Source of the DNA: Candidatus Hydrothermarchaeum profundi
Lineage (GTDB): Archaea; Hydrothermarchaeota; Hydrothermarchaeia; Hydrothermarchaeales; Hydrothermarchaeaceae
Assembly (NCBI GenBank): GCA_002011125.2
Contig: MTMF02000008.1
Span: forward strand, 32,001 to 96,000
Reading direction: 5' to 3'
Length of the DNA: 64,000 nucleotides
Shown here: positions 1 to 64,000 of the stretch, one piece after another
How positions within the stretch are numbered: the stretch's first letter is position 1
How the letters are laid out: every line of letters starts with the position of its first letter
Notes under the pieces: model-generated
Told to the model about the DNA's origin: nothing
Seen by the model: the letters and a program-made list of their open reading frames with translations, nothing else
Database searches by the model: none
Position numbers and translations under genes: made by a program

Positions 1-9
1 TATTAAGAA

Positions 10-25
10 TTGAATTTATTTTCAA
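10..25. promoter_or_regulatory. Inverted repeat TTGAA-N6-TTCAA, possible operator upstream of the respiratory operon
   Basis: Perfect 5-bp arms about 45 nt upstream of a TATA-like TTTTATAT (69-76) that precedes the Rieske gene. Confidence 0.3.
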
Positions 26-108
26 CAAATTAGTGCATCATTTTTTGGAATTTTTTACAAAAAAAAGCTTTTATATTTTGATTGATCGAAAAAAAGCAGT
101 GAATATCC

Positions 109-642
109 ATGGATGATGAAATAGCGCATAAATCAGACAGGATGTCGGTCTCTAGAAGGAATTTCCTGAGAACTATTGGCTGGGGAAGTATAGTTGCCTT
201 CTTGAGCGGTTCCCTTTTGGCTGTTGTGAGATATTTATTTCCAAAGGTTTCTTATGAGCCTTCTCCCTCTTTTAAAGTGCAGACACCTGAAGATTATGAG
301 ATTGGGACAGTAGTTGTTGATAAACCTCACAAGGTTTTCATAGTACGTGAAGAAAATATAATATACGCTCTTATTGCGGTTTGTACCCATCTTGGATGTA
401 CGCCCCGATGGTTTCCGGATGAAGGAATTTTCAAATGCCCTTGCCATGGAAGCAGATTTTATAAGAATGGTATTAATTTCTATGGTCCTGCGCCTAGACC
501 ATTAGACAGGGCTTTCATTACGTTAGCTCCCGATGGCAGGATTTTGATAGATACGAGTAAAAAATTTAGTTCTGATGGCAGATCTTATGGTGAGGGATAT
601 TTAGGAGACTGGAAAGACCCTAGATCGTATTTAGAAGTGTGA
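109..642 (+). CDS. Rieske [2Fe-2S] subunit of a cytochrome bc-type complex
   Basis: Tat motif SRRNFL, TM helix, CTHLGC and CPCHGS boxes, GPAPRPL. Confidence 0.95.
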
Positions 643-643
643 T

Positions 644-1366
644 GTGATCTTTATGGGCTGGATTAAAAAAATAAAAGAAAGCAGGGTGTGGAAATCCTAT
701 TTTAGGGAAGAGTATGATGACACTTCTCGTGGAAGGACAAGAAGGATCCTCAGTAATGTTTGGTTCCACATACATCCTGCAAAAATTTCAAAAAAAGCTA
801 TAAATCCGTCATATACTCTTTGTCTTGGGGGAATTTCATTTCTTTTATTTATTATTCTTACAGTAAGCGGTATCCTTTTGATGTTTTATTACGTCCCAGA
901 TGTTAATAGAGCTTACGATGACATGCTTGATTTAGAGACAGTGGTGCCATTTGGTATTCCTTTAAGAAACATACACAGGTGGGCTGCCCATGGGATGATC
1001 ATAGCAGTTGTTGGCCATATGTGCCGAGTATTCTTTACTGGAGCTTATAAGCCTCCGAGAGAGTTTAATTGGGTTGTTGGAGTTTCTCTTTTATTACTTA
1101 CACTTCTATTGAGTTTTACTGGATATTTACTCCCCTGGGATCAATTGGCTTATTGGGCTATTACCGTTGGAACAAATATAGCCTCTTATGCACCTGTTGT
1201 GGGGCCAAAAATTAGATTTCTCCTTCTTGGGGGAAATACAGTAGGACAAAACGCTTTAATCCGTTTCTATGTGCTTCATGTAATCCTTCTACCTACGCTA
1301 ATGATGTTGCTTATGATTCTCCATTTTTGGAGAGTGCGAAAAGATGGCTTTTCTAGGGGACTATAA
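644..1366 (+). CDS. Cytochrome b N-terminal (b6-like) subunit
   Basis: CLGG motif, heme His in HRWAAH/GH and [21 protein letters not shown]; 240 aa split form. Confidence 0.95.
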
Positions 1367-1378
1367 GGAGGAAGATTA

Positions 1379-1831
1379 ATGGATAAAGAGGAAAAGACAG
1401 AGGCAAGGGTGCATACCTGGCCGCATTTAATGGCTAGGGAATTTATAGTAGCTCTGGCGTTAACTGTTTTCCTAATGGGCATATCGCTTGTCTTTAATGC
1501 TCCATTAGAAGAACATGCTAATCCTGAGATTACACCTAATCCTGCTAAAGCTCCTTGGTATTTCTTGGGCGTACAAGAACTGGTTTCATATGACGCATTT
1601 TTAGGTGGTGTGCTAATTCCGACACTGATTGTTTTAGCATTATTTGCTACGCCCTATATTGATAAAAATCCAAGGGGAGTTGGAATATGGTTTTCAAGAG
1701 AGAGAAAACTCGCTATACTCCTCTTTGCATTGTTGGTGATAATCTGGACGATATTAATAATAATTGGGGTTTATTTCAGAGGTCCGGAGTGGAGATGGTT
1801 CTGGCCGTGGGAATCTTGGGAGATCACATGA
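1379..1831 (+). CDS. Cytochrome b C-terminal subunit (subunit IV-like)
   Basis: ANPEITPNPAKAPWYFLG (PEWY-equivalent), three TM helices. Confidence 0.92.
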   Translation: MDKEEKTEARVHTWPHLMAREFIVALALTVFLMGISLVFNAPLEEHANPEITPNPAKAPWYFLGVQELVSYDAFLGGVLIPTLIVLALFATPYIDKNPRGVGIWFSRERKLAILLFALLVIIWTILIIIGVYFRGPEWRWFWPWESWEIT

Positions 1832-1840
1832 GGTGAAAAA

Positions 1841-2857
1841 ATGAGGATGCTTACATTATTTGTTGTTCTCAGTATGGGATTACTTGCCGTCTTTGCAATC
1901 GGTGTTTATAAAGAAGTATCTCCTGAGTGGAAAAAATATCAAATTGAATATTATGAGGAGCTTAAAAGTGACCTGGAGTCTAAATATAATAATGTTATAG
2001 ATCCTGGCGAAAAAGAAAGACTTAGAATGCAGTTAGAAGCTCTTAAAGAAGAAAAAATTGGGGTAAAACAGATTCTATTGCGTAATAGAGAAGTAGATCG
2101 TTGTCCAACATGTCATATAGATCTAAATACGCTTGCGAATAAGCATCCTACTTCAAAGCATTTTCCTTTTGATATTTATGGTTGCACTGTATGTCATGGT
2201 GGTGAGGGCAGAGCCCTAGATGAAGAGGAAGCCCATAAAGGAATATATGCGACAAAGGCTGATATGTGGTGGCGTTTGAGGGATTCAGAAACTATCTTTA
2301 ACTTTTGGAAGCAACTTGCAATTCTGACTCCTCCTCAAGAGATAGGTAGACAGAAAGAAAAGGAAATGCTTGACTTCCGTGAGTTCACAATTACTGGAGA
2401 AAAAGCTAAGTATTATGGTACGGAGAGCTGTTTGAAATGTCATAAGGATCTTGCTAGCAATCATATTGAAAGATGGGGGAAAACTAAGTTTAAAACGATG
2501 GAAATAGTGAAAAACTCTATTGATTTTATTGAAGGGGATCAAAGTTACAAGGAGCAATGCTATCGGTGTCATACGACTGGCTATGACGAAGATACAGGAA
2601 ATTATAAAGAGGAAGGAGTAAGGTGCGAAGCTTGCCATGGTCCTGGAGAAGTATATTACTATTTGATGAATATAGGCAAATATCGAGAAGCCTCTGAGAT
2701 CGCTATGATAGGGGTAGACTATAATGTGTGTTTTAATTGTCATACTGCTAGGCGACATGAAATGCGGTTTGGAGTCTTTGAAAAAGGTGACTATCAGGGC
2801 GACTGGTATTGGCATGGGTATGATACTATTAATGAAAATAGACAGGAGGAAGATTAA
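1841..2857 (+). CDS. Membrane-anchored hexaheme cytochrome c
   Basis: N-terminal TM; six CxxCH motifs (CPTCH, CTVCH, CLKCH, CYRCH, CEACH, CFNCH); C-terminal part resembles c554-like domains (CHTTG, CEACHGPG). Confidence 0.9.
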   Translation: MRMLTLFVVLSMGLLAVFAIGVYKEVSPEWKKYQIEYYEELKSDLESKYNNVIDPGEKERLRMQLEALKEEKIGVKQILLRNREVDRCPTCHIDLNTLANKHPTSKHFPFDIYGCTVCHGGEGRALDEEEAHKGIYATKADMWWRLRDSETIFNFWKQLAILTPPQEIGRQKEKEMLDFREFTITGEKAKYYGTESCLKCHKDLASNHIERWGKTKFKTMEIVKNSIDFIEGDQSYKEQCYRCHTTGYDEDTGNYKEEGVRCEACHGPGEVYYYLMNIGKYREASEIAMIGVDYNVCFNCHTARRHEMRFGVFEKGDYQGDWYWHGYDTINENRQEED

Positions 2858-4173
2858 TGCCTGAGGTATACAATTGGCAACTCGGGAGGAAAATGAAGTT
2901 TCCTTTTCAGGAAGCTTATCCAAAAAAACAATTTGCATTTGTTTTCAATCTTAACCGTTGTATAGCTTGTCAGACTTGTACAATGGCATGCAAATCTACT
3001 TGGACCTTCAGCAAGGGTCAAGAGTTTATGTGGTGGAATAATGTTGAAACAAAGCCTTATGGGGGTTACCCACAGCACTGGGATATAAAACTCCTTAAAA
3101 TGCTTGATGAGTCTCATAAGAAAATGGGAAGAAAGCCTATTTGGAAAAGTGAGATGGAGAAGGGTACTGCCCGGCCTTATGGAGTTTATGAAGGTTTGAC
3201 TATATTTGAAGCTCTCCCGGGGGAATCCACACCGATGGGTTTTACTCCTAGCGAAGTAGCATTGGGTTACTTACCTGGCGATAAAGAATGGCGGTTCCCA
3301 AATATTTTTGAAGATTCTCCTTATGGGCCACTAGGAAAAAGAAATGCATTCGTGCATTCGAAGGGTACCTCTTTGCCTGAGCATGAGCACTGGTTTTTCT
3401 ACCTTCCACGCTTATGTAATCATTGTACTTATCCTGCTTGTCTTGCTGCCTGCCCACGCAAAGCGATCTACAAGCGGGAGGAGGACGGTATTGTTCTGAT
3501 TGACCAAAAACGTTGTAGAGGATATAAAAAATGCGTTGAAGCATGTCCTTATAAAAAACCAATGTTCCGGTCTGCGACTAGGGTAAGTGAGAAATGTATC
3601 GCATGCTATCCTAGGATTGAAGGGAAAGATCCATTGAGTAATGGAAAACCAATGGAAACTAGGTGCATGACCGCATGCGTAGGTAAGATCCGAATTCAGG
3701 GGCTTGTTGATATAGATTCTAATGGGGTTTGGAAAAAAGATCCCCAAAATCCTATTTATTTCTTAGTGCATGTTGAGAAGGTTGCGCTACCCCTTTATCC
3801 TCAATTTGGTACTCTTCCCAATGGATATTATATCCCCCCCAGGTGGGTGCCTAGGAAGTATCTCTATCAAATGTTCGGTCCCGGTGTAGATGAAGCGATA
3901 GAAAGGTATACGGCTCCTTCTAGGGATCTTCTAGGTTTGTTGCAACTTTTCAGAACTACTCAAAAAATCATATTCAAATTTGAGGTACAAAAAACTGGGG
4001 AAAAAATCTATGAAACAACAATCAATGGCAAAAAATGGGCGATGTATAATGACAGGGTTATCGGTTATGATAAAGACGGAGAAATAGTCGTCGATACAAA
4101 GGTTCTAGAGCCTATTTTTGAAAGAAAACAGAAGGATCAGTTTGGTTATTATAAGCATTATAATTCAATTTAA
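2857..4173 (+). CDS. nxrB: Nitrite oxidoreductase/nitrate reductase beta (Fe-S) subunit, Nitrospira/anammox type
   Basis: MPEVYNWQLGR start, CIACQTCTMACK, WWNNVETKPYGG, CNHCTYPACLAACP, CRGYKKCVEACPYKK, CIACYPR...CMTACVG. Confidence 0.9.
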   Translation: MPEVYNWQLGRKMKFPFQEAYPKKQFAFVFNLNRCIACQTCTMACKSTWTFSKGQEFMWWNNVETKPYGGYPQHWDIKLLKMLDESHKKMGRKPIWKSEMEKGTARPYGVYEGLTIFEALPGESTPMGFTPSEVALGYLPGDKEWRFPNIFEDSPYGPLGKRNAFVHSKGTSLPEHEHWFFYLPRLCNHCTYPACLAACPRKAIYKREEDGIVLIDQKRCRGYKKCVEACPYKKPMFRSATRVSEKCIACYPRIEGKDPLSNGKPMETRCMTACVGKIRIQGLVDIDSNGVWKKDPQNPIYFLVHVEKVALPLYPQFGTLPNGYYIPPRWVPRKYLYQMFGPGVDEAIERYTAPSRDLLGLLQLFRTTQKIIFKFEVQKTGEKIYETTINGKKWAMYNDRVIGYDKDGEIVVDTKVLEPIFERKQKDQFGYYKHYNSI

Positions 4174-4182
4174 GGTGGTAAG

Positions 4183-4908
4183 ATGGATATAGTATCAATT
4201 AAGGCATTGGCTCGGAGTGTTATATATAAGCATCTTTCCTTATCTTTTCTTTATCCTGATTTAGAGTTTTATGAATTATTAAAAAATAGGATGTTTATAA
4301 AACGAATTCGGGATGCTTCTACGCTTTTAAAAAACGGAAAAGAATTAGAAAAGGGACTGAGGATGTTAGAAGAAAATGTTAAAAACCTAACATTTACATC
4401 GTTACAAGCTGAGCATCGTGTGATTTTCAGTAATATACCCTCAAATGAGTGTCCCCCTTACGAAGCCGAATACGGGACAGCTCACATTCACCAGAAAACA
4501 AAAGAGTTAGCTGATGTTTCAGGATTCTACAAGGCTTTCGGTTTAAACCCTTCAAATAAAATAGGGGAGCGATTTGATCATATTTCAGTAGAGTTTGAAT
4601 ATATGCATTTCTTAACATATGGAGAAGCTTATGCTCGAGATAAGAATGATGCAAATATGGTGGAAATTTATGTTTCGACACAGAGAAAATTTGTAGAAGA
4701 GCACATTGGAAAATGGGTGCCTGTGTTTTTGAGGTTGCTAAAAAAGAAAGCCAGAAAAGGATTTTACAATGCGCTCGTTGTGTTTGCATCTGATTTTGTA
4801 TCTTATGAAATTTCACTATTAGGTGTCAATCCAGAGGAAGTTGGTAAGCCTGAGATTTCGTCATTAGCTATGGAAGATGAATGTTTTTCGTGCGGGTCTT
4901 GTGGGTGA
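4183..4908 (+). CDS. TorD/DmsD-family molybdoenzyme chaperone
   Basis: PPYEAEY, DVSGFYKAFG, ERFDHISVEFEYM, FVEEHIGKW motifs. Confidence 0.88.
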   Translation: MDIVSIKALARSVIYKHLSLSFLYPDLEFYELLKNRMFIKRIRDASTLLKNGKELEKGLRMLEENVKNLTFTSLQAEHRVIFSNIPSNECPPYEAEYGTAHIHQKTKELADVSGFYKAFGLNPSNKIGERFDHISVEFEYMHFLTYGEAYARDKNDANMVEIYVSTQRKFVEEHIGKWVPVFLRLLKKKARKGFYNALVVFASDFVSYEISLLGVNPEEVGKPEISSLAMEDECFSCGSCG

Positions 4909-4913
4909 TAAAG

Positions 4914-5825
4914 ATGGAGATAAAATATGACTCTAGGCTTGTGGAGAATGTTGTAGTAGAAATAATTCGTCGAAAGGAAAAAGAGGGAGATTATGAACTT
5001 AGTGAATATTATCATCGAATCGCGGACCAAATTTACGATGCTCCAAAAAAAGATAGAGAAGATGAATTTAAAAAACTTCATCTAAGCATTTTCATGCGAT
5101 TAGGCTTAAATGAGGTTATAAACGAAGTAGTTGGAGAATTTCCGCAGTTGAGCAAAATAGATGAAATGGTGATATTGGAGGCTAATACCACAGAGGAAGC
5201 AGATTTACTAGTTAGTGAGAAAGGACAAAAAAGAATAGTAATAAAACTTCCTCCAGAAGGATTTCTCAGTTCACATCTTCTTTCTAGGTTTATGCGTCAT
5301 GAACTTATGCATATATCGGATATCCTTGATGAGGAGTTCGGTTATAAAAAAGAAAAATTTTCTAATTCTTTAGCAAATGAAATCGTGATTAAAGAGAAAT
5401 ATAAGTTACTCTGGGATATTTATGTAGACTCTCGTTTAATCTCATGTGGAAAAGAAACGATAGCTGATAAAAGTTTACGATATAAGGAATTCAATAAGAT
5501 TTTTCAAAAAATTCCAGAGGAGTACAGAGAAAGAGTCTTTAACTCTCTTTGGAATTCTAAGAAGTTAACTCATAATGAAATCTTAAGTTTATCGAAAGAA
5601 CCGCGGAAACTCCTTGAAAGGTCTGGTATAAGTTCCAAGGGAATTCTCTTAAGAGGTACACCATGTCCCCTCTGCGGATTTCCCACATATAATTGGTTTG
5701 AAAATCTAAGCGAATTTCGAGATGTTATAGCTGCTATAAAAGAAGACTTTCCGGAGTGGGACCAGGATGATGGAGCTTGTGATAGATGCGTGGAATTGTA
5801 TAGTTTGCAAGTTAGGGGGTTCTAA
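4914..5825 (+). CDS. Conserved hypothetical protein of the NXR cluster with HExxH motif and C-terminal CxxC...CxxC
   Basis: RHELMH, CPLCGF...CDRC; ATG at 4914 more likely than 4881. Confidence 0.75.
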   Translation: MEIKYDSRLVENVVVEIIRRKEKEGDYELSEYYHRIADQIYDAPKKDREDEFKKLHLSIFMRLGLNEVINEVVGEFPQLSKIDEMVILEANTTEEADLLVSEKGQKRIVIKLPPEGFLSSHLLSRFMRHELMHISDILDEEFGYKKEKFSNSLANEIVIKEKYKLLWDIYVDSRLISCGKETIADKSLRYKEFNKIFQKIPEEYRERVFNSLWNSKKLTHNEILSLSKEPRKLLERSGISSKGILLRGTPCPLCGFPTYNWFENLSEFRDVIAAIKEDFPEWDQDDGACDRCVELYSLQVRGF

Positions 5826-5848
5826 AGTTGAAAAAGGAGGCTAAAGAA

Positions 5849-8800
5849 ATGGCATTAACTAGAAGAAAATTTTTAAAGATGAGTGTAGCAACCGCTGCAG
5901 CAGCTATGGGATTAGGGAAAAAAGGGCTATCTTTAACCATTCTTGAACCTGTACGGGTTGATAATCCATTAGAGTCTTATCCAGATAGAAACTGGGAGAA
6001 AGTTTACCTTGATCAATATAAATATGATTCTACCTTCACCTACATATGTTCTCCAAATGACACTCATGCTTGCAGAGTTAAAGCCTTCGTTAGAAATGGA
6101 GTGATAGTGAGGGTAGAGCAAAACTATGACGTGCAGAAATATAAGGATCTATATGGAAATCAAGCAACAGTGCATTGGAATCCTAGAATGTGTCTCAAAG
6201 GATACACATTTCACCGCAAGGTATATGGGCCCTATCGCCTTAAAAAGCCCTTGATAAGGAAAGGGTGGAAGGAGTGGGCGGACGATGGTTTTCCTGAACT
6301 TACTCCAGAGAATAAGAAAAAATATAAATTTGATTCTAGGGGAACTGATGAACTTCTTCAGATAGACTGGGAAAGCGCATTTGAATATGCAGCTAGGGGG
6401 ATCATAGCCATAGCAAAGAGATACAGCGGGGAAGAAGGAGCTAAAAAATTATTAGCTCAAGGATATGCACCAGAAATGGTAAAGGAGATGGGGGGGGCTG
6501 GAACTAGGACTATAAAATGTCGTGGAGGAATGGGTCTTTTAGGCGCCATAGGAAAATACGGGATGTATAGGTTTTCCAACATGTTGGCATTACTGGATTC
6601 TCATATTCGGGGCGTCGGTCCAGATGAAGCCAAAGGCGGACGCAATTGGGATAATTATACATGGCATGGTGATCAGGCTCCTGGTCATCCGTGGGTACAT
6701 GGTTTGCAGACAAGTGAATGTGATTTCAATGACTTGAGAAATTCAAAGCTTCACATAGCTGTTGGTAAAAACCTAGTAGAAAATAAAATGCCTGAATCTC
6801 ATTTCTTCATAGAACTAATCGAACGAGGTGCCAAGGTCGTTGTTATATCACCGGACTATTGTGCTCCTAATACAAAAGCAGATTATTGGATACCAGTGAG
6901 ACCTAATTCAGACACGGCTTTATTCTTAGGGATTACTAAAATATTGATGGATAACAAGTGGTATGATGAAAAATTTGTTAAAAAATTCACTGACTTCCCG
7001 TTGCTTGTTAGAACTGATACACTAAAGAGGCTGAGAGCTGACGAGGTATTTCCAAATTATGTGAACCAAGATATTTCCAATGGCGTAATGATGAGGGTCA
7101 TGGGGTTAACAAAGGAACAAAGGGATAAAATAGGAGATAGAGTGATATGGGACAAAAATACTAATGGACTCAAAGCCATATCCCCTGAGGACGTGGGTAA
7201 AAAACTTGAAGAGAAAAACATCGATCCTGACTTAGAGTGGAAGGGCAAGGTAAAACTCGTTGATGGATCTGAAGTAGAAGTAATGACTCTCTGGGAGATG
7301 TACAAAGTTCATTTAAGAGACTATGATATCGATACAGTAGCTGAAATAACACAAGCCCCAAAAGATCTAATTATGAAATTAGCAAAGGACATTGCTACAA
7401 TTAAGCCTGTGGCTATACATGTTGGTGAAGGAATAAATCATTGGTTCCATGCAACAGAGGTCAATAGAGCTACATATCTCCCTCTTATGTTAACAGGTAA
7501 TATAGGAATCCATGGTGCAGGAAGTCATACTTGGGCAGGAAATTACAAGGCAGCTTTATGGCAGGGAAGTTCATGGTCTGGTCCTGGATTTCTTGGTTGG
7601 ATTAAAGAAGATCCGTTTAATCCTAACTTAGATCCTAATGCAAAGGCAAAGGACTTAAAAATAAGGGGCACCGTCAAGGGAGAGGCAATTGCTTATTGGA
7701 ACCATGGCGACACACCTCTGGTAGTAGAGACACCGAAATATGGTAGGAAAGTGTTTACAGGCAAAACAGCTATGCCTACGCCAACAAAGGTTATCTGGAC
7801 TACAAATGTCAATTTGTTAAACAACGCAAAACACGCCTATGACATGCTTTTCAATGTAAATAATAATGTTGAGCTTATAATGCAAAATGAGATTATAATG
7901 ACCTCTAGTGTAGAATACGGAGATATAACTTTTCCAGCTAACTCTTGGGTTGAATCACAGGCATATGAGGTACATGTAAGTTGTTCTAATCCTTTTCTAC
8001 AAATTTGGAAAGGAGGAATAAAGCCCCTCTATGATTCTAAGGACGATGTCAGAATATTAGCAGAGGTAGCTAGGGCAATTGGCCGAGAACTTAATGACAA
8101 GCGCTTCGAAGATTACTGGAAGTTTGCACTAGAGGGGAGGGAAGAGGTATATATAAATCGCTTACTTGACGGTTCTGCAACAACCCATGGATATACAGTG
8201 GAGGATATCATAGCAGGAAAATATGGAGAGCCTGGAGCAGCTTTAATGTTATTTAGGACTTATCCTAGAGTTGCATTTTATGAACAAATTCATGATAGCT
8301 GGCCATTTTACACGGATACAGGAAGGCTACATGCCTACTCAGATATCCCAGAAGCAATTGAATATGGAGAAAATTTTGTGGTACATAGAGAAGGACCAGA
8401 AGCAACCCCATATCAACCAAATGTAATAGTAAGCAATAACCCCTATATTCGTCCTGATGATTACGGCTTGCCTGACGATGCTAAACACTGGGATGAGCGC
8501 ACAGTGTTGAATAAAAAGATGCCATGGAGTAAAGTAAAAAACACAAAGAACTTCCTCTGGGAAAAAGGCTATAAATTTTATTGCATTACCCCCAAGACTC
8601 GACATCGTGTGCATTCTTCGTGGAGTGATGTTGACTGGCATATGATATGGGATTCTAACTTTGGGGATCCTTATAGGATGGATAAACGAACTCCTGGTGT
8701 TGGCGAACATCAGATCCATATTAATCCTATTGCTGCTAGGGACTTGGGATTAAATGATGGAGACTATGTTTATGTGGACGCTAATCCAGCGGACCGACCA

Positions 8801-9295
8801 TATCGTGGTGCTAAAAGCAATGACCCAAGATATAGGGTGGCGAGAGCCATGCTCAGAGTTAAGTATAACCCTGCGTTTCCTTATCACTTTACAATGATGA
8901 AGCATGGAGCTTTTATAGCTACCGAAAAAAGCGTGGATGCTCATGAAACTCGCAGCGATGGACGTGCCTTATCCAAGGGCACTGGATATCAGGCAAACTT
9001 CAGATATGGTAGCCATCAAAGTATTACTCGCGACTGGTCAATGCCGATGCATCAGACCGATTCTCTTTTCCATAAAAAGAAGGCCGTTATGGGTTTCATG
9101 TTTGGTAGCGAGTCTGATAATCACGCTATAAATACAGTTCCAAAAGAGACCTTAGTGAAAATATCTAAAGCAGAAGACGGAGGTCTAGGTGGAATAGGAA
9201 TCTGGGAACCAGCTACTACAGGTTTTTCTCCAGCTAATGAGAGTGAGTTTATGAAAAAATACTTGAGGGGGGATCTAATAAATGTTAAGAGGTGA
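5849..9295 (+). CDS. nxrA: Tat-exported nitrite oxidoreductase/nitrate reductase alpha (Mo-bisPGD) subunit, Nitrospira/anammox type
   Basis: TRRKFLK Tat signal, CSPNDTHAC...NPRMCLKG FS0 motif, NYTWHGDQAPGHP Mo-ligand region, TPKTRHRVHS; SD AGGAGG before ATG 5849. Confidence 0.92.
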   Translation: MALTRRKFLKMSVATAAAAMGLGKKGLSLTILEPVRVDNPLESYPDRNWEKVYLDQYKYDSTFTYICSPNDTHACRVKAFVRNGVIVRVEQNYDVQKYKDLYGNQATVHWNPRMCLKGYTFHRKVYGPYRLKKPLIRKGWKEWADDGFPELTPENKKKYKFDSRGTDELLQIDWESAFEYAARGIIAIAKRYSGEEGAKKLLAQGYAPEMVKEMGGAGTRTIKCRGGMGLLGAIGKYGMYRFSNMLALLDSHIRGVGPDEAKGGRNWDNYTWHGDQAPGHPWVHGLQTSECDFNDLRNSKLHIAVGKNLVENKMPESHFFIELIERGAKVVVISPDYCAPNTKADYWIPVRPNSDTALFLGITKILMDNKWYDEKFVKKFTDFPLLVRTDTLKRLRADEVFPNYVNQDISNGVMMRVMGLTKEQRDKIGDRVIWDKNTNGLKAISPEDVGKKLEEKNIDPDLEWKGKVKLVDGSEVEVMTLWEMYKVHLRDYDIDTVAEITQAPKDLIMKLAKDIATIKPVAIHVGEGINHWFHATEVNRATYLPLMLTGNIGIHGAGSHTWAGNYKAALWQGSSWSGPGFLGWIKEDPFNPNLDPNAKAKDLKIRGTVKGEAIAYWNHGDTPLVVETPKYGRKVFTGKTAMPTPTKVIWTTNVNLLNNAKHAYDMLFNVNNNVELIMQNEIIMTSSVEYGDITFPANSWVESQAYEVHVSCSNPFLQIWKGGIKPLYDSKDDVRILAEVARAIGRELNDKRFEDYWKFALEGREEVYINRLLDGSATTHGYTVEDIIAGKYGEPGAALMLFRTYPRVAFYEQIHDSWPFYTDTGRLHAYSDIPEAIEYGENFVVHREGPEATPYQPNVIVSNNPYIRPDDYGLPDDAKHWDERTVLNKKMPWSKVKNTKNFLWEKGYKFYCITPKTRHRVHSSWSDVDWHMIWDSNFGDPYRMDKRTPGVGEHQIHINPIAARDLGLNDGDYVYVDANPADRPYRGAKSNDPRYRVARAMLRVKYNPAFPYHFTMMKHGAFIATEKSVDAHETRSDGRALSKGTGYQANFRYGSHQSITRDWSMPMHQTDSLFHKKKAVMGFMFGSESDNHAINTVPKETLVKISKAEDGGLGGIGIWEPATTGFSPANESEFMKKYLRGDLINVKR

Positions 9296-9299
9296 ACTC

Positions 9300-10253
9300 A
9301 TGAATCGCAAGGGTATTTTAGCTTTTGGAGTCGTCTTTCTTATATCATTAACTTTAACATTTTTAAATATCAAAATTGCAAATTCTCAGGGAATTATACT
9401 TGAAGCTAAATATGTCGAGCATATCTCTATCGATAATATTAATGATCCAGTCTGGGATGAAGCAGTGCCTGTAATAGTGCCTCTTAGTGCTCAGTCGAGA
9501 ATAACAGCTCCGCGGGGAGGTGGAGCAATTAAATCCCTAACTGCTAGAGCACTTCATGATGGAGAGGCGATATATCTTAAACTCACTTGGAAAGATGATA
9601 CTGAAGATGTAAGCTTTTTGAGACAAGAAGATTTCAGAGATTCTGTCGCGGTTCAATTTCCAGTGAAATTAGATAATGGAAAGTTACCTTCTGTGTGTAT
9701 GGGACAACTTGGAGCAGCTGGCAACATATGGCATTGGAAGGCAGATTGGAACGAGGAATACTTAAATGGGTTCAAAGATATTGATAATGTGTATCCAAAT
9801 ATGATGGTGAATTTTTATCCAAGAGAAGAAGAGGAGATATTCTATCCTGCAAAATCTGTCGGAAATCTTTATTCTGTAGATAAACGGACAACCCCTGTTG
9901 AAAATCTAATTTCTACTGAATACGGTACAATAACTCCCTCAGCTGAACAGAATGTAATAGGAAAGGGAGAGTGGAAAAATGGAGAATGGACTGTTGTTAT
10001 GAGTCGATCCTTTACGACACCTTACGAAAGCGATGCACAATTTGGAGTGGGAAAGAGAACAGCTATCTCCTTTGCAGCATGGGACGGCTCTGCTGGGGAA
10101 AGAGATGGCTTGAAGTCTACGTCTACATGGATAGACCTTGAGATATCTGAACCCCTACCACAAAAATCTCCTTTGGATACGATAGTCGTATTTACACTAT
10201 TTGCAGCGATTGTGATTTTTGTTGTATTTATAATAATTAGAACTGTTACATGA
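9300..10253 (+). CDS. nxrC: Heme-b gamma subunit (EbdC/NxrC-like DOMON domain) with C-terminal membrane anchor
   Basis: FRDSVAVQFP, CMGQ (Met ligand), IWHWKA, FAAWDGSAGERDGLK (Lys ligand); N-terminal signal/TM and C-terminal TM. Confidence 0.82.
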   Translation: MNRKGILAFGVVFLISLTLTFLNIKIANSQGIILEAKYVEHISIDNINDPVWDEAVPVIVPLSAQSRITAPRGGGAIKSLTARALHDGEAIYLKLTWKDDTEDVSFLRQEDFRDSVAVQFPVKLDNGKLPSVCMGQLGAAGNIWHWKADWNEEYLNGFKDIDNVYPNMMVNFYPREEEEIFYPAKSVGNLYSVDKRTTPVENLISTEYGTITPSAEQNVIGKGEWKNGEWTVVMSRSFTTPYESDAQFGVGKRTAISFAAWDGSAGERDGLKSTSTWIDLEISEPLPQKSPLDTIVVFTLFAAIVIFVVFIIIRTVT

Positions 10254-10262
10254 GGAAGGAAC

Positions 10263-10505
10263 ATGGTTGATGAAAAAAGTGTAGCTGAAATTTTACATAA
10301 GGAGTTCTCAGGGATAGTGGATGAAGATAAGATAAATAAAATTGCTAAGCAAATTGTTGAGTTAGAAGAAGAATGGGAAGAACTTAAGATAGTTGATAAA
10401 GAAATGGGCTGGCGGTTTTCAGTTCAATGCCCAGATATATGTTATCTTGGAGAAAAAGCTAAGGAGGGTGATGTGTTTAAAATTTTAAGAAAAAAGAGAA
10501 AGTAA
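10263..10505 (+). CDS. Small hypothetical protein with CxxxC
   Basis: SD GAGGAAGGA, CPDIC motif, in operon. Confidence 0.6.
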   Translation: MVDEKSVAEILHKEFSGIVDEDKINKIAKQIVELEEEWEELKIVDKEMGWRFSVQCPDICYLGEKAKEGDVFKILRKKRK

Positions 10506-10547
10506 AATATTCTCCTCTTATTTCAAAGGTAGGAACTCTGCAGGGGT

Positions 10548-11315
10548 GTGATAAAGATATATTTAAGCCGTTCATGTGTTACATTATTTATTGTTGGCAT
10601 TGTTATTAGTGCCATATTTGGGTATTCTGTAAGTTATAGTGAGGTCTCTTCTATAAAACAAGAGATGGAAAAAGTGAAAGCTGAAAATAGAGAACTCGAA
10701 GCAAGGATACAGGCCGGATTCAGAGTTTTTTCGGAGTTAGAGAGAATGTCGTATACCCTCAGCCAGATAAGAGTGGCTCTTTTATTGGGTGACTATGAAG
10801 TAGCTACTTTTAGGGCTAATCAATTTAAGGAATCTGCGACAGGACTTTCTAAATATTTAAAACCTGAATATACTACTACCCTGGAGGAGCTAGTAGATGG
10901 GTTAATTGTTGCTATAGAGGAGGGAAATGAAGAAGCAATTGAGGAGAGATCTAGAGCTCTCTTTCTCCTAGTGCAAATATTAGAGTCAGAATTTGGTGTT
11001 AGAGAAGACGTAGAGTTAATAGGGGAGATAGATATCAAGAATAATATGAGAAGGATGAATCATGAACTTGCTAGAATACTCTCTGCTTTGGATGAGGATA
11101 ACTATAACATGACAAAAGAGGCGTTTAATGATTTCAAAAAAATATATATGGCTTTATCTGAAACAACTCCTGAAGCATGGGATCCTTATTTTAGAACTGA
11201 TATTGTATTTGAAATTGAAAAAAGCATTATAGAAAAAGACAAAAATAATTCATTAGAAGCTCTTAATAAACTTTCAGAAAAGAGTTGTGATAAGTGTCAT
11301 ACAAAATATCGTTGA
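10548..11315 (+). CDS. Membrane-anchored helical monoheme cytochrome c (class II/c'-like)
   Basis: N-terminal TM, predominantly helical, single C-terminal CDKCHTKYR. Confidence 0.75.
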   Translation: MIKIYLSRSCVTLFIVGIVISAIFGYSVSYSEVSSIKQEMEKVKAENRELEARIQAGFRVFSELERMSYTLSQIRVALLLGDYEVATFRANQFKESATGLSKYLKPEYTTTLEELVDGLIVAIEEGNEEAIEERSRALFLLVQILESEFGVREDVELIGEIDIKNNMRRMNHELARILSALDEDNYNMTKEAFNDFKKIYMALSETTPEAWDPYFRTDIVFEIEKSIIEKDKNNSLEALNKLSEKSCDKCHTKYR

Positions 11316-11344
11316 CTCATATTCCTTGGCATAAATGATAAAAA

Positions 11345-11908
11345 GTGATGGAAATTAAGGCGACAGAGCAATTAAAAGAAGAACATAAGGTTATTAAACT
11401 GATGTTGCAGGTTTTAATAAAGATTTGTGAAAAACTAGAGTCGGGTGAAAAGGTTCCTATAGAACACCTTAATAAAATAGTGGATTTTATTAGAACATTT
11501 GCGGATAAATGTCATCATGGAAAGGAAGAAGACCTCCTTTTTCCGGCAATGGAAAAATCCGGCGTGCCTAGAGAGGAGGGTCCGATTGGCGTAATGTTGG
11601 CGGAGCATGATAATGGGCGGAAATATGTTAAGAATATGGATGAGGCTATTTCTAGATATGGGAGAGGGGATAATACTGCGATACCTGACATAATAGCGAA
11701 TGCAGAGGGATACATCAATCTTCTAGCTCAGCACATTGAGAAGGAAGACAATATACTTTACAAATTAGCAGATATGCATCTCCCCATGGAGAGGCAGGAA
11801 GAATTACTCAAAGAATTCGAAAAAATTGAGCGGGAAAGAATTGGTATTGGGAAGCATGAGGAATTTCACGAATTAATACATCAATTAAGGGATATATACT
11901 TACAATAA
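11345..11908 (+). CDS. Hemerythrin/HHE-domain protein
   Basis: EEH, CHHGKEEDLLFP, GPIGVMLAEH, HIEKEDNILY. Confidence 0.9.
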   Translation: MMEIKATEQLKEEHKVIKLMLQVLIKICEKLESGEKVPIEHLNKIVDFIRTFADKCHHGKEEDLLFPAMEKSGVPREEGPIGVMLAEHDNGRKYVKNMDEAISRYGRGDNTAIPDIIANAEGYINLLAQHIEKEDNILYKLADMHLPMERQEELLKEFEKIERERIGIGKHEEFHELIHQLRDIYLQ

Positions 11909-11956
11909 CTTTTAAGATTATATTTTAAGTAGTTAATAATATGTATTATCACCGAC

Positions 11957-12298
11957 ATGTCGGTTAACACACACAAAGGAATCGAGTTGGGCATGCTTCA
12001 AATGCAGATTTTATGGCTTTTATGGCGGGAGCCCACTCATGGTTATGAGTTAATGAAAAGACTTGATAAAATAAAGAATAGCAAAGTAGAGCAGGGGACT
12101 CTTTATCCAGCGCTTCAAAAATTGGAAGAGAATAATCTTATAAGAGTTAAAAGGGTAGGGGAGCGGGGTAAAAAGATATACGAACTCACTAGCAGGGGGG
12201 AGGAGATTATGATAAAAACATGTGAAGAATTCTCAAAAACTTTTTCGGGGATTTTTAGTGATTTTGTATGTAAAACATGTAAAACAGAGGTGAGATAA
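11957..12298 (+). CDS. PadR-family transcriptional regulator with Cys-rich C-terminus
   Basis: HGYELMK, GTLYPALQKLE, KKIYELTSRG; C-terminal TCEEF...CKTC. Confidence 0.88.
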   Translation: MSVNTHKGIELGMLQMQILWLLWREPTHGYELMKRLDKIKNSKVEQGTLYPALQKLEENNLIRVKRVGERGKKIYELTSRGEEIMIKTCEEFSKTFSGIFSDFVCKTCKTEVR

Positions 12299-13503
12299 TG
12301 AGGAGAGTGTATATGGATCATGCGGCGACTACACCTGTAGACCCCCGAGTTATGGAAGCAATGAAACCTTTTTTCTCAGAGAAATATGGTAACCCGTCTT
12401 CACTTTATAGTTTTGCTCAGGAAGCAAAAAAAGCGATGGAGGAGGCGAGAGAAAAGATAGCTGACCTAATTAACTCATCTTCCTCTGAAGTTATATTCAC
12501 ATCCGGTGGCACAGAGTCGGACAACTTGGCTATAAAAGGGGTTGCTTTTGCTAACAAGAAAAAGGGTAAACATATAATAACTTCATCTATAGAGCATCAC
12601 GCAGTGCTCCATCCATGTGAGTGGCTTGAAAAAATGGGTTTTGAGGTAACATATTTACCAGTTGACAATAAAGGCTTTGTTTCTGTAGATAAGTTGGAAG
12701 AGGAGATTCGCAACGATACGATCTTAATTTCAATTATGCATGCTAATAATGAAATCGGAACTATTGAACCTATAGAAGAGATAGGGAAAATAGCGAAGGA
12801 AAGAGGCATATACTTCCATACCGATGCAGTTCAAACTGTAGGAAAAATACCTGTAGACGTAGAAAAAATGAATGTAGATTTATTGACTATCTCAGGTCAT
12901 AAAATGTATGGACCAAAAGGGGTTGGGGCTCTTTATGTTCGCAAAGGCACAAAAATAACTCCTTTAATACACGGAGGGGGCCATGAACGGAATCTTAGAT
13001 CAGGTACTGAGAATGTTTCTGGTATAGTAGGATTCGGAAAGGCGGCAGAACTCGCTGCTCGAGAAATGGATAAAGAAGCAAAGAGGCTGGTAAAGCTGAG
13101 GGATAGGTTAATTGAGGGCGCCTTAAAGATCGAGAACTCTTGGTTAAATGGACCAAGGAAAAGAAGGTTGCCGAATAATGTTAACATAGGCTTTAAATTC
13201 ATAGAAGGTGAATCTTTAATTTTAGAACTCGACTTTAGCGGCATTTACGCCAATACTGGAAGTGCTTGTTCCTCAAAGTCTCTTAAACCAAGCCATGTTC
13301 TAACTGCTATTGGGTTAAGACCCGAGGAAACCCACGGGTCACTACGATTTACTCTTGGTAAACAAAATTCAGATGAAGATGTGGACTATGTATTAGAAGT
13401 ACTGCCTAATGTAGTTGAGAGATTAAGAAGAATATCCCCGTTTAAAAAAGATTTTGGGGAATATGAGGAGGCTTTAGCAAAGGAACAGTCTCATAAACAC
13501 TAG
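12298..13503 (+). CDS. iscS: Cysteine desulfurase IscS/NifS
   Basis: YMDHAATTP, FTSGGTESDN, SGHKMYGPKG, TGSACSS. Confidence 0.95.
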   Translation: MRRVYMDHAATTPVDPRVMEAMKPFFSEKYGNPSSLYSFAQEAKKAMEEAREKIADLINSSSSEVIFTSGGTESDNLAIKGVAFANKKKGKHIITSSIEHHAVLHPCEWLEKMGFEVTYLPVDNKGFVSVDKLEEEIRNDTILISIMHANNEIGTIEPIEEIGKIAKERGIYFHTDAVQTVGKIPVDVEKMNVDLLTISGHKMYGPKGVGALYVRKGTKITPLIHGGGHERNLRSGTENVSGIVGFGKAAELAAREMDKEAKRLVKLRDRLIEGALKIENSWLNGPRKRRLPNNVNIGFKFIEGESLILELDFSGIYANTGSACSSKSLKPSHVLTAIGLRPEETHGSLRFTLGKQNSDEDVDYVLEVLPNVVERLRRISPFKKDFGEYEEALAKEQSHKH

Positions 13504-13513
13504 GAGGAAACAT

Positions 13514-13909
13514 ATGTATAGCGACAAGTTAATAGACCATTTTCGAAATCCTAGGAACATGGGTAGAATGGAAAACCCTGATGGTATTGGAAAGGTAGGA
13601 AACCCCGTATGTGGGGATGTAATGTATCTATATATTAAGATAAAGGACAATAAGATAGACGATATCAAATTCGAGACCTTCGGATGTGCAGCGGCTATAG
13701 GTACAAGTAGTGTAATAACAGAGATGGCTAAAGGGAAAACCTTGGACGAGGCTTTAAAGATAACTAAAAAAGATGTAGTTGATGCGGTTGGAGGATTACC
13801 ACCTATCAAGATGCATTGTTCGGTATTAGCTGCTGATGCTTTACGTGCGGCAATTGAAGATTATCGTAAGAAAAAAGGTAGTGGGAATGATAAGCCAAAA
13901 GATAGTTAA
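13514..13909 (+). CDS. iscU: Fe-S scaffold IscU/NifU
   Basis: GNPVCGD, FGCAAA, LPPIKMHCS. Confidence 0.95.
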   Translation: MYSDKLIDHFRNPRNMGRMENPDGIGKVGNPVCGDVMYLYIKIKDNKIDDIKFETFGCAAAIGTSSVITEMAKGKTLDEALKITKKDVVDAVGGLPPIKMHCSVLAADALRAAIEDYRKKKGSGNDKPKDS

Positions 13910-14261
13910 AATTCTAAAAAATCCAAAGCATATGGGAAAAATAGAAAGCCCAGATGGGGTTGGGAAAGTGACTCTTGGTGAACCTCATTGTGAGGATGAG
14001 GTATGGTTTTATATTAAAGTAAAGGATGATAAGATAGTGGACGCAAAATTCGAAGCATTTGCATGTGCGCCAGCTTTAGTTACAAGTAATATCGCGGCAG
14101 AGCTTGCTTTAGGCAAAACAATAGGCGAAGCTAAAAAACTTAGTAAGATGGATGTGTCGTCCTACTTAGGAGGGATTCCTCAGATAGAGAGAAAATGTGC
14201 CGACTTAGGAACTGATGCGCTTAAAGCTGCTATTAACGATTATCTTAAAAGAGGACAGTAA
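13887..14261 (+). CDS. Second, divergent IscU-like scaffold
   Basis: HCEDE, FACAPA, IPQIERKC; ATG 13887 likely. Confidence 0.8.
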   Translation: MISQKIVKILKNPKHMGKIESPDGVGKVTLGEPHCEDEVWFYIKVKDDKIVDAKFEAFACAPALVTSNIAAELALGKTIGEAKKLSKMDVSSYLGGIPQIERKCADLGTDALKAAINDYLKRGQ

Positions 14262-14467
14262 GATATAGGTCTTTAACTCCATAATTTTTGAAAATCTTAA
14301 AAGTGATCGACGGACGAAGTCAGGTTTAGGCATATTATTTAGTTGTTTTTGATATTTTATTTTGTATGAATACCTAGTTTATTATTTTCTCGGTTTTCTG
14401 TAACCGGAAGCTATAAATGAGTACGAAATTAGTTTAATGCACTTAATTAATTAAATTGGTGAAATAA

Positions 14468-14674
14468 ATGAATATGTCTCCAAGCCCTCGGCGAGAACCT
14501 ACAACTACGATAACGGTCAGCGTTACAACTGCTGAGAAAATCCGAAAGTTAGTTGGTGAGATGCAATTAAGGACAGGTAAAAGTGTAACCCAAAGGATGG
14601 TCATTGAAGCAGCTTTGGAGGCATATATTGAAAAATTAAGGGAGGATAAAAAAGATGATGTTTGGAAACTTTAG
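14468..14674 (+). CDS. Small ribbon-helix-helix-like DNA-binding protein
   Basis: TTTITVS strand followed by two helices (TQRMVIEAALEAY); SD GGTGA. Confidence 0.55.
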   Translation: MNMSPSPRREPTTTITVSVTTAEKIRKLVGEMQLRTGKSVTQRMVIEAALEAYIEKLREDKKDDVWKL

Positions 14675-15011
14675 TTTTTGGAATTTGTTCCACCGTACCC
14701 CTAATTCACCTGAATTTGAGAGGTGGCATGAGGGGTCTTTAGGTGTTTGGGATATAAGTAGAATGCCTTCTAGAGATCTCGAAACTCTAAGCCGAACTTT
14801 AAATTATAAGCTGAAGGAGAAGCGATCAGAGTTTAAAAAGCTGGCAAAAAAAGCTAACATAAAAATAGACGAGAACGCAATTCACAGAGAAATCCAGGAA
14901 ATATTAGATATGGATTCCGAATCCTTAGACGCTTTACAGAGGGAATTAGAAAGAAAATTAAGGAAAAAAAGAGCCGAATTTAACCAACTTGTAGGGGGAT
15001 ATTGGGGGTAA
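14655..15011 (+). CDS. Hypothetical protein with internal helical duplication
   Basis: MPSRDLETLSRTLNYKLKEKRSEF / MDSESLDALQRELERKLRKKRAEF; SD GGAGG. Confidence 0.55.
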   Translation: MMFGNFSFWNLFHRTPNSPEFERWHEGSLGVWDISRMPSRDLETLSRTLNYKLKEKRSEFKKLAKKANIKIDENAIHREIQEILDMDSESLDALQRELERKLRKKRAEFNQLVGGYWG

Positions 15012-15016
15012 GTTTT

Positions 15017-15511
15017 TTATATCTCCTTAATCCCCATTTTCGACTTTACCAAGACTTTTCCATTTTCCGTGAAAAAAGTTACTGATCTTCCATAGTCTCC
15101 TCCGATATCAGTTGCTATTATCTTGATTCCTTCATTTTTAAGCGCTTTTGTAACTGCGTTAGTATTTCTTACTCCAATATCAAATATCGGGTCGTTTGTT
15201 CCGTTATTATAGAACATCGTAGCGCCTCCTGCAATCTTTGCTACAATTCTTCTTTTCAAAGCTCCTTGTTCTATCATTTCATCAAGTGTAACACCGATTG
15301 CAGTATCAGCGAACTTTGATGGTTTGAATTTTTTCGTCTTTGATATAGAACTATCCGGTAACATAACATGAATTAAACCCCCTAATTTAATGGCTGAGTC
15401 ATAAAGACACACACCAACACAAGATCCTAGGCCAATAGCTGTAAGTATACGTGGGCAAGATGCTACTTTATAATCTCCAATTCCAACTGTTTCAATTAAT
15501 GATGTGGACAT
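15017..15511 (-). CDS. cheD: Chemoreceptor glutamine deamidase CheD
   Basis: GLGSCVGVCLYD, HVMLP, KIAGGA, IGVRN, DIGGDYGR. Confidence 0.93.
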   Translation of the reverse strand: MSTSLIETVGIGDYKVASCPRILTAIGLGSCVGVCLYDSAIKLGGLIHVMLPDSSISKTKKFKPSKFADTAIGVTLDEMIEQGALKRRIVAKIAGGATMFYNNGTNDPIFDIGVRNTNAVTKALKNEGIKIIATDIGGDYGRSVTFFTENGKVLVKSKMGIKEI

Positions 15512-15599
15512 CTACTCCTCTTCTCTATTAATATATTAAGAGATTTTGAAATTTTTATGTATAAGGGAAATAATCTATATACGAGTATATATTAAAGCT

Positions 15600-16215
15600 T
15601 CAATCTCCTTCCATACCGAGCGCTTTTAATATTTCAGAAAATGCCTCTGAATCGAAGAAAGCGATAAAGTTACCCATAGCAGATTTTGATTCCATTATGA
15701 ACTCAGTTTCAATAACAAGAGCGTTTTCGACTCTTTGTGCCAAGTCCACCTGTAGTACTTCAATTATCGCACCGGCCATGTCATAAGTGATGTGTGGTAT
15801 GGAAGGTAAGAGATTCATACCCGTAAATGTGCTTAATGCAGTTAAATAAGAGCTAGCCAAAATATTTCCTAATTCCTGCAGTGCTGATTTTTTTTCTTCG
15901 GTAATAAAGTCAGGGTCGTTTTCTTTTCCAAGTAGGGTATTCGATAAAAACAGTGCTTGTTCCTTAGAAAAAGTAATTAAAAGGTTTCCATTAATATTGC
16001 CCAATATTTTAAAATAAGCGCCCACTATGATATCTTCTGGGTCACCTATCAATTTCGATAGTTCTTCTATAGGAGCTACATAGGCTCTAGGTACACGTAT
16101 TTTAACGTTCTTCATTACCATCTGAGAAAGAGCACTAGAAGCATTGCCAGCTCCAATATTCCCTACTTCTCTAAGAGCATCTAACTGTTTTTCGCTCAAC
16201 TCCTCTATCTTCAAT
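15600..16215 (-). CDS. cheC: CheY-P phosphatase CheC
   Basis: DALREVGNIGAGNA and SALQELGNILAS repeats; TTG 16215 start likely. Confidence 0.92.
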
Positions 16216-18078
16216 TTATTCCACCTCGCTTGTAAGGGAAGCCGTATCAATTATCAGGGCCACTCTTCCATCCCCTAAGATTGTGGCTCCCGAGAAACCT
16301 TTTGTTTCACTGAACATTTCTCCTAATGACTTAATAACTATATCTTGCTGTGATATTAGTTCATCAACGATAAGACCCGCTTTCTTATCTCCTTTCTCCA
16401 CTACTACCACCGAATAACTGTCTTTAGATTCCTTCTCAGTATATTTTTCAAGCTTAGTTAAAGGAATCACTTCGTCGTAGATCTTTATTACCGGCCGATT
16501 TCTTATTGTCTTAACGTCACTTTTCTTAACACTAACTATTCTGTCTACATTAAGTAAGGGTATTGCATAGATTTCTCCATTTATTCCAACTAATAAAGCC
16601 TGTATTATAGCCATAGTTAAGGGTAGCTTCAATATGACTCTAGTTCCAACATCAACGGTTGACTGTATTTCTACGCTTCCTCCTATTCTCTCGATTTTTG
16701 CCTTAACTACATCCATTCCAACTCCTCTGCCAGAAATATCCGTCACCTTCTCGGCTGTACTAAACCCCGGCCTGAAAAGTAGGTTAAGAGCTTCTTTTTC
16801 ATCTAATTTAGAAGCCTCTTCTTCAGTAATTATTTTCTTTTTTACCGCTGATTCTTTAACTTTATCTATGTTTATTCCCTTGCCATCGTCCTCAACGTAG
16901 ATTTCTACATGGTCTTTCTCTCTAACCGCTTTTACCTTGAGCTTTCCAGTTCTACTTTTTCCTTTTTTCTCTCTTGTATCAGGGTCCTCGATACCATGAT
17001 CTATTGCATTTCTAATAAGGTGAATCATTGGCTCGTCAATTTCATCTAGAATTGTTCTATCAACTTCAATCTCTTTCCCCTCAATTTCGAAGTCTACTTC
17101 TTTTCCTCTTTTTCGTGCTATATCCCTAACTGTCCTAGGGAACCTATTGAAAATCTTTTCCATAGGAACCATTCTCAATTGCATCACTTCATACTGTAAA
17201 TCTCCAAGGAGCCGATCATATATTGCTATAGGGCCCTCTAGTTCTTTTAAATTGTATTTCCTTACTACTTCTTTTATAGTTGCTTTATTGATGATTAATT
17301 CTCCTACGAGATTTACCATCGTATCAAGACGTTCAATATTAACTCTTAAACTCTGGGTAGCTACTTTGGCTTTGGGCGTGGCACCTTTCGCTGATATAGT
17401 TTCTTTTTTAACTAATTCTTCCTCTGTTAAAACTTCAACTTTTGATACTTCAGGCGTAGTTTCAATAATTTTGGCTATTTTTTCTTTCTCTGCGTCAGTG
17501 GATAGCGATATCCTCATTTCAAATCCAGAATTCTCGCTCTCGAATTCATCGATTCTTGGTTTTATATCTAGAACTTCTCCCACTTTTTTCAAATTATTGA
17601 CAACAATAAATGCTCTAACAGACTTTAACTGACATTTCTCGCTTAAATGAACGATTACTCTGTATTTTTTTAATGGTTTTTTCTCTGTAGACGATTTAGT
17701 ACCTCCCCTGTACCCTTCTAACTTTTCTATTACAGATGAGATATCAATATCCACTTCTCCCCCAGAGGAAATTTTATCGAGAAATTCTTCAAGGAGATCT
17801 AATCCCTCAAATAGAATATCCACAATATCCGATCTGGCCTCTATTTTCCTTTTGCGTATTTCATCTAGAAGGTCTTCTATCTTATGGGTTAATATCTGTA
17901 TTTTTTCAAAACCCATCGTAGCAGCCATACCTTTCAAGGTATGCATAGAGCGAAAGATCTCATTAATAACCTCTATATTCGAAGGGTTTTCCTCCAGAGC
18001 TACGATGTGATTATTTAGGTTATCTAGATGCTCACGAGATTCATTAATAAAGAGGTCCAGATACTCCTCATTCACCAT
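16216..18078 (-). CDS. cheA: Chemotaxis histidine kinase CheA
   Basis: FRSMHTLKG (P1), P2, HLIRNAIDHGIE, GFST...SGRGVGMDVV, CheW domain. Confidence 0.96.
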   Translation of the reverse strand: MVNEEYLDLFINESREHLDNLNNHIVALEENPSNIEVINEIFRSMHTLKGMAATMGFEKIQILTHKIEDLLDEIRKRKIEARSDIVDILFEGLDLLEEFLDKISSGGEVDIDISSVIEKLEGYRGGTKSSTEKKPLKKYRVIVHLSEKCQLKSVRAFIVVNNLKKVGEVLDIKPRIDEFESENSGFEMRISLSTDAEKEKIAKIIETTPEVSKVEVLTEEELVKKETISAKGATPKAKVATQSLRVNIERLDTMVNLVGELIINKATIKEVVRKYNLKELEGPIAIYDRLLGDLQYEVMQLRMVPMEKIFNRFPRTVRDIARKRGKEVDFEIEGKEIEVDRTILDEIDEPMIHLIRNAIDHGIEDPDTREKKGKSRTGKLKVKAVREKDHVEIYVEDDGKGINIDKVKESAVKKKIITEEEASKLDEKEALNLLFRPGFSTAEKVTDISGRGVGMDVVKAKIERIGGSVEIQSTVDVGTRVILKLPLTMAIIQALLVGINGEIYAIPLLNVDRIVSVKKSDVKTIRNRPVIKIYDEVIPLTKLEKYTEKESKDSYSVVVVEKGDKKAGLIVDELISQQDIVIKSLGEMFSETKGFSGATILGDGRVALIIDTASLTSEVE

Positions 18079-18088
18079 CTTTCTGGCC

Positions 18089-19144
18089 TCATGTTAAGAA
18101 ACTTAACATAGTATCAGATATTTTATCTAAGGGAACAACTTTATCCACAGCACCCATCTCAATCGCAGCTTTTGGCATGCCAAATATTACACAGGATGAT
18201 GGATCCTCAGCGATAGTCTTCCCATTTTTTTCCTTAATGGCTAGCATACCTCTAGCGCCATCTATCCCCATCCCAGTCAACAGTACTCCCATAGAATCAG
18301 GGCCATACACCTCAGCCACCGAGGTCATTGTAACGTCTACAGAGGGTCTAACCTTATTCACCTTGGGAGTTTTTGCCAGTCTAATAATACCCCTCTGAAG
18401 GAGGCTGGCATCTTTTTTCTCCACAGTCATGTGATAGTCGCTAGGGGCGACAAAGATCCTTCCGGGTTTAATTTCATCTCCATCTATGGCTTCCTTAACA
18501 GGCAATTCACATACTTCATTTAGTCTCTCAGAAAAAGACTTGGTGAAACCGACGGGCATATGTTGAACTATTAAAAAGCAGGCAGGTACATCTTTTGGAA
18601 TCCTGGAAAGAACCTTCATTACAGCTTTTGGGCCTCCAGTTGAGGCTCCTATCGTTATAACTTTGAATTGTTGAGTGACGAATCTAGGTCCTCGGGTCAC
18701 ATAACTCTTTTTTGATGGCATATACTGTAAACGCTTGACATCCACAGTAGCAGCCATCCTTATTTTGTCGATTAATTCTCCTTGGGTTTCTTCATCAAGT
18801 AAAGTAGCTGTCTTGCCTCCTGTTTTCGATACGAAATCAACTGCCCCAAGTTCAAGGGCTCTGACTACTATATCCGCCTCTCTCTTATCCATAGCACTGA
18901 GCATTACAACAGGAGTAGGAAACTTATTCATAATATGGGCAAGAGTTTCTAGCCCGTCCATCTTAGGCATTTCAATGTCAAGTGTAATGACATCCGGTTT
19001 TAATTCGCTAATTTTTTTTAAGGCATCTTCTCCATCCCTAGCTGTACCCACTACTTCTATGGAGGGGTCCGCTTGGATGGTGTCTGAAATAACTTGCCTC
19101 ATAAATGTAGAATCATCTACAACCAGCACTTTTATTTTTGACAA
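18089..19144 (-). CDS. cheB: Chemotaxis methylesterase CheB
   Basis: Receiver domain plus GASTGGP, QHMP, LTGMGIDG; TTG 19144 start likely. Confidence 0.95.
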   Translation of the reverse strand: MSKIKVLVVDDSTFMRQVISDTIQADPSIEVVGTARDGEDALKKISELKPDVITLDIEMPKMDGLETLAHIMNKFPTPVVMLSAMDKREADIVVRALELGAVDFVSKTGGKTATLLDEETQGELIDKIRMAATVDVKRLQYMPSKKSYVTRGPRFVTQQFKVITIGASTGGPKAVMKVLSRIPKDVPACFLIVQHMPVGFTKSFSERLNEVCELPVKEAIDGDEIKPGRIFVAPSDYHMTVEKKDASLLQRGIIRLAKTPKVNKVRPSVDVTMTSVAEVYGPDSMGVLLTGMGIDGARGMLAIKEKNGKTIAEDPSSCVIFGMPKAAIEMGAVDKVVPLDKISDTMLSFLT

Positions 19145-19154
19145 GTTATACACC

Positions 19155-19520
19155 TTATGGAGCTTCAAGCACTTTTTTAATAGTCTCCATGACCATTACG
19201 GGCTGAAAGGGTTTTACAATATAGTCCCTTGCTCCCGCCTGTAGAGCATCAATCACCATTTGTTGCTGTCCCAGGGCACTACACATTACAATCTTTGCAC
19301 TCGGGTCCTCTGAAATAATCTTTTTAGTAGTTTCTATTCCATCCATACCCGGCATTACAATATCCATAGTTACCAAGTCTGGATGTAGGGCTTTATATTT
19401 TAATATAGCTTCCTCACCACTCCCAGCTTCTCCCACTACTTCATGTCCATTCTTTGTCAAAATATCCTTTAGCATGTTTCTCATGAACGCAGCATCGTCG
19501 ACAATCAAAATTCTAGCCAT
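19155..19520 (-). CDS. cheY: Chemotaxis response regulator CheY
   Basis: ILIVDDAAFMR, DLVTMDIVMP, KPF. Confidence 0.95.
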   Translation of the reverse strand: MARILIVDDAAFMRNMLKDILTKNGHEVVGEAGSGEEAILKYKALHPDLVTMDIVMPGMDGIETTKKIISEDPSAKIVMCSALGQQQMVIDALQAGARDYIVKPFQPVMVMETIKKVLEAP

Positions 19521-19528
19521 TCTATCAC

Positions 19529-20002
19529 CTACTGGATTTCCTTAACTTTTGCAACCTCTTTTGGAGTTAATATTTTTGCTAGGTCTAGGAGAATAATTAG
19601 TCTATCTCCGTATTTCCCAACTCCTTTCAAATATTCAGCCTCTATCTCTGTAGAAATTGATGGAGTCGGATCTATATCCTTCACATTCATCCTTAAGACC
19701 TCTGATACTGAATCGACGATCATGCCTACTACTGTGTTTTCTACTTCTACTATTATTATTCGAGATGATATATCCTCGCCAGACTCCCCTTTAAGGCCAA
19801 GTCTCTTCTTTAAGTCTAATACCGCTGTTATTTGCCCTCGCAGATTTATTACACCCTCTAAAAAAGAAGGTGCTTTAGGTATTCTAGTTATCCTTGTCTT
19901 TTTAATAATCTCTTTCACTTGATTAATCTCAACACCGTACTCCTCCTCATTTAATTTGAAAACCACTAGCTGGATCTCTTCTCCCGTATCCCCATCCATC
20001 AT
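19529..20002 (-). CDS. cheW: CheW coupling protein
   Basis: GVINLRGQI, GMIVDSVSEV. Confidence 0.95.
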   Translation of the reverse strand: MMDGDTGEEIQLVVFKLNEEEYGVEINQVKEIIKKTRITRIPKAPSFLEGVINLRGQITAVLDLKKRLGLKGESGEDISSRIIIVEVENTVVGMIVDSVSEVLRMNVKDIDPTPSISTEIEAEYLKGVGKYGDRLIILLDLAKILTPKEVAKVKEIQ

Positions 20003-21861
20003 TATGCCTCTTTTTCTATCTTAAATTTCCCAACTAACTCGTCAAGTTTAGAAGCTAAGTTAGCTAGTTCTTGAGCGGCCGCGGTCATCTCTTCTACACT
20101 AGCAGTTTGTTCTTCTGCCGCTGCACTACACTCTTCTGATCCTGCGGCTGCTTCCTCGGCCCCTGCCGCTATATCGTCGATAGCTCTAACTACTTTTTCC
20201 GAAGCCATACTCTGTTCTTCAGTAGCGGCGGATATCTCACCTACACGGCTTGTAAGTTCTTCCACAGAGTTTAATATATTCTCTAGGGCCCCTAGTGCCC
20301 TATTCACAACGTCGGCAGCTTCATCTACTTCCCTAGAACTCATATCCATAAATTTCACCGATTCTTCAACGTCCGTCTGGATTTCTCTTATAATCATTCT
20401 TATTTGTTCTGCCGCTTTTCCAGAACCTTCAGCAAGTTTTCTTACTTCCTCTGCTACAACAGCAAACCCCCTCCCATGTTCACCTGCTCTCGCCGCCTCA
20501 ATAGCTGCATTCAAGGCAAGTAAGTTTGTTTGTTCTGCAATATTTGTTATAAGGTCAACGATCTCTACTATTTTCTTGGATCTTTCTCCTAACTCTCTTA
20601 CAGCCGTAGCCGTTTGGTTAACTACTTCTGTGGTTTCTCTCATTTTCTTTATAGCTTGTTTAGCGGCTTCTCCACCTTCTTTCGCATTGGAGTTAGCTTC
20701 TTCAGCAACTTCGGCAGCTGCTTGTGCTCCCTTGGCAATGCTTTGGGCCATTTCTGCGATCTTTTTCATTTCTCTTGAGGCCAGATTCATTTGATTGACT
20801 TGGTCTTGTGCTCCCTGAGCAATTTGCTGGACGCTGGAGGAGATTTCTTGGGCCGAGGCATTCACTTCAGTGCCTGTAGTTGCTAAGTTTTGGGAAGTTG
20901 TTGCAACCGTTTTGGCGGCTGCTTTTACTTCTGCTATTAGGTTTCTCAAACTGGCCACCATAGTGTTGAATCCATTTATCAATTTTCCGATAGCATCGTC
21001 TCTTTCAGCAGTTATCTCGTGGGTAAGGTCTCCTTCTGCTGCATATGTGACAACAGGCAATAAGCGGTTAACTTGCGTTTCGAGATAATTTTTAGTATCT
21101 TCTATCTCCTTTTCTTTCTCCTTTATTTCACGAAGATCTGTGGCAAGCTTTATTACTCCAACACAGTTTCCGCTAGCATCTTTAAGAGGAGAAGTGCTAA
21201 TCTTCACAGGAATCTTTTCGCCATTTTTAGATTTTAATAAGACCTCCCGGGTAAGAGTTTCCGCCTCGCCTCTAATGACCTTAAAAGAAGAGCAGTTCGG
21301 CGTATGGCATGCTGATTCCATCCCGTCATATTCTGTGAATTCGTAGCAATGTTTTCCTATGATTTCCTGTGGAGTAAATCCAAGCAGCTTAGTAGCTGCA
21401 GGGTTCCAGTGGGTTACCACGAGGTCTTTATTTGTTATGTATAGCGCCTCTCCTACGCCCTGCACTATAGAGTTTGTGCTTTCAAGTGAATCAAGAAGTG
21501 ACCACACCATTTTTTTAGTGGCATCAGCTAGAATACCTATTTCATCCGATGATTCTTCGACTTGGATCTCATAGTTTAGATTTCCATTAGCTATCTCCCT
21601 GGCAGCGTTAGTTAGTTGTATTATCTGTCTTGCGATATTTCTTGAAAAGATATAGGCAAGTATTATAACGGCTACTAACCCACCGATATTCAGAAATATG
21701 AAGAGGTCTTTCAGAAATCCGCTTGGGACGAATGTGAATGTAAGGAAGCCAACCAATAAAACAGGAGGTAAAGCTAATACCAAGAATCCTAGAATCAGCT
21801 TGTTTTTGAGTTTCATATTTATAAAAAATTTTTTATAAATTTTCCATGTAATGTCTTCCAT
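20002..21861 (-). CDS. Methyl-accepting chemotaxis protein (2TM-HAMP-PAS-HAMP-MA)
   Basis: Two TM helices with short loop, HAMP, PAS ([10 protein letters not shown]), [34 protein letters not shown]. Confidence 0.95.
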
Positions 21862-21876
21862 ACTATCCTCTCCTAA

Positions 21877-21945
21877 TTAGCCCTTCGTATTTATACCTCT
21901 ATTTAATGTTTTCCAAAAAAAAGACGATTTTTCTTCAGATTTCAT
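21877..21945 (-). CDS. Candidate 22-aa upstream ORF (MKSEEKSSFFWKTLNRGINTKG)
   Basis: Read manually; preceded by AGGAGAGAGGAT; stop abuts the SD of the MCP gene. Confidence 0.3.
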   Translation of the reverse strand: MKSEEKSSFFWKTLNRGINTKG

Positions 21946-22022
21946 ATCCTCTCTCCTAATTTCCCTTCAGGTCCTCCTATTGTATTTTGTTTATATTTTT
22001 GATAATTTATTATATAAATTTC

Positions 22023-22316
22023 TTAAGGTAAAACCCCCAGCCCCAGGATACCCCAAAGGATTACGAGAGCACCGGCAATTCGTATAACTGTCTCAGCCAT
22101 TCCTTTACCGATAAATATAAGCAGTAACCCTACTATTAGGGGTATTATAGTATTTTCATTAGCTATTTCGTGAGTAGAGAAGTATTTCACTCCTCCATAA
22201 CCAACAAAACCAAGGCCAACCAATTTTACAAGAAATCCTACTATCCGAGAGGCTATAAAAATTAAAGCGATTCCTATAATTATCTTGATAATTGAAGATT
22301 CAATAAGGACAACCAT
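22023..22316 (-). CDS. Small membrane protein
   Basis: Four hydrophobic Gly-rich segments. Confidence 0.6.
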   Translation of the reverse strand: MVVLIESSIIKIIIGIALIFIASRIVGFLVKLVGLGFVGYGGVKYFSTHEIANENTIIPLIVGLLLIFIGKGMAETVIRIAGALVILWGILGLGVLP

Positions 22317-22365
22317 TTTAGTAGGGAATATTTATTAAGGTGTATAAAAATACCTTTCGGTCTGT

Positions 22366-23121
22366 ATGATTAAAGGAGTATTCTATATCGAAGCTCAAGG
22401 GAATAATGAGCGGCTTGTGAGAGATTCTATAAAATCCCTAGCAGAAAAGATTCGAAGAGACAAAGATATCAAAGTTGAAAAAGAGGACTTTGGTGAAGTC
22501 ATTGAAGATAACGGAAATTTTTCATCAACTCTAGAAGTTGAGCTTGAGTTCTCTAGCTTCCAGGCATATGTTATTGCCTCTATAAATTATGGGCCGTCAG
22601 CGATTGAAATTTATGAGCCTGAAAATCTTAAATTAAGCTCAAAGGAATTCTTAAAAGCAGTGGGGGAAGTAATTAGAATTTGTAAGACTTTTTACGATAA
22701 ATATAAAGTTAGATTCGAATTTTCAGGAACAGAAGTAAAGGAAGTAGGGCTTACTGATGACGAAATCGAGGAACTAATTGATCAAGGTGGCATAAGAGCG
22801 AAAATTGTTGTAGAAGGAACGGGTAAAAATAGGAGAGAAGCAATTAGGCGCTTTTTAGCCTCGCTTCCTGAGGATGTAGCTGTAAATAAGGTTAAAAGTA
22901 AAAAAGTTGAAAGTGAAACACCCTTCAGCGGTGTTATAGGTATAGATGCTATACTCTATAGCCCTACAACTCTTTTTGATATAGCTGTTAAGTATACTCC
23001 CGTACTAATAAATATAATTGAACCCAGCGAGGTAAAGTTAAGTATACTGGATATTCAAGACATAGGCGTTGAGCTAGCAGGTGTATTTTTTGAGATAGCT
23101 TTCAATCTAGCGAAACCATAA
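22366..23121 (+). CDS. Archaeal conserved hypothetical protein with two-fold internal repeat
   Basis: YGPSAIEIYEPENLKLS / YTPVLINIIEPSEVKLS repeats. Confidence 0.7.
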   Translation: MIKGVFYIEAQGNNERLVRDSIKSLAEKIRRDKDIKVEKEDFGEVIEDNGNFSSTLEVELEFSSFQAYVIASINYGPSAIEIYEPENLKLSSKEFLKAVGEVIRICKTFYDKYKVRFEFSGTEVKEVGLTDDEIEELIDQGGIRAKIVVEGTGKNRREAIRRFLASLPEDVAVNKVKSKKVESETPFSGVIGIDAILYSPTTLFDIAVKYTPVLINIIEPSEVKLSILDIQDIGVELAGVFFEIAFNLAKP

Positions 23122-23131
23122 TAACTCTGGT

Positions 23132-23761
23132 ATGAATTTTTTTAAGCTTATGAGGTTTGACCTTCATATTCACAGCAGATATTCAAAAGACAGCAATCTC
23201 CATCCCAAGGTGATTTTGAACACAGCTAAGTTAAGAGGATTAGATGGCATTGCAGTAACGGATCACAATACGATAAAGGGAGGAGTAGAAGCAAGTAAAA
23301 TAGCGGAAAATATTGAAGTAATAGTAGGCGCTGAAATAAAGACAAATAAGGGCGAGATAATAGGATATTTTTTAAACGAGGAGATAAAATCTAGGAGCTT
23401 CTGGGAGGTAATTGACGAGATGAGATCTCAAGGTGCAATGATCAGCATACCTCACCCCTTCGATTTTTTTAGAATAAACAGATTAAGATTTAACGAAGAA
23501 ATGCTTAAAGCGGTGGATGCTATTGAAGTAATAAATTCCAGATGTGTTTTTGATAAGTTTAACAGAAAAGCATTAGAACTTGCAGAGAAATATGGCCTAA
23601 GAAAGACCGCTGGAAGTGATGCTCATAGCGTAGATGAAATAGGGGCGTCTGGAGTAGTGGCAGATTCCATAAATGATATAATTGAAGGTAGAATAAGTTT
23701 TTTTGGGGGCAGGACCTCTGCTATGGATCTCATATTTACCCGGATTAAAAAAAATAAATGA
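23132..23761 (+). CDS. PHP-domain metal-dependent phosphoesterase
   Basis: DLHIHS, AVTDHN, PHPF, AGSDAH. Confidence 0.9.
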   Translation: MNFFKLMRFDLHIHSRYSKDSNLHPKVILNTAKLRGLDGIAVTDHNTIKGGVEASKIAENIEVIVGAEIKTNKGEIIGYFLNEEIKSRSFWEVIDEMRSQGAMISIPHPFDFFRINRLRFNEEMLKAVDAIEVINSRCVFDKFNRKALELAEKYGLRKTAGSDAHSVDEIGASGVVADSINDIIEGRISFFGGRTSAMDLIFTRIKKNK

Positions 23762-23773
23762 GAGGAAAAAAAT

Positions 23774-24439
23774 ATGGAAGAAAAGAGAAAAGCCGCGGTA
23801 TCAGCAGTTGGTTTAGTAAAAGATGGAGATATAGTAGGTTTAGGCACAGGGTCTACGGCCAGATATGCCATCTTGGAGTTAGGTAAAAAGATCGAGAAGG
23901 AGGAATTGGATATCCTAGGGATACCTACATCAAAAGCTACGGAAGCACTAGCTAAAAAGTGTGGTATTCCATTAACAACCCTCCAAGAATATGAAGTTAT
24001 AGATATAGATATTGACGGGGCTGATCAGGTTGACAGCGATTTAAATTTAATAAAAGGTGGGGGTGGAGCGCATACACGGGAAAAAATCGTGGCATCATGC
24101 TCAAAGAGGTTGGTAATAATAGTCGATGACAGTAAGCTTGTTAAAAAATTGAACATTCCTGTACCAGTAGAGGTACTGCCTTTTTCTTGGAAACCTACGG
24201 CATCTAAAATAAAAGAACTCGGAGCCAACCCAATTATTCGTCAGACTGATGATAATAGAGAATATATTACTGACAACAAAAACTTTATACTCGATTGCGA
24301 TTTTGGATTAATTAAGGACCCAAGAAAGTTGGAAAAGGAGCTCAACGAGGTTATAGGAGTGATTGAAAACGGCATTTTCGCTGGCTTTACTTGTGAAGTC
24401 CATGTAGGGTCCAAAAAAGGAGTGAACATATTAAAATAA
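23774..24439 (+). CDS. rpiA: Ribose-5-phosphate isomerase A
   Basis: GLGTGST, DGADQVD, IKGGGGAHTREK. Confidence 0.96.
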   Translation: MEEKRKAAVSAVGLVKDGDIVGLGTGSTARYAILELGKKIEKEELDILGIPTSKATEALAKKCGIPLTTLQEYEVIDIDIDGADQVDSDLNLIKGGGGAHTREKIVASCSKRLVIIVDDSKLVKKLNIPVPVEVLPFSWKPTASKIKELGANPIIRQTDDNREYITDNKNFILDCDFGLIKDPRKLEKELNEVIGVIENGIFAGFTCEVHVGSKKGVNILK

Positions 24440-24533
24440 GCCGGGGTAACTCAGCCTGGTTAGAGTGCCACGCTCATAGGGATTTCAGGCCTGGGAAACG
24501 TGGAAGCCGCGGGTTCGAAGCCCGTCCCCGGCA
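24440..24533 (+). tRNA. tRNA with CAT anticodon (elongator Met) and 19-nt intron at 37/38 (24479-24497)
   Basis: Acceptor GCCGGGG/CCCCGGC-A, D-stem ACTC/GAGT, anticodon stem CCACG/CGTGG, T-arm GCGGG-TTCGAAG-CCCGT; BHB with helix CUCA/UGGG and bulges UAG and AAA; CCA not encoded. Confidence 0.93.
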
Positions 24534-24745
24534 CTCCTTAGTCATCATATCAAAAATCTACATAGGAGAGTTTGCATCTAAGCTTTTAGGTAATATTCTC
24601 TGCATCTTAAGCGTGTTTTTTCAATTTCAGATCTATGTACTAAGAACCTGTTAATATAAAAGCATAGAAGGGAACAAATAATCATAAATATGGGAGAAGC
24701 TTGATTATCTAATCAGGAGGCAATAATCTGACAGACAACAAAAAA

Positions 24746-27247
24746 GTGAGTGGTAGGATTATACCGTCAGCTACTACAGGTGTTCCAGAAGGGGTAGCAG
24801 GTGCGGTACATATCGAACTGCCCATAGTCAACTTGGAATGTGTCACATGCGTGGCTACGATAGAGAAGTCTCTAAAGAGATTACCTGGCGTAATCGAATG
24901 TAAAGTCAATTTCGTAAACCAGAAGGCATTTGTGGTATATGATCCCGCGAGTATAAATCTAACAGACATAGTAAAAAATATTGAAGCTCTAAGCTATAAG
25001 GTGGGAGGCGCGGAAGTAAGAATTATCATCAAAGATATGAAATGTGCCTCGTGTGTAACTAGAATAGAAGGCGTTTTAAACAGGACAGCGGGTGTGATTT
25101 CGGCAGTAGTAAACCCGGCTACAGGAGAGGCGCTCATACACTATCTCCCAGAAATTACCAATATAAAAAATCTTACCCAAGCAATCGAAACCGTTGGGTA
25201 TCAGACAGTGACTATGCCGAAGGAGGAGCCGGTTGATAGAGAGGCAGAGGCACATGAGAAGGAATATAAAAGCCTCATGAGAAAATTCTACTTTGCTGGC
25301 GTAATTTCTGTTCCCGTCATGATCATAGGCTACCCGAAATTTTTCCCTGTATTAAAAGACATGAACATTGAAATGTTGAGACTTTTATGGGGTATAACAG
25401 GTATTGCCGCATTTTTTGTGCTTTTTTATTCTGGGAACCATTTTTTTAGAGGTGCATGGGGCGCATTTAAGCACCGGGCTGCCGATATGAATACCCTAAT
25501 TGCGATAGGAACAGGTACGGCATGGGTTTACTCTTCCGTTACTATCCTATTCCCAGACATATTTCCCGAAGGGACATCTGAACCTTTTTATGATGTAGTC
25601 GCGGTGGTAATCGCGCTTGTAGTGCTCGGTCAAGCGTTGGAGATAAAGGCAAAGGGCAGGACATCTGAGGCAATCAAGAAGCTCATGGGTATGCAGGCCA
25701 AGACCGCTAGGGTGATAAGAGACGGCCAAGAGGTGGATATTCCGATAGAAGAAGTACTGGTAGGTGATACTATTATTGTGAGACCTGGGGAGAAGATCCC
25801 TGTGGATGGAAATGTGGTTGAGGGCAACTCATCAGTAGATGAGTCAATGATTACAGGTGAGCCCATACCGGTTGAGAAAAGAGAAGGTGACGAGGTTATA
25901 GGAGGCACTATCAATAAAACTGGTTCATTTAAGTTTATAGCTAAAAAAGTGGGAAAGGATACCGCTCTTGCCCAGATAATTAAAATGGTTCAGGATGCTC
26001 AGGGGTCTAAGGCCCCTATCGCAAGGATGGCTGACAGAATATCCTCCTATTTTGTCCCGACAGTTATGATAATCTCCGTCGTCACATTTCTGGTATGGTA
26101 CAATTTTGGTCCTCCCCCGGCTTTGGTTTTTGCGCTTGTGACCGCCGTGACTGTCCTGATTATTGCATGTCCATGTGCACTTGGTCTGGCAACACCGATG
26201 TCGCTTATGATCGGCATTGGTAAAGGCGCGGAGAATGGTATACTCATAAGGAATGGTGAAGCACTGGAGAAAGCACAGGCACTGGATGCAATTGTTCTTG
26301 ATAAGACTGGTACCATTACCTTGGGGAAACCATCCCTTACGGATGTGATCACTCTGGAAGGCTTCAGTGAGGAGGATGTGCTCATGAATGCCGCCGCCGT
26401 TGAGAAAGGTTCAGAACATCCTTTAGGAGAGGCTATAATCGAGGGAGCAAAAGAGAGGGGTATTAGCATTCCTGACTCCAATAAATTTAAAGCCATTCCA
26501 GGGCATGGAGTTCAAGCAGAGGTAATGGGAAAGATAGTGGTACTTGGGAACAAAAAGCTCATGCTCCAGAAGGGAGGTGTTTTATCGCATCTTGAGGAAG
26601 AATCCAAAAAACTTGCAGAAGGTGGCAAGACACCGATGTATCTCATGATAGATGGCAAAGTTGCTGGAATAATTGCCGTCGCCGATACCATCAAAGAGGA
26701 TTCTGTAGGTGCGGTTAAGATTATGAAAGAACTTGGGCTTGAGGTGGTCATGCTTACAGGAGACAATGAGCGTACTGCAAAAGCTATCGCCCGCCAGGTT
26801 GGGATTGAGCGCGTGCTGGCAGAGGTGTTGCCTGAAGATAAAGCTCGTCAGATCCAGCTCTTACAGGCAGAGGGGAAGACTGTCGCAATGGTCGGTGATG
26901 GGATAAATGATGCTCCGGCACTCGCCCAGGCAGATGTAGGCATGGCAATTGGTACAGGTACTGATGTTGCTATAGAGGCATCAGACATTACGTTTATCAA
27001 GGGGAGCCTTAAAAGTGTTTCAACTGCCATCCAAATCTCAAAAGCTACCATGAAAAATATCCGTGAGAATCTCTTTGGTGCATTCTTTTATAACAGTATG
27101 GGGATACCCATAGCGGCAGGGGTTTTATACCCCTTTACCGGCGTGCTGTTATCCCCTCTCATTGCAGGTGCTGCTATGGCCTTCTCGTCTGTCACTGTCG
27201 TTACTAATGCCAATAGGCTTAGGGCATTTAAACCTAAGGAGGCGTGA
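24746..27247 (+). CDS. copA: Copper-translocating P1B-type ATPase
   Basis: Two HMA domains (CVTC, CASC), [25 protein letters not shown]...MAFSS; start may be CTG 24728. Confidence 0.94.
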
Positions 27248-27248
27248 G

Positions 27249-27617
27249 ATGTCCGCGGTTATCGTAAATCTAGTAGGGATAGGACTCATAATATTCATTA
27301 TATGGTTTTTCTGGTTCCCTAAAAAAGAAGGGGTTAAAGCTACTTTGACCGGTGATGTCCAAGAGGTACAAGTAACTGTCAAAGGAGGCTATAGTCCGGA
27401 TGTTATTGTGGTAAGGGCTGGAAAACCTGTGAGACTGAATTTTCTACGTCAGGAGTCTTCTTCGTGTACAGAGATGGTGGTTTTCGGTGATTTTAACAAG
27501 TCTGCAAAGTTACCGGAGGGAGAAGTTGTTCCTGTAGAATTTACTCCAGAAAAACCCGGTGAGTACGAGTTTCACTGCCAGATGGGTATGATAAGAGGGA
27601 AATTGATAGTAGAATGA
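27249..27617 (+). CDS. Membrane-anchored cupredoxin-domain copper chaperone (CupA-like)
   Basis: TM helix, GGYSPDVI, SSCTE, FHCQMGM; ATG 27249. Confidence 0.85.
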   Translation: MSAVIVNLVGIGLIIFIIWFFWFPKKEGVKATLTGDVQEVQVTVKGGYSPDVIVVRAGKPVRLNFLRQESSSCTEMVVFGDFNKSAKLPEGEVVPVEFTPEKPGEYEFHCQMGMIRGKLIVE

Positions 27618-27918
27618 ATATTCCTGTAACCAAAGGCTTCTTTTAGCTTATGCCTTCGCAACTTATCGCAGTAGTTTTCGGCATTCATCTTTGCAATGCC
27701 GCCATTCTTTGCTCCGTCTATAAGAGTCTTGCTCAGGTCTCTCTAGGTATCAGGTTGGTAGTTTCGTCTCTTGGAAAAAAGGAAATATGAATTTTTTCTT
27801 CATATCTTAAAGCCAGTCTAATTCAAAAGCCCTCCTTTTACAGCGCATTCTATAAGCCGTAGATAAACTAAACTAAAAAAGCTATTAAAGGGGAATTCCT
27901 CATTTTAATAGAGGAAGG

Positions 27919-28734
27919 TTACGCTTTTTTCTTAAAAGGTGTAGGTCTCCATTCAGCTGCTTTTCTTTCACTGTTTTCTTTCCCTACCGGGCAGGAATCG
28001 TGGCAGATAGTGCATTCCGTTAGTGCTCTTTTATCTACTATTCTAAAATACTTCATCGCTTCCTCAGACGGTTTATCAAAAAGTTCTTGAGGGACGATGC
28101 AACGATCAAAATTAACTTTTTTGCCTGGTTCAACTCCGTAGGAATACCCTGGGATTATCGCTTGAGTGGGACATGCCTTAATGCAAATCTCACAGTCTTT
28201 ACAGAGGTCGCCTTCCCCGCCATGTGTAAACTTCCATGGCTCGTCAGGTTCTAGCTTGGCGGTTGTTAATATCCCTACCCATCGTTGGCGGGGACCATAC
28301 TTTGGTGTTAATACCAGAGTCATTTTACCTATGAATCCCAATCCTGCAAGGGTTGCCGCCGCTTTTAGGTGGATCCCCGCATTTGTGGGTACAGCATCAT
28401 AGCCTTTGTCCCACAACCATTTGCAAACTCTCCAGGCACGGGCCTCTACGATTTCATAATACATGTTGTAATAGACACTCCCTTCGACTATATCAAAAGG
28501 TATCTTGTCTGGTGGGATAGCAGAAGCCACTACAGTATTCATTGCTCTGTCCCAAACATGAAATCCTAAGACGATTACGGATTTAACTCCCGGCATAAAT
28601 TCTGATGGTTTTGATAAGCCTCTGTGTGGTGGAAACGGGACTTTCTCCAGCTCTTCTAGGTCAGGAACTCCAAAAAACTCAAACTCATTCTCAAATGCTA
28701 CTTTTCTTAACTCCTCCTTTAAATTAGAAGCCAT
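27919..28734 (-). CDS. QueG/reductive-dehalogenase-like cobalamin and 2x[4Fe-4S] protein
   Basis: KAAATLAGLGFIGK, TPKYGPRQR, CKDCEICIKACP, CTICHDSCPVG. Confidence 0.8.
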   Translation of the reverse strand: MASNLKEELRKVAFENEFEFFGVPDLEELEKVPFPPHRGLSKPSEFMPGVKSVIVLGFHVWDRAMNTVVASAIPPDKIPFDIVEGSVYYNMYYEIVEARAWRVCKWLWDKGYDAVPTNAGIHLKAAATLAGLGFIGKMTLVLTPKYGPRQRWVGILTTAKLEPDEPWKFTHGGEGDLCKDCEICIKACPTQAIIPGYSYGVEPGKKVNFDRCIVPQELFDKPSEEAMKYFRIVDKRALTECTICHDSCPVGKENSERKAAEWRPTPFKKKA

Positions 28735-28978
28735 ATACCAACTTTAATTAGGCTGTGATATTTAAAATTTTCTATTTTAAACCATCTTAAATATACTCTC
28801 TTTTGAAAAAAAGAGTTAATATTAAATATATTATACGTATAGTATCTTAATAAGAATGTAAAATCAAAAAATAAGAAAAATAAATTAAACTTTTCAGACA
28901 TAATCCTACATGTTTTAATGAGCACCTTAAAAAATAATTCATAATTTTCTCCAAAATTATGCTTTCATATGAAACTAA

Positions 28979-30224
28979 AGCTGTGTAAATTTTGTCAGTA
29001 ATGTCGCAAAGAAAATAAAAATTAAATTACCTGATATAGGCACGCCAGCTAGACCTTGGAAATTTGGAGAAAATATTAAAAAATCAGGGAAGGGAATAAA
29101 GAATACCAACAAAAATAAGAGTAGAGATACTGACCCAGAAACTGGAAAATTAATTAGTGGGATAGTTGAACAAAATGATATTAAAATTTCGAGGATCAGA
29201 AACCTAGAGAGTTATTGTGAGATTGGAACATATGCTAGAGTTCAGATAGAACATCTGCCTGACAATGTTATTAGTTTAGTAGACAACCAGAGAATAAATA
29301 TAATTTTAGAGTCACCGGACATTGGAGAGCAAACACTAGGAGTTGAATTAACAAATTCTGAAATTTCTAGTATTAAGGATAAAATAAATAACCCGACATT
29401 AACTGTTTCAACTAGCTATGGTGTCCTGAGGGATATTAGTGAAGCAAGTGATCCTAAGGCAGCATTTCTACTCGCCTTGAGATCTGGGGATATCAAGATA
29501 ACATCAAAGAACCCAAAATTTAAATTCGCAAATTTTATTTCTCGTATATATCAAAAAAACCCATATAAAAGCTATAATATCAACAAAGGAAGTAGTAAAG
29601 AAATAATTTTCAACGGAGCGAGAGCAACGCTAACCATTACTGTCCATAGGATTAGAGTTGTGTCGATACCAAAGGATAACACATTGCGGGTTATTAATAG
29701 ATATGGCACAGTCAGAGGGTATATGCCTAACTCAGGCCTGAGGATTATAAATCGTTGGCATAATCTCTATTCTAGAACAGCAGGAATTTATAGGCATCCT
29801 TCAACTTATTATAGAGGCTGGAGTACTCGAGTAACTTCGTATACTTCTTATAGATATACGCCCCCCCAGACATTTCACGGTTTATAATCCTGCTAGAAAT
29901 CCTAGAATGTTCTTTTACGGTAGTACTTACACCCCAATAAACACTGGTTTGGATAATTCTGTGGTAGATGTCGCTTTCGAGAGAACTTTAGTTGGTGTCG
30001 ACGTAGATTTAGGATATGATATTGAAAAGGTAGCTTATTATACGATGGGGGCAGTAGCAAGTATTGCTCCTGAAACCCCTGAGATTATTGTACAGGTATT
30101 TAATAATGGCACTTTAATTGCAGAGTTTGAAGTTCAAACACAAGCTGTTTTAGACTTAACCGAGGGACTAATCTCAGAGCAAGAGTTCATAGATAAAATT
30201 GACAAAAAAGTACAACGGGAGTGA
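28979..30224 (+). pseudogene. 5'-truncated, frameshifted gene remnant spanning ORFs 29477-29887 and 29907-30224
   Basis: Stop-free frame from 28979 to 29887 with no ATG/GTG/TTG before 29477; removing one C from the C7 run at 29861-29867 joins it to the 29907 ORF. Confidence 0.6.
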
Positions 30225-30274
30225 AAACATTTTGAATAAAATTTTATGTTGCTCTCTTTCAATATTACTTTCCT

Positions 30275-31279
30275 ATGAATAAATATGCCGATGGATTAAG
30301 TTTTAGTATAGAGTTTATTCCAAGTGAAGACTATCTCAAGACGATATACCACGGTGTATTAGCAGAGAAATCAGGATTTGATTGCATCTGGGTTACCCAT
30401 CACTTCAATAACTTGGATGTTTATATAGTTTTAACCACTATAGCTAACTACACTAACAGGATTCTACTCGGGCCGGGGGTCACAAATCCCTATCTCTATC
30501 ATCCAGTATTAAATGCTTCCACCGTCTTATCTTTGGATAAAATATCGGGCGGCAGAGCGGTTTTTGGAATTGGAGCTGGCGATAAAACTACTTTAGATTC
30601 TGCAGGCATTGAGAGGAAGAATCCTGTGGAAACTATTGAAGAGAGCATAGAAATAATTAGAGGGTTATTGAGAGGAGAAAGAGTAAATTACAATGGTAGA
30701 ATATATAAAATACCTGGTGTTGCTCTAAACATTAAGGCTGATAGGGAGATCCCTGTATACGTTGGTGCTCAAGGTCCTAGGATGCTTGAGATGGCTGGTA
30801 GGGTATCTGACGGAGTTTTAGTGAATGCGTCTCATGAAAAGGACTTAGAATTTGCAATAAGGCAGATAAATAAAGGAAAGGGAGAAAGGCGCCGTAAGAT
30901 AGATGTATCTGCTTTTACTTGTTTCTCGGTGGACTCGGATCCAAAAAAGGCGAAAAAAGCAGCGCGGCCTATGGTGGCATTCATCGTTGCAGGATCTCAT
31001 CGTTCAATATTAGAGAGACATAATATCCCCAGGGAGGAGATAGATACTATAAAAGGATTCCTAACTGAAGGAAAATATAAAAAGGCCTTTGAATCAGTAA
31101 CCGATCACATGATGGATTCTTTTTGTATTTATGGCACTCCTAAAGAATGTCTTCAAAAGATAGAAGAACTTGAAAAGCTTGGCGTTTCTCAAATTGTGAT
31201 AGGCTCACCAATAGGGCCCGATAAAGAAAAGTCAATTAAATTGATTAGAGATAAAATCATGCCTGCGGTGAGGATTTAA
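30275..31279 (+). CDS. mer: F420-dependent methylene-H4MPT reductase (Mer) or close paralog
   Basis: LGPGVTNPY, GIGAGDK, YVGAQGPRML, GVLVNASH, IVIGSPIGPD. Confidence 0.78.
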   Translation: MNKYADGLSFSIEFIPSEDYLKTIYHGVLAEKSGFDCIWVTHHFNNLDVYIVLTTIANYTNRILLGPGVTNPYLYHPVLNASTVLSLDKISGGRAVFGIGAGDKTTLDSAGIERKNPVETIEESIEIIRGLLRGERVNYNGRIYKIPGVALNIKADREIPVYVGAQGPRMLEMAGRVSDGVLVNASHEKDLEFAIRQINKGKGERRRKIDVSAFTCFSVDSDPKKAKKAARPMVAFIVAGSHRSILERHNIPREEIDTIKGFLTEGKYKKAFESVTDHMMDSFCIYGTPKECLQKIEELEKLGVSQIVIGSPIGPDKEKSIKLIRDKIMPAVRI

Positions 31280-31691
31280 TTGTATCTGTTATATTTTCTT
31301 CGAAAAGTATACTCTCAAACCCAGAAGCCCCTCCGCCTCTTTTCTTTTTATAATAACCTATTAATGCGCCTATTACCGTAGTAATACCTAGAAGTGGAGG
31401 GCTAGAAACCAAGACTCCTATTAGCAGAGCACCTGCTAGATCTCCATTAAAGATTCTCAAAATCATTATTGATTGGGCAATAACCAACATAATTCCAAAA
31501 CCTAAGCCTAATAGTGAATTAACTATGTATGTTCGGTCAAATAAATCTGGACAAGTAATGCTTAATGGAGCGAGTGCTATTAGAATAAATACAAAGAAAC
31601 TGCTCGCAGTGGTTAAAGCGATAGTCATTAAAGCCGTGTAGAATAACAAAATTCTCCCAATGAGATGTATATCACCTGAGGGATAATCCAA
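31257..31691 (-). CDS. Membrane protein
   Basis: Three to four TM segments; overlaps the upstream radical SAM gene end. Confidence 0.55.
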   Translation of the reverse strand: MDYPSGDIHLIGRILLFYTALMTIALTTASSFFVFILIALAPLSITCPDLFDRTYIVNSLLGLGFGIMLVIAQSIMILRIFNGDLAGALLIGVLVSSPPLLGITTVIGALIGYYKKKRGGGASGFESILFEENITDTIKSSPQA

Positions 31692-33357
31692 AATTTTTTA
31701 GAACCTCCTTTATGCCTATTTTGGACCAGTTCAACTCGCTACTCCCACAAAATATCCTATTATTCAAATATTCGAGGTCTTCCCTTATCATTTGTGAGGA
31801 CAGACCTTTAGCTCTAAGTTCATCAACTGTCTTTATGATCTTTCTAGAGGCATTTATCTGATAGAGAATCTTCTCTTTTTCATCTTGGGTTAGTATCCCG
31901 TAGTTTTCTTTTATACTTGCTAATTTCATAGCAGATCTATACGTCAACTCAACTATCTCGCTCCGTTTGAGGTATTGGGTTTCATAGCTTAGAAGGTCTC
32001 TCCATGTGATAGCAGTTTCTAGAAGATCGAAATGGTCTTTGAGGGTTTTGCAATGTTTAATAAAGCCATATTTATTGGGGTGCTCGAAAGCCAATGAACC
32101 CGGGTCTAAAAATGGCGCATATGGAGATAAGAAGGGCTGTATTCTACCGTCGTTAGAAAATTTTTCTAAAAGATGTTCGCAGTATCTTACAGTTTCCATT
32201 ACGCTATTCCATGTTTGATGGCCGAGTCCAATAATAAAGTATATGTCAAACCTATTACAACCTTTTTCAAGCGCAGTGTCTATCATTTTAGTCAGTTCGT
32301 TATTAGTATAACATCTTCCTTGAAGACGTCGTATTTCTTCATCGTGGGATTCTGGCGAGATCTCAATAGAGAAATCTGGAATAGATTTAGATAATTTATC
32401 TAGAAAAAGTCTAGTTGGGGGTGAAAAAAACTCGAATATAACTGGGATATCAATATCTTCTTTTTTTAAGAGTTCTAGTATCCTTTCTCCATAATCTCTA
32501 CTTATTTGGAGTAAGTCCCCTATTATAAAACAAGGACTTTTAAATGAGGAAATAGCAAGTATATCCTCAACTATCTTTTCTGGTTCCTTAAATGCGATAT
32601 TTCTCCTTCTACATATATTCCTGTAAGCAAATCTGGAACCGCCACATGTCGGGCAGTTATTTTTACATCCTTTACAGCTCAATACAGCCATAATAGGCTT
32701 ATCTAGGAAATTCATATATGGTATAAAATCCATTAGACTCCGCATGCTTTTCAAGCCTTTGAGGAAAAAAGAATAATTTATCGAAAAGTCATCTAGATTT
32801 CTTGGTACATAGGATAATGGATTTACTACTATTTTGTCGCTTTTTTTATATACTAGGTTAGGGACTTTCCCATAGTCTTTTCCATTTTCAAGAATGTTAA
32901 GTAGCTTTAGGAGGGGCAGCTCGCATGAGTCTCCTCTTATAACGAAATCAATATAATCAAATTTCATCAGTTCATGGTAATAATATGAGGAAGAGAGGCC
33001 CCCAAAAATAATAGGAATTTCCGGATGCCACTTTTTGAAGATCTTTGCTAGATTTATTGCTCCATGTACATGAGGAAGCCAGTGAAGGTCAATTCCTACT
33101 GCCTTAGTTTTAATCTTTCGAAGGTGTTCTTCAACGTCAAAGTTTTTCTTACAAAGCATTTTGAGAGCTATATTATCAATTTTTACATAGAATCCCTGTC
33201 TCTCCAGATATGAGGCTATTGAAGCAAATCCCAGAGGGTACATCTCAAATATTGGGGTAGAGGGTACCAAATCGTTTATGGGGCTCCATATGCCTAGGCG
33301 TTCCCTAAAATCATATATTGTAGGCGGATGTATCAGGGTTAGATCAGCTTCTTTCAT
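31672..33357 (-). CDS. B12-binding radical SAM protein (Ta0216-like family)
   Basis: PSTPIFEMYPLGF, GIDLHWLPHVHG, CKNNCPTCGGS, APFLDPGS. Confidence 0.85.
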   Translation of the reverse strand: MKEADLTLIHPPTIYDFRERLGIWSPINDLVPSTPIFEMYPLGFASIASYLERQGFYVKIDNIALKMLCKKNFDVEEHLRKIKTKAVGIDLHWLPHVHGAINLAKIFKKWHPEIPIIFGGLSSSYYYHELMKFDYIDFVIRGDSCELPLLKLLNILENGKDYGKVPNLVYKKSDKIVVNPLSYVPRNLDDFSINYSFFLKGLKSMRSLMDFIPYMNFLDKPIMAVLSCKGCKNNCPTCGGSRFAYRNICRRRNIAFKEPEKIVEDILAISSFKSPCFIIGDLLQISRDYGERILELLKKEDIDIPVIFEFFSPPTRLFLDKLSKSIPDFSIEISPESHDEEIRRLQGRCYTNNELTKMIDTALEKGCNRFDIYFIIGLGHQTWNSVMETVRYCEHLLEKFSNDGRIQPFLSPYAPFLDPGSLAFEHPNKYGFIKHCKTLKDHFDLLETAITWRDLLSYETQYLKRSEIVELTYRSAMKLASIKENYGILTQDEKEKILYQINASRKIIKTVDELRAKGLSSQMIREDLEYLNNRIFCGSSELNWSKIGIKEVLKNFGLSLR

Positions 33358-34133
33358 TTTTCTTCCCTAAGCCCCCTCATCTTCAGTTTAGAAAGAATGA
33401 TCATCATTACTTTGTGTTTCAAAAAAAGAATTACAACAGGGAGGGCTATAAAGCTACTTAGCACTACCGTAATTAATATTATAACTGATGGTTTAGGAAT
33501 ATAGAGATTAAAAGCAACTATTCGTAACCCCTGGCTATCGGCTTCTAGGTAAGGATAGAATTGATAATTTCCGATCCTTATTGGACCTAGGATAAAATCT
33601 TCTCTCTCAGGTTCCACTAGTGATTGAAGGTTAAACATCATCCACCGGGCCATCATTTTAATCTCATACGCACTTGCTAACTCTACTCGCTCGACATGTA
33701 CAACAAATCTTCCTAATCTAAAAACATTCCTATAAGGGCGGTTACGAGACTTCTCAGAAGTAACAAAACCTTCGTCTCCAAATTCTCTAGAAGGTACATC
33801 TCCAGATGAAATAGCTTTTTCTCTTAAATCCTCAAAAAAAGTAATTGCTGAGAACTCATTTGGGAATTCTAATACTTTAACTCTTATTATTTTAGAACCC
33901 TTTACATATTCACATTCCTCGCTATAAACCCCTTCCTTTTCTCTATAAATAAATGATGACAGTTGCCAACCAAGCAAGGCATGGTGAGTTATTTCTTTAA
34001 AATCTAGGGACTCTTCGCTTAAATCCTGATCTGTCGGTGAATATTTAGGAGCTAAGTTTTCGATTTCACTTGCATAAGTAGGTAACGATATTAGTATACT
34101 AATCATAACGAAAAGTTGTAGCATCTTTTCCAA
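33354..34133 (-). CDS. Exported protein with C-terminal TM anchor
   Basis: N-terminal signal peptide, C-terminal hydrophobic helix plus basic tail. Confidence 0.6.
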   Translation of the reverse strand: MEKMLQLFVMISILISLPTYASEIENLAPKYSPTDQDLSEESLDFKEITHHALLGWQLSSFIYREKEGVYSEECEYVKGSKIIRVKVLEFPNEFSAITFFEDLREKAISSGDVPSREFGDEGFVTSEKSRNRPYRNVFRLGRFVVHVERVELASAYEIKMMARWMMFNLQSLVEPEREDFILGPIRIGNYQFYPYLEADSQGLRIVAFNLYIPKPSVIILITVVLSSFIALPVVILFLKHKVMMIILSKLKMRGLREEK

Positions 34134-34136
34134 GAG

Positions 34137-34577
34137 TTATTCCTCCGGTATAACTTCCTTAGTGTGGAAAGCATTTATTATCCTCCTAATTGCTGTTGGT
34201 CCAATACTCCCTATGATGACCATCATCGTGAAGTAGAAAGTAAGGACAAAAACAAACTTTGGACCTTTAATGTAAAACGTGCCAAATGGAGTAGCGAGTG
34301 CAAAAAGAACCCCCATAAGATGAAGGCCTATGACAGACCCGATTACCCCATACGGAAGGAATCCTCTAATCCCAGTTTTTTCAAATAAAAATCGTCCAGT
34401 TAGTCCTATTATAAATCCCTTTACTATAGCCTCGGAGAGGATGTTAATTTTCGGCCACCAGTCCATAGGGATATACGCTAACATATTCCCTACTATCAAA
34501 TAATAAAAGCCATTAAAGAAAAACATCGTATATAAGGCAGATAGAACGGTTGTGTAGAACTTACTAATCTTCTTCAT
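34137..34577 (-). CDS. Four-TM membrane protein
   Basis: Hydrophobic segments; overlaps upstream gene end. Confidence 0.6.
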   Translation of the reverse strand: MKKISKFYTTVLSALYTMFFFNGFYYLIVGNMLAYIPMDWWPKINILSEAIVKGFIIGLTGRFLFEKTGIRGFLPYGVIGSVIGLHLMGVLFALATPFGTFYIKGPKFVFVLTFYFTMMVIIGSIGPTAIRRIINAFHTKEVIPEE

Positions 34578-36651
34578 GTGTCACCTCTGCTCTTATATTG
34601 CGTTTTAGAGTTGGGTCATAGTGGCATTCTTCGCAAATCGTGGGTGGCGGAAGGAATCTGTGTACATCTGGCGCATGACACTCTGTGCATGAGATCCCTT
34701 CTCTACCGACATGTACGTCATGACCTATTAAACTTGGATTGCTCCTCTGAGGCAGAATACTGCTATTTAATTTTATGTAACTTGGGGATACTATAGGATT
34801 AAAAATCGGAGTTACAAAGTCTTCACGTAGATGGCAGTTAGTGCATACCTTATCGGGTACGTGAGCATGTCCTTCTATCTCGGTTACCCTTTCAACAAAC
34901 GCCATAACTAGTTCTAGTGGGACCTGATGCGGATACGCATGGTGGCAGTCGTGGCAGTTTGTAACCTTTCCATGTACGCTTTCTTCCCACAAGTAATAAG
35001 GTTCCTCCATAAGCTTTGCTCCGGCATGGCAAAAAACTAGACACATTCGAGAATCGAAATACATAAAATAATAAAACTTGAAACTCAGTACCATAAAGAC
35101 TAACATGAAAATAGATAGAGTAGCTAGAAGTAAAATTTTGAATTTATTTGGAAGGCGAGATATAAATTTTACAATATCATATATCTTATTTTTCTGATAA
35201 TAAATCCCATAAAGTAGGGATCTGAGTCTACCCTTAATATTGAACTTAATTATCAAAATCAGAGTTAAAAAGACTAGAGATGACAATAAAAGTAAAAAAA
35301 AGGAGAGTGATTTTTCTTTGAAGGAATTCAAAATTCTTCTATCGGGGTTAAGTGGATTTTCATCTCTAGAATCTATAATCCCATCTTTATCGGTGTCTCT
35401 ATCAAAAAAATTAGTACCTAAGAAATACTCGTCAGCATCGTTAATTCCGTCTTTATCAGAGTCCTCTCCAACCATTATAATTTTAACGCTATTTCCATCA
35501 TTTCCTATCAAAATTTCAGGCAGGCCATCCCCAGTAATGTCCCCAAGCGTTATAGAAGCTCTAACAGGATTCTCAACGTTATAGCTCCACTTTCTAATTC
35601 CATCGTGAGAGAGACAGTTTATTTTGCCGTTCTGATTACCTATTAACACCTCGTAAATGCCATCACCATCTATGTCCCCAGCTGTTGGAGAACTAAAAAT
35701 TGCTCCACCAGTATTAAAAGTCCATTTTTTTGAGTTATAAGAACTAAGGCAGTACACCTTTCCTTCGAGAGTACCTATTAAAATCTCATAGTTGCCATCT
35801 AAATCCAAGTCATAAATGGAGGGAGGAGAATATATTGATCCATCTATCTTGTAATATCCTTGGATTTCTGTATTACGGATCCAATAAATATGCCCGTCTA
35901 AGGTTCCGACGATGATAACTGAATTTGGTAACCCTACTACTGATTTGACAGGACTTGAAAAATTAAGAATCCTTATAATCTCGCCAGTAGAGTTAAGTAT
36001 GTAGATTTTTCCATCATTACTTCCCAGAAGTATTTCAAGAGTTCCATCTCCGCCTATATCTGCAACTTCTACCGGAGAAGAAGGTCTACTCGCATTAAAA
36101 ATCCACTTTTCGTTCCCTTCATGGTCTAGGCAATATACGCCTCCTCCCTGGATTCCAACGAGTATCTCAAAATAACCATCTTTCTCCAAATCTACGATCG
36201 TAGGAGTGTCAGTAATCTGACCACCTATATTATGACTCCATTTTAATTCTCCATCAGGAGAAATAACATAAATTATACCATCATGATTTCCGAAGATAAT
36301 CTCTTTAGAATTATCTCTATCTAGGTCAGCAACAGAGGGAGTAGCTGATATCCAGTTTCCGGTTTGAAATTTCCATCTTAGGTTTAGGCCATCTTGGTAT
36401 GCTAAGTTGTATATATAATTATCATACGAGGTAATCAATATCTCATTTTTACCATCCAAATCTATGTCAACAATTAAAGGTGCAGCTCTTATAACTCCCT
36501 TTGTATTAAAATTCCATATTACGGCGTTACCCCATGAGCTTAGGTATTCCACTTGAAACTCATAAGGAGAATTAGAAATCGCAACAGCGTAGACCGCCGG
36601 GAAAGAAAGCAAAAATATTAATAAGATTCTTTCCCTGGTTCCTATATTCAT
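34564..36651 (-). CDS. FG-GAP/beta-propeller surface protein fused to a pentaheme cytochrome c
   Basis: Signal peptide; repeats D(I/L)DxDGxxEIxxG with W-x-F; DSDKDG/DTDKDG; two TM; CLVFCH, CHDCH, CTNCH, CTECH, CEECH. Confidence 0.8.
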   Translation of the reverse strand: MNIGTRERILLIFLLSFPAVYAVAISNSPYEFQVEYLSSWGNAVIWNFNTKGVIRAAPLIVDIDLDGKNEILITSYDNYIYNLAYQDGLNLRWKFQTGNWISATPSVADLDRDNSKEIIFGNHDGIIYVISPDGELKWSHNIGGQITDTPTIVDLEKDGYFEILVGIQGGGVYCLDHEGNEKWIFNASRPSSPVEVADIGGDGTLEILLGSNDGKIYILNSTGEIIRILNFSSPVKSVVGLPNSVIIVGTLDGHIYWIRNTEIQGYYKIDGSIYSPPSIYDLDLDGNYEILIGTLEGKVYCLSSYNSKKWTFNTGGAIFSSPTAGDIDGDGIYEVLIGNQNGKINCLSHDGIRKWSYNVENPVRASITLGDITGDGLPEILIGNDGNSVKIIMVGEDSDKDGINDADEYFLGTNFFDRDTDKDGIIDSRDENPLNPDRRILNSFKEKSLSFFLLLLSSLVFLTLILIIKFNIKGRLRSLLYGIYYQKNKIYDIVKFISRLPNKFKILLLATLSIFMLVFMVLSFKFYYFMYFDSRMCLVFCHAGAKLMEEPYYLWEESVHGKVTNCHDCHHAYPHQVPLELVMAFVERVTEIEGHAHVPDKVCTNCHLREDFVTPIFNPIVSPSYIKLNSSILPQRSNPSLIGHDVHVGREGISCTECHAPDVHRFLPPPTICEECHYDPTLKRNIRAEVTHEED

Positions 36652-36749
36652 TAAAAAATATTTGCTGAAAACTTTAATAAATAGTTTATTTGAATAAATT
36701 TACTAATTTTTTGAATAAAGTTTATATGCCTCCTAAAAATTTATGAAAA

Positions 36750-37706
36750 TTATTTAAAGAGAATCTCCTCTACGGCTTTAATCTTATCTATACCTTTGAC
36801 TTCTACAGGAAAATGAGGCAGTATTACAATTTTTATTTTTTCGCCATACTTTCTTTCCAAGTCCTGTATATAATGCTGTTGCATAGTGTAACGTTGTCTA
36901 TGAAATGGGCACTCGGGATATTCAACAACAAAATTTATTATTAAATGACCAATTCGCAGTCCATATTTCTCAAATTCAGTGATGAGTCTTTCCGTCTGGT
37001 TTACTCCAAGACCTTCAGGAATGGTCACTGCTATAAATTCTGTAGTGTCTGGATCTCTAATTAGGTTTAGTATTTCATGAGAGAGATCTCTCCACCCACT
37101 TATAATCTCAACCATGCTCCTTTTCTTTTTTTTAACCCCAAGGTTCTGTCTTATCTTATCTATATAACTCTGCAGAGAAGCATAAACATGCGTAGCTGCG
37201 CTTAAGTGATCTAAGAACTTGAGAGGCATATTAAGAAGATGAAGTGTTGTAGCTGTTGGTGCGGTATCCCAAATTATCCTATCATACTTTTTATTTCTCA
37301 CTAGATTTAGAATGTAATCTAACATAAATTCCTCTTCTATACCTGGAGATGAGCCTATATAATCCACTATTTCATATTTTACTGGAGCGATTGAGGAAAT
37401 AGCTTCAAAAATTTCTGGCCCAAATTTTTCTCTCCATCTACGTAATATTTCCTCGGTAGTTAATTCTAAGGCACACAAATTTTTAACTCTCTTTATCTCC
37501 GTTTCTTGCGAGCCTATCAAAGTTTCAAATATATCGCTGAGAGACTGGGTAGGATCACTTGAGATTAGCAGAGTTTTTTCTCCCTCTAAAGCAAAATGTA
37601 AGGCAGTAGCGGAGGACGTCGTTGTCTTTCCTACTCCTCCTTTTCCTCCAAACATTAATATCTTTTTATTGCTTTTATCTAAATCAGAAAGGGATGAATA
37701 AGCCAC
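36750..37706 (-). CDS. ArsA/GET3-family ATPase
   Basis: GGKGGVGKTT, SSDP...SLSD, DTAPT; GTG 37706 with SD likely (track start 37793). Confidence 0.9.
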   Translation of the reverse strand: MAYSSLSDLDKSNKKILMFGGKGGVGKTTTSSATALHFALEGEKTLLISSDPTQSLSDIFETLIGSQETEIKRVKNLCALELTTEEILRRWREKFGPEIFEAISSIAPVKYEIVDYIGSSPGIEEEFMLDYILNLVRNKKYDRIIWDTAPTATTLHLLNMPLKFLDHLSAATHVYASLQSYIDKIRQNLGVKKKKRSMVEIISGWRDLSHEILNLIRDPDTTEFIAVTIPEGLGVNQTERLITEFEKYGLRIGHLIINFVVEYPECPFHRQRYTMQQHYIQDLERKYGEKIKIVILPHFPVEVKGIDKIKAVEEILFK

Positions 37707-37764
37707 TCTCCTTCCTCGTACATACTGTGTTGTCAGGTTATATATAACTTGGGTAGGAGTATCT

Positions 37765-38067
37765 TTACTCGTGTATTTTATCAATAAGCTCAATTACTTT
37801 TTCTGGGGGAGTTAATGGAATTATATCGAATTTCATGAATTTATACATAGGGTCCTCATGTAGTAGTTTATGAAGTTCAATATGGTCTTTTACATTATAT
37901 ATTGCACAGCCGCCTCTTTTTCCTGTAAAATTACCAAAATATAGTATCTTCCTACTCTTTTTTAAACTATTCCTATACTCTAATCCAGACTTAGCAATTT
38001 CCATTATTTTTTCAGTTTCAACACATTCTAGTTGCTCCCCTATAACTAAATATTCCATTTTTATCAA
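37765..38067 (-). CDS. Muconolactone isomerase/YCII-like small protein
   Basis: GGCAIYNVKDHIELHKLLHEDPM...FDIIPL pattern. Confidence 0.6.
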   Translation of the reverse strand: MIKMEYLVIGEQLECVETEKIMEIAKSGLEYRNSLKKSRKILYFGNFTGKRGGCAIYNVKDHIELHKLLHEDPMYKFMKFDIIPLTPPEKVIELIDKIHE

Positions 38068-38212
38068 CCTCCGTTACTCTATTAAATTAAATCGGAAGTA
38101 AATTTTTTGGTAATAAAGATTTGATCAAGTATGTTAAAAATAGATTAATGGGGTTAATATATATGTAAAGAGTAATGTTTAGTAAACCTCAGGATATTTG
38201 GGAGGAATTTAA

Positions 38213-38641
38213 ATATTAAAAGTCAAGGATATCATGTCTAAAAATGTAGTTTCAGTTGATAAGAGTTCTTCAGTATTAGAGGCCGCTAAGTTGATGGATA
38301 AACATAATATAAGTAGCTTGTTAGTTGTTGAGAATAAGAAACCTGTAGGGATAATTACTGAGAGGGATATGGTCAGGAAGGTAATCCTAAATAATCTAGA
38401 TTTAAACTCAAGGGTAGAGAAAGTTATGACTTCTCCCGTGATCTCAATAGAAGCTGATGAGGATATAACTAAGGCGGCGGAGATTTTAATCAACAAGAAG
38501 ATTAGAAGATTGCCTGTTGTGAAAGATAAAAAGCTTGTGGGCATTATTACAGAAACCGATATTTCTAGAAGCTCCCCAAAGGCGTTAGAAGAATTTTCTT
38601 CGTCTATTGAAAAAATAGAAAGATTTTTAAAAGATCTTTAA
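38213..38641 (+). CDS. CBS-domain pair protein
   Basis: Two CBS repeats (GIITERD, GIITETD); ATA 38213 after SD GGAGGA gives a canonical LKVKDIM start, otherwise ATG 38234. Confidence 0.88.
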   Translation: MLKVKDIMSKNVVSVDKSSSVLEAAKLMDKHNISSLLVVENKKPVGIITERDMVRKVILNNLDLNSRVEKVMTSPVISIEADEDITKAAEILINKKIRRLPVVKDKKLVGIITETDISRSSPKALEEFSSSIEKIERFLKDL

Positions 38642-38642
38642 A

Positions 38643-39710
38643 TCATTGTCCACAACTCTCAAAGGTTTTAGTCTGTGCTGACCCCTTTCCAGCTGTTTCG
38701 CTCTTTATTAGTTGCTCAATAACTTCAAATGACACTGCCCCTCTAACAGGAATTCCATTAACAAAAAACGTTGGAGTACCCGATACACCTGCTTTTAATC
38801 CATCTTGATAGTCCTTCATAACTTCGGATTCGTATTTCCCAGAATCTAGACATTCATTGAATTGTACCATATTAAGGGCCAATTCTGATGCATATCTTTT
38901 GAAAATAGAAACCGCATCTTCATTTCCACTCCATTCTTGCTGGCCTTGGAATAACTTATCGTGCATTTCCCAGAATTTGCCTTGGTCATAAGCACACTGT
39001 GCAGCTTCTGCAGCTTTTTGTGCCTGGGCATGTATGCTACTTAGCGGAAAGTCCCTGTATACAAATCTTATTTTTCCCTCTTTTGCTAATTCCTTTAGCT
39101 TAGGTACTGGAGGTTCCCAATTTGGGTCTCTTGACTTCATTCTGGAAGTAATTCCTTCATTATATCCGGCTACTCCACTACAGAATGGGCACTGGAAATC
39201 CGAAAATTCAATAACAACTACAGGAGCGTTATCTGGACCGATACATGGATCATCATCTGCGCTTAGAGTAACTCTCTCATATGTTCTATTACTTTCCTCC
39301 GTAGGTTGTTGCAGTTCAGATTTGAGATCTATGACTACTATTCCATCTTGGTTTGGTAGAATAACTCTTCCATCTCTAGTAGCATATACGGAGAAAAACT
39401 GAGCTTGCTGTCCAGATTGAACTTTGAGTACAATGACATAAAGGTTTTCTCCGAGTTCTTCAACTTTCTCAAGAGTGCCTGTTACGCCTTGGGGATTAAG
39501 AATACGGCTATTAATAAACTCCATTGTCATATTTGCTACTTCCTCTTTAGAAAGCTCAGAGTTTTCTTCATTGACTACATTTTGGTTATCTACTTCTTGA
39601 GTTGTTTCTTTAGGCTTTCCACCTATCTGGTTGCTCTGTGATATAATGCCCCCGAAAAAAAGAATAGCTACACCAATAGCAATTAATATATATACTTGTT
39701 TCTGCTTCAT
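38643..39710 (-). CDS. Membrane-anchored DsbA-family thiol-disulfide oxidoreductase
   Basis: EFSDFQCPFC, YRDFPL, GVSGTPTFFVNG; N-terminal TM. Confidence 0.9.
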   Translation of the reverse strand: MKQKQVYILIAIGVAILFFGGIISQSNQIGGKPKETTQEVDNQNVVNEENSELSKEEVANMTMEFINSRILNPQGVTGTLEKVEELGENLYVIVLKVQSGQQAQFFSVYATRDGRVILPNQDGIVVIDLKSELQQPTEESNRTYERVTLSADDDPCIGPDNAPVVVIEFSDFQCPFCSGVAGYNEGITSRMKSRDPNWEPPVPKLKELAKEGKIRFVYRDFPLSSIHAQAQKAAEAAQCAYDQGKFWEMHDKLFQGQQEWSGNEDAVSIFKRYASELALNMVQFNECLDSGKYESEVMKDYQDGLKAGVSGTPTFFVNGIPVRGAVSFEVIEQLIKSETAGKGSAQTKTFESCGQ

Positions 39711-39815
39711 TTAGCCTCCATCTTAAACTTCACAATATAAAAGAATTCTGATTTAAAGTAGATTTTATTTAACATATTTTGAAATTTTCTTAAGAAATAA
39801 AACGTTAAAAGTAAA

Positions 39816-39838
39816 TTTACATGTTAATTACATGTAAA
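39816..39838. promoter_or_regulatory. Palindromic operator TTTACATGT-N5-ACATGTAAA
   Basis: Perfect 9-bp arms directly upstream of BRE/TATA-like CGAAAAATTTTTATAA. Confidence 0.5.
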
Positions 39839-39904
39839 ACACCGAAAAATTTTTATAATGGGCCGGGAGATTTTATCATACTTAGTCGAAGGAGGTGTAT
39901 CCTA

Positions 39905-39994
39905 ATGCTCGGCGACATTGTAGGAGCAATTGGTGCGGCCTGTATAGCTATATTTCTAGTTATAATGGTCGCTGGGATGGCAGGAGTTATCTAA
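39905..39994 (+). CDS. 29-aa single-TM microprotein (MLGDIVGAIGAACIAIFLVIMVAGMAGVI)
   Basis: Strong SD GAAGGAGGTG, upstream TATA, downstream hairpin. Confidence 0.7.
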   Translation: MLGDIVGAIGAACIAIFLVIMVAGMAGVI

Positions 39995-40026
39995 AAAGCA
40001 ACTCTCTCTAATCGGATAGAATATTT

Positions 40027-40054
40027 TAGGAAAGGGGTTTTTGACCCCTTCCTA
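40027..40054. terminator. Hairpin between convergent genes
   Basis: TAGGAAAGGGGT-TTTTG-ACCCCTTCCTA stem-loop. Confidence 0.55.
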
Positions 40055-40070
40055 TTATAAAATAGAATAG

Positions 40071-40544
40071 TTAAAATTTAGTTACTCCATCTGGGACTCG
40101 ATATAATTTGAATTTAACTTTGTTATTTTCTATAGCTTCTTTAACCATTCTCTGGGGTTTATCTAGCCCTTTTTTACCTGTTTTAATTTCTAAGAAAACT
40201 ATCTCCTCTATTTTGTTATGACTTCTACCCTTAAAGACGACCATATCGATAGGGTCTCCTAGAAATTTGACGTCTGTTGGATCATAGTTAAAACCAGGTA
40301 GAAAGGGAGCAAGCTGTTCGCTAAACTTTCCTCCTAGAGTTACTCTGCTTCTCCTCTTTGCGTCCTCTCTTATTTCGCTCTCCTTTTCCTTAATCCATTC
40401 CTCAAATTTTAGATCATATTCTTTTTTCGTTATTTTCCTCGCTACTATAAAGCCGACTAGAAGTGAGATAAAAATTATTAAGGCTAAAGTAATTGTTTCG
40501 TCAATCATATATCCACCTCTTTTAATCTCAAGTTCGTAATCCAT
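40071..40544 (-). CDS. Membrane-anchored Holliday-junction-resolvase-like PD-(D/E)XK endonuclease
   Basis: N-terminal TM, GKFSEQLAPF, FLGDPIDMVVF, FLEIKTG. Confidence 0.8.
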   Translation of the reverse strand: MDYELEIKRGGYMIDETITLALIIFISLLVGFIVARKITKKEYDLKFEEWIKEKESEIREDAKRRSRVTLGGKFSEQLAPFLPGFNYDPTDVKFLGDPIDMVVFKGRSHNKIEEIVFLEIKTGKKGLDKPQRMVKEAIENNKVKFKLYRVPDGVTKF

Positions 40545-40593
40545 ATTCTATTTCCGATACAATTTTAAAATAGATTTTTTAATTAATTAAGAT

Positions 40594-41334
40594 ATGACCA
40601 ATGATATCTTTTCTAAACGACCGGCTATTTGTGCTTCGATAATTGCAAACACTGTTGAAGAATATCTGGAAGATGTTAGGGGGGTTGATGGTGCGGATAT
40701 AATAGAGATAAGAGCTGATGGATTGAATGTAAGGTCTCATGATATCCAAAGAGCTTATAAATCTGAAATAAAAAGGTTGCTAAGGAATGTGAGGATTCAA
40801 ACGGATTTACCAGTAATACTTACTTTGAGAGGGGAAAAAGAGGGAGGAGCATTCGCGGGTACAGAAGCGGATAGAATCGAGTGCATAAGGGACTCTCTTA
40901 AATTAGCTGACATAGTAGATATAGAGTTAGCTATGGAAGGCGAACAAAGAGACGAACTGATAAAGGAAGCAAGGCAGATGAATAAAAAGGTTATAGTATC
41001 GTATCATGATCTAAGTTCTACCCCTGCGGAAGATGCCATGATGAGTATCCTTGAAGAAGAAGTCGAGATTGGGGCAAATGTTGCGAAACTTGCGGTGACT
41101 GCTAACTCAAAAAAAGATGTAATTAAACTTTTAAATGTAACTCGAGAGATGGCAGAAGGAATGGAAGTACCCATCTGTACAATTGCTATGGGTGACTACG
41201 GCAGGATCTCTAGAATAGTAGCTCCCTTTTTTGGTTCTGTTATGACTTACGGGTATGTCTCAAATGAAACCGCACCAGGCCAGTTAAGTATATTAGAACT
41301 TAGAAGAGCATTAGAAATTTTGGGATTGAAATGA
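40594..41334 (+). CDS. aroD: Type I 3-dehydroquinate dehydratase
   Basis: EIRAD, TLR...EGG, VDIEL, SYHD, AMG...SR, TAPGQ. Confidence 0.93.
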   Translation: MTNDIFSKRPAICASIIANTVEEYLEDVRGVDGADIIEIRADGLNVRSHDIQRAYKSEIKRLLRNVRIQTDLPVILTLRGEKEGGAFAGTEADRIECIRDSLKLADIVDIELAMEGEQRDELIKEARQMNKKVIVSYHDLSSTPAEDAMMSILEEEVEIGANVAKLAVTANSKKDVIKLLNVTREMAEGMEVPICTIAMGDYGRISRIVAPFFGSVMTYGYVSNETAPGQLSILELRRALEILGLK

Positions 41335-42188
41335 GGATTGATGCAAAGACCAAGGTTTTCTGTGTAATTGGAGACCCGATAGAGCATTCCTTATCTCCGC
41401 CTATGCATAACGCAGTATTTGAAAAACTAAATTTAGGTTGTGTGTATGTAGCGTTCATGGTTAAACAGGCGGATCTAAAAGACGCGTTAAAAGGATTTAA
41501 AGCATTGGGTATTAGAGGTATTAATGTAACTATACCTCACAAAGTGGCAGTTATAAAGTACTTGGATAGGCTGTCTGAGGAAGCACGTATAATCGGAGCT
41601 GTTAATACAATAAAAATTGGGGAAGAGGTAGTAGGTTATAATACCGATGGGATAGGTGCTCTTAGAGCGTTGAGGGAAGGGGGAGCTGACCCAGAGGATA
41701 AAAATGTTTTAATTTTAGGATCTGGCGGTGCTGCAAGAGCGATTTCTGTTACTCTTGCATTACAAGGGAATGTTAATTCTATCATGATTTTAGGCATTGA
41801 TAAGGACGAGCTACTCCGATTAATAGCTGATATTACAAAAAAAACAGGGATAAATGCTAGCGGGAAGATTATGACAGAAGATACTAAGAAAGAAGAAATT
41901 ATGAAAGCAGATATATTGATCCATTGTACTCCTGTTGGCATGTATCCCCGAATTGATGAGTCCTTAGTGACGGCAGAGATGTTAAAAGAGGACCTGCATG
42001 TTATGGATATAGTGTATACTCCTAGGGAAACCAAGTTGTTAAAAGAAGCTAAGAAAGCGGGATGCAATACCATCGAGGGGCTCTGGATGTTTATCTATCA
42101 AGCAGCTGAATCTGAAAAAATATGGCTGGGTGTCGATGCTCCTGTGGACTTGATGAAGGAGGTCGTGGTAAAGGAGCTGGAAAGATGA
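41331..42188 (+). CDS. aroE: Shikimate dehydrogenase
   Basis: HSLSPPMHN, NVTIPHK, GAVNT, YNTDG, GSGGAARA. Confidence 0.95.
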   Translation: MRIDAKTKVFCVIGDPIEHSLSPPMHNAVFEKLNLGCVYVAFMVKQADLKDALKGFKALGIRGINVTIPHKVAVIKYLDRLSEEARIIGAVNTIKIGEEVVGYNTDGIGALRALREGGADPEDKNVLILGSGGAARAISVTLALQGNVNSIMILGIDKDELLRLIADITKKTGINASGKIMTEDTKKEEIMKADILIHCTPVGMYPRIDESLVTAEMLKEDLHVMDIVYTPRETKLLKEAKKAGCNTIEGLWMFIYQAAESEKIWLGVDAPVDLMKEVVVKELER

Positions 42189-42544
42189 ATGAAGATGAGA
42201 TTCTTAGGAGACTTGAGCCTAACTACGAGGATTTAACCGCTAATGAGATCACTGATCTTATAAAAAAGAAAGCAACATCTGAGGAAAGGGCGTTTTTAGA
42301 AAGAAAAAAAGAAGAAAAAATGCGCCTTGCTATTCAGGCGGAAGAGCTTATAAAACAGGGCAGATTGAATAGAGCCTTAGAAATGCTAAACTTCGCACTC
42401 TCTTTGGGTACATATGGAAATGAGTATCCGTTAGGCCTATTAGGGGACCTGTATTTGAAGAGGGGGGATAAGAAAAAAGCTTTGGAGATGTATAAAAAAT
42501 CTGGAACGATTGATTCTCTTAAAAAAGCTAGAAAGCTGGAGTAA
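42185..42544 (+). CDS. TPR-like helical protein
   Basis: LGDLYLKRGDKKKALEMYKK; ATG 42185 overlaps the aroE stop. Confidence 0.6.
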   Translation: MNEDEILRRLEPNYEDLTANEITDLIKKKATSEERAFLERKKEEKMRLAIQAEELIKQGRLNRALEMLNFALSLGTYGNEYPLGLLGDLYLKRGDKKKALEMYKKSGTIDSLKKARKLE

Positions 42545-43038
42545 TGAGCACCTGTGAATATGTTCCTATACCCGATGAAGCTGCTAGGGAAATGCTTAAG
42601 GCCTTAGAAGTAAAGAAGGGGGAGCTGCTATATGACCTCGGAAGCGGTACGGCTAATATTTTGATAATTGCTGCTGAGGAATTTGGAGCAAAATGTATTG
42701 GAATCGAGGTGCGGCAGAGACTTGTAGAATGGTCGCTGGAGGATATAAAGAATTTAGGATTGCATGATAGGATTACTGTTATCAAGGATAACTTTTTTTC
42801 TCAGAGATTCTGGTATCATTTAGGAGGAAGAGAGCTCACTATAAGGGACGCAGATGTTGTAACTATGTATTTAACATTGCAGGTGCAAGAGGCATTGAGG
42901 GATAGGATTGAGAAGGAGCTAAAGCCGGGTACTAGAGTTGGTTCATACGCCTTTAAGCTTAGAGGATGGGAACCCGTGAAAGTAGTTAATTCTAAGGAAG
43001 CTCCAATTTATATTTTTGAGAAAGGAAAAAGCTTCTAG
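42544..43038 (+). CDS. SAM-dependent methyltransferase, archaeal protein-lysine MTase (aKMT/FAM173-like), copy 1
   Basis: YVP.P, YDLGSG, GIE, ADVVTMYL, ELKPGTRV.S..F...GW.P. Confidence 0.82.
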   Translation: MSTCEYVPIPDEAAREMLKALEVKKGELLYDLGSGTANILIIAAEEFGAKCIGIEVRQRLVEWSLEDIKNLGLHDRITVIKDNFFSQRFWYHLGGRELTIRDADVVTMYLTLQVQEALRDRIEKELKPGTRVGSYAFKLRGWEPVKVVNSKEAPIYIFEKGKSF

Positions 43039-43544
43039 AGTTTATCTTTTAAAGCTTTTAAAATTTCATCAACTACTTCGTCTACAGTTAGATTTGAAGT
43101 GTCTATTTTAATGTCGTGGTTTGCGTAGAATGGGGCTCGGTACTCCATTAATTCTTTGATCTTTTTTTTAGGATCTTTAACACGTAAAAGCGGTCTATGG
43201 GTTTCGTTCTTTATCCTTTCATAAATAACCGCTGGATCGGCATAGAGATACACTATTGTTCCATTTTTTTTTAAATTATCCATATTTTCTTTATTTAAAA
43301 CCACGCCTCCGCCTGTAATTATAATATGGTTACTTAACTTAGATACTTCTTCGACAGCTTTTTTTTCCAGCTCTCTGAATTTAATTTCTCCCATTTTTTC
43401 AAAAATATCTGGGATACTCATCCCTGTATCCTCTTCGATTTTATCATCGGTATCAATGACTTTCATTCCAGTCTTTTCAGAGAGTTTTTTTCCTACAGAG
43501 GTCTTTCCAGCACCCATAAATCCTGTAAGCACTATATTTTTCAT
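43035..43544 (-). CDS. aroK: Shikimate kinase, bacterial NMP-kinase fold
   Basis: NIVLTGFMGAGKT, DTD, GEIKFRELE, TGGGVV, RPLL, R.PFY. Confidence 0.92.
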   Translation of the reverse strand: MKNIVLTGFMGAGKTSVGKKLSEKTGMKVIDTDDKIEEDTGMSIPDIFEKMGEIKFRELEKKAVEEVSKLSNHIIITGGGVVLNKENMDNLKKNGTIVYLYADPAVIYERIKNETHRPLLRVKDPKKKIKELMEYRAPFYANHDIKIDTSNLTVDEVVDEILKALKDKL

Positions 43545-43589
43545 TACAGCAAAATTTTTAAAATCTCATATTAATACATTTTTACCTTA

Positions 43590-44093
43590 ATGTTCGTTGG
43601 TGAGTATACTCCTATACCGCGAGCAGCCGCAATTGAGATGTTAAAGGAATCAGGGATCAAGGAGGGGGATACACTCTATATGCTGAGCTGTGGAGATGGG
43701 GATCTGCTAATAATGGCGGCAAGAAGATTTGGAGTAAGATGTGTTGGTATTGAACGTAAAAAGGTCTTAACTGACGATGCATTTGAGAAGGTGAAAAAGA
43801 GCGGGTTGGAGGATAGAATCACAATACTCAACGATAACTTTCATTTTCCGAGGTTCTGGTCCCATATTGACGATAGAGAAGAAAAACCTTATGCCTTAAG
43901 GAATGCTGATGTTGTAATCTATTACCTAACCCTTCAAGTCCAGGAATTGCTTAGAGATAAATTGGTAAAAGAACTTAGGAAAGGTGCTAGAGTGGCATCC
44001 TATGCATTTAAACTTATGGGATGGGAACCGGTTAAGACAAAAGTTGTGGAAGGCGTTCCATTCTATATTTTTGAGAAAGGAAAAAGCTTCTAG
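43590..44093 (+). CDS. aKMT-like methyltransferase, copy 2 (degenerate motif I)
   Basis: Paralog of 42544-43038; YMLSCGDG in place of YDLGSG. Confidence 0.78.
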   Translation: MFVGEYTPIPRAAAIEMLKESGIKEGDTLYMLSCGDGDLLIMAARRFGVRCVGIERKKVLTDDAFEKVKKSGLEDRITILNDNFHFPRFWSHIDDREEKPYALRNADVVIYYLTLQVQELLRDKLVKELRKGARVASYAFKLMGWEPVKTKVVEGVPFYIFEKGKSF

Positions 44094-45493
44094 CTCAGGT
44101 AACCTACTACTTTCTGTGAGGTTAGGTACGCATCTGCAGTACAATAATTTATACCGACCCCTCTAAATGCATTACCGGTCATAAATAATCCTGGATGTTT
44201 ATTGAGTCGTTTTTCTATTATTTCAAGACGTTTTTTATGTCCTAAGGTGTATTGAGGTATCCCCTTTTCATGTCTAAAAACTTTCGCAAATATAGGCTCC
44301 GCATCTATCCCCATTATTTCCATAAGCTCTCCCTTAGCGATGTTAATCAGCTGGTCCTTAGAGAGAAGTGCTAACTCAGGCTGCATTGCTCCCCCGATCA
44401 TAATCCTAAATAAATATTTACCCTCTGGCGCTCTGCCTGGAAATATACTACTGGTCCATAGACATCCTATTATTTTTCGTTTCTCGTTTCTTGCTACCAA
44501 AAATCCAAAACCATCTAGAGGGTGATTAAGCTCTTTACGGTTATATCCAAGGGCAACTACTGATATAGGCACATAGGGTATCTCTAGCAGCTTCTGGGAT
44601 ATCTCTGGGTCTAATTCTTTTATCATTTTGCTTGTTGTGTAAGCGGGTGTTGCTGTTATGATTATATCTGCCTCCAAGGCATCATTTCCCTCTAGCTCGG
44701 CGATATATTTGGGTTTTTTATCATCTATTCTACTGATCTTTTCAACCCTTTTGCCTTTGATTATATCTCCCTCAATTTTCTCTGCAAGAGTATCTATAAG
44801 GGTCTGTATTCCACCTTTGAAGGAAGTTAGTCTGCCCCCTGGACCAGCGGTAGCTTTCATTTTTATTCCCGTTTTCTTTGCCTGTTTCATACGCTTTATC
44901 ATCCCTCTTATAAGGCTGCCATTTCCCTCCTTTTCCACTTCTAGAAGGAGAGGGAAACAGCTTTCCATACTTAACTTTTCTGCGTCACCTCCGAAGACAC
45001 CGCTAACCATTGGAGCTATTAGTTTGTTAACAGCTTCTTGTCCCATATGCCTTCTTGCAAACTCCGCTATAGTTTCCTCTTCTCCCTCGGGTTTAGGTTT
45101 GGTGAATATCTCCATCGCAACCCTCATTTTACCTTTCAGCGAGAGGAGGTCAGATTTCAAAAAAGCTATTGGTGACTCTGGGAGTTGTTTTAATTTTCCA
45201 TCAGAGTAGATGAACCTTTTTCTCGCAACATCGTTACTAGGTTGTAGCAGGTCGTTTATTCCTAAGGCATCTACTAGTTTTAGTGTGCTGGGCTTATTAT
45301 CAAGAAATCCGTTGGCTCCTACCTCAATGGTATACCCCTTTTCCCGCATCGTTTGAACTTTACCTCCTAATTTTTCAGATGCTTCTATTAGGGTTATGTC
45401 TACGTCGATACCTTTGTCTCTGGCTTTTTCTTGTATATTGAAGGCGGTCGATAATCCAGAGATTCCCCCGCCAACTACAACTACTCTGTTCAT
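44090..45493 (-). CDS. hemY: Coproporphyrinogen/protoporphyrinogen oxidase (HemY/CgoX)
   Basis: GGGISGL, GANGF, SFKGG, GFGFLV, IPQYTLGH, GVGINYC. Confidence 0.92.
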   Translation of the reverse strand: MNRVVVVGGGISGLSTAFNIQEKARDKGIDVDITLIEASEKLGGKVQTMREKGYTIEVGANGFLDNKPSTLKLVDALGINDLLQPSNDVARKRFIYSDGKLKQLPESPIAFLKSDLLSLKGKMRVAMEIFTKPKPEGEEETIAEFARRHMGQEAVNKLIAPMVSGVFGGDAEKLSMESCFPLLLEVEKEGNGSLIRGMIKRMKQAKKTGIKMKATAGPGGRLTSFKGGIQTLIDTLAEKIEGDIIKGKRVEKISRIDDKKPKYIAELEGNDALEADIIITATPAYTTSKMIKELDPEISQKLLEIPYVPISVVALGYNRKELNHPLDGFGFLVARNEKRKIIGCLWTSSIFPGRAPEGKYLFRIMIGGAMQPELALLSKDQLINIAKGELMEIMGIDAEPIFAKVFRHEKGIPQYTLGHKKRLEIIEKRLNKHPGLFMTGNAFRGVGINYCTADAYLTSQKVVGYLS

Positions 45494-45531
45494 AAAAATC
45501 CATTAGAATTTAAATGAGAGCAAATATAAAA

Positions 45532-46473
45532 TCATTGTGTATTTGCCTTTACAATTTCTGTTAGTGCAAGAACGAATTCAGGATTATCGTTAAGTGACTG
45601 TGTTCTCCTGAGAGTCACTCCTAACTTCTGTGCATACTTTTTAAGCTTGATATCTATATCATAGAGGGTTTCCAAATGGTCGGAAACAAAACTGATAGGC
45701 ACTACTAAAATATTTTTAATATCCTTCTCGCTTAATGTTTTAATAACGTCCTCTGTTTTAGGTCCTAGCCATTTAATTGGTCCAGATTGACTTTGGAATC
45801 CAAGACTCCATTTAATACCGTCTAGTTGTCTTTCTACTCCTTTTATCGTAGCCATTATCTCTGATAAGTAAGGATCTCCTTCTTCTATTACTTTCTGAGG
45901 TAGGGAATGAGCGCTAAATAAAACATGAACTTCTTTTTCTTCAAATTCTGAGAGTCCTCTTCTAATACTGTTTGCCAAGGCGGTTAGATAACCCGGATGA
46001 TCATACCACCTGTCTATAACTTTTACGCTAATTTTTGGATTTATTTTCTCAATTGCAATATTCAGTTTTTTAACGCATGTGCCAGTTGTAGTTCTAGAAT
46101 ACTGTGGGAAAAGAGGTAAAGCCAGAATATCTTTTATTCCTGTTTTAACTACGCTTTCAACGGCTTCTTCTATAGTAGGATGCCAATAGCGCATTCCAAC
46201 AAATACTTCAAAATCTCTCCCAAGCTCATTTTTAAGAGCCGCAGCTTGCCTCAAGGTTATATCTACAATCGGGCTTTTACCGCCTATTTTCTCGTACCTT
46301 TCCCTAACCTTTCTCGCCCGAAACTTAGATATGAGCTTCGCTGTAGGTTTCTGGAAAGGAAGTCTTATGATATCCCTGTCCGAGAAAAGATTATAAAGGA
46401 AAGGTTCAATGGAGGATATCGAGTCGGGACCTCCTAAATTCATCATGATTATTGCTTTTTTCTCGGTAGTCAT
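45532..46473 (-). CDS. hemH: Ferrochelatase (HemH/CpfC)
   Basis: MNLGGP, GGKSP, GMRYWHP, LFPQYS, FSAHSLP, FQS, FVSDHLETLYDID. Confidence 0.94.
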   Translation of the reverse strand: MTTEKKAIIMMNLGGPDSISSIEPFLYNLFSDRDIIRLPFQKPTAKLISKFRARKVRERYEKIGGKSPIVDITLRQAAALKNELGRDFEVFVGMRYWHPTIEEAVESVVKTGIKDILALPLFPQYSRTTTGTCVKKLNIAIEKINPKISVKVIDRWYDHPGYLTALANSIRRGLSEFEEKEVHVLFSAHSLPQKVIEEGDPYLSEIMATIKGVERQLDGIKWSLGFQSQSGPIKWLGPKTEDVIKTLSEKDIKNILVVPISFVSDHLETLYDIDIKLKKYAQKLGVTLRRTQSLNDNPEFVLALTEIVKANTQ

Positions 46474-47498
46474 CGTATGCTCCACTTTTTTACGAATTTC
46501 ACCATGGAAATTACATTTTCTACAGGTGTTTGTGGTAAGATACCATGCCCTAAGTTAAATATGTGTCCAGGCCTATTTTCAGCTCTATACAAGATATCCC
46601 TAACTCTCTCCTTTATCAAAGGTTTAGTGGTTAATAATATCGCTGGATCAAGATTTCCTTGTATTCCCACATTATATCCTATTCTTTTCCAAGCCTCGTC
46701 TAGGTTAATCCTCCAGTCAATACCTATGACATCTCCCCCAGATTCTCTCATAAGCTCTAAGAGGGTTGAAGCTCCTGTAGCAAAATATATTATAGGGACC
46801 TTGTTTTTAAGAGACTTTATTACCTTCTTCGTAAATGGCAGTACATATCGCTCATAATCTGTAGGGGAGAGGCATCCTACCCATGAATCGAATAGTTGCA
46901 AGGCATGTACTCCAGAGTCGATCTGATAATTCAAATATTTAACAATAGTATCTGATAGTTTATTCATTAATTTATTGTAGGTGTTTGTGTCTTTCCACAT
47001 CATAACTTTCAGATTTTCATAGTTTCTGCTTCCTTCACCTTCAACCATATAACTCGCTAACGTGAAAGGAGCTCCAGAAAACCCTATTAGTGGAACTCTT
47101 TCTTCTAAATGCTTCAAAGCGAGTTTTATGCTCTCCTCTACGAATGGGATATCTTCTTCTGGTTCTGGAATCTTCAATGATTCTACCTCCCTAGAGTTCC
47201 TTACAGGGTTCAGGATGACAGGGCCAATTGTTTCTTGGAACTCTATTTTAATTCCCATAGCTTCGATAGGGATTAGTATATCTGAAAACAAAATTGCAGC
47301 ATCTACTTGCAGCTTATCAACCGGCTGGATAGTTATCTTTGCGGCAACCTTAGGATTTTTACACATTTCGAGAAAAGAATATTTTTCTCTTATCTCTTGA
47401 TACTCTTCCATATATCTGCCCGCTTGACGCATAAGCCAAACAGGGGTTCTTGGGGTTTTCTCAAGGTTACATGCTTTTAGAAAAAGGTCATTTTCCAA
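46470..47498 (-). CDS. hemE: Uroporphyrinogen decarboxylase
   Basis: PVWLMRQAGRYM, AAILFSDIL, GFSGAPFTLASY, QGNLDP, FNLGHG. Confidence 0.96.
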   Translation of the reverse strand: MENDLFLKACNLEKTPRTPVWLMRQAGRYMEEYQEIREKYSFLEMCKNPKVAAKITIQPVDKLQVDAAILFSDILIPIEAMGIKIEFQETIGPVILNPVRNSREVESLKIPEPEEDIPFVEESIKLALKHLEERVPLIGFSGAPFTLASYMVEGEGSRNYENLKVMMWKDTNTYNKLMNKLSDTIVKYLNYQIDSGVHALQLFDSWVGCLSPTDYERYVLPFTKKVIKSLKNKVPIIYFATGASTLLELMRESGGDVIGIDWRINLDEAWKRIGYNVGIQGNLDPAILLTTKPLIKERVRDILYRAENRPGHIFNLGHGILPQTPVENVISMVKFVKKWSIR

Positions 47499-47572
47499 AG
47501 TTTTCTCTCCTTTTATTTCAATATGACTCTAAATTCTTTGATATACCTGAGAGATATTTTCTATTTAAGTTT

Positions 47573-48640
47573 CTACAAGTTTTTTTCTTTTACTATCCTA
47601 ATAGGGTTATATGTGCAATACGGCTCTTCTGCGAGATAATCTCCATGAACAGCATAGGCTCTTGCTCGGCAACCCCCACAGACCATTAAATATTCGCACT
47701 CCCCGCATTTTCCTTTATATATTTTAAAATTTCTAAGGTTTCTAAGTAATTGAGAATTCTCCCATATCTCTTTAAAAGATTGTTCTTTTATGTTTCCTGC
47801 ATTTTCCGGGAAGTAAGAGCAAGGGTGAACATTACCTTTGTGATCAATGAAGGCTATTAATTGTCCTGCAACACAACCTTTATTGCCTCCCGTAGAGAAG
47901 CTTAGATTCCTACGTTTAAACTCTCTGCCCTCTTTTTTTGCTAGTTGCCTAAAGACCCTATAGTACTGTGGAGCACAAGTTGGCCTGACTAATATTTCAT
48001 CCTCCTCTTTTTCCATAGTATAGTGCCACTTCAAAATTTCTTCATAATCTTCTCTGGAAATTAGTTCCTCCATAATCTCTTTTCCTCTGCCAGTGGGAAC
48101 TATCATAAACATGTACCAAGCGGTTGCGCCAAGTTTCTTTGCAAGCTTATAAACATTGGGTATATCTGCTTGGTTTCTCTTAGTAAATGAGGAATTTATT
48201 ATAAAGGGTATACTATGTTTCTTGAGTAATCTTGCAGCATTGATCGTACCTTTGAATGCTCCTTTTTGCCTCCTAAAATTATCATGAATTTCTTCCTTAG
48301 AACCGTCGAGGCTGAGTGCAACGATTTTAATACCTGAGGCCTTCATTTTTTCGCATATTTCATCGGTCACTAAGGTGCCATTAGTTGCAAGGCACATCCT
48401 TAGACCTTTACTCGTACCATAGCTAGCTATGTCGAATACATCTTCCCTTAAAAGAGGCTCACCGCCTGATAGCACTATGACCGGGTCATAGTATTTAGAG
48501 ATATCATCGAGAAGTCTTTTTGCTTCTGTGGTAGAAGGTCCATTTTCTTCGCTCAAACTAGCTGATGCTCTACAATGAATGCAATTAAGATTACATCGGC
48601 CAGTTAGCTCCCACGCTATCCATTTGGGTTCAAAATCCAT
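47573..48640 (-). CDS. ahbD: Radical SAM/SPASM protein, AhbD/NirJ-like (probable coproheme decarboxylase)
   Basis: [42 protein letters not shown]...EPYC; first gene of the heme operon. Confidence 0.7.
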
Positions 48641-48716
48641 TAAAATTACCTTTCCTTAGAGTAAGGAAATTAACATTACAAAAATGTTTATATTATGCAA
48701 TAAATAAGACTCCAGC

Positions 48717-50024
48717 ATGAAAATTTCTATAATTGGAGGATCGGGGGATTTTGGAAGAATCTTTGCCAAGATTTTCAGAGAAGAAGGATATGAAGTAATT
48801 ATTACTGGGAGAAATGTGGAAAAAGGAGCAAAAGTCGCCAGAGAGATAGGCGTGAAATTTACAAATAATAATAAAAAAGCAGCTGAAGCAGCTGATATCG
48901 TTATCGTATCAGTTTATATAGATAATACAGTTGAAGTTATAAAAGAAGTTGCTCCCTATGTAAGACCTGGTTGTCTTTTAATGGACTTTACCTCAGTAAA
49001 GGAAGAACCCTGTAGTGCAATGGTTAAGTTTGCGGGTGAAGATGTTGAGATTATTGGCGTTCACCCAATGTTTGGGCCTAGAATAACCTCTTTGGAGGGT
49101 CAAACTTTTATTTTAACTCCGATTAGAAGCGAAAGATGGTTGCCCTTTCTCCAAGAGTTCTTAAAAAAGCATAAGGCTAAATTTTACGTTACTACTCCTG
49201 AGGAACATGATCGCATAATGAGTGTTGTACAGGGCTTGACTCATTTTGCATATATATCTGTTGCATCTACACTAAAAGAGCTTGACATAGATGTGAAGTA
49301 TACTAAAAAGTTTGCATCGCCAATCTACGGTTTAATGTTGGATCTGATTGCTAGAATCGTAGGGCAGAGTCCCCAGCTATATGCGGCAATACAGATTCAT
49401 AATCCTAGAGTGATAGAGGTTCATGAGAAATTCATAGAAGAAGCCAAAAAACTGAAGGATATAGTTGCAAGGAAAGATAAAGAATCATTTATTAAAGTGA
49501 TGGTTGAGAGTTCAAAACATCTGGGGGACATAGATTCCGCTATGGGAAGAAGTGATAAAGCGATTCTTGCTTTGACTGGAGAGCTGAAAAAACTGAGTAG
49601 AGCGGTTGGCGAAGAAGTTGCATTAAAACACATATATTCAGGTGTAGTTCACGTTGGAAAAGTAAAACAGGTAGACCCAGATAGAGTTACTCTTATTACA
49701 TTTTCTGGAAAGGAAGTTAACTTGAAGTTATCCAATGTCGAACTTTTAAGCAGGGAAGAGTTGGAGAAATGGAAGCTAGAAAACCTACCTAGGGTTATCA
49801 GAGATTTCTCAATAATGTTTGACGAAAAAGTAAATGAGGAAATTATACTGAAGGTTGTAAAGTCTTTTGATAAAAGGATAGTGGATTGTTCATTGCTGGA
49901 TATCTATAGAGGAAAACAGATTCCGAAGGGAAAAAAAAGTATTACTATAAGAGTAGAAGGATATGAGCTAGATTTCAAAAAAATAGAAGAGTTGTTTAGA
50001 GGAATTGGAGGAATATTAAGATAG
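48717..50024 (+). CDS. tyrA: Prephenate dehydrogenase with C-terminal FDX-ACB-like domain
   Basis: IIGGSGDFG, DFTSVK, HPMFGP, HDRIMSVVQGLTH; RDFSI...DIYRGKQIPKGKKSITIR. Confidence 0.9.
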   Translation: MKISIIGGSGDFGRIFAKIFREEGYEVIITGRNVEKGAKVAREIGVKFTNNNKKAAEAADIVIVSVYIDNTVEVIKEVAPYVRPGCLLMDFTSVKEEPCSAMVKFAGEDVEIIGVHPMFGPRITSLEGQTFILTPIRSERWLPFLQEFLKKHKAKFYVTTPEEHDRIMSVVQGLTHFAYISVASTLKELDIDVKYTKKFASPIYGLMLDLIARIVGQSPQLYAAIQIHNPRVIEVHEKFIEEAKKLKDIVARKDKESFIKVMVESSKHLGDIDSAMGRSDKAILALTGELKKLSRAVGEEVALKHIYSGVVHVGKVKQVDPDRVTLITFSGKEVNLKLSNVELLSREELEKWKLENLPRVIRDFSIMFDEKVNEEIILKVVKSFDKRIVDCSLLDIYRGKQIPKGKKSITIRVEGYELDFKKIEELFRGIGGILR

Positions 50025-50025
50025 T

Positions 50026-50160
50026 TCATCTAAAAAATAAGTATATAAGGCCTAACCAGCTGAGAATAAATACAATACTCCAAAGTTGCAGTAGTAGTAT
50101 TTCGTATTTGGACTTTAAAGTCAGTCTCTCTTTAACTCTCATTCTACGTTTTTCATACAT
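50026..50160 (-). CDS. Candidate 44-aa tail-anchored membrane microprotein
   Basis: MYEKRRMRVKERLTLKSKYEILLLQLWSIVFILSWLGLIYLFFR, read manually; TATA-like element upstream. Confidence 0.5.
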   Translation of the reverse strand: MYEKRRMRVKERLTLKSKYEILLLQLWSIVFILSWLGLIYLFFR

Positions 50161-50303
50161 ACCCTAATATATGGTAAAAGAAATATTTAAGCTTTATTTT
50201 GAAAAAAAAATTCCAAAAAATCATATATTTAAAAATTTATTTAAAATAAGGCTTTTAATTGTTTAAAAAAGTAAACAAAATCACAGAATGTGTAAAGAAT
50301 ATT

Positions 50304-50759
50304 TCACAATAATTCGGTTAATAGAACTTTGAACCATCCGAGCTTAGGTACTACGAGGACTACTCTCCCTTTTATGAGGTCTTCGCTTATTGGAGGGGCT
50401 ATTCCTGACTGCTGATCTGAAAATCGATTAGTTATCCTATTGTCCCCTTTTGTTATAAAGTAGCGTCTACCGTCTACTTCTTCTATACCTATAACTCTAT
50501 GTACTACGGGGATACCTCTCCACGGGTTTTCAAAAACTATAATGTCCCCAACTTTTATTTCATCTGGATCTACTCCTTTAACTATTACTAAATCACCTTT
50601 ATGAAAAGTGGGCTCCATACTGTTGGATACAACCGCCATAATAGGTTTCTCAGTACCGAGCGCATGACCTAAACCAATATTAATAATGTTAGCGAGAATC
50701 AAGCCCAGCACTACATAAATTACGGTTTCCTTTATTTCTTTCTTCAAGTCCATATTCAA
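50304..50759 (-). CDS. Signal peptidase I, archaeal Sec11 type
   Basis: VVSNSMEP..GD, VVHRV, TKGDN. Confidence 0.92.
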   Translation of the reverse strand: MNMDLKKEIKETVIYVVLGLILANIINIGLGHALGTEKPIMAVVSNSMEPTFHKGDLVIVKGVDPDEIKVGDIIVFENPWRGIPVVHRVIGIEEVDGRRYFITKGDNRITNRFSDQQSGIAPPISEDLIKGRVVLVVPKLGWFKVLLTELL

Positions 50760-50906
50760 AAAGTTCAGGGGTATCCACTAAAAATATATGTGAAACATCT
50801 ATTAAGATACCCAAGAAGAATTTGATTTTATTTAATGAATTTCTTAAAGGGTTAAATTCTCATCAACGTTAAGTTCAATTTAAATAACAAAAATCTAGGC
50901 GGTAGA

Positions 50907-51503
50907 ATGGAAGAAATTGAAAAAGAGTGGGACAGGATATATAGGCTTTACTCGCCCTCTCAGCTTCCTTGGGAAACAGGCACTCCCTCTGAGGACCTAG
51001 TAGAACTAATTGACAAAGGCGAGATCGAAAAGGGCAATATTTTAGATATTTGTTCTGGCCTTGGTACACACTTGCGTTACTTAGCAAGAAAAGGCTTTGA
51101 AGTATATGGGATTGATATATCACCCACAGCTGTAGAGTATGCTATGAAGAGATGTAAAGAGGAAGGCTTAACTTGTCATATAACCTCTGGAAATGCAGCT
51201 GACCTCAAATATCCTGAAAAATTTTTCACTTTTGTATTTGATAGAGGATGTTTTCATCACATGCAGATTCAGGATAGGGAGAATTATATTAAGGGGATCT
51301 ATAGGGTTTTAAGGGATAACGGTAAATATTACATGGCGTGTTTTAGTGATAGAAATGGGAGAGGATGGAATCATTTTACTGAAGAGCAGATAAGGAGGTA
51401 TTTTGAACCTTACTTTAAAATTAAAAGCATTAGGGAAATAGTCCACAGGGAGCCAAATAGCGCAAAAGTCTACCTTTTTGCGGTATTTATGGAGAAGCGA
51501 TGA
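50907..51503 (+). CDS. Class I SAM methyltransferase (TPMT/TehB-like)
   Basis: LPWETG, LDICSGLG, GIDISPTA, DRGCFH. Confidence 0.85.
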   Translation: MEEIEKEWDRIYRLYSPSQLPWETGTPSEDLVELIDKGEIEKGNILDICSGLGTHLRYLARKGFEVYGIDISPTAVEYAMKRCKEEGLTCHITSGNAADLKYPEKFFTFVFDRGCFHHMQIQDRENYIKGIYRVLRDNGKYYMACFSDRNGRGWNHFTEEQIRRYFEPYFKIKSIREIVHREPNSAKVYLFAVFMEKR

Positions 51504-51606
51504 TTGTAAAAAGAGATTTGTAAGAATTTATAACTATTGTAAAAGTTTTAAAATTTGATATGGAAAACTAGTAGTATAAAAATAATTGATGTTGATTTAA
51601 GATTTT

Positions 51607-51867
51607 TCAAGGGTGGAGGGGCTTTTCAAGCTGTTGTCCTAAGTCACAGCTGTCGCATTCTTCAAGGTAAGGTCCACCTGCTGCGAAGCAACAGTCTATA
51701 CATATATTAAACCCCATTACAGAACAGTTTGCAACGCTTTTAATAACAACTCCTAGCGCCTCTAACTGCTCTGCGGATACCCCGCAGATCTCGCAGTATT
51801 CATCGGACTCCATATCACTCAACAATTTGATTAACGTCTTAAATAAATCAAGTGAATTTGTATTCAA
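51607..51867 (-). CDS. Small Cys-rich putative metal-binding protein
   Basis: CEIC, C, CIDCC, CDSC; may start at the internal Met (MESDEY). Confidence 0.6.
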   Translation of the reverse strand: MNTNSLDLFKTLIKLLSDMESDEYCEICGVSAEQLEALGVVIKSVANCSVMGFNICIDCCFAAGGPYLEECDSCDLGQQLEKPLHP

Positions 51868-51972
51868 AAATGTTCATTAATTTTGAAGAAACAATCATTT
51901 ACGGATAACTTTTATTCATATTTTCTTGATCGTGAGTGAGATTTTTAAAAAGGGTTAGGATATAATAATCAG

Positions 51973-53061
51973 CTAATATTCTTTAATAATCTTGTAGAGA
52001 GTCGTTCTTTGAGCGGCAGGCCTGCCTATATCTTTAATCAATCGGACTATTTTTTCTGGTGGTAAATAGTTACTTTTAACGCCTGCAGCTCTTACCACGT
52101 TTTCCTCTATCATTGTCCCTCCAAAGTCGTTCGCACCATAAAACAAAGCTATCTGTGCTACTTTTGTACCTTGAGTAACCCAGGATGCCTGTATATTTCT
52201 AATATTATTAAGAATTAATCTAGATATAGCCACAATTTTCAAATAGTCTACTCCGGTAGAACTCATGTAGGTCTCTCTTGCTAGCTTTGTATTTTGAGGT
52301 TGGAAACTCCAGGGTATAAACGCAGTAAATCCTCCTGTTTTGTCCTGGATTTCTCTAATTCTAATAAGATGTTTTATCCTACTTTTATAAGATTCACCAA
52401 GACCGTACACCATAGTAGCGGTCGTAGGCAAACCTAACGAATGAGCGGTAACCATCACTTTTTTCCACTCTTCCCAGCTAATCTTGTTAGGGCTTACCTT
52501 CTTCCTAATTTCATCATCAAGTATCTCTGCTCCCCCGCCAGGTAAACTCTGTAAGCCTGCCTCTATAAGCCTCTCCAAGGTTTCTCTAAGACTGATACCA
52601 GAAGTTTTGGATATAAAGTGTATCTCGCTGGGCGAGAAAAAGTGTCTTTGCACGTGGGGAAATCTCTCTTGAGTTGCCTTCAGAATATCTTCGTAATATT
52701 CTATCGGCAGATCAGGGTTTAATCCTCCCTGTAATAATATTTGAGTAGCACCTAAGTCGACAGCTTTTTTTATTTTTTCCATGATCTCTTCGAGAGTTAG
52801 AGTATATGCTTCTCTTGATTTTTTAGATCTGTAAAAAGCGCAGAACTTACATCCGCTTACACATACATTAGTATAATTTATGTTGCTGTCTATAACAAAG
52901 GTAACGAGGTCTCCGCAAACCATTTTCCTCAAGGTATCAGCGACGGTACCTAAACTTACTAGATCATTATTTTTGAATAAAGCTAAACCCTCTTCTATGT
53001 CTAGGGGTTCTCTTGCCAATGCTTTTTCATATATCGCCGTTAGCTCAGTTTCAATTAGCAT
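51973..53061 (-). CDS. mqnC: Cyclic dehypoxanthinyl futalosine synthase
   Basis: NINYTNVCVSGCKFCAF, LLQGG, LPGGGAEIL, FIPWSFQ, QASWVTQG, GANDFG. Confidence 0.88.
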   Translation of the reverse strand: MLIETELTAIYEKALAREPLDIEEGLALFKNNDLVSLGTVADTLRKMVCGDLVTFVIDSNINYTNVCVSGCKFCAFYRSKKSREAYTLTLEEIMEKIKKAVDLGATQILLQGGLNPDLPIEYYEDILKATQERFPHVQRHFFSPSEIHFISKTSGISLRETLERLIEAGLQSLPGGGAEILDDEIRKKVSPNKISWEEWKKVMVTAHSLGLPTTATMVYGLGESYKSRIKHLIRIREIQDKTGGFTAFIPWSFQPQNTKLARETYMSSTGVDYLKIVAISRLILNNIRNIQASWVTQGTKVAQIALFYGANDFGGTMIEENVVRAAGVKSNYLPPEKIVRLIKDIGRPAAQRTTLYKIIKEY

Positions 53062-53888
53062 TTCGCAACACCGAAAAAATCTAGCTCCGGTTTTTCAGTC
53101 AATATACCGTATTTAAAAGCTTTTTCAAAATAGACTTCAAGTCCCCTGATACTGCGTGCATCCAGATCGTAATCTATTAGTTCAAGATGTTTTTTCATAA
53201 AACTCTGACTTACTCCAAGCTCCTCTGCCAGCCGTGCTGATATGTAGTCCATCTCTTTAAAAGCTTTATCTCTAGATTTCACAAGATAATTATAGAATCT
53301 CTCTATCTCATGAGGCTTCTGGATAGCGGATTGTTTATTTATTACCCACAGAGCATACACCATCTTCTCTCCAGTTAGTTTCATCCATTCTTCCCCTAAA
53401 TCACAGATATACCTTCTGCCAGCGTAGTTGGCTTTAAGAGCATGGTCTCCAATGAGGAGAGCAGCATCAGCTTTTTGAAGCATTGAGTCAAGATCTGGTT
53501 CCGGGTGATTAAAAAACTCCACATTTATATCATGTAATTGTAATATGATCCTCAGTAGTGCAGCAGAAGTAGCTGTTGTACCAGGTATAGCTATTGTTTT
53601 GCTCTCTATTTCTGAAAGTTCATCAAAATCATCTGAAAATAATATAATGCTCATGGTTTTACCTAACGCGCTTATGCTGAAATCTGGTAGAAGACAGAAT
53701 TCTCTGAAATATTGCCCGTAGATTATTGAAGAGACAGGAGCAATATCTATGCTCCCCTCTCGAAGCATTACCCCTAGTTCCGGAGGGTGCCCCCTAACAT
53801 AACTCAGATCATCTGCTGTGATCATCCCGTTGGTAAGTGGATAGTAGACGAAATCTGTGTTTTTGAAATAAGTTTGACCTATTATCAT
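53055..53888 (-). CDS. mqnA: Chorismate dehydratase
   Basis: DIAPVSS, ATSAALL, ALLIGDHAL, DLGEEW...TG...VYALW. Confidence 0.85.
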   Translation of the reverse strand: MIIGQTYFKNTDFVYYPLTNGMITADDLSYVRGHPPELGVMLREGSIDIAPVSSIIYGQYFREFCLLPDFSISALGKTMSIILFSDDFDELSEIESKTIAIPGTTATSAALLRIILQLHDINVEFFNHPEPDLDSMLQKADAALLIGDHALKANYAGRRYICDLGEEWMKLTGEKMVYALWVINKQSAIQKPHEIERFYNYLVKSRDKAFKEMDYISARLAEELGVSQSFMKKHLELIDYDLDARSIRGLEVYFEKAFKYGILTEKPELDFFGVAKC

Positions 53889-53892
53889 CTAT

Positions 53893-55038
53893 TTACTCCC
53901 TATATACTCTCAAAATCTCATGGACCGAGGTGCGTAAGGCGGGGATTCTGCCAGCATTCCTTATAAGGGCAAGCAATTTTTTTTCTGTCATCATTCCTCC
54001 AGCAATACCTCCAGCAGCTTTAGTTATACGTTCCTCTACAACAGTTCCTTCGAGGTCATTTGCTCCATAATGAAGGGATATCTGAGCTAGTTTCTCTCCA
54101 AGCATAACCCAATACGCTTTGATATTAGTTATGTAGTCATTAAGCATTATTCTTGAAATAGCGATAGTTCTAAGGATATCAAAACCGCTTGGACCCTCCT
54201 CTGATACAAGTCCATCCTTTAATAGTGGGGTATTCTTTGGGTGAAACGGAAGAGGAATGAAAGCTTGAAATCCATTGGTTTCTTTCTGGGCTTTTCTCAG
54301 CCACAGTAAATGGTCCACACGATCCTCTTTGGACTCTAAATGTCCAAATAACATTGTGGCGTTACTTTTTATTCCAAGTAAATGGGCTTCTTTCATTATT
54401 TTTATCCAACCCTCAGCAGAAACTTTGTTTGGGCATATCTTCTTGCGCAATTCCTCATTTAGTATCTCGGCGCCTCCTCCAGGCATACTCCCCAGGCCTG
54501 CATCTTTAAGCCGTTGCAGAACCTCCTTTGTGCTTAACCCCGAGATTTCTGAAAAATAGTTGATCTCCGCCGCTGTAAAAGCCTGTATATGAACTTCAGG
54601 AAACTTCTTTTTTATCATTTTAACCATTTCCTCGTAGAATTCAAATGGCAAATCTGGGTGGTGACTCCCAACTATATGGAAGTCCTTTATACCTTTCTTC
54701 ACAGAGCCTTCAACTTTCTTTAGGATCTCATCTATAGACATAGTATATGATCCAGCTTGGCCTTTTTCTCTGTAGTAGGCACAAAAAGAGCACTTAGAAA
54801 TACAGACATTAGTATAGTTTATATGCCGATTCAAAGCGAAAGTTACAATATCCCCTACAGTTCTTTTGCGTAGTTCATCTGCTAGTGCTCCCAAAGCGAG
54901 TAAATTATTAGTGTTAAAAAGTGTAATACCATCGCTTCTATCAAGCTCCTCTCCTGCTAAGGATTTGTCAATAACATCCTTTAAATCGCTGTCATTAATA
55001 TATTTGTATAATAACAATTCAGTACCCCTTCTTACCAC
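53893..55038 (-). CDS. mqnE: Aminofutalosine synthase
   Basis: NRHINYTNVC...CSFCAY, HIVG, SNATMLFGH, FIPLPFHP, KAYWVMLG, GANDLEGT. Confidence 0.88.
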   Translation of the reverse strand: MVRRGTELLLYKYINDSDLKDVIDKSLAGEELDRSDGITLFNTNNLLALGALADELRKRTVGDIVTFALNRHINYTNVCISKCSFCAYYREKGQAGSYTMSIDEILKKVEGSVKKGIKDFHIVGSHHPDLPFEFYEEMVKMIKKKFPEVHIQAFTAAEINYFSEISGLSTKEVLQRLKDAGLGSMPGGGAEILNEELRKKICPNKVSAEGWIKIMKEAHLLGIKSNATMLFGHLESKEDRVDHLLWLRKAQKETNGFQAFIPLPFHPKNTPLLKDGLVSEEGPSGFDILRTIAISRIMLNDYITNIKAYWVMLGEKLAQISLHYGANDLEGTVVEERITKAAGGIAGGMMTEKKLLALIRNAGRIPALRTSVHEILRVYRE

Positions 55039-55243
55039 TTCGCAGTAGTGGTATTTATTATTTATGGAGCCGGAACAGTTGTAAAATTATAGATATTTAT
55101 CTTCTATATCACGGTCTTCGATTCTTTTTTCCAAAGTTGAAGCCTAAAAAGGTTTTATATTTTCTAAAAGAAACTAAATTCTTGGCAAAACAGTTATATT
55201 ACTTTAGGAGGTAATCATCTAGGTTTGTATAGTGCAGTATCGA

Positions 55244-55384
55244 TCACAAAGTGATTCTCTTTTCTGCATTTCCTTTAGAGTCTCTCGGAATCATTCCGAG
55301 TCGTAGTTCTTTCATCAGATTATCCCAGCGTCTTTTAATTTCAGATTCCGCATAAGTTGGTGTAGGGATATTTTTTGCTGTCAT
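55244..55384 (-). CDS. Candidate 46-aa ORF
   Basis: MTAKNIPTPTYAESEIKRRWDNLMKELRLGMIPRDSKGNAEKRITL, read manually; no recognised motif. Confidence 0.3.
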   Translation of the reverse strand: MTAKNIPTPTYAESEIKRRWDNLMKELRLGMIPRDSKGNAEKRITL

Positions 55385-55506
55385 AAAACCCTATTTCTAA
55401 AGGATAAGTGCAAGTATTTTTGGTTTACATAAATGGTTGAAAAGGTATACGCTTATGTCTTAAGATTTAGAAAGCTTTTTTATTTCTAGCCTTGTAATCG
55501 AGAAAG

Positions 55507-55866
55507 ATGGAGGATAATTGTGAAAGATTTAAGCTAATATTTTTAGGTAACATTTTGCTATTTGGACTAGTACTTTTCAATGAAATTAGTATAATCACCG
55601 GGAAAATAGAGTTAATGCGCTTTTTTATGGTGCTGGTAGTTCTCTTATTAGCCTTTAAAAATAGAAGCTACAGGCTCATTAATTCTAAAATAAAATGTTC
55701 GCGTTCGTTTTTTGAAATTTCTTTTAAAATCGCTATAGTGCTTTTAGGGGTAAGTCTGCTCATAGAGCCTTTTGGTTTTCCTGTTGTTAGCAAGTACTCT
55801 CTTTTTATCCTAGCAATTATAGGAGCACAGTCTTACCTTATGGCAAAAAAGCTGGATAAGCATTGA
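55507..55866 (+). CDS. Membrane protein
   Basis: Four hydrophobic segments. Confidence 0.5.
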   Translation: MEDNCERFKLIFLGNILLFGLVLFNEISIITGKIELMRFFMVLVVLLLAFKNRSYRLINSKIKCSRSFFEISFKIAIVLLGVSLLIEPFGFPVVSKYSLFILAIIGAQSYLMAKKLDKH

Positions 55867-55919
55867 TTTCTAAAACTATCCCAAAGAATTATAATTAAGA
55901 ATCGATATTCATCAAAAAT

Positions 55920-56744
55920 ATGTCTAGGATACTAATAGCTCACAGTCCAGATTCAGACGATGCATTCATGTTTTATGCGCTGATAACAGGTAAAGTCGGA
56001 TGCGAACAGCTGGAATTCGAGCAGATACTCGCGGATATTGAAACACTAAATCAAAAAGCATTAAAAGGCGAATATGAGGTAAGCGCAGTATCGATACATG
56101 CGTATCCTTACATAGCAGATAAATATGTACTCATGAATAGTGGAGCAAGTATGGGGTATAACTACGGGCCAATTGTTGTCTCAAAAGAGCCTATGGAAAG
56201 TTTAAAAGGTAAAAAAGTAGCAGTTCCAGGAAAATTAACTTCCGCGTTTCTAGAATTAAAGCTATATGAAGAAGAATTTACTCCGATCTTTATAAACTTT
56301 GATAGGATTATAGACGCTGTGGATAATGAAAAGGTAGATGCGGGGCTCATAATTCATGAAGGTCAGTTAACGTATAGGAGTAAAAAACTCTACAAGGTTG
56401 TAGATCTAGGTGAGTGGTGGTACGAGGAAACTGGTTTACCTCTGCCTTTAGGGGGAAATGTAATCCGAAAGGATATAGGAAAAGAACTAATGGAGAAGAT
56501 TGCCTTATGTGTAAAGAAAAGCATTTTGTATGCACAGTCTCATGAAGATGAGGCTTTAGAATATGCGATGAAATTCGGGAGAGGTCTCCGTAATCAAGAA
56601 GCAAAGAAGTTTGTAAGAATGTATGTTAATGAGTTTACGGTTGATTACGGTGAGAAGGGCAGAGAGGCAGTGAGGCTTCTGTTGGAGAGGGGGTATGAAA
56701 GAGGTCTTATTCCTGTAAAAGTGGAACCGGAGTTTATTGGATAG
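55920..56744 (+). CDS. mqnD: 1,4-dihydroxy-6-naphthoate synthase
   Basis: AHSPDSDDAFMFYA, GYNYGP, IIHEGQLTY, DLGEWW...TGLPLPLG, MYVN. Confidence 0.92.
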   Translation: MSRILIAHSPDSDDAFMFYALITGKVGCEQLEFEQILADIETLNQKALKGEYEVSAVSIHAYPYIADKYVLMNSGASMGYNYGPIVVSKEPMESLKGKKVAVPGKLTSAFLELKLYEEEFTPIFINFDRIIDAVDNEKVDAGLIIHEGQLTYRSKKLYKVVDLGEWWYEETGLPLPLGGNVIRKDIGKELMEKIALCVKKSILYAQSHEDEALEYAMKFGRGLRNQEAKKFVRMYVNEFTVDYGEKGREAVRLLLERGYERGLIPVKVEPEFIG

Positions 56745-56753
56745 TTTTCTGTT

Positions 56754-57605
56754 TTAAAGTAGAATATCCGCTCCTATGAATATCAAGAAACAGATTCCTA
56801 CGACTGCATTAACATTGAAAAAAGCGATAGGGACTTTTTGCAGGTTAGTAGGGCTGATTATTAAATGTTCATAAACGAGGAGAATAGAAATAACTCCAAT
56901 TCCTATCAGGAATATCGTTTGGAGATCTACAAAAAATCTCAATGAAATAAGGAAAAAAACGGTTAAGGCATGAAAAAGGGCGGATATTTTTAGTCCCTCT
57001 TTTATGCCAAACACCTTAGGTATCGATTTAAGTCCATATTGTTTATCGAACTCTAAGTCTTGGTAAGAGTAGATAACATCGAAGCCAGCCACCCAGAATG
57101 TAACAGCAAGACCTAATAATATAGGGGCGAGGTCAAGTGAGGCCGTTACAGCTACCCAAGCGCCGACAGGCGCTATCCCAAGGGTCATGCCAAGCACTAT
57201 ATGTGAGAGGCATGTGTATCTCTTGAGGTAAGGGTAAATCACGAAGAGGGCGACTGCGAAAGGATATAGTACAACACAGAGCCAATTGAGCATCAGAGCA
57301 GATATGAATAGCATAGTCAATGAGAATGCAATGTACATCTTAATTTCTTTCTCGCTGATTAATCCGGAAGGAAGTGCTCTGTTACGTGTCCTAGGGTTTT
57401 TTGCGTCAATTTCTCTATCTATAAGTCTGTTTAACGACATAGCAGCGGTTCTTGCGCTTATCAAACCAATAGTTATCCAAAAAAGAACCCATACAGAGGG
57501 GATTCCTTTCGCTGCGAGTATCGCTCCAGAATATAGAAAAGGCATGCTGAAAACCGTATGCTCTATTTTTATATCCTTAAAAAATATTTCTAGCTTGCTG
57601 GGCAT
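56754..57605 (-). CDS. UbiA-family prenyltransferase (MqnP-like)
   Basis: IKIEHTVFSMPF, NRLIDREIDAKNPRT, YPYLKR, WVAGFDVIYSYQD. Confidence 0.9.
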   Translation of the reverse strand: MPSKLEIFFKDIKIEHTVFSMPFLYSGAILAAKGIPSVWVLFWITIGLISARTAAMSLNRLIDREIDAKNPRTRNRALPSGLISEKEIKMYIAFSLTMLFISALMLNWLCVVLYPFAVALFVIYPYLKRYTCLSHIVLGMTLGIAPVGAWVAVTASLDLAPILLGLAVTFWVAGFDVIYSYQDLEFDKQYGLKSIPKVFGIKEGLKISALFHALTVFFLISLRFFVDLQTIFLIGIGVISILLVYEHLIISPTNLQKVPIAFFNVNAVVGICFLIFIGADILL

Positions 57606-57622
57606 CCTACCACCAAATAGGA

Positions 57623-59071
57623 TTAGATCCCATAGTCTTTCCACTTCTTATCTACTAGTTCCTTAATCTCGCTGGTCATCGTGATTACCTCTGGCCATTC
57701 TCTCTCAAATCCCTCTTCTTTCAGTTTTCTTGTTGCATCAATACCTATTTTAGAACCTAGGTTTGACAATGGAGTAGCATGGTCAAGACTGTCCATAGGA
57801 GTTCTCTCTATGATAGTAATGTCTCTTGCTGGATCAATCCTTGTCGAAACTGCCCACAGGACTTCTGATAGGTTATGTATGTCAACATCGTGATCGACCA
57901 CGACTATTACTTTCGTGAACATCATCTGTCCCAATCCCCATAAAGCTAGCATCACTTTCTTGGCATGCCCCGGGTATCTTTTCTTTATAGATACTATGGC
58001 AAGATTATGAAACACACTCTCGATAGGGAGATTTATGTCAACGATTTCTGGGAACTGTGCTCGTAGGAGTGGCAGAAATATTCTTTCTACAGCCTTACCT
58101 AGGTAAGCATCTTCCATAGGGGGAACCCCTACAATCGTAGTTGGATAAACAGGATTTTCTTTATGGGTTATGCAGGTTATATGAAAAACCGGATAAAGAT
58201 CTGCCAGAGAATAGTAGCCTGTATGGTCACCGAAAGGGCCTTCAGTTCTCCTTTCTTCAGGATCCACATACCCCTCAAGCACTATCTCCGCATTTGCTGG
58301 CACTTCAAGACCTATTGTTTTGCATTTAACTAGCTCAACGGGTTTCTTTCGTATGAAACCTGCGAAGACTAGTTCGTCAAAACCTTCAGGTAGAGGTGCA
58401 ACTGCTGAGAATATAGTAGCAGGGTCCCCTCCTAACGCTACGGCTACCTCAAGTCGCTCATTGCTTTTTTCGGCAGTATTAAAATGTTTAGCTCCGTGTT
58501 TGTGTATCTGCCAATGCATGCCTGTTGTTCTACTATCATAGACTTGCATTCGGTACATACCTACATTTCTTTCTCCTGTATCAGGGTCTTTAGTGAAAAC
58601 TAAGGGAAGGGTGATATACCTGCCCCCATCTTTTGGCCAGCATTTTATAATCGGAAACTCGTTGAGATCAGCTTCTTCTCCTATTTTCACGACTTGTTGG
58701 CATGGGGCTTTTTTAACTATTTTTGGAGGATAAGAGAGTAATTCCTTCACTTTCGATATCCCTTTCATCTTTTCTATAAGTCCTGAGGGGACCTTTGGTC
58801 TCAGTAACTCAGACATTCTTATTCCAATTCCTTCAAGGTTATCTGTCTCTAAAGCTAACTTCATCCTTTCCATGGTACCAAAGAGATTGCCTACTACAGG
58901 TATATCACAGTCTTTGACGTTCTCAAATAGAATGGCAGGTCCCTTTTGTTTCACAGTTCTGTCAAGTATCTCGGTTATTTCTAGGTCTCTGTCAACTTCA
59001 GTGTGAACTCTCTTAAGTTCTCCCTTCTCCTCAAGTACTTCAATAAAATTCTGAAGGTCCAAGTAAACCAT
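57623..59071 (-). CDS. UbiD-family decarboxylase (menaquinone biosynthesis, MqnL-like)
   Basis: RNVGMYRMQ, MHWQIHKHG, EGPFGDHTGYY, PPMED, DSLDHA. Confidence 0.92.
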   Translation of the reverse strand: MVYLDLQNFIEVLEEKGELKRVHTEVDRDLEITEILDRTVKQKGPAILFENVKDCDIPVVGNLFGTMERMKLALETDNLEGIGIRMSELLRPKVPSGLIEKMKGISKVKELLSYPPKIVKKAPCQQVVKIGEEADLNEFPIIKCWPKDGGRYITLPLVFTKDPDTGERNVGMYRMQVYDSRTTGMHWQIHKHGAKHFNTAEKSNERLEVAVALGGDPATIFSAVAPLPEGFDELVFAGFIRKKPVELVKCKTIGLEVPANAEIVLEGYVDPEERRTEGPFGDHTGYYSLADLYPVFHITCITHKENPVYPTTIVGVPPMEDAYLGKAVERIFLPLLRAQFPEIVDINLPIESVFHNLAIVSIKKRYPGHAKKVMLALWGLGQMMFTKVIVVVDHDVDIHNLSEVLWAVSTRIDPARDITIIERTPMDSLDHATPLSNLGSKIGIDATRKLKEEGFEREWPEVITMTSEIKELVDKKWKDYGI

Positions 59072-59165
59072 TAGAACTCCATTTTATAATAGGGTATTAT
59101 TAAAATTTCCCAATCACTAATCGATTTAATACAATACTTATCTATGAAAATTTTAAATATAGCTC

Positions 59166-59588
59166 ATGAAAGGGATTCAAATTGCGGCTAAAGTAACTGC
59201 TGGAATAAGTGCATTACTTGCAGTGACTATGACTTTGTATGTGGTATTGACGCCTGATTTTTATGTAACATACTCCGAAATAGTTGTAGAAACCTTGAAT
59301 GGAGATTTAGATCGGGTTAGTAAAATTGGTACTTCTTCCTATCTTCAGGTAAATGGCTTATATGGGCTTATACCCCTTGCTATACCCATTATGCTTTCAC
59401 TCTTTGGTTATTGGACGTTATTCTGGGTAACTAAATCCAGGTTGATTATAATCTGGACGATCGCGATTCTGCTACTTCTTTTTTCATTTTTGTTTATATT
59501 TTCGATAGGACTAGGCTATGTTCCATCAGGTATTGCTATGATATTAGCAGCGATTTTTGAAACTTTTCATTTTTGTAAAGCAAGATAA
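59166..59588 (+). CDS. Membrane protein
   Basis: Four TM segments, FSIGLGYVP. Confidence 0.55.
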   Translation: MKGIQIAAKVTAGISALLAVTMTLYVVLTPDFYVTYSEIVVETLNGDLDRVSKIGTSSYLQVNGLYGLIPLAIPIMLSLFGYWTLFWVTKSRLIIIWTIAILLLLFSFLFIFSIGLGYVPSGIAMILAAIFETFHFCKAR

Positions 59589-59806
59589 AATGCTGTTTCT
59601 TTTTATAAAATAGATAACACTACCTACTCTTTTTTCTTGTCTTCTTTATGGTGATATTTTAAAAAGTCTTGTAGTGAACAGAGGAGTCCGCATTTATCTG
59701 GATTTTTATCGTAATAGGGTTTTGCTTGCATCATATTACTAATTTAGAAAATTCACTATTAAAGGGATAACGGTAAAGTTATAAGTTATCTCTTCAATTT
59801 ATTGGC

Positions 59807-60511
59807 ATGGAAGATAAAGCCGAATCCATCAGAAATATGTTCTCTTCTATTGCTCATCGTTATGACCTCCTGAATACTCTACTAAGCCTAAACCGAGATA
59901 AGTATTGGAGAAAATTTACAGCTTCAAAAGCAGGTTTGAAGAAAGGAGGTTCTGCTATAGATTTTGCCACAGGAACAGGGGAGCTGGCAATTGAGCTTGC
60001 TAAGATAGTGGGAGAGGAAGGCAGAGTTGTTGGAGTGGATTTTAGCCAAAAGATGTTAGATATAGCAAAAATAAAGGTTGAGAAATCTGGATTAGAGAGA
60101 ATTATAGAATTTTCTCATCAAAGAGCTGAAAGTGTGCCATTCCCTGAGAATACCTTTGATTGTGCAACGATAGGATTTGCCTTGAGAAATGTAACTGATA
60201 TCCCTACGGTATTAAAGGAAATGACCCGCGTGGTAAAAGTTGGAGGACGTGTTGTATTATTAGAATTCACGCAGCCTAGGAACCCTGTTGTGAGAAGGCT
60301 CTATTTTTTTTACTCCTTTAACATACTGCCTATGATTGGGGGCATAATTTCCGGCAGAAAAGACGCATATGAATACTTGCCTGAATCAATTCTAAAATTT
60401 CCTTCACCTGAAAAGCTTAGAGATATAATGATAGACGTAGGATTAAAAAATATCAAAATTTACATTCTTACGGGGGGTATAGTGGCAGTTCATGTGGGTG
60501 TTAAAGCTTAG
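59807..60511 (+). CDS. menG: Demethylmenaquinone methyltransferase UbiE/MenG
   Basis: MFSSIAHRYDLLN, DFATGTGE, GFALRNV, AYEYLPESI. Confidence 0.93.
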   Translation: MEDKAESIRNMFSSIAHRYDLLNTLLSLNRDKYWRKFTASKAGLKKGGSAIDFATGTGELAIELAKIVGEEGRVVGVDFSQKMLDIAKIKVEKSGLERIIEFSHQRAESVPFPENTFDCATIGFALRNVTDIPTVLKEMTRVVKVGGRVVLLEFTQPRNPVVRRLYFFYSFNILPMIGGIISGRKDAYEYLPESILKFPSPEKLRDIMIDVGLKNIKIYILTGGIVAVHVGVKA

Positions 60512-60568
60512 ACTCGACTAAAAACGTCATATAGAAACGCTTATTTAAGCGAGCTTCAATATAATCTC

Positions 60569-60772
60569 TTGGATAAAATTGATAAAAAAGTGGAGGTTGG
60601 ACTTATTAAACCAATAGAACTAATTCTGCATGTTTTAGCTGGATTGGCTATTCTTGGAGGGATATTCCGCGCTACTACCACTACAGACCCGCAACTGAGT
60701 TCTCTCTTGATGAGCCAGTATTTGCTTTGGGCTATCTTATTTGAGATAATAGCATTTAACACGAAAGAATAA
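60569..60772 (+). CDS. Small two-TM protein
   Basis: Hydrophobic helices; coding-like composition. Confidence 0.45.
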   Translation: MDKIDKKVEVGLIKPIELILHVLAGLAILGGIFRATTTTDPQLSSLLMSQYLLWAILFEIIAFNTKE

Positions 60773-60792
60773 AAAAATAAAGCAGGTATATC

Positions 60793-61776
60793 ATGCGGTT
60801 GCAAAGAGCCCTAAAAATCTTGGAAGAGAAGGAACTCCAATGCGGAATAGTACTTAAGCCTGAAAACATCTATTATCTAACAGGTTTTTTCCCCTCTTCA
60901 CGAGCTGTGCTTATTTTAAAATCAGATCCTGTGCTTCTAATTTCGAAGATGGATTCAACAAGGGCCGAAGAGATAAATATTGAATATCATATCGTTGAAA
61001 AATTTGAGAAAGAATTAAAGGAGCTTCGGTGTGAGGAAATTGCTGTGGAAAAAAACTACATAACCCTTAGCTTCTTTGAAAAATATCTTAATAATAAAAT
61101 TGTAGAGAACTTGGAGTTAGAGGAAATGCGATCTATTAAGGATAAAGCAGAGATAAGAGAAATAATGAAAGCGATAAAGATAGCCGAGAAGGCATTAGAG
61201 GGATTAAGTTTAGAAGGCAGGACAGAAAGGGAGGTTTCAGCAGTTTTAGGGCAGCGCATAAATCTTAAAGCAGATTTGGCGTTCAAGCCTATCGTCGCAA
61301 GCGGCAGAAATTCTTCTAGACCTCATCATAACTCATCAGATAAAAAGATTAGGAGAGGGGAAACGGTAATCGTAGACCTCGGAGCGCGTGTTAACTACTA
61401 TAACTGTGACTTAACACGAACTTATCTTACTGGCGAGAAAAAAGAATACCTAGACGTATACGAAGCGGTTCTTGAAGCTCAAAAGGCTGCTATCGCAGAG
61501 TGCTATTCTGGAAATGAAATTAGGAGGCCTGATGAAGTAGCGAGGTCGGTCTTACGAGAATATGATTTGGCAGAATCTTTTCTCCATTCTACCGGTCATG
61601 GAGTCGGTCTAGAGGTCCATGAAATGCCTGTGGTAAATGGCGAGTCTAAAGGAGCATTTAAGAGTGGGATGGTGGTTACCATTGAGCCGGGGGTTTATAA
61701 AGAGTTTGGAGTTAGAATTGAAGATATGGTTTTAATTGGTGAAAAACCAAAACTTTTGACAACTATAAAAAAATAA
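60793..61776 (+). CDS. Xaa-Pro aminopeptidase (M24)
   Basis: NIYYLTGF, PHH, DLG...DLTRT, HSTGHGVGLEVHE, TIEPG, GVRIED. Confidence 0.92.
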   Translation: MRLQRALKILEEKELQCGIVLKPENIYYLTGFFPSSRAVLILKSDPVLLISKMDSTRAEEINIEYHIVEKFEKELKELRCEEIAVEKNYITLSFFEKYLNNKIVENLELEEMRSIKDKAEIREIMKAIKIAEKALEGLSLEGRTEREVSAVLGQRINLKADLAFKPIVASGRNSSRPHHNSSDKKIRRGETVIVDLGARVNYYNCDLTRTYLTGEKKEYLDVYEAVLEAQKAAIAECYSGNEIRRPDEVARSVLREYDLAESFLHSTGHGVGLEVHEMPVVNGESKGAFKSGMVVTIEPGVYKEFGVRIEDMVLIGEKPKLLTTIKK

Positions 61777-61780
61777 GTGG

Positions 61781-62980
61781 ATGAACATGTGTATATTTTT
61801 TATAGACCCTTCATTTTCTGGTATTAGTGGAGATATGCTCCTTGGTGCTCTAATCGATTTAGGGGGAGATCTTAAAAAATTCCAAGCGATTATAGAAGCG
61901 GTAAAAAAGGAGGAAGGAGCGAAGTTTTCTGTAAAAGTGAACAAAGTTAGAAAGAAGGGAATAACCGCTACCGATGTAAGCGTGGAATCTAGGGCGAGGT
62001 GTGATGATCTAGTTAGCGCAATAAAGGCTCTTCCGCTAGTAGAAGCTGAAAAGAATTTTAGTCTACAAGTCGCTAAGACTCTCATAGACGCCGAATCTAA
62101 GGTCCATGGAGTCTCTGGTAGGGAAATTCGCCTACATGAACTCGGTAGCATTGATACACTGGTCGATATTGTGGGTACATCGGTACTGGCAAACAGCGTG
62201 GGGATGTTATCCTCTGATGTAGAGGTATACTCCTCGCATGTTCTTGTCGGCAAAGGTAAAGTTGTTACTGAGGAAGGATTAATGCCGGTTCCGCCTCCTG
62301 CAGTACTTGAGATTCTTAGAGAATATTCTATACCCTTCCGTCTTTCTACTACCGAGGGAGAACTAGCTACCCCTACAGGTGTTTCACTATTATCTCACCT
62401 AGCTACAAGCTTTGAAAATATTCCAATTATTAGACCGGAAGTAATAGGAATTGGTGCTGGAAAAGCTAATTTGGATTTCCCGAATATTCTTAGGATAGTT
62501 AAAGGTTCAAAATTCGAAAAACTTCGAAAAGAGGAGATAAGGGTTCTAGAAACAAGTTTAGATGATGTTACGGGTGAAGTACTAGGCTATACTATCGGAA
62601 AACTCTATGACTCCGGGGCATTGGATGTTCAAGCCATACCTACTGTTACAAAGAAGAACAGACCCGGGTACATATTGAAGGTAATTTGCAAACCTGAAAA
62701 TGAAGTTAATCTAGCTGAGCTGGTGATGAAGGAAACTGGTAGTTTAGGGGTAAGAACCGGCTGCGCTCAAATGAGGTTCATTTTAGATAGAGAAATAAAA
62801 ACGGTTAAGGTTAAAATCTCAAACGATGTGGGTGAGGCGAGGGTGAAGATCTCTCGAAACCGTTATGGCGAAGTTGTGAACATCAAGCCAGAATATGAGG
62901 ATGTAAGGAAAATAGCAGAGAAAACAAAGATGCCTTTAAAAGACATCATAAAAGCTATTGAAAGAGAAGTTAATCTCTGA
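61781..62980 (+). CDS. larC: Nickel pincer cofactor biosynthesis protein LarC
   Basis: SGISGDMLLGAL, HELGSIDTLVDI, PVPPPA, GELATPTG, ETSLDD, KKNRPG, KPEYED. Confidence 0.92.
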   Translation: MNMCIFFIDPSFSGISGDMLLGALIDLGGDLKKFQAIIEAVKKEEGAKFSVKVNKVRKKGITATDVSVESRARCDDLVSAIKALPLVEAEKNFSLQVAKTLIDAESKVHGVSGREIRLHELGSIDTLVDIVGTSVLANSVGMLSSDVEVYSSHVLVGKGKVVTEEGLMPVPPPAVLEILREYSIPFRLSTTEGELATPTGVSLLSHLATSFENIPIIRPEVIGIGAGKANLDFPNILRIVKGSKFEKLRKEEIRVLETSLDDVTGEVLGYTIGKLYDSGALDVQAIPTVTKKNRPGYILKVICKPENEVNLAELVMKETGSLGVRTGCAQMRFILDREIKTVKVKISNDVGEARVKISRNRYGEVVNIKPEYEDVRKIAEKTKMPLKDIIKAIEREVNL

Positions 62981-63749
62981 ATTTTGCAGCCCTATTAGCT
63001 ATTAGCGAGGCCGCAATACCTGCTCCAAACCCATTATCTATGTTTACGGCAACTAATCCTGGAGAGCAACTTTGAAGTATAGAAAAGAGGGCAGATTTGC
63101 CTTTTCCGCCGATACCATACCCTGTAGAAGTAGGCAGACCGATAACTGGAATATCCACGAGGCCAGCGACAACTGAGGGTAGCGCTCCTTCCATGCCCGC
63201 GGCTACTATTACTACGTCTACGTCGTTTTTTATGATATCTTCAATAGCAGGTATAAGCCTATGAAGACCCGCTACCCCCACATCATAGTGCACATACACC
63301 TCACATCCCATTTCTTGAGAAATAACCCGTGCTTCTTCGGCTCTTTTAATATCGCTAGTACCTGCGCACAATATAGCGACTTTTCCTCCAGTTTTAGTGA
63401 CTTGGAATTCTTTCTTTTTTATTATGAGTATTCCGGCTTTATCAAAAGATTCGACATGCAATCCTTTTATGTTCCTTTTTAATGATTTAGCTCTTTCAGA
63501 GTTTAGTCTAGTTACAATACATCTACCTTTCTCATTAACCAGCTCTCTTACTATCTCCAATATCTCGTCATCAGATTTTCCCTCGCCGAATACCACTTCT
63601 GGAGCGCCGGTTCTATAATCTCTATGGACATCTATTATCCCTATACTGCCAATTGTTTTCATGCTAAAAAGCTTTATTTCTTTCTCTGCTTCATCTACGG
63701 ATAACTTCCCATTCTTGAAATCTTCTAGGACCTTTTTTAGAGTTCCCAT
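62970..63749 (-). CDS. larB: Nickel pincer cofactor biosynthesis protein LarB
   Basis: PEVVFGEGK, AGTSD, DVGVAGLHRL, AGMEGALPSVV, PTSTGYG, VNIDNGFGAG. Confidence 0.94.
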   Translation of the reverse strand: MGTLKKVLEDFKNGKLSVDEAEKEIKLFSMKTIGSIGIIDVHRDYRTGAPEVVFGEGKSDDEILEIVRELVNEKGRCIVTRLNSERAKSLKRNIKGLHVESFDKAGILIIKKKEFQVTKTGGKVAILCAGTSDIKRAEEARVISQEMGCEVYVHYDVGVAGLHRLIPAIEDIIKNDVDVVIVAAGMEGALPSVVAGLVDIPVIGLPTSTGYGIGGKGKSALFSILQSCSPGLVAVNIDNGFGAGIAASLIANRAAKFRD

Positions 63750-63784
63750 ATTGATACAATACCCCTATTTGTATTTAAATCTTA

Positions 63785-63874
63785 AAAAAGGTGGGAAGGA
63801 AAGTAAAATCAGCGATCCCCCTTTGAAGGTATGAGGAAGGAGAGGAGTTAAAGCCAATTTTCCCTTCCCACAGT
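63785..63874 (-). ncRNA. Candidate structured small RNA (about 85-90 nt)
   Basis: Long stem whose G-U pairs occur only on the minus strand, CU-rich loop, TATA-like TTTTTTATAT about 25 nt upstream, U-run downstream. Confidence 0.5.
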
Positions 63875-63916
63875 TATGTTTTTTAATGCAAACCCATATA
63901 AAAAACTTTGTTTAAA

Positions 63917-64000
63917 CTATCTACCTAGGGCTGTCTTGAGATCCATGGCGTGCTCCTGTTCCATGGCTAGTATTTCTCTCAGTTTTTGGGCTAAAGCCAA
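63917..64000 (-). CDS. C-terminal end of a ferritin-like (bacterioferritin-type) protein, truncated by the window edge
   Basis: LALAQKLREILAMEQEHAMDLKTALGR* with ILxxExxH motif. Confidence 0.6.
   Translation of the reverse strand: MALAQKLREILAMEQEHAMDLKTALGR

Follow-up and report, generated by a model that had tools for sequence, protein, structure and literature searches.

A Rieske/cytochrome b module and a hexaheme cytochrome encoded in one run with nitrite oxidoreductase genes in Candidatus Hydrothermarchaeum profundi

Organization of the locus

The window analysed here is a stretch of 64,000 nucleotides from Candidatus Hydrothermarchaeum profundi (assembly GCA_002011125.2, contig MTMF02000008.1, positions 32,001 to 96,000). 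Near its start, five open reading frames lie on the + strand: a Rieske [2Fe-2S] protein (109–642), a cytochrome b6-type subunit (644–1366) and subunit IV (1379–1831), together referred to as the bc module, followed by a membrane-anchored hexaheme cytochrome c (1841–2857) and nxrB, the iron-sulfur subunit of a nitrite oxidoreductase (NXR; 2857–4173). The corresponding Pfam assignments are Rieske, Cytochrome_B, Cytochrom_B_C, multiheme c and Fer4_11. The intergenic gaps are 1, 12, 9 and −1 nt, the last being a TAATG in which the hexaheme stop and the nxrB start overlap by 1 nt at 2857; the 1-nt value presumes a GTG start at 644; were the in-frame ATG at 653 used, the gap would be 10 nt. The gene order, the gaps of 1–12 nt and the overlap with the nxrB ATG had been described in an earlier note and are confirmed from the ORFs. 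The end of the locus, placed there at 4173, was set too short: the run continues unbroken past nxrB with a NarJ/TorD-type chaperone (4183–4908), a conserved hypothetical (4881–5825), nxrA (5828–9295) and nxrC (9282–10253), giving nine genes from 109, all on the + strand.

A contig from run X2, which belongs to a study separate from that of run X1, the possible source of the assembly, covers 2341–4686 with 0 differences, and a second contig covers 1–2351; the bc/nxrB junction is not an assembly chimera. The nine genes would form a single transcript. Tight spacing by itself is weak evidence for this, since 52.6% of the 1389 same-strand adjacent ORF pairs in the genome (crude ORF calls) lie 12 nt or less apart. 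The same-strand run also extends into unrelated genes, one of them presumably a cysteine desulfurase, and this counts against the electron-transfer reading developed below. A candidate archaeal terminator and promoter was found at 41–76 (+ strand) by pattern match only; after the upstream gene come two T6 tracts (41 and 51), followed by a purine-rich run and by a TATA-like box at 70–76. Of 11 TATA-like matches in 1–12300 this one is the only intergenic match, the other ten falling within ORFs. A scan for sigma-70 promoters and terminators, a model ill-suited to an archaeon, stayed at chance level. GC content stays level throughout the locus and so gives no sign of recent transfer.

The Rieske/cytochrome b module

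The Rieske protein (PF00355) carries a twin-arginine motif and one membrane helix, with motifs at 16, 92 and 110, and its best PDB matches are 9rk4 and 9rk3 (108 bits each). The cytochrome b6-type subunit (PF00033) aligns with the Kuenenia subunits at the heme b ligands H111, H125, H212 and H227 and at the heme cN cysteine C60, which lies in a CxGG motif. Subunit IV, identified from PF00032, alignment and hydropathy, is 150 aa long with three membrane helices and has the Qo motif APWY; its Glu21 is a candidate heme cN ligand. The Rieske boxes, the four heme b histidines, the CxGG cysteine, a separate subunit IV and APWY are thus all present, as in the APWY clade of b6-type Rieske/cytochrome b complexes (PMC4122944).

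In the cytochrome b6 tree the archaeal protein falls within a bacterial clade, and the clade that it shares with other NXR-linked bc modules has an SH-aLRT support of 99. The closest locus, L151, shows 63.5% identity in cytochrome b and 58% in subunit IV. No cytochrome b of the clade shared with these modules was found in 37 relatives of the same class, where the best identity was 52%.

The arrangement most similar to the first four genes is Kuenenia R/b-3 (Kuste4569–4574), which has the same order of Rieske, cytochrome b6, subunit IV and hexaheme (bioRxiv 10.1101/2025.06.25.661457). Identities are 57.5% for cytochrome b6, 51% for subunit IV and 47% for the hexaheme, and APWY, CxGG and a predicted extra-heme histidine are common to both. 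The two differ in that the slot of the HAO-like gene in Kuenenia is taken by nxrB in the archaeon, and in that R/b-3 includes an NAD(P) oxidoreductase gene whereas the archaeal run does not. The nearest homologue of this gene is at C9:459004–460401, in a two-gene pair elsewhere in the genome which we take to be an ordinary NfnAB-like pair. Subunit IV has five helices in the anammox complexes and three here. The second sphere of the archaeal Rieske cluster (a Ser/Phe pair) and its long C-terminal tail are of the Kustd1480 type, unlike R/b-3; the potential of Kustd1480 has been measured as +335 mV.

These features bear on a variant of the path in which the pull of nitrate on the high-potential branch would send the low-potential electron to a cytoplasmic ferredoxin, F420 or NAD(P) acceptor encoded elsewhere, with no Q-cycle. 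Such bifurcation mirrors a proposal made for the anammox complexes. It would be in keeping with the Kustd1480-like Rieske protein, with residues H42 and R232 of cytochrome b6, which correspond to His43 and Arg247 in the extra-heme site predicted for Kuste4571, and with the roughly 60 kJ per two electrons to spare when menaquinol reduces nitrate. However, the missing oxidoreductase gene and the shorter subunit IV both argue against it, and we consider this variant quite unlikely.

The hexaheme cytochrome

The hexaheme contains six CxxCH motifs, and is closest to anammox proteins: an alignment with P0005 spans 96% of its length at 47% identity, P0005 being identical to the product of a gene that sits between subunit IV and an HAO-like gene at locus L307. 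Judged by sequence, it is orthologous to the hexaheme of anammox R/b-3, which gene position identifies as Kuste4573. This orthology had been missed in the earlier note. An assignment as Kustd1485 was ruled out, that protein being a 948-residue octaheme. In the structural model, an N-terminal helix spans residues 2–26 (pLDDT 73.5, pTM 0.58); Foldseek returned 0 matches for the model at E 0.001 or better.

Full-length members of the family follow subunit IV directly in 14 of 15 other loci, the remaining one being cut by a contig end; about 10 more full-length representatives are known without gene context. Outside anammox bacteria, no full-length homologue was found in 94 genomes of the G090 phylum (query P0069, without a positive control) or in the two genomes of the G076 phylum. 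In the G066 phylum, partial matches in 7 of 401 genomes are pentahemes within bc operons, and their 3.4-kb loci hold no nxr genes. No fused forms of 831–2370 residues scored, which is weak evidence.

In 13 of the 15 other loci the next gene encodes an HAO-like octaheme, a candidate terminal reductase. That nxrB holds this position in the archaeon supports electron flow to NXR. The usual neighbour also raises a real rival: the bc module and hexaheme may mainly feed a nearby HAO-like octaheme, for nitrite reduction, together with NapA, with NXR as a co-regulated neighbour or one client among others. The orthologous anammox module has been proposed to feed Kuste4574. The archaeon does have an octaheme HAO-family gene and napA at C8:20240–24099, about 8 kb upstream of the bc–nxr run, with no quinol dehydrogenase gene adjoining them. 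NosZ, NirK and NrfA all stayed below the cut-offs in the genome, and for want of the latter two the octaheme is the likeliest nitrite reductase, in need of a donor. NapA also offers an alternative route of nitrate reduction, which counts against a path through NXR. However, the archaeal octaheme is just 23% identical to the Kuste4574 type and closer to PDB 4qo5, and it is encoded on the opposite strand behind two two-component systems, while it is nxrB that overlaps the hexaheme stop. We regard this shared use of the module as unlikely.

In the preferred reading the hexaheme would instead contact NxrC. Co-folding of hexaheme residues 26–335 with NxrC residues 36–292 gave a score of 0.01 against a mark of 0.32, with no folded controls, a value that weighs on neither side. 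The soluble portion of the hexaheme and NxrC are both net acidic when taken as whole proteins (−11 each), which counts against such a contact.

The nitrite oxidoreductase subunits

NxrA is a Tat-exported molybdoenzyme, as indicated by its PDB match, residues and trees. It matches PDB 7b04, the Kuenenia NXR-ABC structure, with 1903.7 bits, the next PDB match scoring 195, and is 69% identical to Kuenenia NxrA (PMC8387239). The twin-arginine signal scores 21.2 bits with TIGR01409 (cut-off 16.7). The Mo-ligand aspartate (D282), the substrate asparagine (N77) and the 3Cys/1Asp ligands of FS0 (C74, D78, C82, C122) are all kept, the Kuenenia reference residues being D275, N70, C67 and D71. The 15 cysteines of NxrB suffice for four clusters. 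NxrC (PF09459, alignment and hydropathy) has an N-terminal signal, and its heme b ligands, M140 and K278, occupy the same alignment columns as those of Kuenenia. All cofactor ligands of the locus are intact.

The order nxrB–chaperone–hypothetical–nxrA is also common to Kuenenia and the archaeon. The chaperone belongs to PF02613; the hypothetical protein between it and NxrA has homologues beside nxr in many loci, matches no Pfam family at E 0.001, and probably starts a few codons further in. Unlike in Kuenenia, NxrC is anchored in the membrane by its C-terminus and is encoded after nxrA, and the locus has an attached bc module, no CydA-like module and no clear NXR-T. A monoheme cytochrome at 10548–11315 resembles the Kuenenia NXR-T candidate at the heme motif only (E 0.14) and has no relevant PDB match.

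With IQ-TREE, NxrA falls within the anammox/Nitrospina clade, which includes Kuenenia and Nitrospina (21 rows, support 100/100; no haloarchaeal row was included in the NxrA trees). The narG model gives 129.5 against a cut-off of 1084. A label as an ExtP/Ext selenite-tellurite operon was rejected: ExtP passes (292.3/290), but ExtQ (69.6/150) and ExtM (28.6/800) fail. FastTree groups the window NxrA with that of its relatives (support 98). IQ-TREE leaves this grouping unresolved, and the monophyly of archaeal NxrA was dropped; NXR may therefore have come together with the bc module rather than earlier.

Comparison with other NXR loci

Three relatives carry NXR. In two of them (G002 and G022) a CydA-like module with small cytochrome c genes lies beside nxr; in the third, G007, the contig stops inside nxrA. 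The host genome has no cytochrome bd-family gene, and neither the CydA-like nor the small cytochrome c genes of a relative have a match in it, so NXR must draw on some other source of quinol electrons. For this the bc module looks like a replacement; it would have come from bacteria and displaced the CydA-like/cytochrome c module known from the relatives.

The view of the earlier note that bc genes are seldom linked directly to nxr is borne out for the core NXR clade: no other case was found among 118 loci, and no second genome with the bc–hexaheme–nxrB arrangement. Its restriction to one genome counts against the electron path proposed below. The linkage is not the one-off convergence that had been supposed, since bc modules whose cytochrome b groups with that of the archaeon adjoin NXR-family enzymes in two deeper branches. 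In a sister lineage this is seen in 8 of 21 loci. The cassettes at L250, L253, L254, L257, L258, L261 and L262 place a bc module and a multiheme gene immediately before the gene of a Tat-exported NXR-family enzyme, with a cytochrome b of the same broad clade as the window. The enzyme is 39–42% identical to the window NxrA and does not belong to the anammox/Nitrospina clade; the neighbouring multiheme is a hepta- or nonaheme rather than a hexaheme, and an NAD(P) flavoprotein gene, not present in the window run, occurs in 5 of these 7 loci.

The second branch is a basal anammox lineage (L267–L270), probably Ca. Bathyanammoxibiaceae from its tree position and PMC10467342. A Kustd1480–1485-type complex follows directly behind nxrB in 8 of 12 genomes, and the statement that anammox bc complexes are encoded apart from nxr fails for this lineage. 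Here nxrC-A-B-J and an APWY b6-type complex form one run with no flavoprotein gene between them. In contrast with the window, the bc genes come after nxr, NxrA is 55% identical, and the cytochrome c is a 950-residue octaheme (40% to Kustd1485) instead of a hexaheme.

No favourable partner reaction had been proposed for Kustd1480–1485 (bioRxiv 10.1101/2025.06.25.661457), and the basal anammox gene order hints that the partner of complexes of this type is NXR. The gene order in the archaeon, and more directly that in the basal anammox lineage, names a candidate partner, and since Kuenenia has both complexes, its biomass would allow the partnership to be tested. A broader reading, which we think rather unlikely, takes APWY-clade complexes with multihemes as dedicated partners of NXR-family enzymes and NXR as the partner of Kustd1480–1485. 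In the window archaeon and the basal anammox lineage, nitrate reduction by a quinol:nitrate supercomplex with an unusually high-potential Rieske protein would then drive low-potential electrons across the membrane to an acceptor such as ferredoxin, F420 or NAD(P). On this reading, periplasmic NXR was ancestrally coupled to bc, before CydA-like modules and aerobic nitrite oxidation.

The bc and nxr genes may on the other hand be two independently acquired cassettes in a nitrogen-oxide island, sharing regulation with no electron path between them. The arrangement is confined to a single genome, the module is mosaic (cytochrome b and subunit IV nearest L151, the hexaheme nearest anammox), and an identical 15-nt start region ahead of subunit IV and nxrB, found nowhere else in the genome, could mark a join. 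The recurrence of the same linkage in other branches, and an NXR that would be left with no evident quinol feed, make this very unlikely.

The haloarchaeal Nar systems, with Rieske NarB and cytochrome b NarC, follow the same logic of an outward-facing nitrate reductase and a proposed Q-cycle, in a model that is largely bioinformatic, only NarC having been co-enriched (PMC3509893, PMC7754194). Their bc proteins are related to those of Actinobacteria and Thermus, with PDWY and a b-type cytochrome link, whereas the window has a split APWY-clade complex and a c-type hexaheme; the catalytic module is Nar in the one and an NXR-clade enzyme in the other.

Proposed electron path and energetics

The exchange of electrons between periplasmic NXR and the membrane has been described as not understood (PMC8387239). 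For the nine genes at 109–10253 we favour, as moderately probable, a path from menaquinol through the bc module and hexaheme to NXR, with nitrate reduction and a Q-cycle. Menaquinone would be reduced by oxidation of H2, formate, CO or one-carbon compounds via a complex I-like enzyme; the genome encodes a NiFe hydrogenase, an FDH-like enzyme, CdhA and a complex I-like operon, and the menaquinone genes mqnC, mqnE and a decarboxylase score above cut-offs. The b6-type complex would oxidise menaquinol at the APWY site. One electron would pass from the high-potential Rieske cluster through the hexaheme, the heme b of NxrC and NxrB to the Mo of NxrA, where nitrate would be reduced to nitrite on the membrane's outer face; the other would enter the Q-cycle by hemes bP, bN and cN. 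Extracellular nitrate reduction would thereby be coupled to proton translocation, and the locus would offer, in nine genes, a compact model of how periplasmic nitrate reduction can conserve energy.

The direction of the NXR reaction is not settled by sequence (PMC10839748), and Kuenenia NXR reduces nitrate in vitro (PMC8387239). Passing two electrons from menaquinol to nitrate releases 94.6 kJ, compared with about 35 kJ for two charges (180 mV assumed). While the path of the earlier note stands as the best reading, its alternative of reverse operation falls short of energy: reverse flow needs the same 94.6 kJ against 29–39 kJ from two charges or 58–77 kJ from four (pmf of 150–200 mV assumed). 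In that direction NXR would oxidise nitrite, and the electrons would be lifted to menaquinone by a pmf-driven bc complex or passed to an NO reductase. The clade of NxrA does include proven nitrite oxidisers, the genome encodes a NorBC-like pair, and APWY has been proposed as a mark of reverse-running complexes (PMC4122944), a point that also counts against the forward path. Given the energy shortfall, with no typical oxygen reductase found in the genome and stronger donors encoded, we give reverse operation only a very slight chance. Carriage of an anammox-type nxrA does not by itself imply that an organism oxidises nitrite.

Organization of the bc-nxr gene run

The five genes from Rieske to nxrB lie where the earlier note placed them: a Rieske protein (109-642), cytochrome b6 (644-1366), subunit IV (1379-1831), a hexaheme cytochrome (1841-2857) and nxrB (2857-4173), separated by gaps of 1, 12 and 9 nt and then joined by a 1-nt TAATG overlap at 2857. 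Beyond nxrB come genes for a NarJ-type chaperone and a conserved hypothetical protein, then nxrA (5828-9295) and nxrC (9282-10253), which closes the run at 10253. The hexaheme-nxrB junction is spanned with zero differences by a contig (2341-4686) of sequencing run X2, from a different study from run X1, a possible source run. Spacing of 12 nt or less occurs in 52.6% of 1389 same-strand ORF pairs genome-wide (crude ORF calls), so that the tight gaps alone are little proof of a shared transcript. Upstream of the Rieske gene are two T tracts and, by pattern match, a TATA-like box; the next T6 tract comes only at 10726, and the ten other TATA-like matches are all within ORFs, one of them 370 nt 5' of nxrB. 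Judged from the sequence, a single transcript is likely. An identical 15-nt ribosome-binding/start stretch precedes subunit IV (1367-1381) and nxrB (2845-2859); these are its only genome copies, and the duplicate may reflect matched translation or a join scar.

Identity of the two modules

The heme and iron-sulfur ligands of the bc module are complete, and CxGG and APWY are both present. The Rieske protein scores 108 bits against each of two Kuenenia structures, and has a Ser/Phe pair and a C-terminal tail in common with 9rk3, taken here, from sequence and gene position, to be Kustd1480. The homologue search for the hexaheme returned 106 proteins, whose named rows (a minority) are nearly all from anammox bacteria. 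One of them, P0005 (47% to the hexaheme), is identical to the Kuenenia gene between subunit IV and an HAO-like gene, in an operon ordered Rieske-flavoprotein-cytochrome b-subunit IV-hexaheme-HAO, and is therefore Kuste4573 by position. Subunit IV lies directly 5' of the hexaheme in 14 of the 15 other full-length loci, the remaining one being cut; the gene that follows is HAO-like in 13, and two have no such adjoining enzyme. These loci are mostly from related anammox genomes and hence are not independent. Cytochrome b belongs to a 35-row clade (SH-aLRT 99) in which all others are non-archaeal or unlabelled and none is from another Hydrothermarchaeota; the nearest sequence is L151 (63.5%). Because of these hexaheme, Rieske and cytochrome b relationships, the bc module reads as a bacterial-type mosaic, related to the Kuenenia R/b-3 complex (Kuste4569-4574) but outside it. 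In R/b-3 the hexaheme is followed by an HAO-like gene, whereas the archaeal run has nxrB in that slot.

The best structural match of NxrA is Kuenenia NXR-A, at 1903.7 bits; the runner-up reaches 195. NxrA retains the Tat motif and the equivalents of Asp275, Asn70 and the 3Cys/1Asp FS0 site (Kuenenia numbering), and in the IQ-TREE analysis (27 of 117 rows) it groups with Kuenenia and Nitrospina in a clade supported at 100/100. Its grouping with the NxrA of relatives has a support of 98 in FastTree and is unresolved in IQ-TREE. In NxrC the heme ligands Met and Lys are conserved, and there is an extra C-terminal membrane helix. This is an archaeal NXR of the core (anammox/Nitrospina-type) clade, most likely fed by an anammox-related bc complex, with NXR in the HAO slot.

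Recurrence of the linkage

The synteny comparison took in the 80 top-ranking of 221 NxrB matches from species genomes, three relatives and, from 301 genomes of the G086 phylum, 60 of 69 matches (eight were left out for short flanks, one as a duplicate). None of the 118 core-clade loci examined has a directly coupled bc; in L024 it stands behind a second enzyme, of the sister lineage (NXR-like enzymes outside the core clade), and in L295 on the opposite strand. A CydA-like gene was seen in 37 of the 118. Of the 63 loci flanked by 8 kb on each side, one has bc and 26 a CydA-like gene. The window type of nxrB occurs in only 3 of 37 class relatives; in G002 and G022 there are CydA-like genes and genes for small c-type cytochromes, none of which has a counterpart in the present genome (G000), and the G007 contig ends too early. 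Same-strand bc is found in 8 of 21 sister-lineage loci. L024:4310-11858 combines the two types: genes of a sister-lineage enzyme come immediately behind a core-clade nxr cluster, and after them Rieske and cytochrome b, where the contig stops. In L254 and in L274, too, both enzyme types share a contig.

The linkage is also found in a basal anammox lineage, placed so by both FastTree and IQ-TREE. A basal position is reported, in the accessible text of PMC10467342, for Ca. Bathyanammoxibiaceae, to which the lineage probably belongs, judging by its tree position. Hydrazine synthase alpha is encoded by four of five tested genomes, and in these four nxrC-A-B-J is followed by Kustd1480-type Rieske, cytochrome b and subunit IV. 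In the three with enough contig, a 950-residue octaheme (40% to Kustd1485) comes next. This nxrB type occurs in 12 of 92 genomes of the order; the octaheme starts 3.27-3.38 kb 3' of nxrB on the same strand in 8 of the 12, and the two are on separate contigs in the other four. Nine other anammox genomes with both genes on one contig have them 74 kb to 1.27 Mb apart. The earlier view that anammox bacteria encode bc apart from nxr fails in the basal lineage. The linkage, seen as direct coupling in none of the 118 core-clade loci compared, recurs in deeper branches and is less singular than the one-off convergent architecture first proposed. This recurrence, above all in the anammox lineage, offers a testable partner, NXR, for Kustd1480-1485, another Kuenenia Rieske/cytochrome b complex, for which none had been proposed.

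The basal-lineage run (L267-L270; G402, G357, G900, G387, G906, G907, G902, G903) is without an NAD(P) oxidoreductase gene, and a ferredoxin-like gene lies 3' of the octaheme in L268 and L269. G402 holds two R/b-3-like operons, the first (L309) without a flavoprotein gene and the second (L310) containing a separate hexaheme gene and a separate HAO-like gene.

Searches of the open literature yielded no description of an archaeal bc-nxr operon or of the basal anammox linkage; subscription papers and supplements may bear on this. "Rieske" is absent from the listing available for PMC9723696, where Bathyanammoxibiaceae was first described, and the accessible part of the Hydrothermarchaeota paper mentions only nap and nar. 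Rieske/cytochrome b with nitrate reductase has already been proposed in haloarchaea, mainly from bioinformatics (PMC3509893, PMC7754194, in part), and coupling of menaquinol-cytochrome c reductase to Nap is reported for Campylobacter (PMC6195509, in part).

Proposed electron flow

With potentials of -70 mV for menaquinone and +420 mV for nitrate/nitrite, forward flow from menaquinol to nitrate is computed to release 94.6 kJ per two electrons. The Q-cycle moves two charges, which with 180 mV assumed amounts to about 35 kJ. The Kustd1480 Rieske lies at about +335 mV (bioRxiv 10.1101/2025.06.25.661457, accessible text); if the archaeal protein is like it, it would still be below nitrate. Given these energetics and this Rieske potential, the best model, held with somewhat better than even confidence, is nitrate reduction with a Q-cycle at the bc complex: electrons would pass from quinol through Rieske, hexaheme, NxrC and NxrB to NxrA, which would reduce nitrate. 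Against it, the arrangement was found only once, NapA carries out the same reaction, and APWY has been tied to reverse operation, by a proposal without biochemical data (PMC4122944, in part). Reverse running, allowed by the earlier note, is computed to have too little energy even with four charges; it and the reading of bc and NXR as mere neighbours are the least likely, the latter highly improbable and reverse flow more so. Bifurcation, with the low-potential electron going to a cytoplasmic acceptor, is kept as a candidate on account of H42 and R232, which coincide with the predicted extra-heme site, and seems improbable.

A further possible client of bc-hexaheme is encoded about 8 kb upstream on the opposite strand, where napA lies with a gene for a membrane-anchored octaheme of the HAO family (G000:C8:20240-30963; L162:8240-18963). 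No genes for a quinol dehydrogenase adjoin them; they stand behind two two-component systems and are divergent from the bc-nxr run. The nearby HAO-like octaheme would be a natural recipient, and we regard this alternative to the nitrate-reducing chain as unlikely, if worth weighing.

Genomic setting

The window is G000:C8:32001-96000, and G022, a member of the same order, matches locus L008, which bears the label Hydrothermarchaeota. The genome (2.19 Mb, 97.65% complete) has genes for menaquinone synthesis (mqnC, mqnE and the decarboxylase above cut-offs; 8 proteins scanned). CdhA, an FDH-like enzyme, DsrAB and a NiFe hydrogenase with cytochrome b are encoded too, and there is a complex I-like operon. 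It has no match to the cytochrome bd family. Two proteins match the heme-copper family: one is NorB-like, and the other, of 415 residues, gives partial alignments far under the CcoN cut-off. The neighbour of the NorB-like protein is, by its motifs, a putative NorC-like diheme protein, and the pair lies immediately 3' of dsrAB on the same strand (G000:C9:124035-128435; L164:6035-10435).

A membrane protein 5' of the Rieske gene (G000:C8:31087-32013, ending at window position 13) may belong to the system, since a 34% homologue adjoins the G002 nxr cluster (L101:10828-11688). Downstream of nxrC (10263-11908) are an ORF of 80 residues, a gene with a hemerythrin domain and one for an exported monoheme cytochrome whose heme motif is C-terminal; this cytochrome has a second copy at C9:722735. 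Hemerythrin genes are also near nxr in L045, L273, L282 and L290. The genome has a further Rieske/cytochrome b complex at G000:C9:664260-667401 (L163:4260-7401), which is accompanied by a decaheme cytochrome and is of a type common to other order members. Giant multiheme proteins, which carry 67 and 33 CxxCH motifs, are encoded within G000:C9:916461-942731, and a beta-propeller protein fused with a C-terminal tetraheme cytochrome domain at 34564-36651 (minus strand) of the window.

Follow-up and report, generated by a model that had tools for sequence, protein, structure and literature searches.

A periplasmic-type nitrite oxidoreductase gene cluster joined to Rieske/cytochrome b genes in a Hydrothermarchaeota chromosome, probably serving outward-facing nitrate reduction

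Results

The window analysed here is a stretch of 64,000 nucleotides from Candidatus Hydrothermarchaeum profundi, in which position 1 is position 32,001 of contig MTMF02000008.1 (contig C8 of genome G000). Between 109 and 10253 it carries nine genes, all on the plus strand and separated by gaps of -28 to +12 nt. An earlier note, made from the sequence alone, had placed nxrB, a chaperone gene, X, nxrA and nxrC in this order at 2857-10253, and five plus-strand open reading frames were found there, with families that match for nxrB, the chaperone (NarJ/TorD type), nxrA and nxrC. As a unit this was too small, since the cluster starts with Rieske, cytochrome b and hexahaem cytochrome genes at 109-2857.

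The first gene (109-642) encodes a Rieske 2Fe-2S subunit with an N-terminal anchor containing RR (PF00355, 37.2 bits; CxH...CxxH at residue 92), which reached 78 bits against b6f-type PetC models, under their cut-offs. It is followed by the two halves of a split cytochrome b, a cytochrome b6-like N-terminal half (644-1366; PF00033, 150 bits) and a subunit IV-like C-terminal half (1379-1831; PF00032, 26.3 bits). The former scores 292.3 bits with the ExtP model NF040969 (cut-off 290), and the latter 69.6 bits with the ExtQ model NF040970, under its cut-off of 150. The best named relatives of the b6-like protein are bacterial, at 61-65% identity; for cytochrome b genes from within the Hydrothermarchaeota the highest identity is 52%. 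The fourth gene (1841-2857) encodes a membrane-anchored hexahaem cytochrome c (six CxxCH motifs; PF13435; PF22113), and its stop codon shares 1 nt with the nxrB start. Among its homologues with an organism name, 15 of 21 belong to Kuenenia, Brocadia, Scalindua or Brocadiales (39-48% identity). Judged by these matches, the genes at 109-2857 fit a b6f-like complex made of a Rieske protein, a split cytochrome b and a c-type partner. The same three components occur in the anammox Rieske/haem b complex kuste4569-4574 (PMC12053348, in excerpt), and both have an HAO-like gene in the vicinity; the window module differs by being co-operonic with NXR, and the NAD(P)-oxidoreductase subunit was not seen in the window. 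No second case of NXR fused with Rieske, cytochrome b and hexahaem genes was found in the loci or genomes examined.

Downstream lie the NXR genes proper. NxrB, the iron-sulfur subunit (2857-4173), begins with the residues MPEVYNWQLGR quoted earlier and matches 7b04_A at 601 bits, the type II DMSO-reductase iron-sulfur subunit model TIGR03478 at 263 bits, and PF13247. A NarJ/TorD-type assembly chaperone (4183-4908; PF02613, 73.6 bits; TIGR03482, 87.5 bits) and gene X separate it from NxrA, the Mo-bisMGD catalytic subunit with a Tat signal (5828-9295). NxrC (9282-10253) is an EbdC-like haem b subunit (PF09459 EB_dh, 122 bits; TIGR03477; 7b04_C, 112 bits) with hydrophobic termini, read from the sequence as an N-terminal signal or anchor and a C-terminal transmembrane helix. 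Its Met140 and Lys278 align with the haem ligands Met155 and Lys305 of Kuenenia NXR-C (numbering from PMC8387239, in excerpt), in agreement with the Met/Lys haem b subunit proposed before. At these match scores chance is of no concern.

NxrA residues are numbered from the TTG start at 5828; the database copy P0001 (1148 aa) begins at Met8, and the ATG at this point (nucleotide 5849) is the probable true start. The protein matches PF00384, TIGR03479 (331 bits) and the Tat signal model TIGR01409 (21.2 bits, cut-off 16.7), and it carries RRKF at 12-15, CSPNDTHAC at 74-82, MCLKG at 121-125 and NYTWHGDQAPGHP at 276-288; the genome encodes two TatC proteins. The FS0 ligands C74/D78/C82/C122, the substrate residue N77 and the Mo ligand D282 are all six present; the Cys/Asp/Cys/Cys motif and the Tat signal named in the earlier note are thereby both borne out. 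Their equivalents in KsNXR-A are C67, D71, C75, C115, N70 and D275 (PMC8387239, in excerpt), and across 160 ingroup NxrA rows they are retained in 157 (C74), 156 (N77), 148 (D78), 156 (C82), 156 (C122) and 159 (D282).

Against solved structures, NxrA matched 7b04_B end to end (query residues 8-1153) with 1903.7 bits, compared with 195 for PcrA, 132 for EbdA and 92 for NarG. Protein-search matches of the former level correspond to 67-69% identity; NxrA identity between Kuenenia and nitrite oxidisers is about 60%, and to NAR about 20% (PMC8387239, in excerpt). In trees built without named Nitrospira or Kuenenia sequences, and with 11 more distant members of the type II DMSO-reductases as outgroups, the NXR clade including the window NxrA was supported at 100% (SH-like/SH-aLRT), and NxrA did not branch with NarG, PcrA or EbdA. 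Phylogeny and scores thus assign NxrA to the periplasmic NXR clade (Nitrospira/Nitrospina/anammox type). A cytoplasmic NarGHI was considered and rejected: TIGR01580 (narG; cut-off 1084) scored 129.5 bits and narH (cut-off 524) 193 bits, NxrA carries a Tat signal, and none of the cluster genes was noted as NarI-like.

Gene X (4881-5825, plus strand) encodes a conserved NXR-associated protein with HExxH and two C-terminal CxxC motifs that has no Pfam, NCBIfam or PDB match. A homologue adjoins NXR in 15 of 50 genome loci and in all three other Hydrothermarchaeota NXR loci. In the Atlas, the closest clusters are families without a name that come from Verrucomicrobiota, Methylomirabilota, Planctomycetota and Nitrospinota. 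Immediately upstream of the nine genes, a polytopic membrane protein of 308 aa (G000:C8:31087-32013) has its 3' end at 1-13 of the window, on the plus strand. It belongs to no Pfam or NCBIfam family; a homologue with 35% identity lies directly 3' of gene X in the relative G002, and tblastn matches adjoin NXR in 5 of 59 loci (L058, L005, L047, L041 and L008).

On the downstream side, also on the plus strand, an 80-aa open reading frame (10263-10505) starts 9 nt after nxrC and has no family and no relative among the collected NXR loci. Next comes a helical protein of 255 aa (10548-11315), anchored at its N-terminus and bearing a single CxxCH near its C-terminus, a candidate monohaem redox partner by its sequence; its similarity to the four-helix cytochrome b562 is non-significant (E about 1), and a paralogue (48%) lies at C9:722783-723520. 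No homologue of NXR-T, the tubule-forming subunit of the anammox sub-type only, was detected: neither gene X nor the 255-aa protein gave a PDB match beyond chance. The following plus-strand genes (11345-14261) encode a hemerythrin-domain protein (PF01814, 87.5 bits), a PadR-like regulator, IscS and two IscU-like proteins, the IscS, IscU and PadR names coming from reading of the translations rather than from profile matches; they possibly provide Fe-S and NO-stress support.

The host genome is 97.65% complete with 1.46% contamination. Contig C8 is 135 kb long and carries a partial archaeal SSU (16S) rRNA gene at its end (509 and 169 bits), with the operon 32-42 kb in. Among the archaeal markers named in the earlier note, Mer lies at 30275-31279 (NF002619, 437.6 bits, cut-off 276) and, for the tRNA intron, there is a tRNA at 24440-24533 missed by ARAGORN, which must carry an insertion because its 94-nt Rfam match covers all 71 model positions. 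The GC content of the operon (0.392) equals that of the genome (mean 0.391 +/- 0.022), and the tetranucleotide distance of the operon lies at the 76th percentile among 273 equal-size stretches of the genome. In run X1 a second assembler produced a Logan contig of 49,361 bp that spans C8:26001-46000 and both operon junctions with 0 differences; it is not fully independent, since the source sample may be the one sequenced in X1. Run X2, from a different study, gave 23 pieces at at least 99% identity, some of which bridge the upstream open reading frame to the Rieske and hexahaem genes, the hexahaem gene to NxrB and the chaperone, and NxrC to its downstream side. The locus was found in no RNA run. 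Just upstream of the operon, a histidine kinase and response regulator are 63% identical to the pair flanking the NXR cluster of another Hydrothermarchaeota genome, G007, so that the pair is syntenic between the two loci; further genes in the flanks of the G007 cluster share 50-65% identity with genes of G000. Contig, composition and both assemblies argue against a chimera over the first ~14 kb, which had been raised as a concern: the operon sits in a native archaeal chromosome and is not a misassembled bacterial piece.

Searches of the whole genome for terminal oxidases and for Nir, Nor and Nrf enzymes yielded a cNOR, whose NorB (3o0r_B, 391.6 bits) is the sole full-length haem-copper oxidase gene and is accompanied by a dihaem cytochrome c; in a 416-aa open reading frame adjoining norB, three stretches resemble COX1 weakly (25-39 bits). 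Haem-copper oxidase and cytochrome bd searches recognised no O2 reductase, the latter finding none. NrfA and NirS had no match in the genome and NirK only one of 19 bits, and the hydrazine synthase alpha domain was not found. CODH and a [NiFe] hydrogenase are encoded, and contig C8 also carries a NapA-like gene, an HAO/HDH-like multihaem gene and MoeA.

Periplasmic-type NXR was found in 4 of 38 Hydrothermarchaeota genomes (G000, G002, G007 and G022). Together with NXR clusters of Nitrospinota and Chloroflexota MAGs, the loci of the last three are among the closest known systems; they share the enzyme clade (67-77% NxrA identity), the chaperone and gene X with the window, and G007 also the flanking two-component system. 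They differ in order, which runs bd-like membrane protein, two monohaem cytochromes c, NxrC-A-B-chaperone-X, and have no Rieske/cytochrome b or hexahaem gene. The bd-like protein has no homologue in G000. Their NxrA sequences form a clade separate from that of the window, and monophyly of the four Hydrothermarchaeota NxrA was rejected (lnL difference 397.6, p-AU 1.55e-5). The window cluster thus combines another NxrA lineage with another electron-transfer module. It is of bacterial ancestry, with a composition fully adapted to the host, and the earlier proposal that an archaeon acquired the enzyme holds for ancestry and host, but not as a single acquisition.

Discussion

Taken together, the best explanation of 109-10253, with the upstream membrane gene and the small open reading frames to 11315, is a single archaeal respiratory operon that joins a periplasmic-type NXR/NAR to a Rieske/cytochrome b module and a hexahaem cytochrome for outward-facing nitrate reduction, a reading that we consider probable as a whole. 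Nitrate respiration at the outer face, already proposed as the likeliest role, appears most likely from the gene content, also with cNOR, CODH and hydrogenase present and no O2 reductase recognised in the genome. We infer the catalytic direction, the route of the electrons, their coupling to quinone and what the HAO-like protein does; observed are the gene identities, cofactor ligands, Tat signal with TatC, tight operon, archaeal host and gene inventory. In the proposed scheme, low-potential donors (CO via CODH, H2 via the [NiFe] hydrogenase) would reduce the membrane quinone pool, and the Rieske/cytochrome b module would oxidise quinol and conserve energy via a Q-cycle. Outside the membrane, electrons would pass from the hexahaem cytochrome to the NxrC haem b, the NxrB Fe-S chain, FS0 and the Mo site of Tat-exported NxrA, where nitrate would be reduced to nitrite on the outer face. 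Nitrite and NO may then be taken by the candidate HAO-like multihaem protein and cNOR; the fate of nitrite rests on the HAO-like candidate because the canonical nitrite reductases NrfA, NirS and NirK were not found.

This path has an archaeal precedent in the route from quinol via Rieske/cytochrome b and multihaem c to an outward-facing Nar set out in PMC4683180 (in excerpt). The same paper reports that haloarchaeal nar clusters are antimycin-sensitive and, like the window operon, include genes for Rieske/cytochrome b. Compared by published description, the pNar of haloarchaea and 'Ca. Methanoperedens' (PMC4683180, in excerpt; PMC7327174) has in common with the window a Tat-exported outer-face catalytic subunit, an EbdC/Orf7-like haem b subunit, NarJ and a proposed menaquinol supply via Rieske/cytochrome b and multihaem c. 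The catalytic subunit of the window differs by belonging to the Nitrospira/anammox NXR clade, whereas the Methanoperedens enzymes are placed in the NarG/Nitrobacter-type clade, as 'cytoplasmic NxrA' or NarG (PMC7327174); neither NarM nor NapH was noted among the genes of the window cluster. The Kuenenia stuttgartiensis NXR-ABC (PDB 7b04; PMC8387239, in excerpt) shares the three-subunit architecture, Tat signal, FS0 with three Cys and one Asp, Mo-site Asn and Asp, Met/Lys haem b and a chaperone in the cluster. In the window the host is archaeal and has no anammoxosome, NxrC has a C-terminal membrane helix, and the order B-chaperone-X-A-C is fused to Rieske/cytochrome b genes and comes with no hydrazine synthase. 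The earlier suggestion that archaeal precedent was lacking proved too strong, given a Nitrososphaerales MAG with a bacterial-like nxrABC-torD cluster (PMC9562985, in excerpt) and nar genes already listed for Hydrothermarchaeota (PMC6775978 and PMC6759336, in excerpts).

The sequence does not fix the direction of catalysis, because the enzyme class and its traits are common to true nitrite oxidisers and to Kuenenia NXR, which is bidirectional and has the Asp-ligated FS0 and the Met/Lys high-potential haem b (PMC8387239, in excerpt), and the Rieske/cytochrome b complex could equally be run backwards, lifting nitrite electrons to quinone. A physiological, anammox-like nitrite oxidoreductase would oxidise nitrite outside and send the electrons backwards to quinone, or via c-type cytochromes to acceptors such as NO at cNOR. 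The 1904-bit match to an enzyme that oxidises nitrite in Kuenenia, with every FS0, Mo and haem ligand kept, is consistent with such a role, as are the named relatives of the hexahaem cytochrome, mostly from anammox bacteria, in which a hexahaem protein is part of a Rieske/haem b complex (PMC12053348, in excerpt), the cNOR with its dihaem cytochrome c, and the nearby HAO/HDH-like gene. Yet nitrite is not needed as a donor, because CODH and hydrogenase supply ample low-potential electrons, and with neither an O2 reductase recognised nor a hydrazine synthase alpha domain found in the genome we regard this role as unlikely. Also counting against it, cNOR is not known to conserve energy.

In the three relatives a putative oxidase of bd-like type and two cytochromes c adjoin the same enzyme. 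This arrangement is that of the Nitrospira and Nitrospina nitrite oxidisers. It is conceivable, though decidedly unlikely in our judgement, that the first nitrite-oxidising archaea are to be found among the Hydrothermarchaeota, or at least that some of them run an anammox-style NXR oxidatively; if so, in G000 a hard-wired Rieske/cytochrome b-hexahaem-NXR supercomplex could send nitrite electrons backwards to the quinone pool or on to NO at cNOR.

Reduction of another oxyanion (chlorate, perchlorate or selenate) or oxidation of an unrelated substrate would be in keeping with the catalytic diversity of the type II DMSO-reductase family, with PcrA and EbdA as the next-best structures, and with a cytochrome b that scores 2 bits above the cut-off of ExtP, a model for selenite/tellurite operons. 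These structures score far below NXR-A, the neighbourhood is nitrogen-oxide themed (NapA-like, HAO-like), and the nitrate/nitrite-coordinating Asn is retained as N77, where ethylbenzene dehydrogenase has Ile (PMC8387239, in excerpt), all of which makes this explanation very improbable. Bacterial DNA misjoined or misbinned into the archaeal genome would explain why nine of nine operon genes have bacterial nearest named relatives, and the X1 contig may come from the source sample itself, but this is largely refuted, and its probability close to negligible, given the archaeal rRNA on the same 135-kb contig, a composition indistinguishable from that of the genome, one 49-kb contig across both junctions, identical junction-bridging pieces in a second study and the shared two-component system.

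NXR makes the nitrate found in nature and NAR consumes it; the periplasmic clade of NXR commonly serves as a bacterial marker for nitrite oxidation or anammox. Here this clade is rooted in the chromosome of a deep-branching, anaerobic, CO- and H2-using archaeal lineage, with a bc-type complex encoded in the same operon, and nxrA matches in subsurface metagenomes are therefore not readable as nitrification. For biochemical work the locus provides a quinol-to-nitrate (or nitrite-to-quinone) chain that is compact and genetically defined, and it highlights gene X and the 308-aa membrane protein as two conserved, uncharacterised NXR accessory genes. The Hydrothermarchaeota loci also document repeated exchange of a whole respiratory module between domains, probably including its replacement in place.

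Identity and location of the enzyme

The earlier note described an NXR of the Nitrospira/anammox type, encoded as NxrB-chaperone-X-NxrA-NxrC in an archaeal chromosome, and structure scores, cofactor ligands and the evidence on the host confirm this observation. NxrA aligned end to end with NXR-A of Kuenenia stuttgartiensis (7b04_B) at 1903.7 bits, as compared to 195 for PcrA, 132 for EbdA and 92 for NarG among the lower-ranked structures. NxrB and NxrC matched the same Kuenenia structure with 601 and 112 bits, respectively. Placement of NxrA in the NXR clade rather than with NarG, PcrA or EbdA, also proposed earlier, was further supported by a clade support of 100%. The residues for Mo, substrate, haem and FS0, the iron-sulfur cluster of NxrA, were looked for as named in the description of the Kuenenia structure (PMC8387239). 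NxrA has the FS0 ligands C74, D78, C82 and C122, the substrate residue Asn77 and the Mo ligand Asp282, and NxrC has the haem ligands Met140 and Lys278. Within an alignment of 160 clade members the key NxrA residues were conserved in 148 to 159 rows, and the FS0 Asp position was a Cys in 8 of 11 outgroups.

The Tat signal of NxrA exceeds the curated cut-off, two TatC genes are present in the genome and NxrC is hydrophobic at both its N- and C-terminus; NxrABC is therefore predicted to be tethered to the membrane on its outer side. A cytoplasmic NarGHI was rejected, given the Tat signal, a narG score of 129.5 bits against a cut-off of 1084 and a narH score far below its cut-off.

Layout of the operon

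The NXR genes belong to a unit of nine tightly packed genes on the + strand (window 109-10253), spaced at −28 to +12 nt. Genes for a Rieske protein (109-642), a cytochrome b6-like protein (644-1366), a subunit IV-like protein (1379-1831) and a membrane-anchored hexahaem cytochrome c with six CxxCH motifs (1841-2857) are followed by those for NxrB (2857-4173), a NarJ/TorD chaperone (4183-4908), the conserved ORF that we call gene X (4881-5825), NxrA (5828-9295, with the ATG at 5849 as the likely start, as in its 1148-aa database copy P0001) and NxrC (9282-10253). The interval 2857-10253 that the earlier note gave for the NXR is correct, but it covers only the second half of this unit. A 308-aa membrane ORF that ends at window position 13 also recurs beside NXR clusters elsewhere, and therefore it probably belongs to the unit.

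Scanning for sigma-70 promoters and terminators gave counts equal to those of shuffled sequence (48 vs 44.7 and 6 vs 9.5), the model being uninformative for an archaeon. At window 60-108 (6060-6108 of the stored locus L062) an A-rich stretch is followed by TTTATAT, some 30-38 nt ahead of the ATG of the Rieske gene. This resembles an archaeal BRE/TATA promoter, a likeness possibly due to chance at 39% GC. Of the sequencing runs recorded as containing the locus, none is an RNA run.

Pfam and NCBIfam matches were obtained for every operon gene except gene X, which encodes 314 aa with an HExxH and two CxxC motifs and matched nothing in Pfam, NCBIfam or PDB. It was found near NXR at 15 of 50 genome loci and at all three other Hydrothermarchaeota NXR loci, and the Atlas clusters closest to it are families without a name, of Verrucomicrobiota, NC10, Planctomycetota and Nitrospinota. 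Gene X is, as judged from sequence and gene context, a conserved companion or accessory factor of periplasmic-type NXR, and its product may be a metallopeptidase-like maturation protein.

Two small ORFs lie 3' of nxrC. One of them encodes a 255-aa helical protein (window 10548-11315) that has an anchor at its N-terminus and its only CxxCH at the C-terminus. Its outline is like that of anammox NXR-T (a helical bundle with haem near the C-terminus), and no significant sequence match was found. A paralogue with 48% identity (G000:C9:722783-723520) adjoins a small cupredoxin-like ORF that scored 19 bits with the NirK model.

Host and contiguity

The genome (G000) comprises 2.19 Mb in 19 contigs and is 97.65% complete and 1.46% contaminated; the window corresponds to positions 32001-96000 of its contig C8. 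In line with the earlier note's use of Mer as an archaeal marker, the window match to Mer lies above the model cut-off. ARAGORN found no tRNA within the window and missed a 94-nt Rfam match at 24440-24533. This match spans the whole 71-position model and is therefore a tRNA with an insertion, probably an intron. ARAGORN also reported a tRNA-Pyl (CTA anticodon) at G000:C9:1321583-1321652, in an archaeon without MCR.

That the operon is a bacterial fragment joined to the contig by misassembly, as the earlier note had considered, is very unlikely. The 135-kb contig (C8) has a partial archaeal SSU rRNA at its end. Operon GC is 0.392, as compared to a genome mean of 0.391 ± 0.022, and the tetranucleotide distance is ordinary (76th percentile among 273 windows). 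The Logan assembly of sequencing run X1, possibly from the source sample of the genome, holds a single 49,361-bp contig over C8:26001-46000 with zero differences. Run X2, from another study, gave 23 pieces with at least 99% identity, and these bridge the upstream ORF and Rieske-hexahaem genes, the hexahaem and NxrB-chaperone genes, and NxrC and the downstream ORFs. This was further supported by synteny: a histidine kinase and response regulator upstream (C8:27.5-31 kb) have 63% identity to the pair flanking the NXR cluster of another Hydrothermarchaeota genome (G007), and other genes in that flank have 50-65% identity to genes of G000 in syntenic blocks.

Distribution and origin

Of 38 Hydrothermarchaeota genomes, four (G000 included) were found to encode an NXR-type NxrA, and so were 2 of the 21 that are at least 90% complete. 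All four sequences fall in one clade with 100% support in both a FastTree tree of 104 rows and an IQ-TREE (LG+G4) tree of 44 rows, neither of which had a named Nitrospira or Kuenenia row. This NXR clade also includes sequences from Chloroflexota, Nitrospinota, Planctomycetota, Verrucomicrobiota, NC10 and others. Within it, the window NxrA groups with its closest relatives P0002-P0004 (80% identity), and the NxrA of the other three Hydrothermarchaeota form a separate clade. Constraining the four archaeal sequences, a group chosen post hoc from the first tree, to be together cost 397.6 lnL units (p-AU 1.55e-5). Against PDB, P0002 and a further protein, P0086, scored 1894 and 1856 bits, and neither is a close anammox sequence.

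The gene clusters differ as well. In G002, G007 and G022, NxrC-A-B-chaperone-X is preceded by a homologue of cytochrome bd-like subunit I (68 bits to PF01654) and by two monohaem cytochromes c (modules at 3469-6416 of L060, G007:C51; 40-2972 of L058, G002:C8; and 2-1572 of L061, G022:C106), whereas G000 uses the Rieske/cytochrome b/hexahaem genes instead. No homologue of the bd-like protein or of the two cytochromes c was found anywhere in G000. The bd-like arrangement is common to six bacterial loci, and is seen in Nitrospinota, Chloroflexota and betaproteobacterial MAG loci. The fusion of NXR with a Rieske/cytochrome b-hexahaem module was seen in none of the 50 genome loci or three other Hydrothermarchaeota NXR loci; Rieske/cytochrome b genes lie near NXR in only one of the 50 (L010, about 6 kb distant).

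The window cytochrome b has 61-65% identity to named bacterial proteins. Matches were also present in 20 other Hydrothermarchaeota genomes, and neither these nor the second copy in G000 exceed 52%. Among hexahaem homologues, 15 of the 21 rows with an organism name are Kuenenia, Brocadia, Scalindua or Brocadiales; no homologue above 48% identity was found in the protein collection, and a scan of metagenome contigs gave one weak match (30%). In Kuenenia, a hexahaem protein belongs to a Rieske/haem b complex (PMC12053348). Taken together, we read the whole nine-gene unit as of putative bacterial ancestry, and its full adaptation in composition to the genome as a sign of long residence. The unit may go back to a second acquisition, or to replacement in situ at a conserved locus under two-component control, with bacteria as the putative donors.

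The earlier note knew of no demonstrated archaeal nitrite oxidiser. There is a precedent for this clade in archaea, as a bacterial-like nxrABC-torD cluster has been published for an archaeal Nitrososphaerales MAG (PMC9562985). Methanoperedens enzymes have been put in the 'cytoplasmic NxrA'/NarG group (PMC7327174). Papers on Hydrothermarchaeota report nar and nap genes and describe Nar as cytoplasmic (PMC6775978, PMC6759336); these descriptions do not identify the NXR type, and supplements may already do so. In the reference list of PMC9635834 the Kuenenia NXR paper directly follows the Hydrothermarchaeota papers. What appears to be new is the secure assignment of the NXR type in Hydrothermarchaeota, the operon-level fusion with the Rieske/cytochrome b-hexahaem module and the presence of two distinct NXR cluster types in one archaeal order.

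Genomic context and proposed function

Between 2 and 12 kb upstream of the operon, C8 encodes NapA-like and HAO/HDH-like proteins, two sensor kinase/regulator pairs and MoeA. The NapA-like molybdoenzyme (796 aa; 657 bits with the NapA model against a cut-off of 904, and 538 bits with Fdh-alpha) and the adjoining HAO/HDH-like multihaem cytochrome (490 aa; PF13447, 100.7 bits) are encoded on the − strand (G000:C8:20240-24099; L064 240-4099), and this pair, 8-12 kb from the operon, is a candidate second nitrate/nitrite module. The kinase/regulator pairs (G000:C8:24299-30963; L064 4299-10963; − strand) have a Tll0287-like sensor domain in one kinase and dCache/sCache in the other, and each regulator has DUF7347 at its end. 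Synteny (63% identity) with the pair beside the G007 NXR makes the one nearest the NXR a likely regulator of the operon. Downstream of the operon lies a gene for a hemerythrin-domain protein, and further genes, as read from their translations, would encode PadR, IscS and two IscU. By analogy to RIC/NorA-type proteins, these genes could fit a role in Fe-S repair during NO stress.

The sole full-length haem-copper oxidase gene in G000 encodes a cNOR NorB (391.6 bits to 3o0r_B), at a locus (C9:122412-126104; L065) with a dihaem cytochrome c upstream. Downstream of norB, a 416-aa membrane ORF contains three repeated stretches with weak likeness to COX1 (25-39 bits), and a sulfite-reductase-like ORF adjoins the locus. 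No cytochrome bd was found in G000, and genes of CODH/ACS type and for [NiFe] hydrogenase are present. On these grounds the inventory points to an anaerobe. The search for terminal oxidases, Nir, Nor and Nrf proposed by the earlier note thus yielded cNOR and no bd; NrfA and NirS were not found in G000, and NirK reached only 19 bits with its model. The NosZ propeller search gave no match in any control genome, and the HZS_alpha search was negative in G000, which is weak evidence as the sole control match was Bacteroides. MCR-based methane metabolism was rejected as electron source, as G000 has no MCR alpha.

The most economical model, which we consider fairly probable, is an outward-facing nitrate respiration in five steps. 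Quinone would be reduced by CO or H2, the Rieske/cytochrome b would take electrons from quinol and pass them via hexahaem c to NxrC-B-A, nitrate would be reduced outside the cell, and the nitrite and NO would go to the candidate HAO-like enzyme and cNOR. The Methanoperedens model and haloarchaeal nar clusters are a published parallel (PMC4683180). The earlier note had favoured the same use, and the anaerobe-type inventory with CODH, hydrogenase and cNOR agrees with it.

Operation in the oxidative direction, i.e. nitrite oxidation by archaea, is conceivable because this enzyme class is reversible in vitro, and we regard it as improbable. It is somewhat more attractive for G002, G007 and G022, with their bd-like module, than for G000. 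The arrangement of bd-like protein, cytochromes c and NXR in these three relatives resembles the layout of nitrite oxidisers, and these genomes therefore qualify better as candidate archaeal nitrite oxidisers. Nitrite oxidation by archaea is a reading of low probability and high value.
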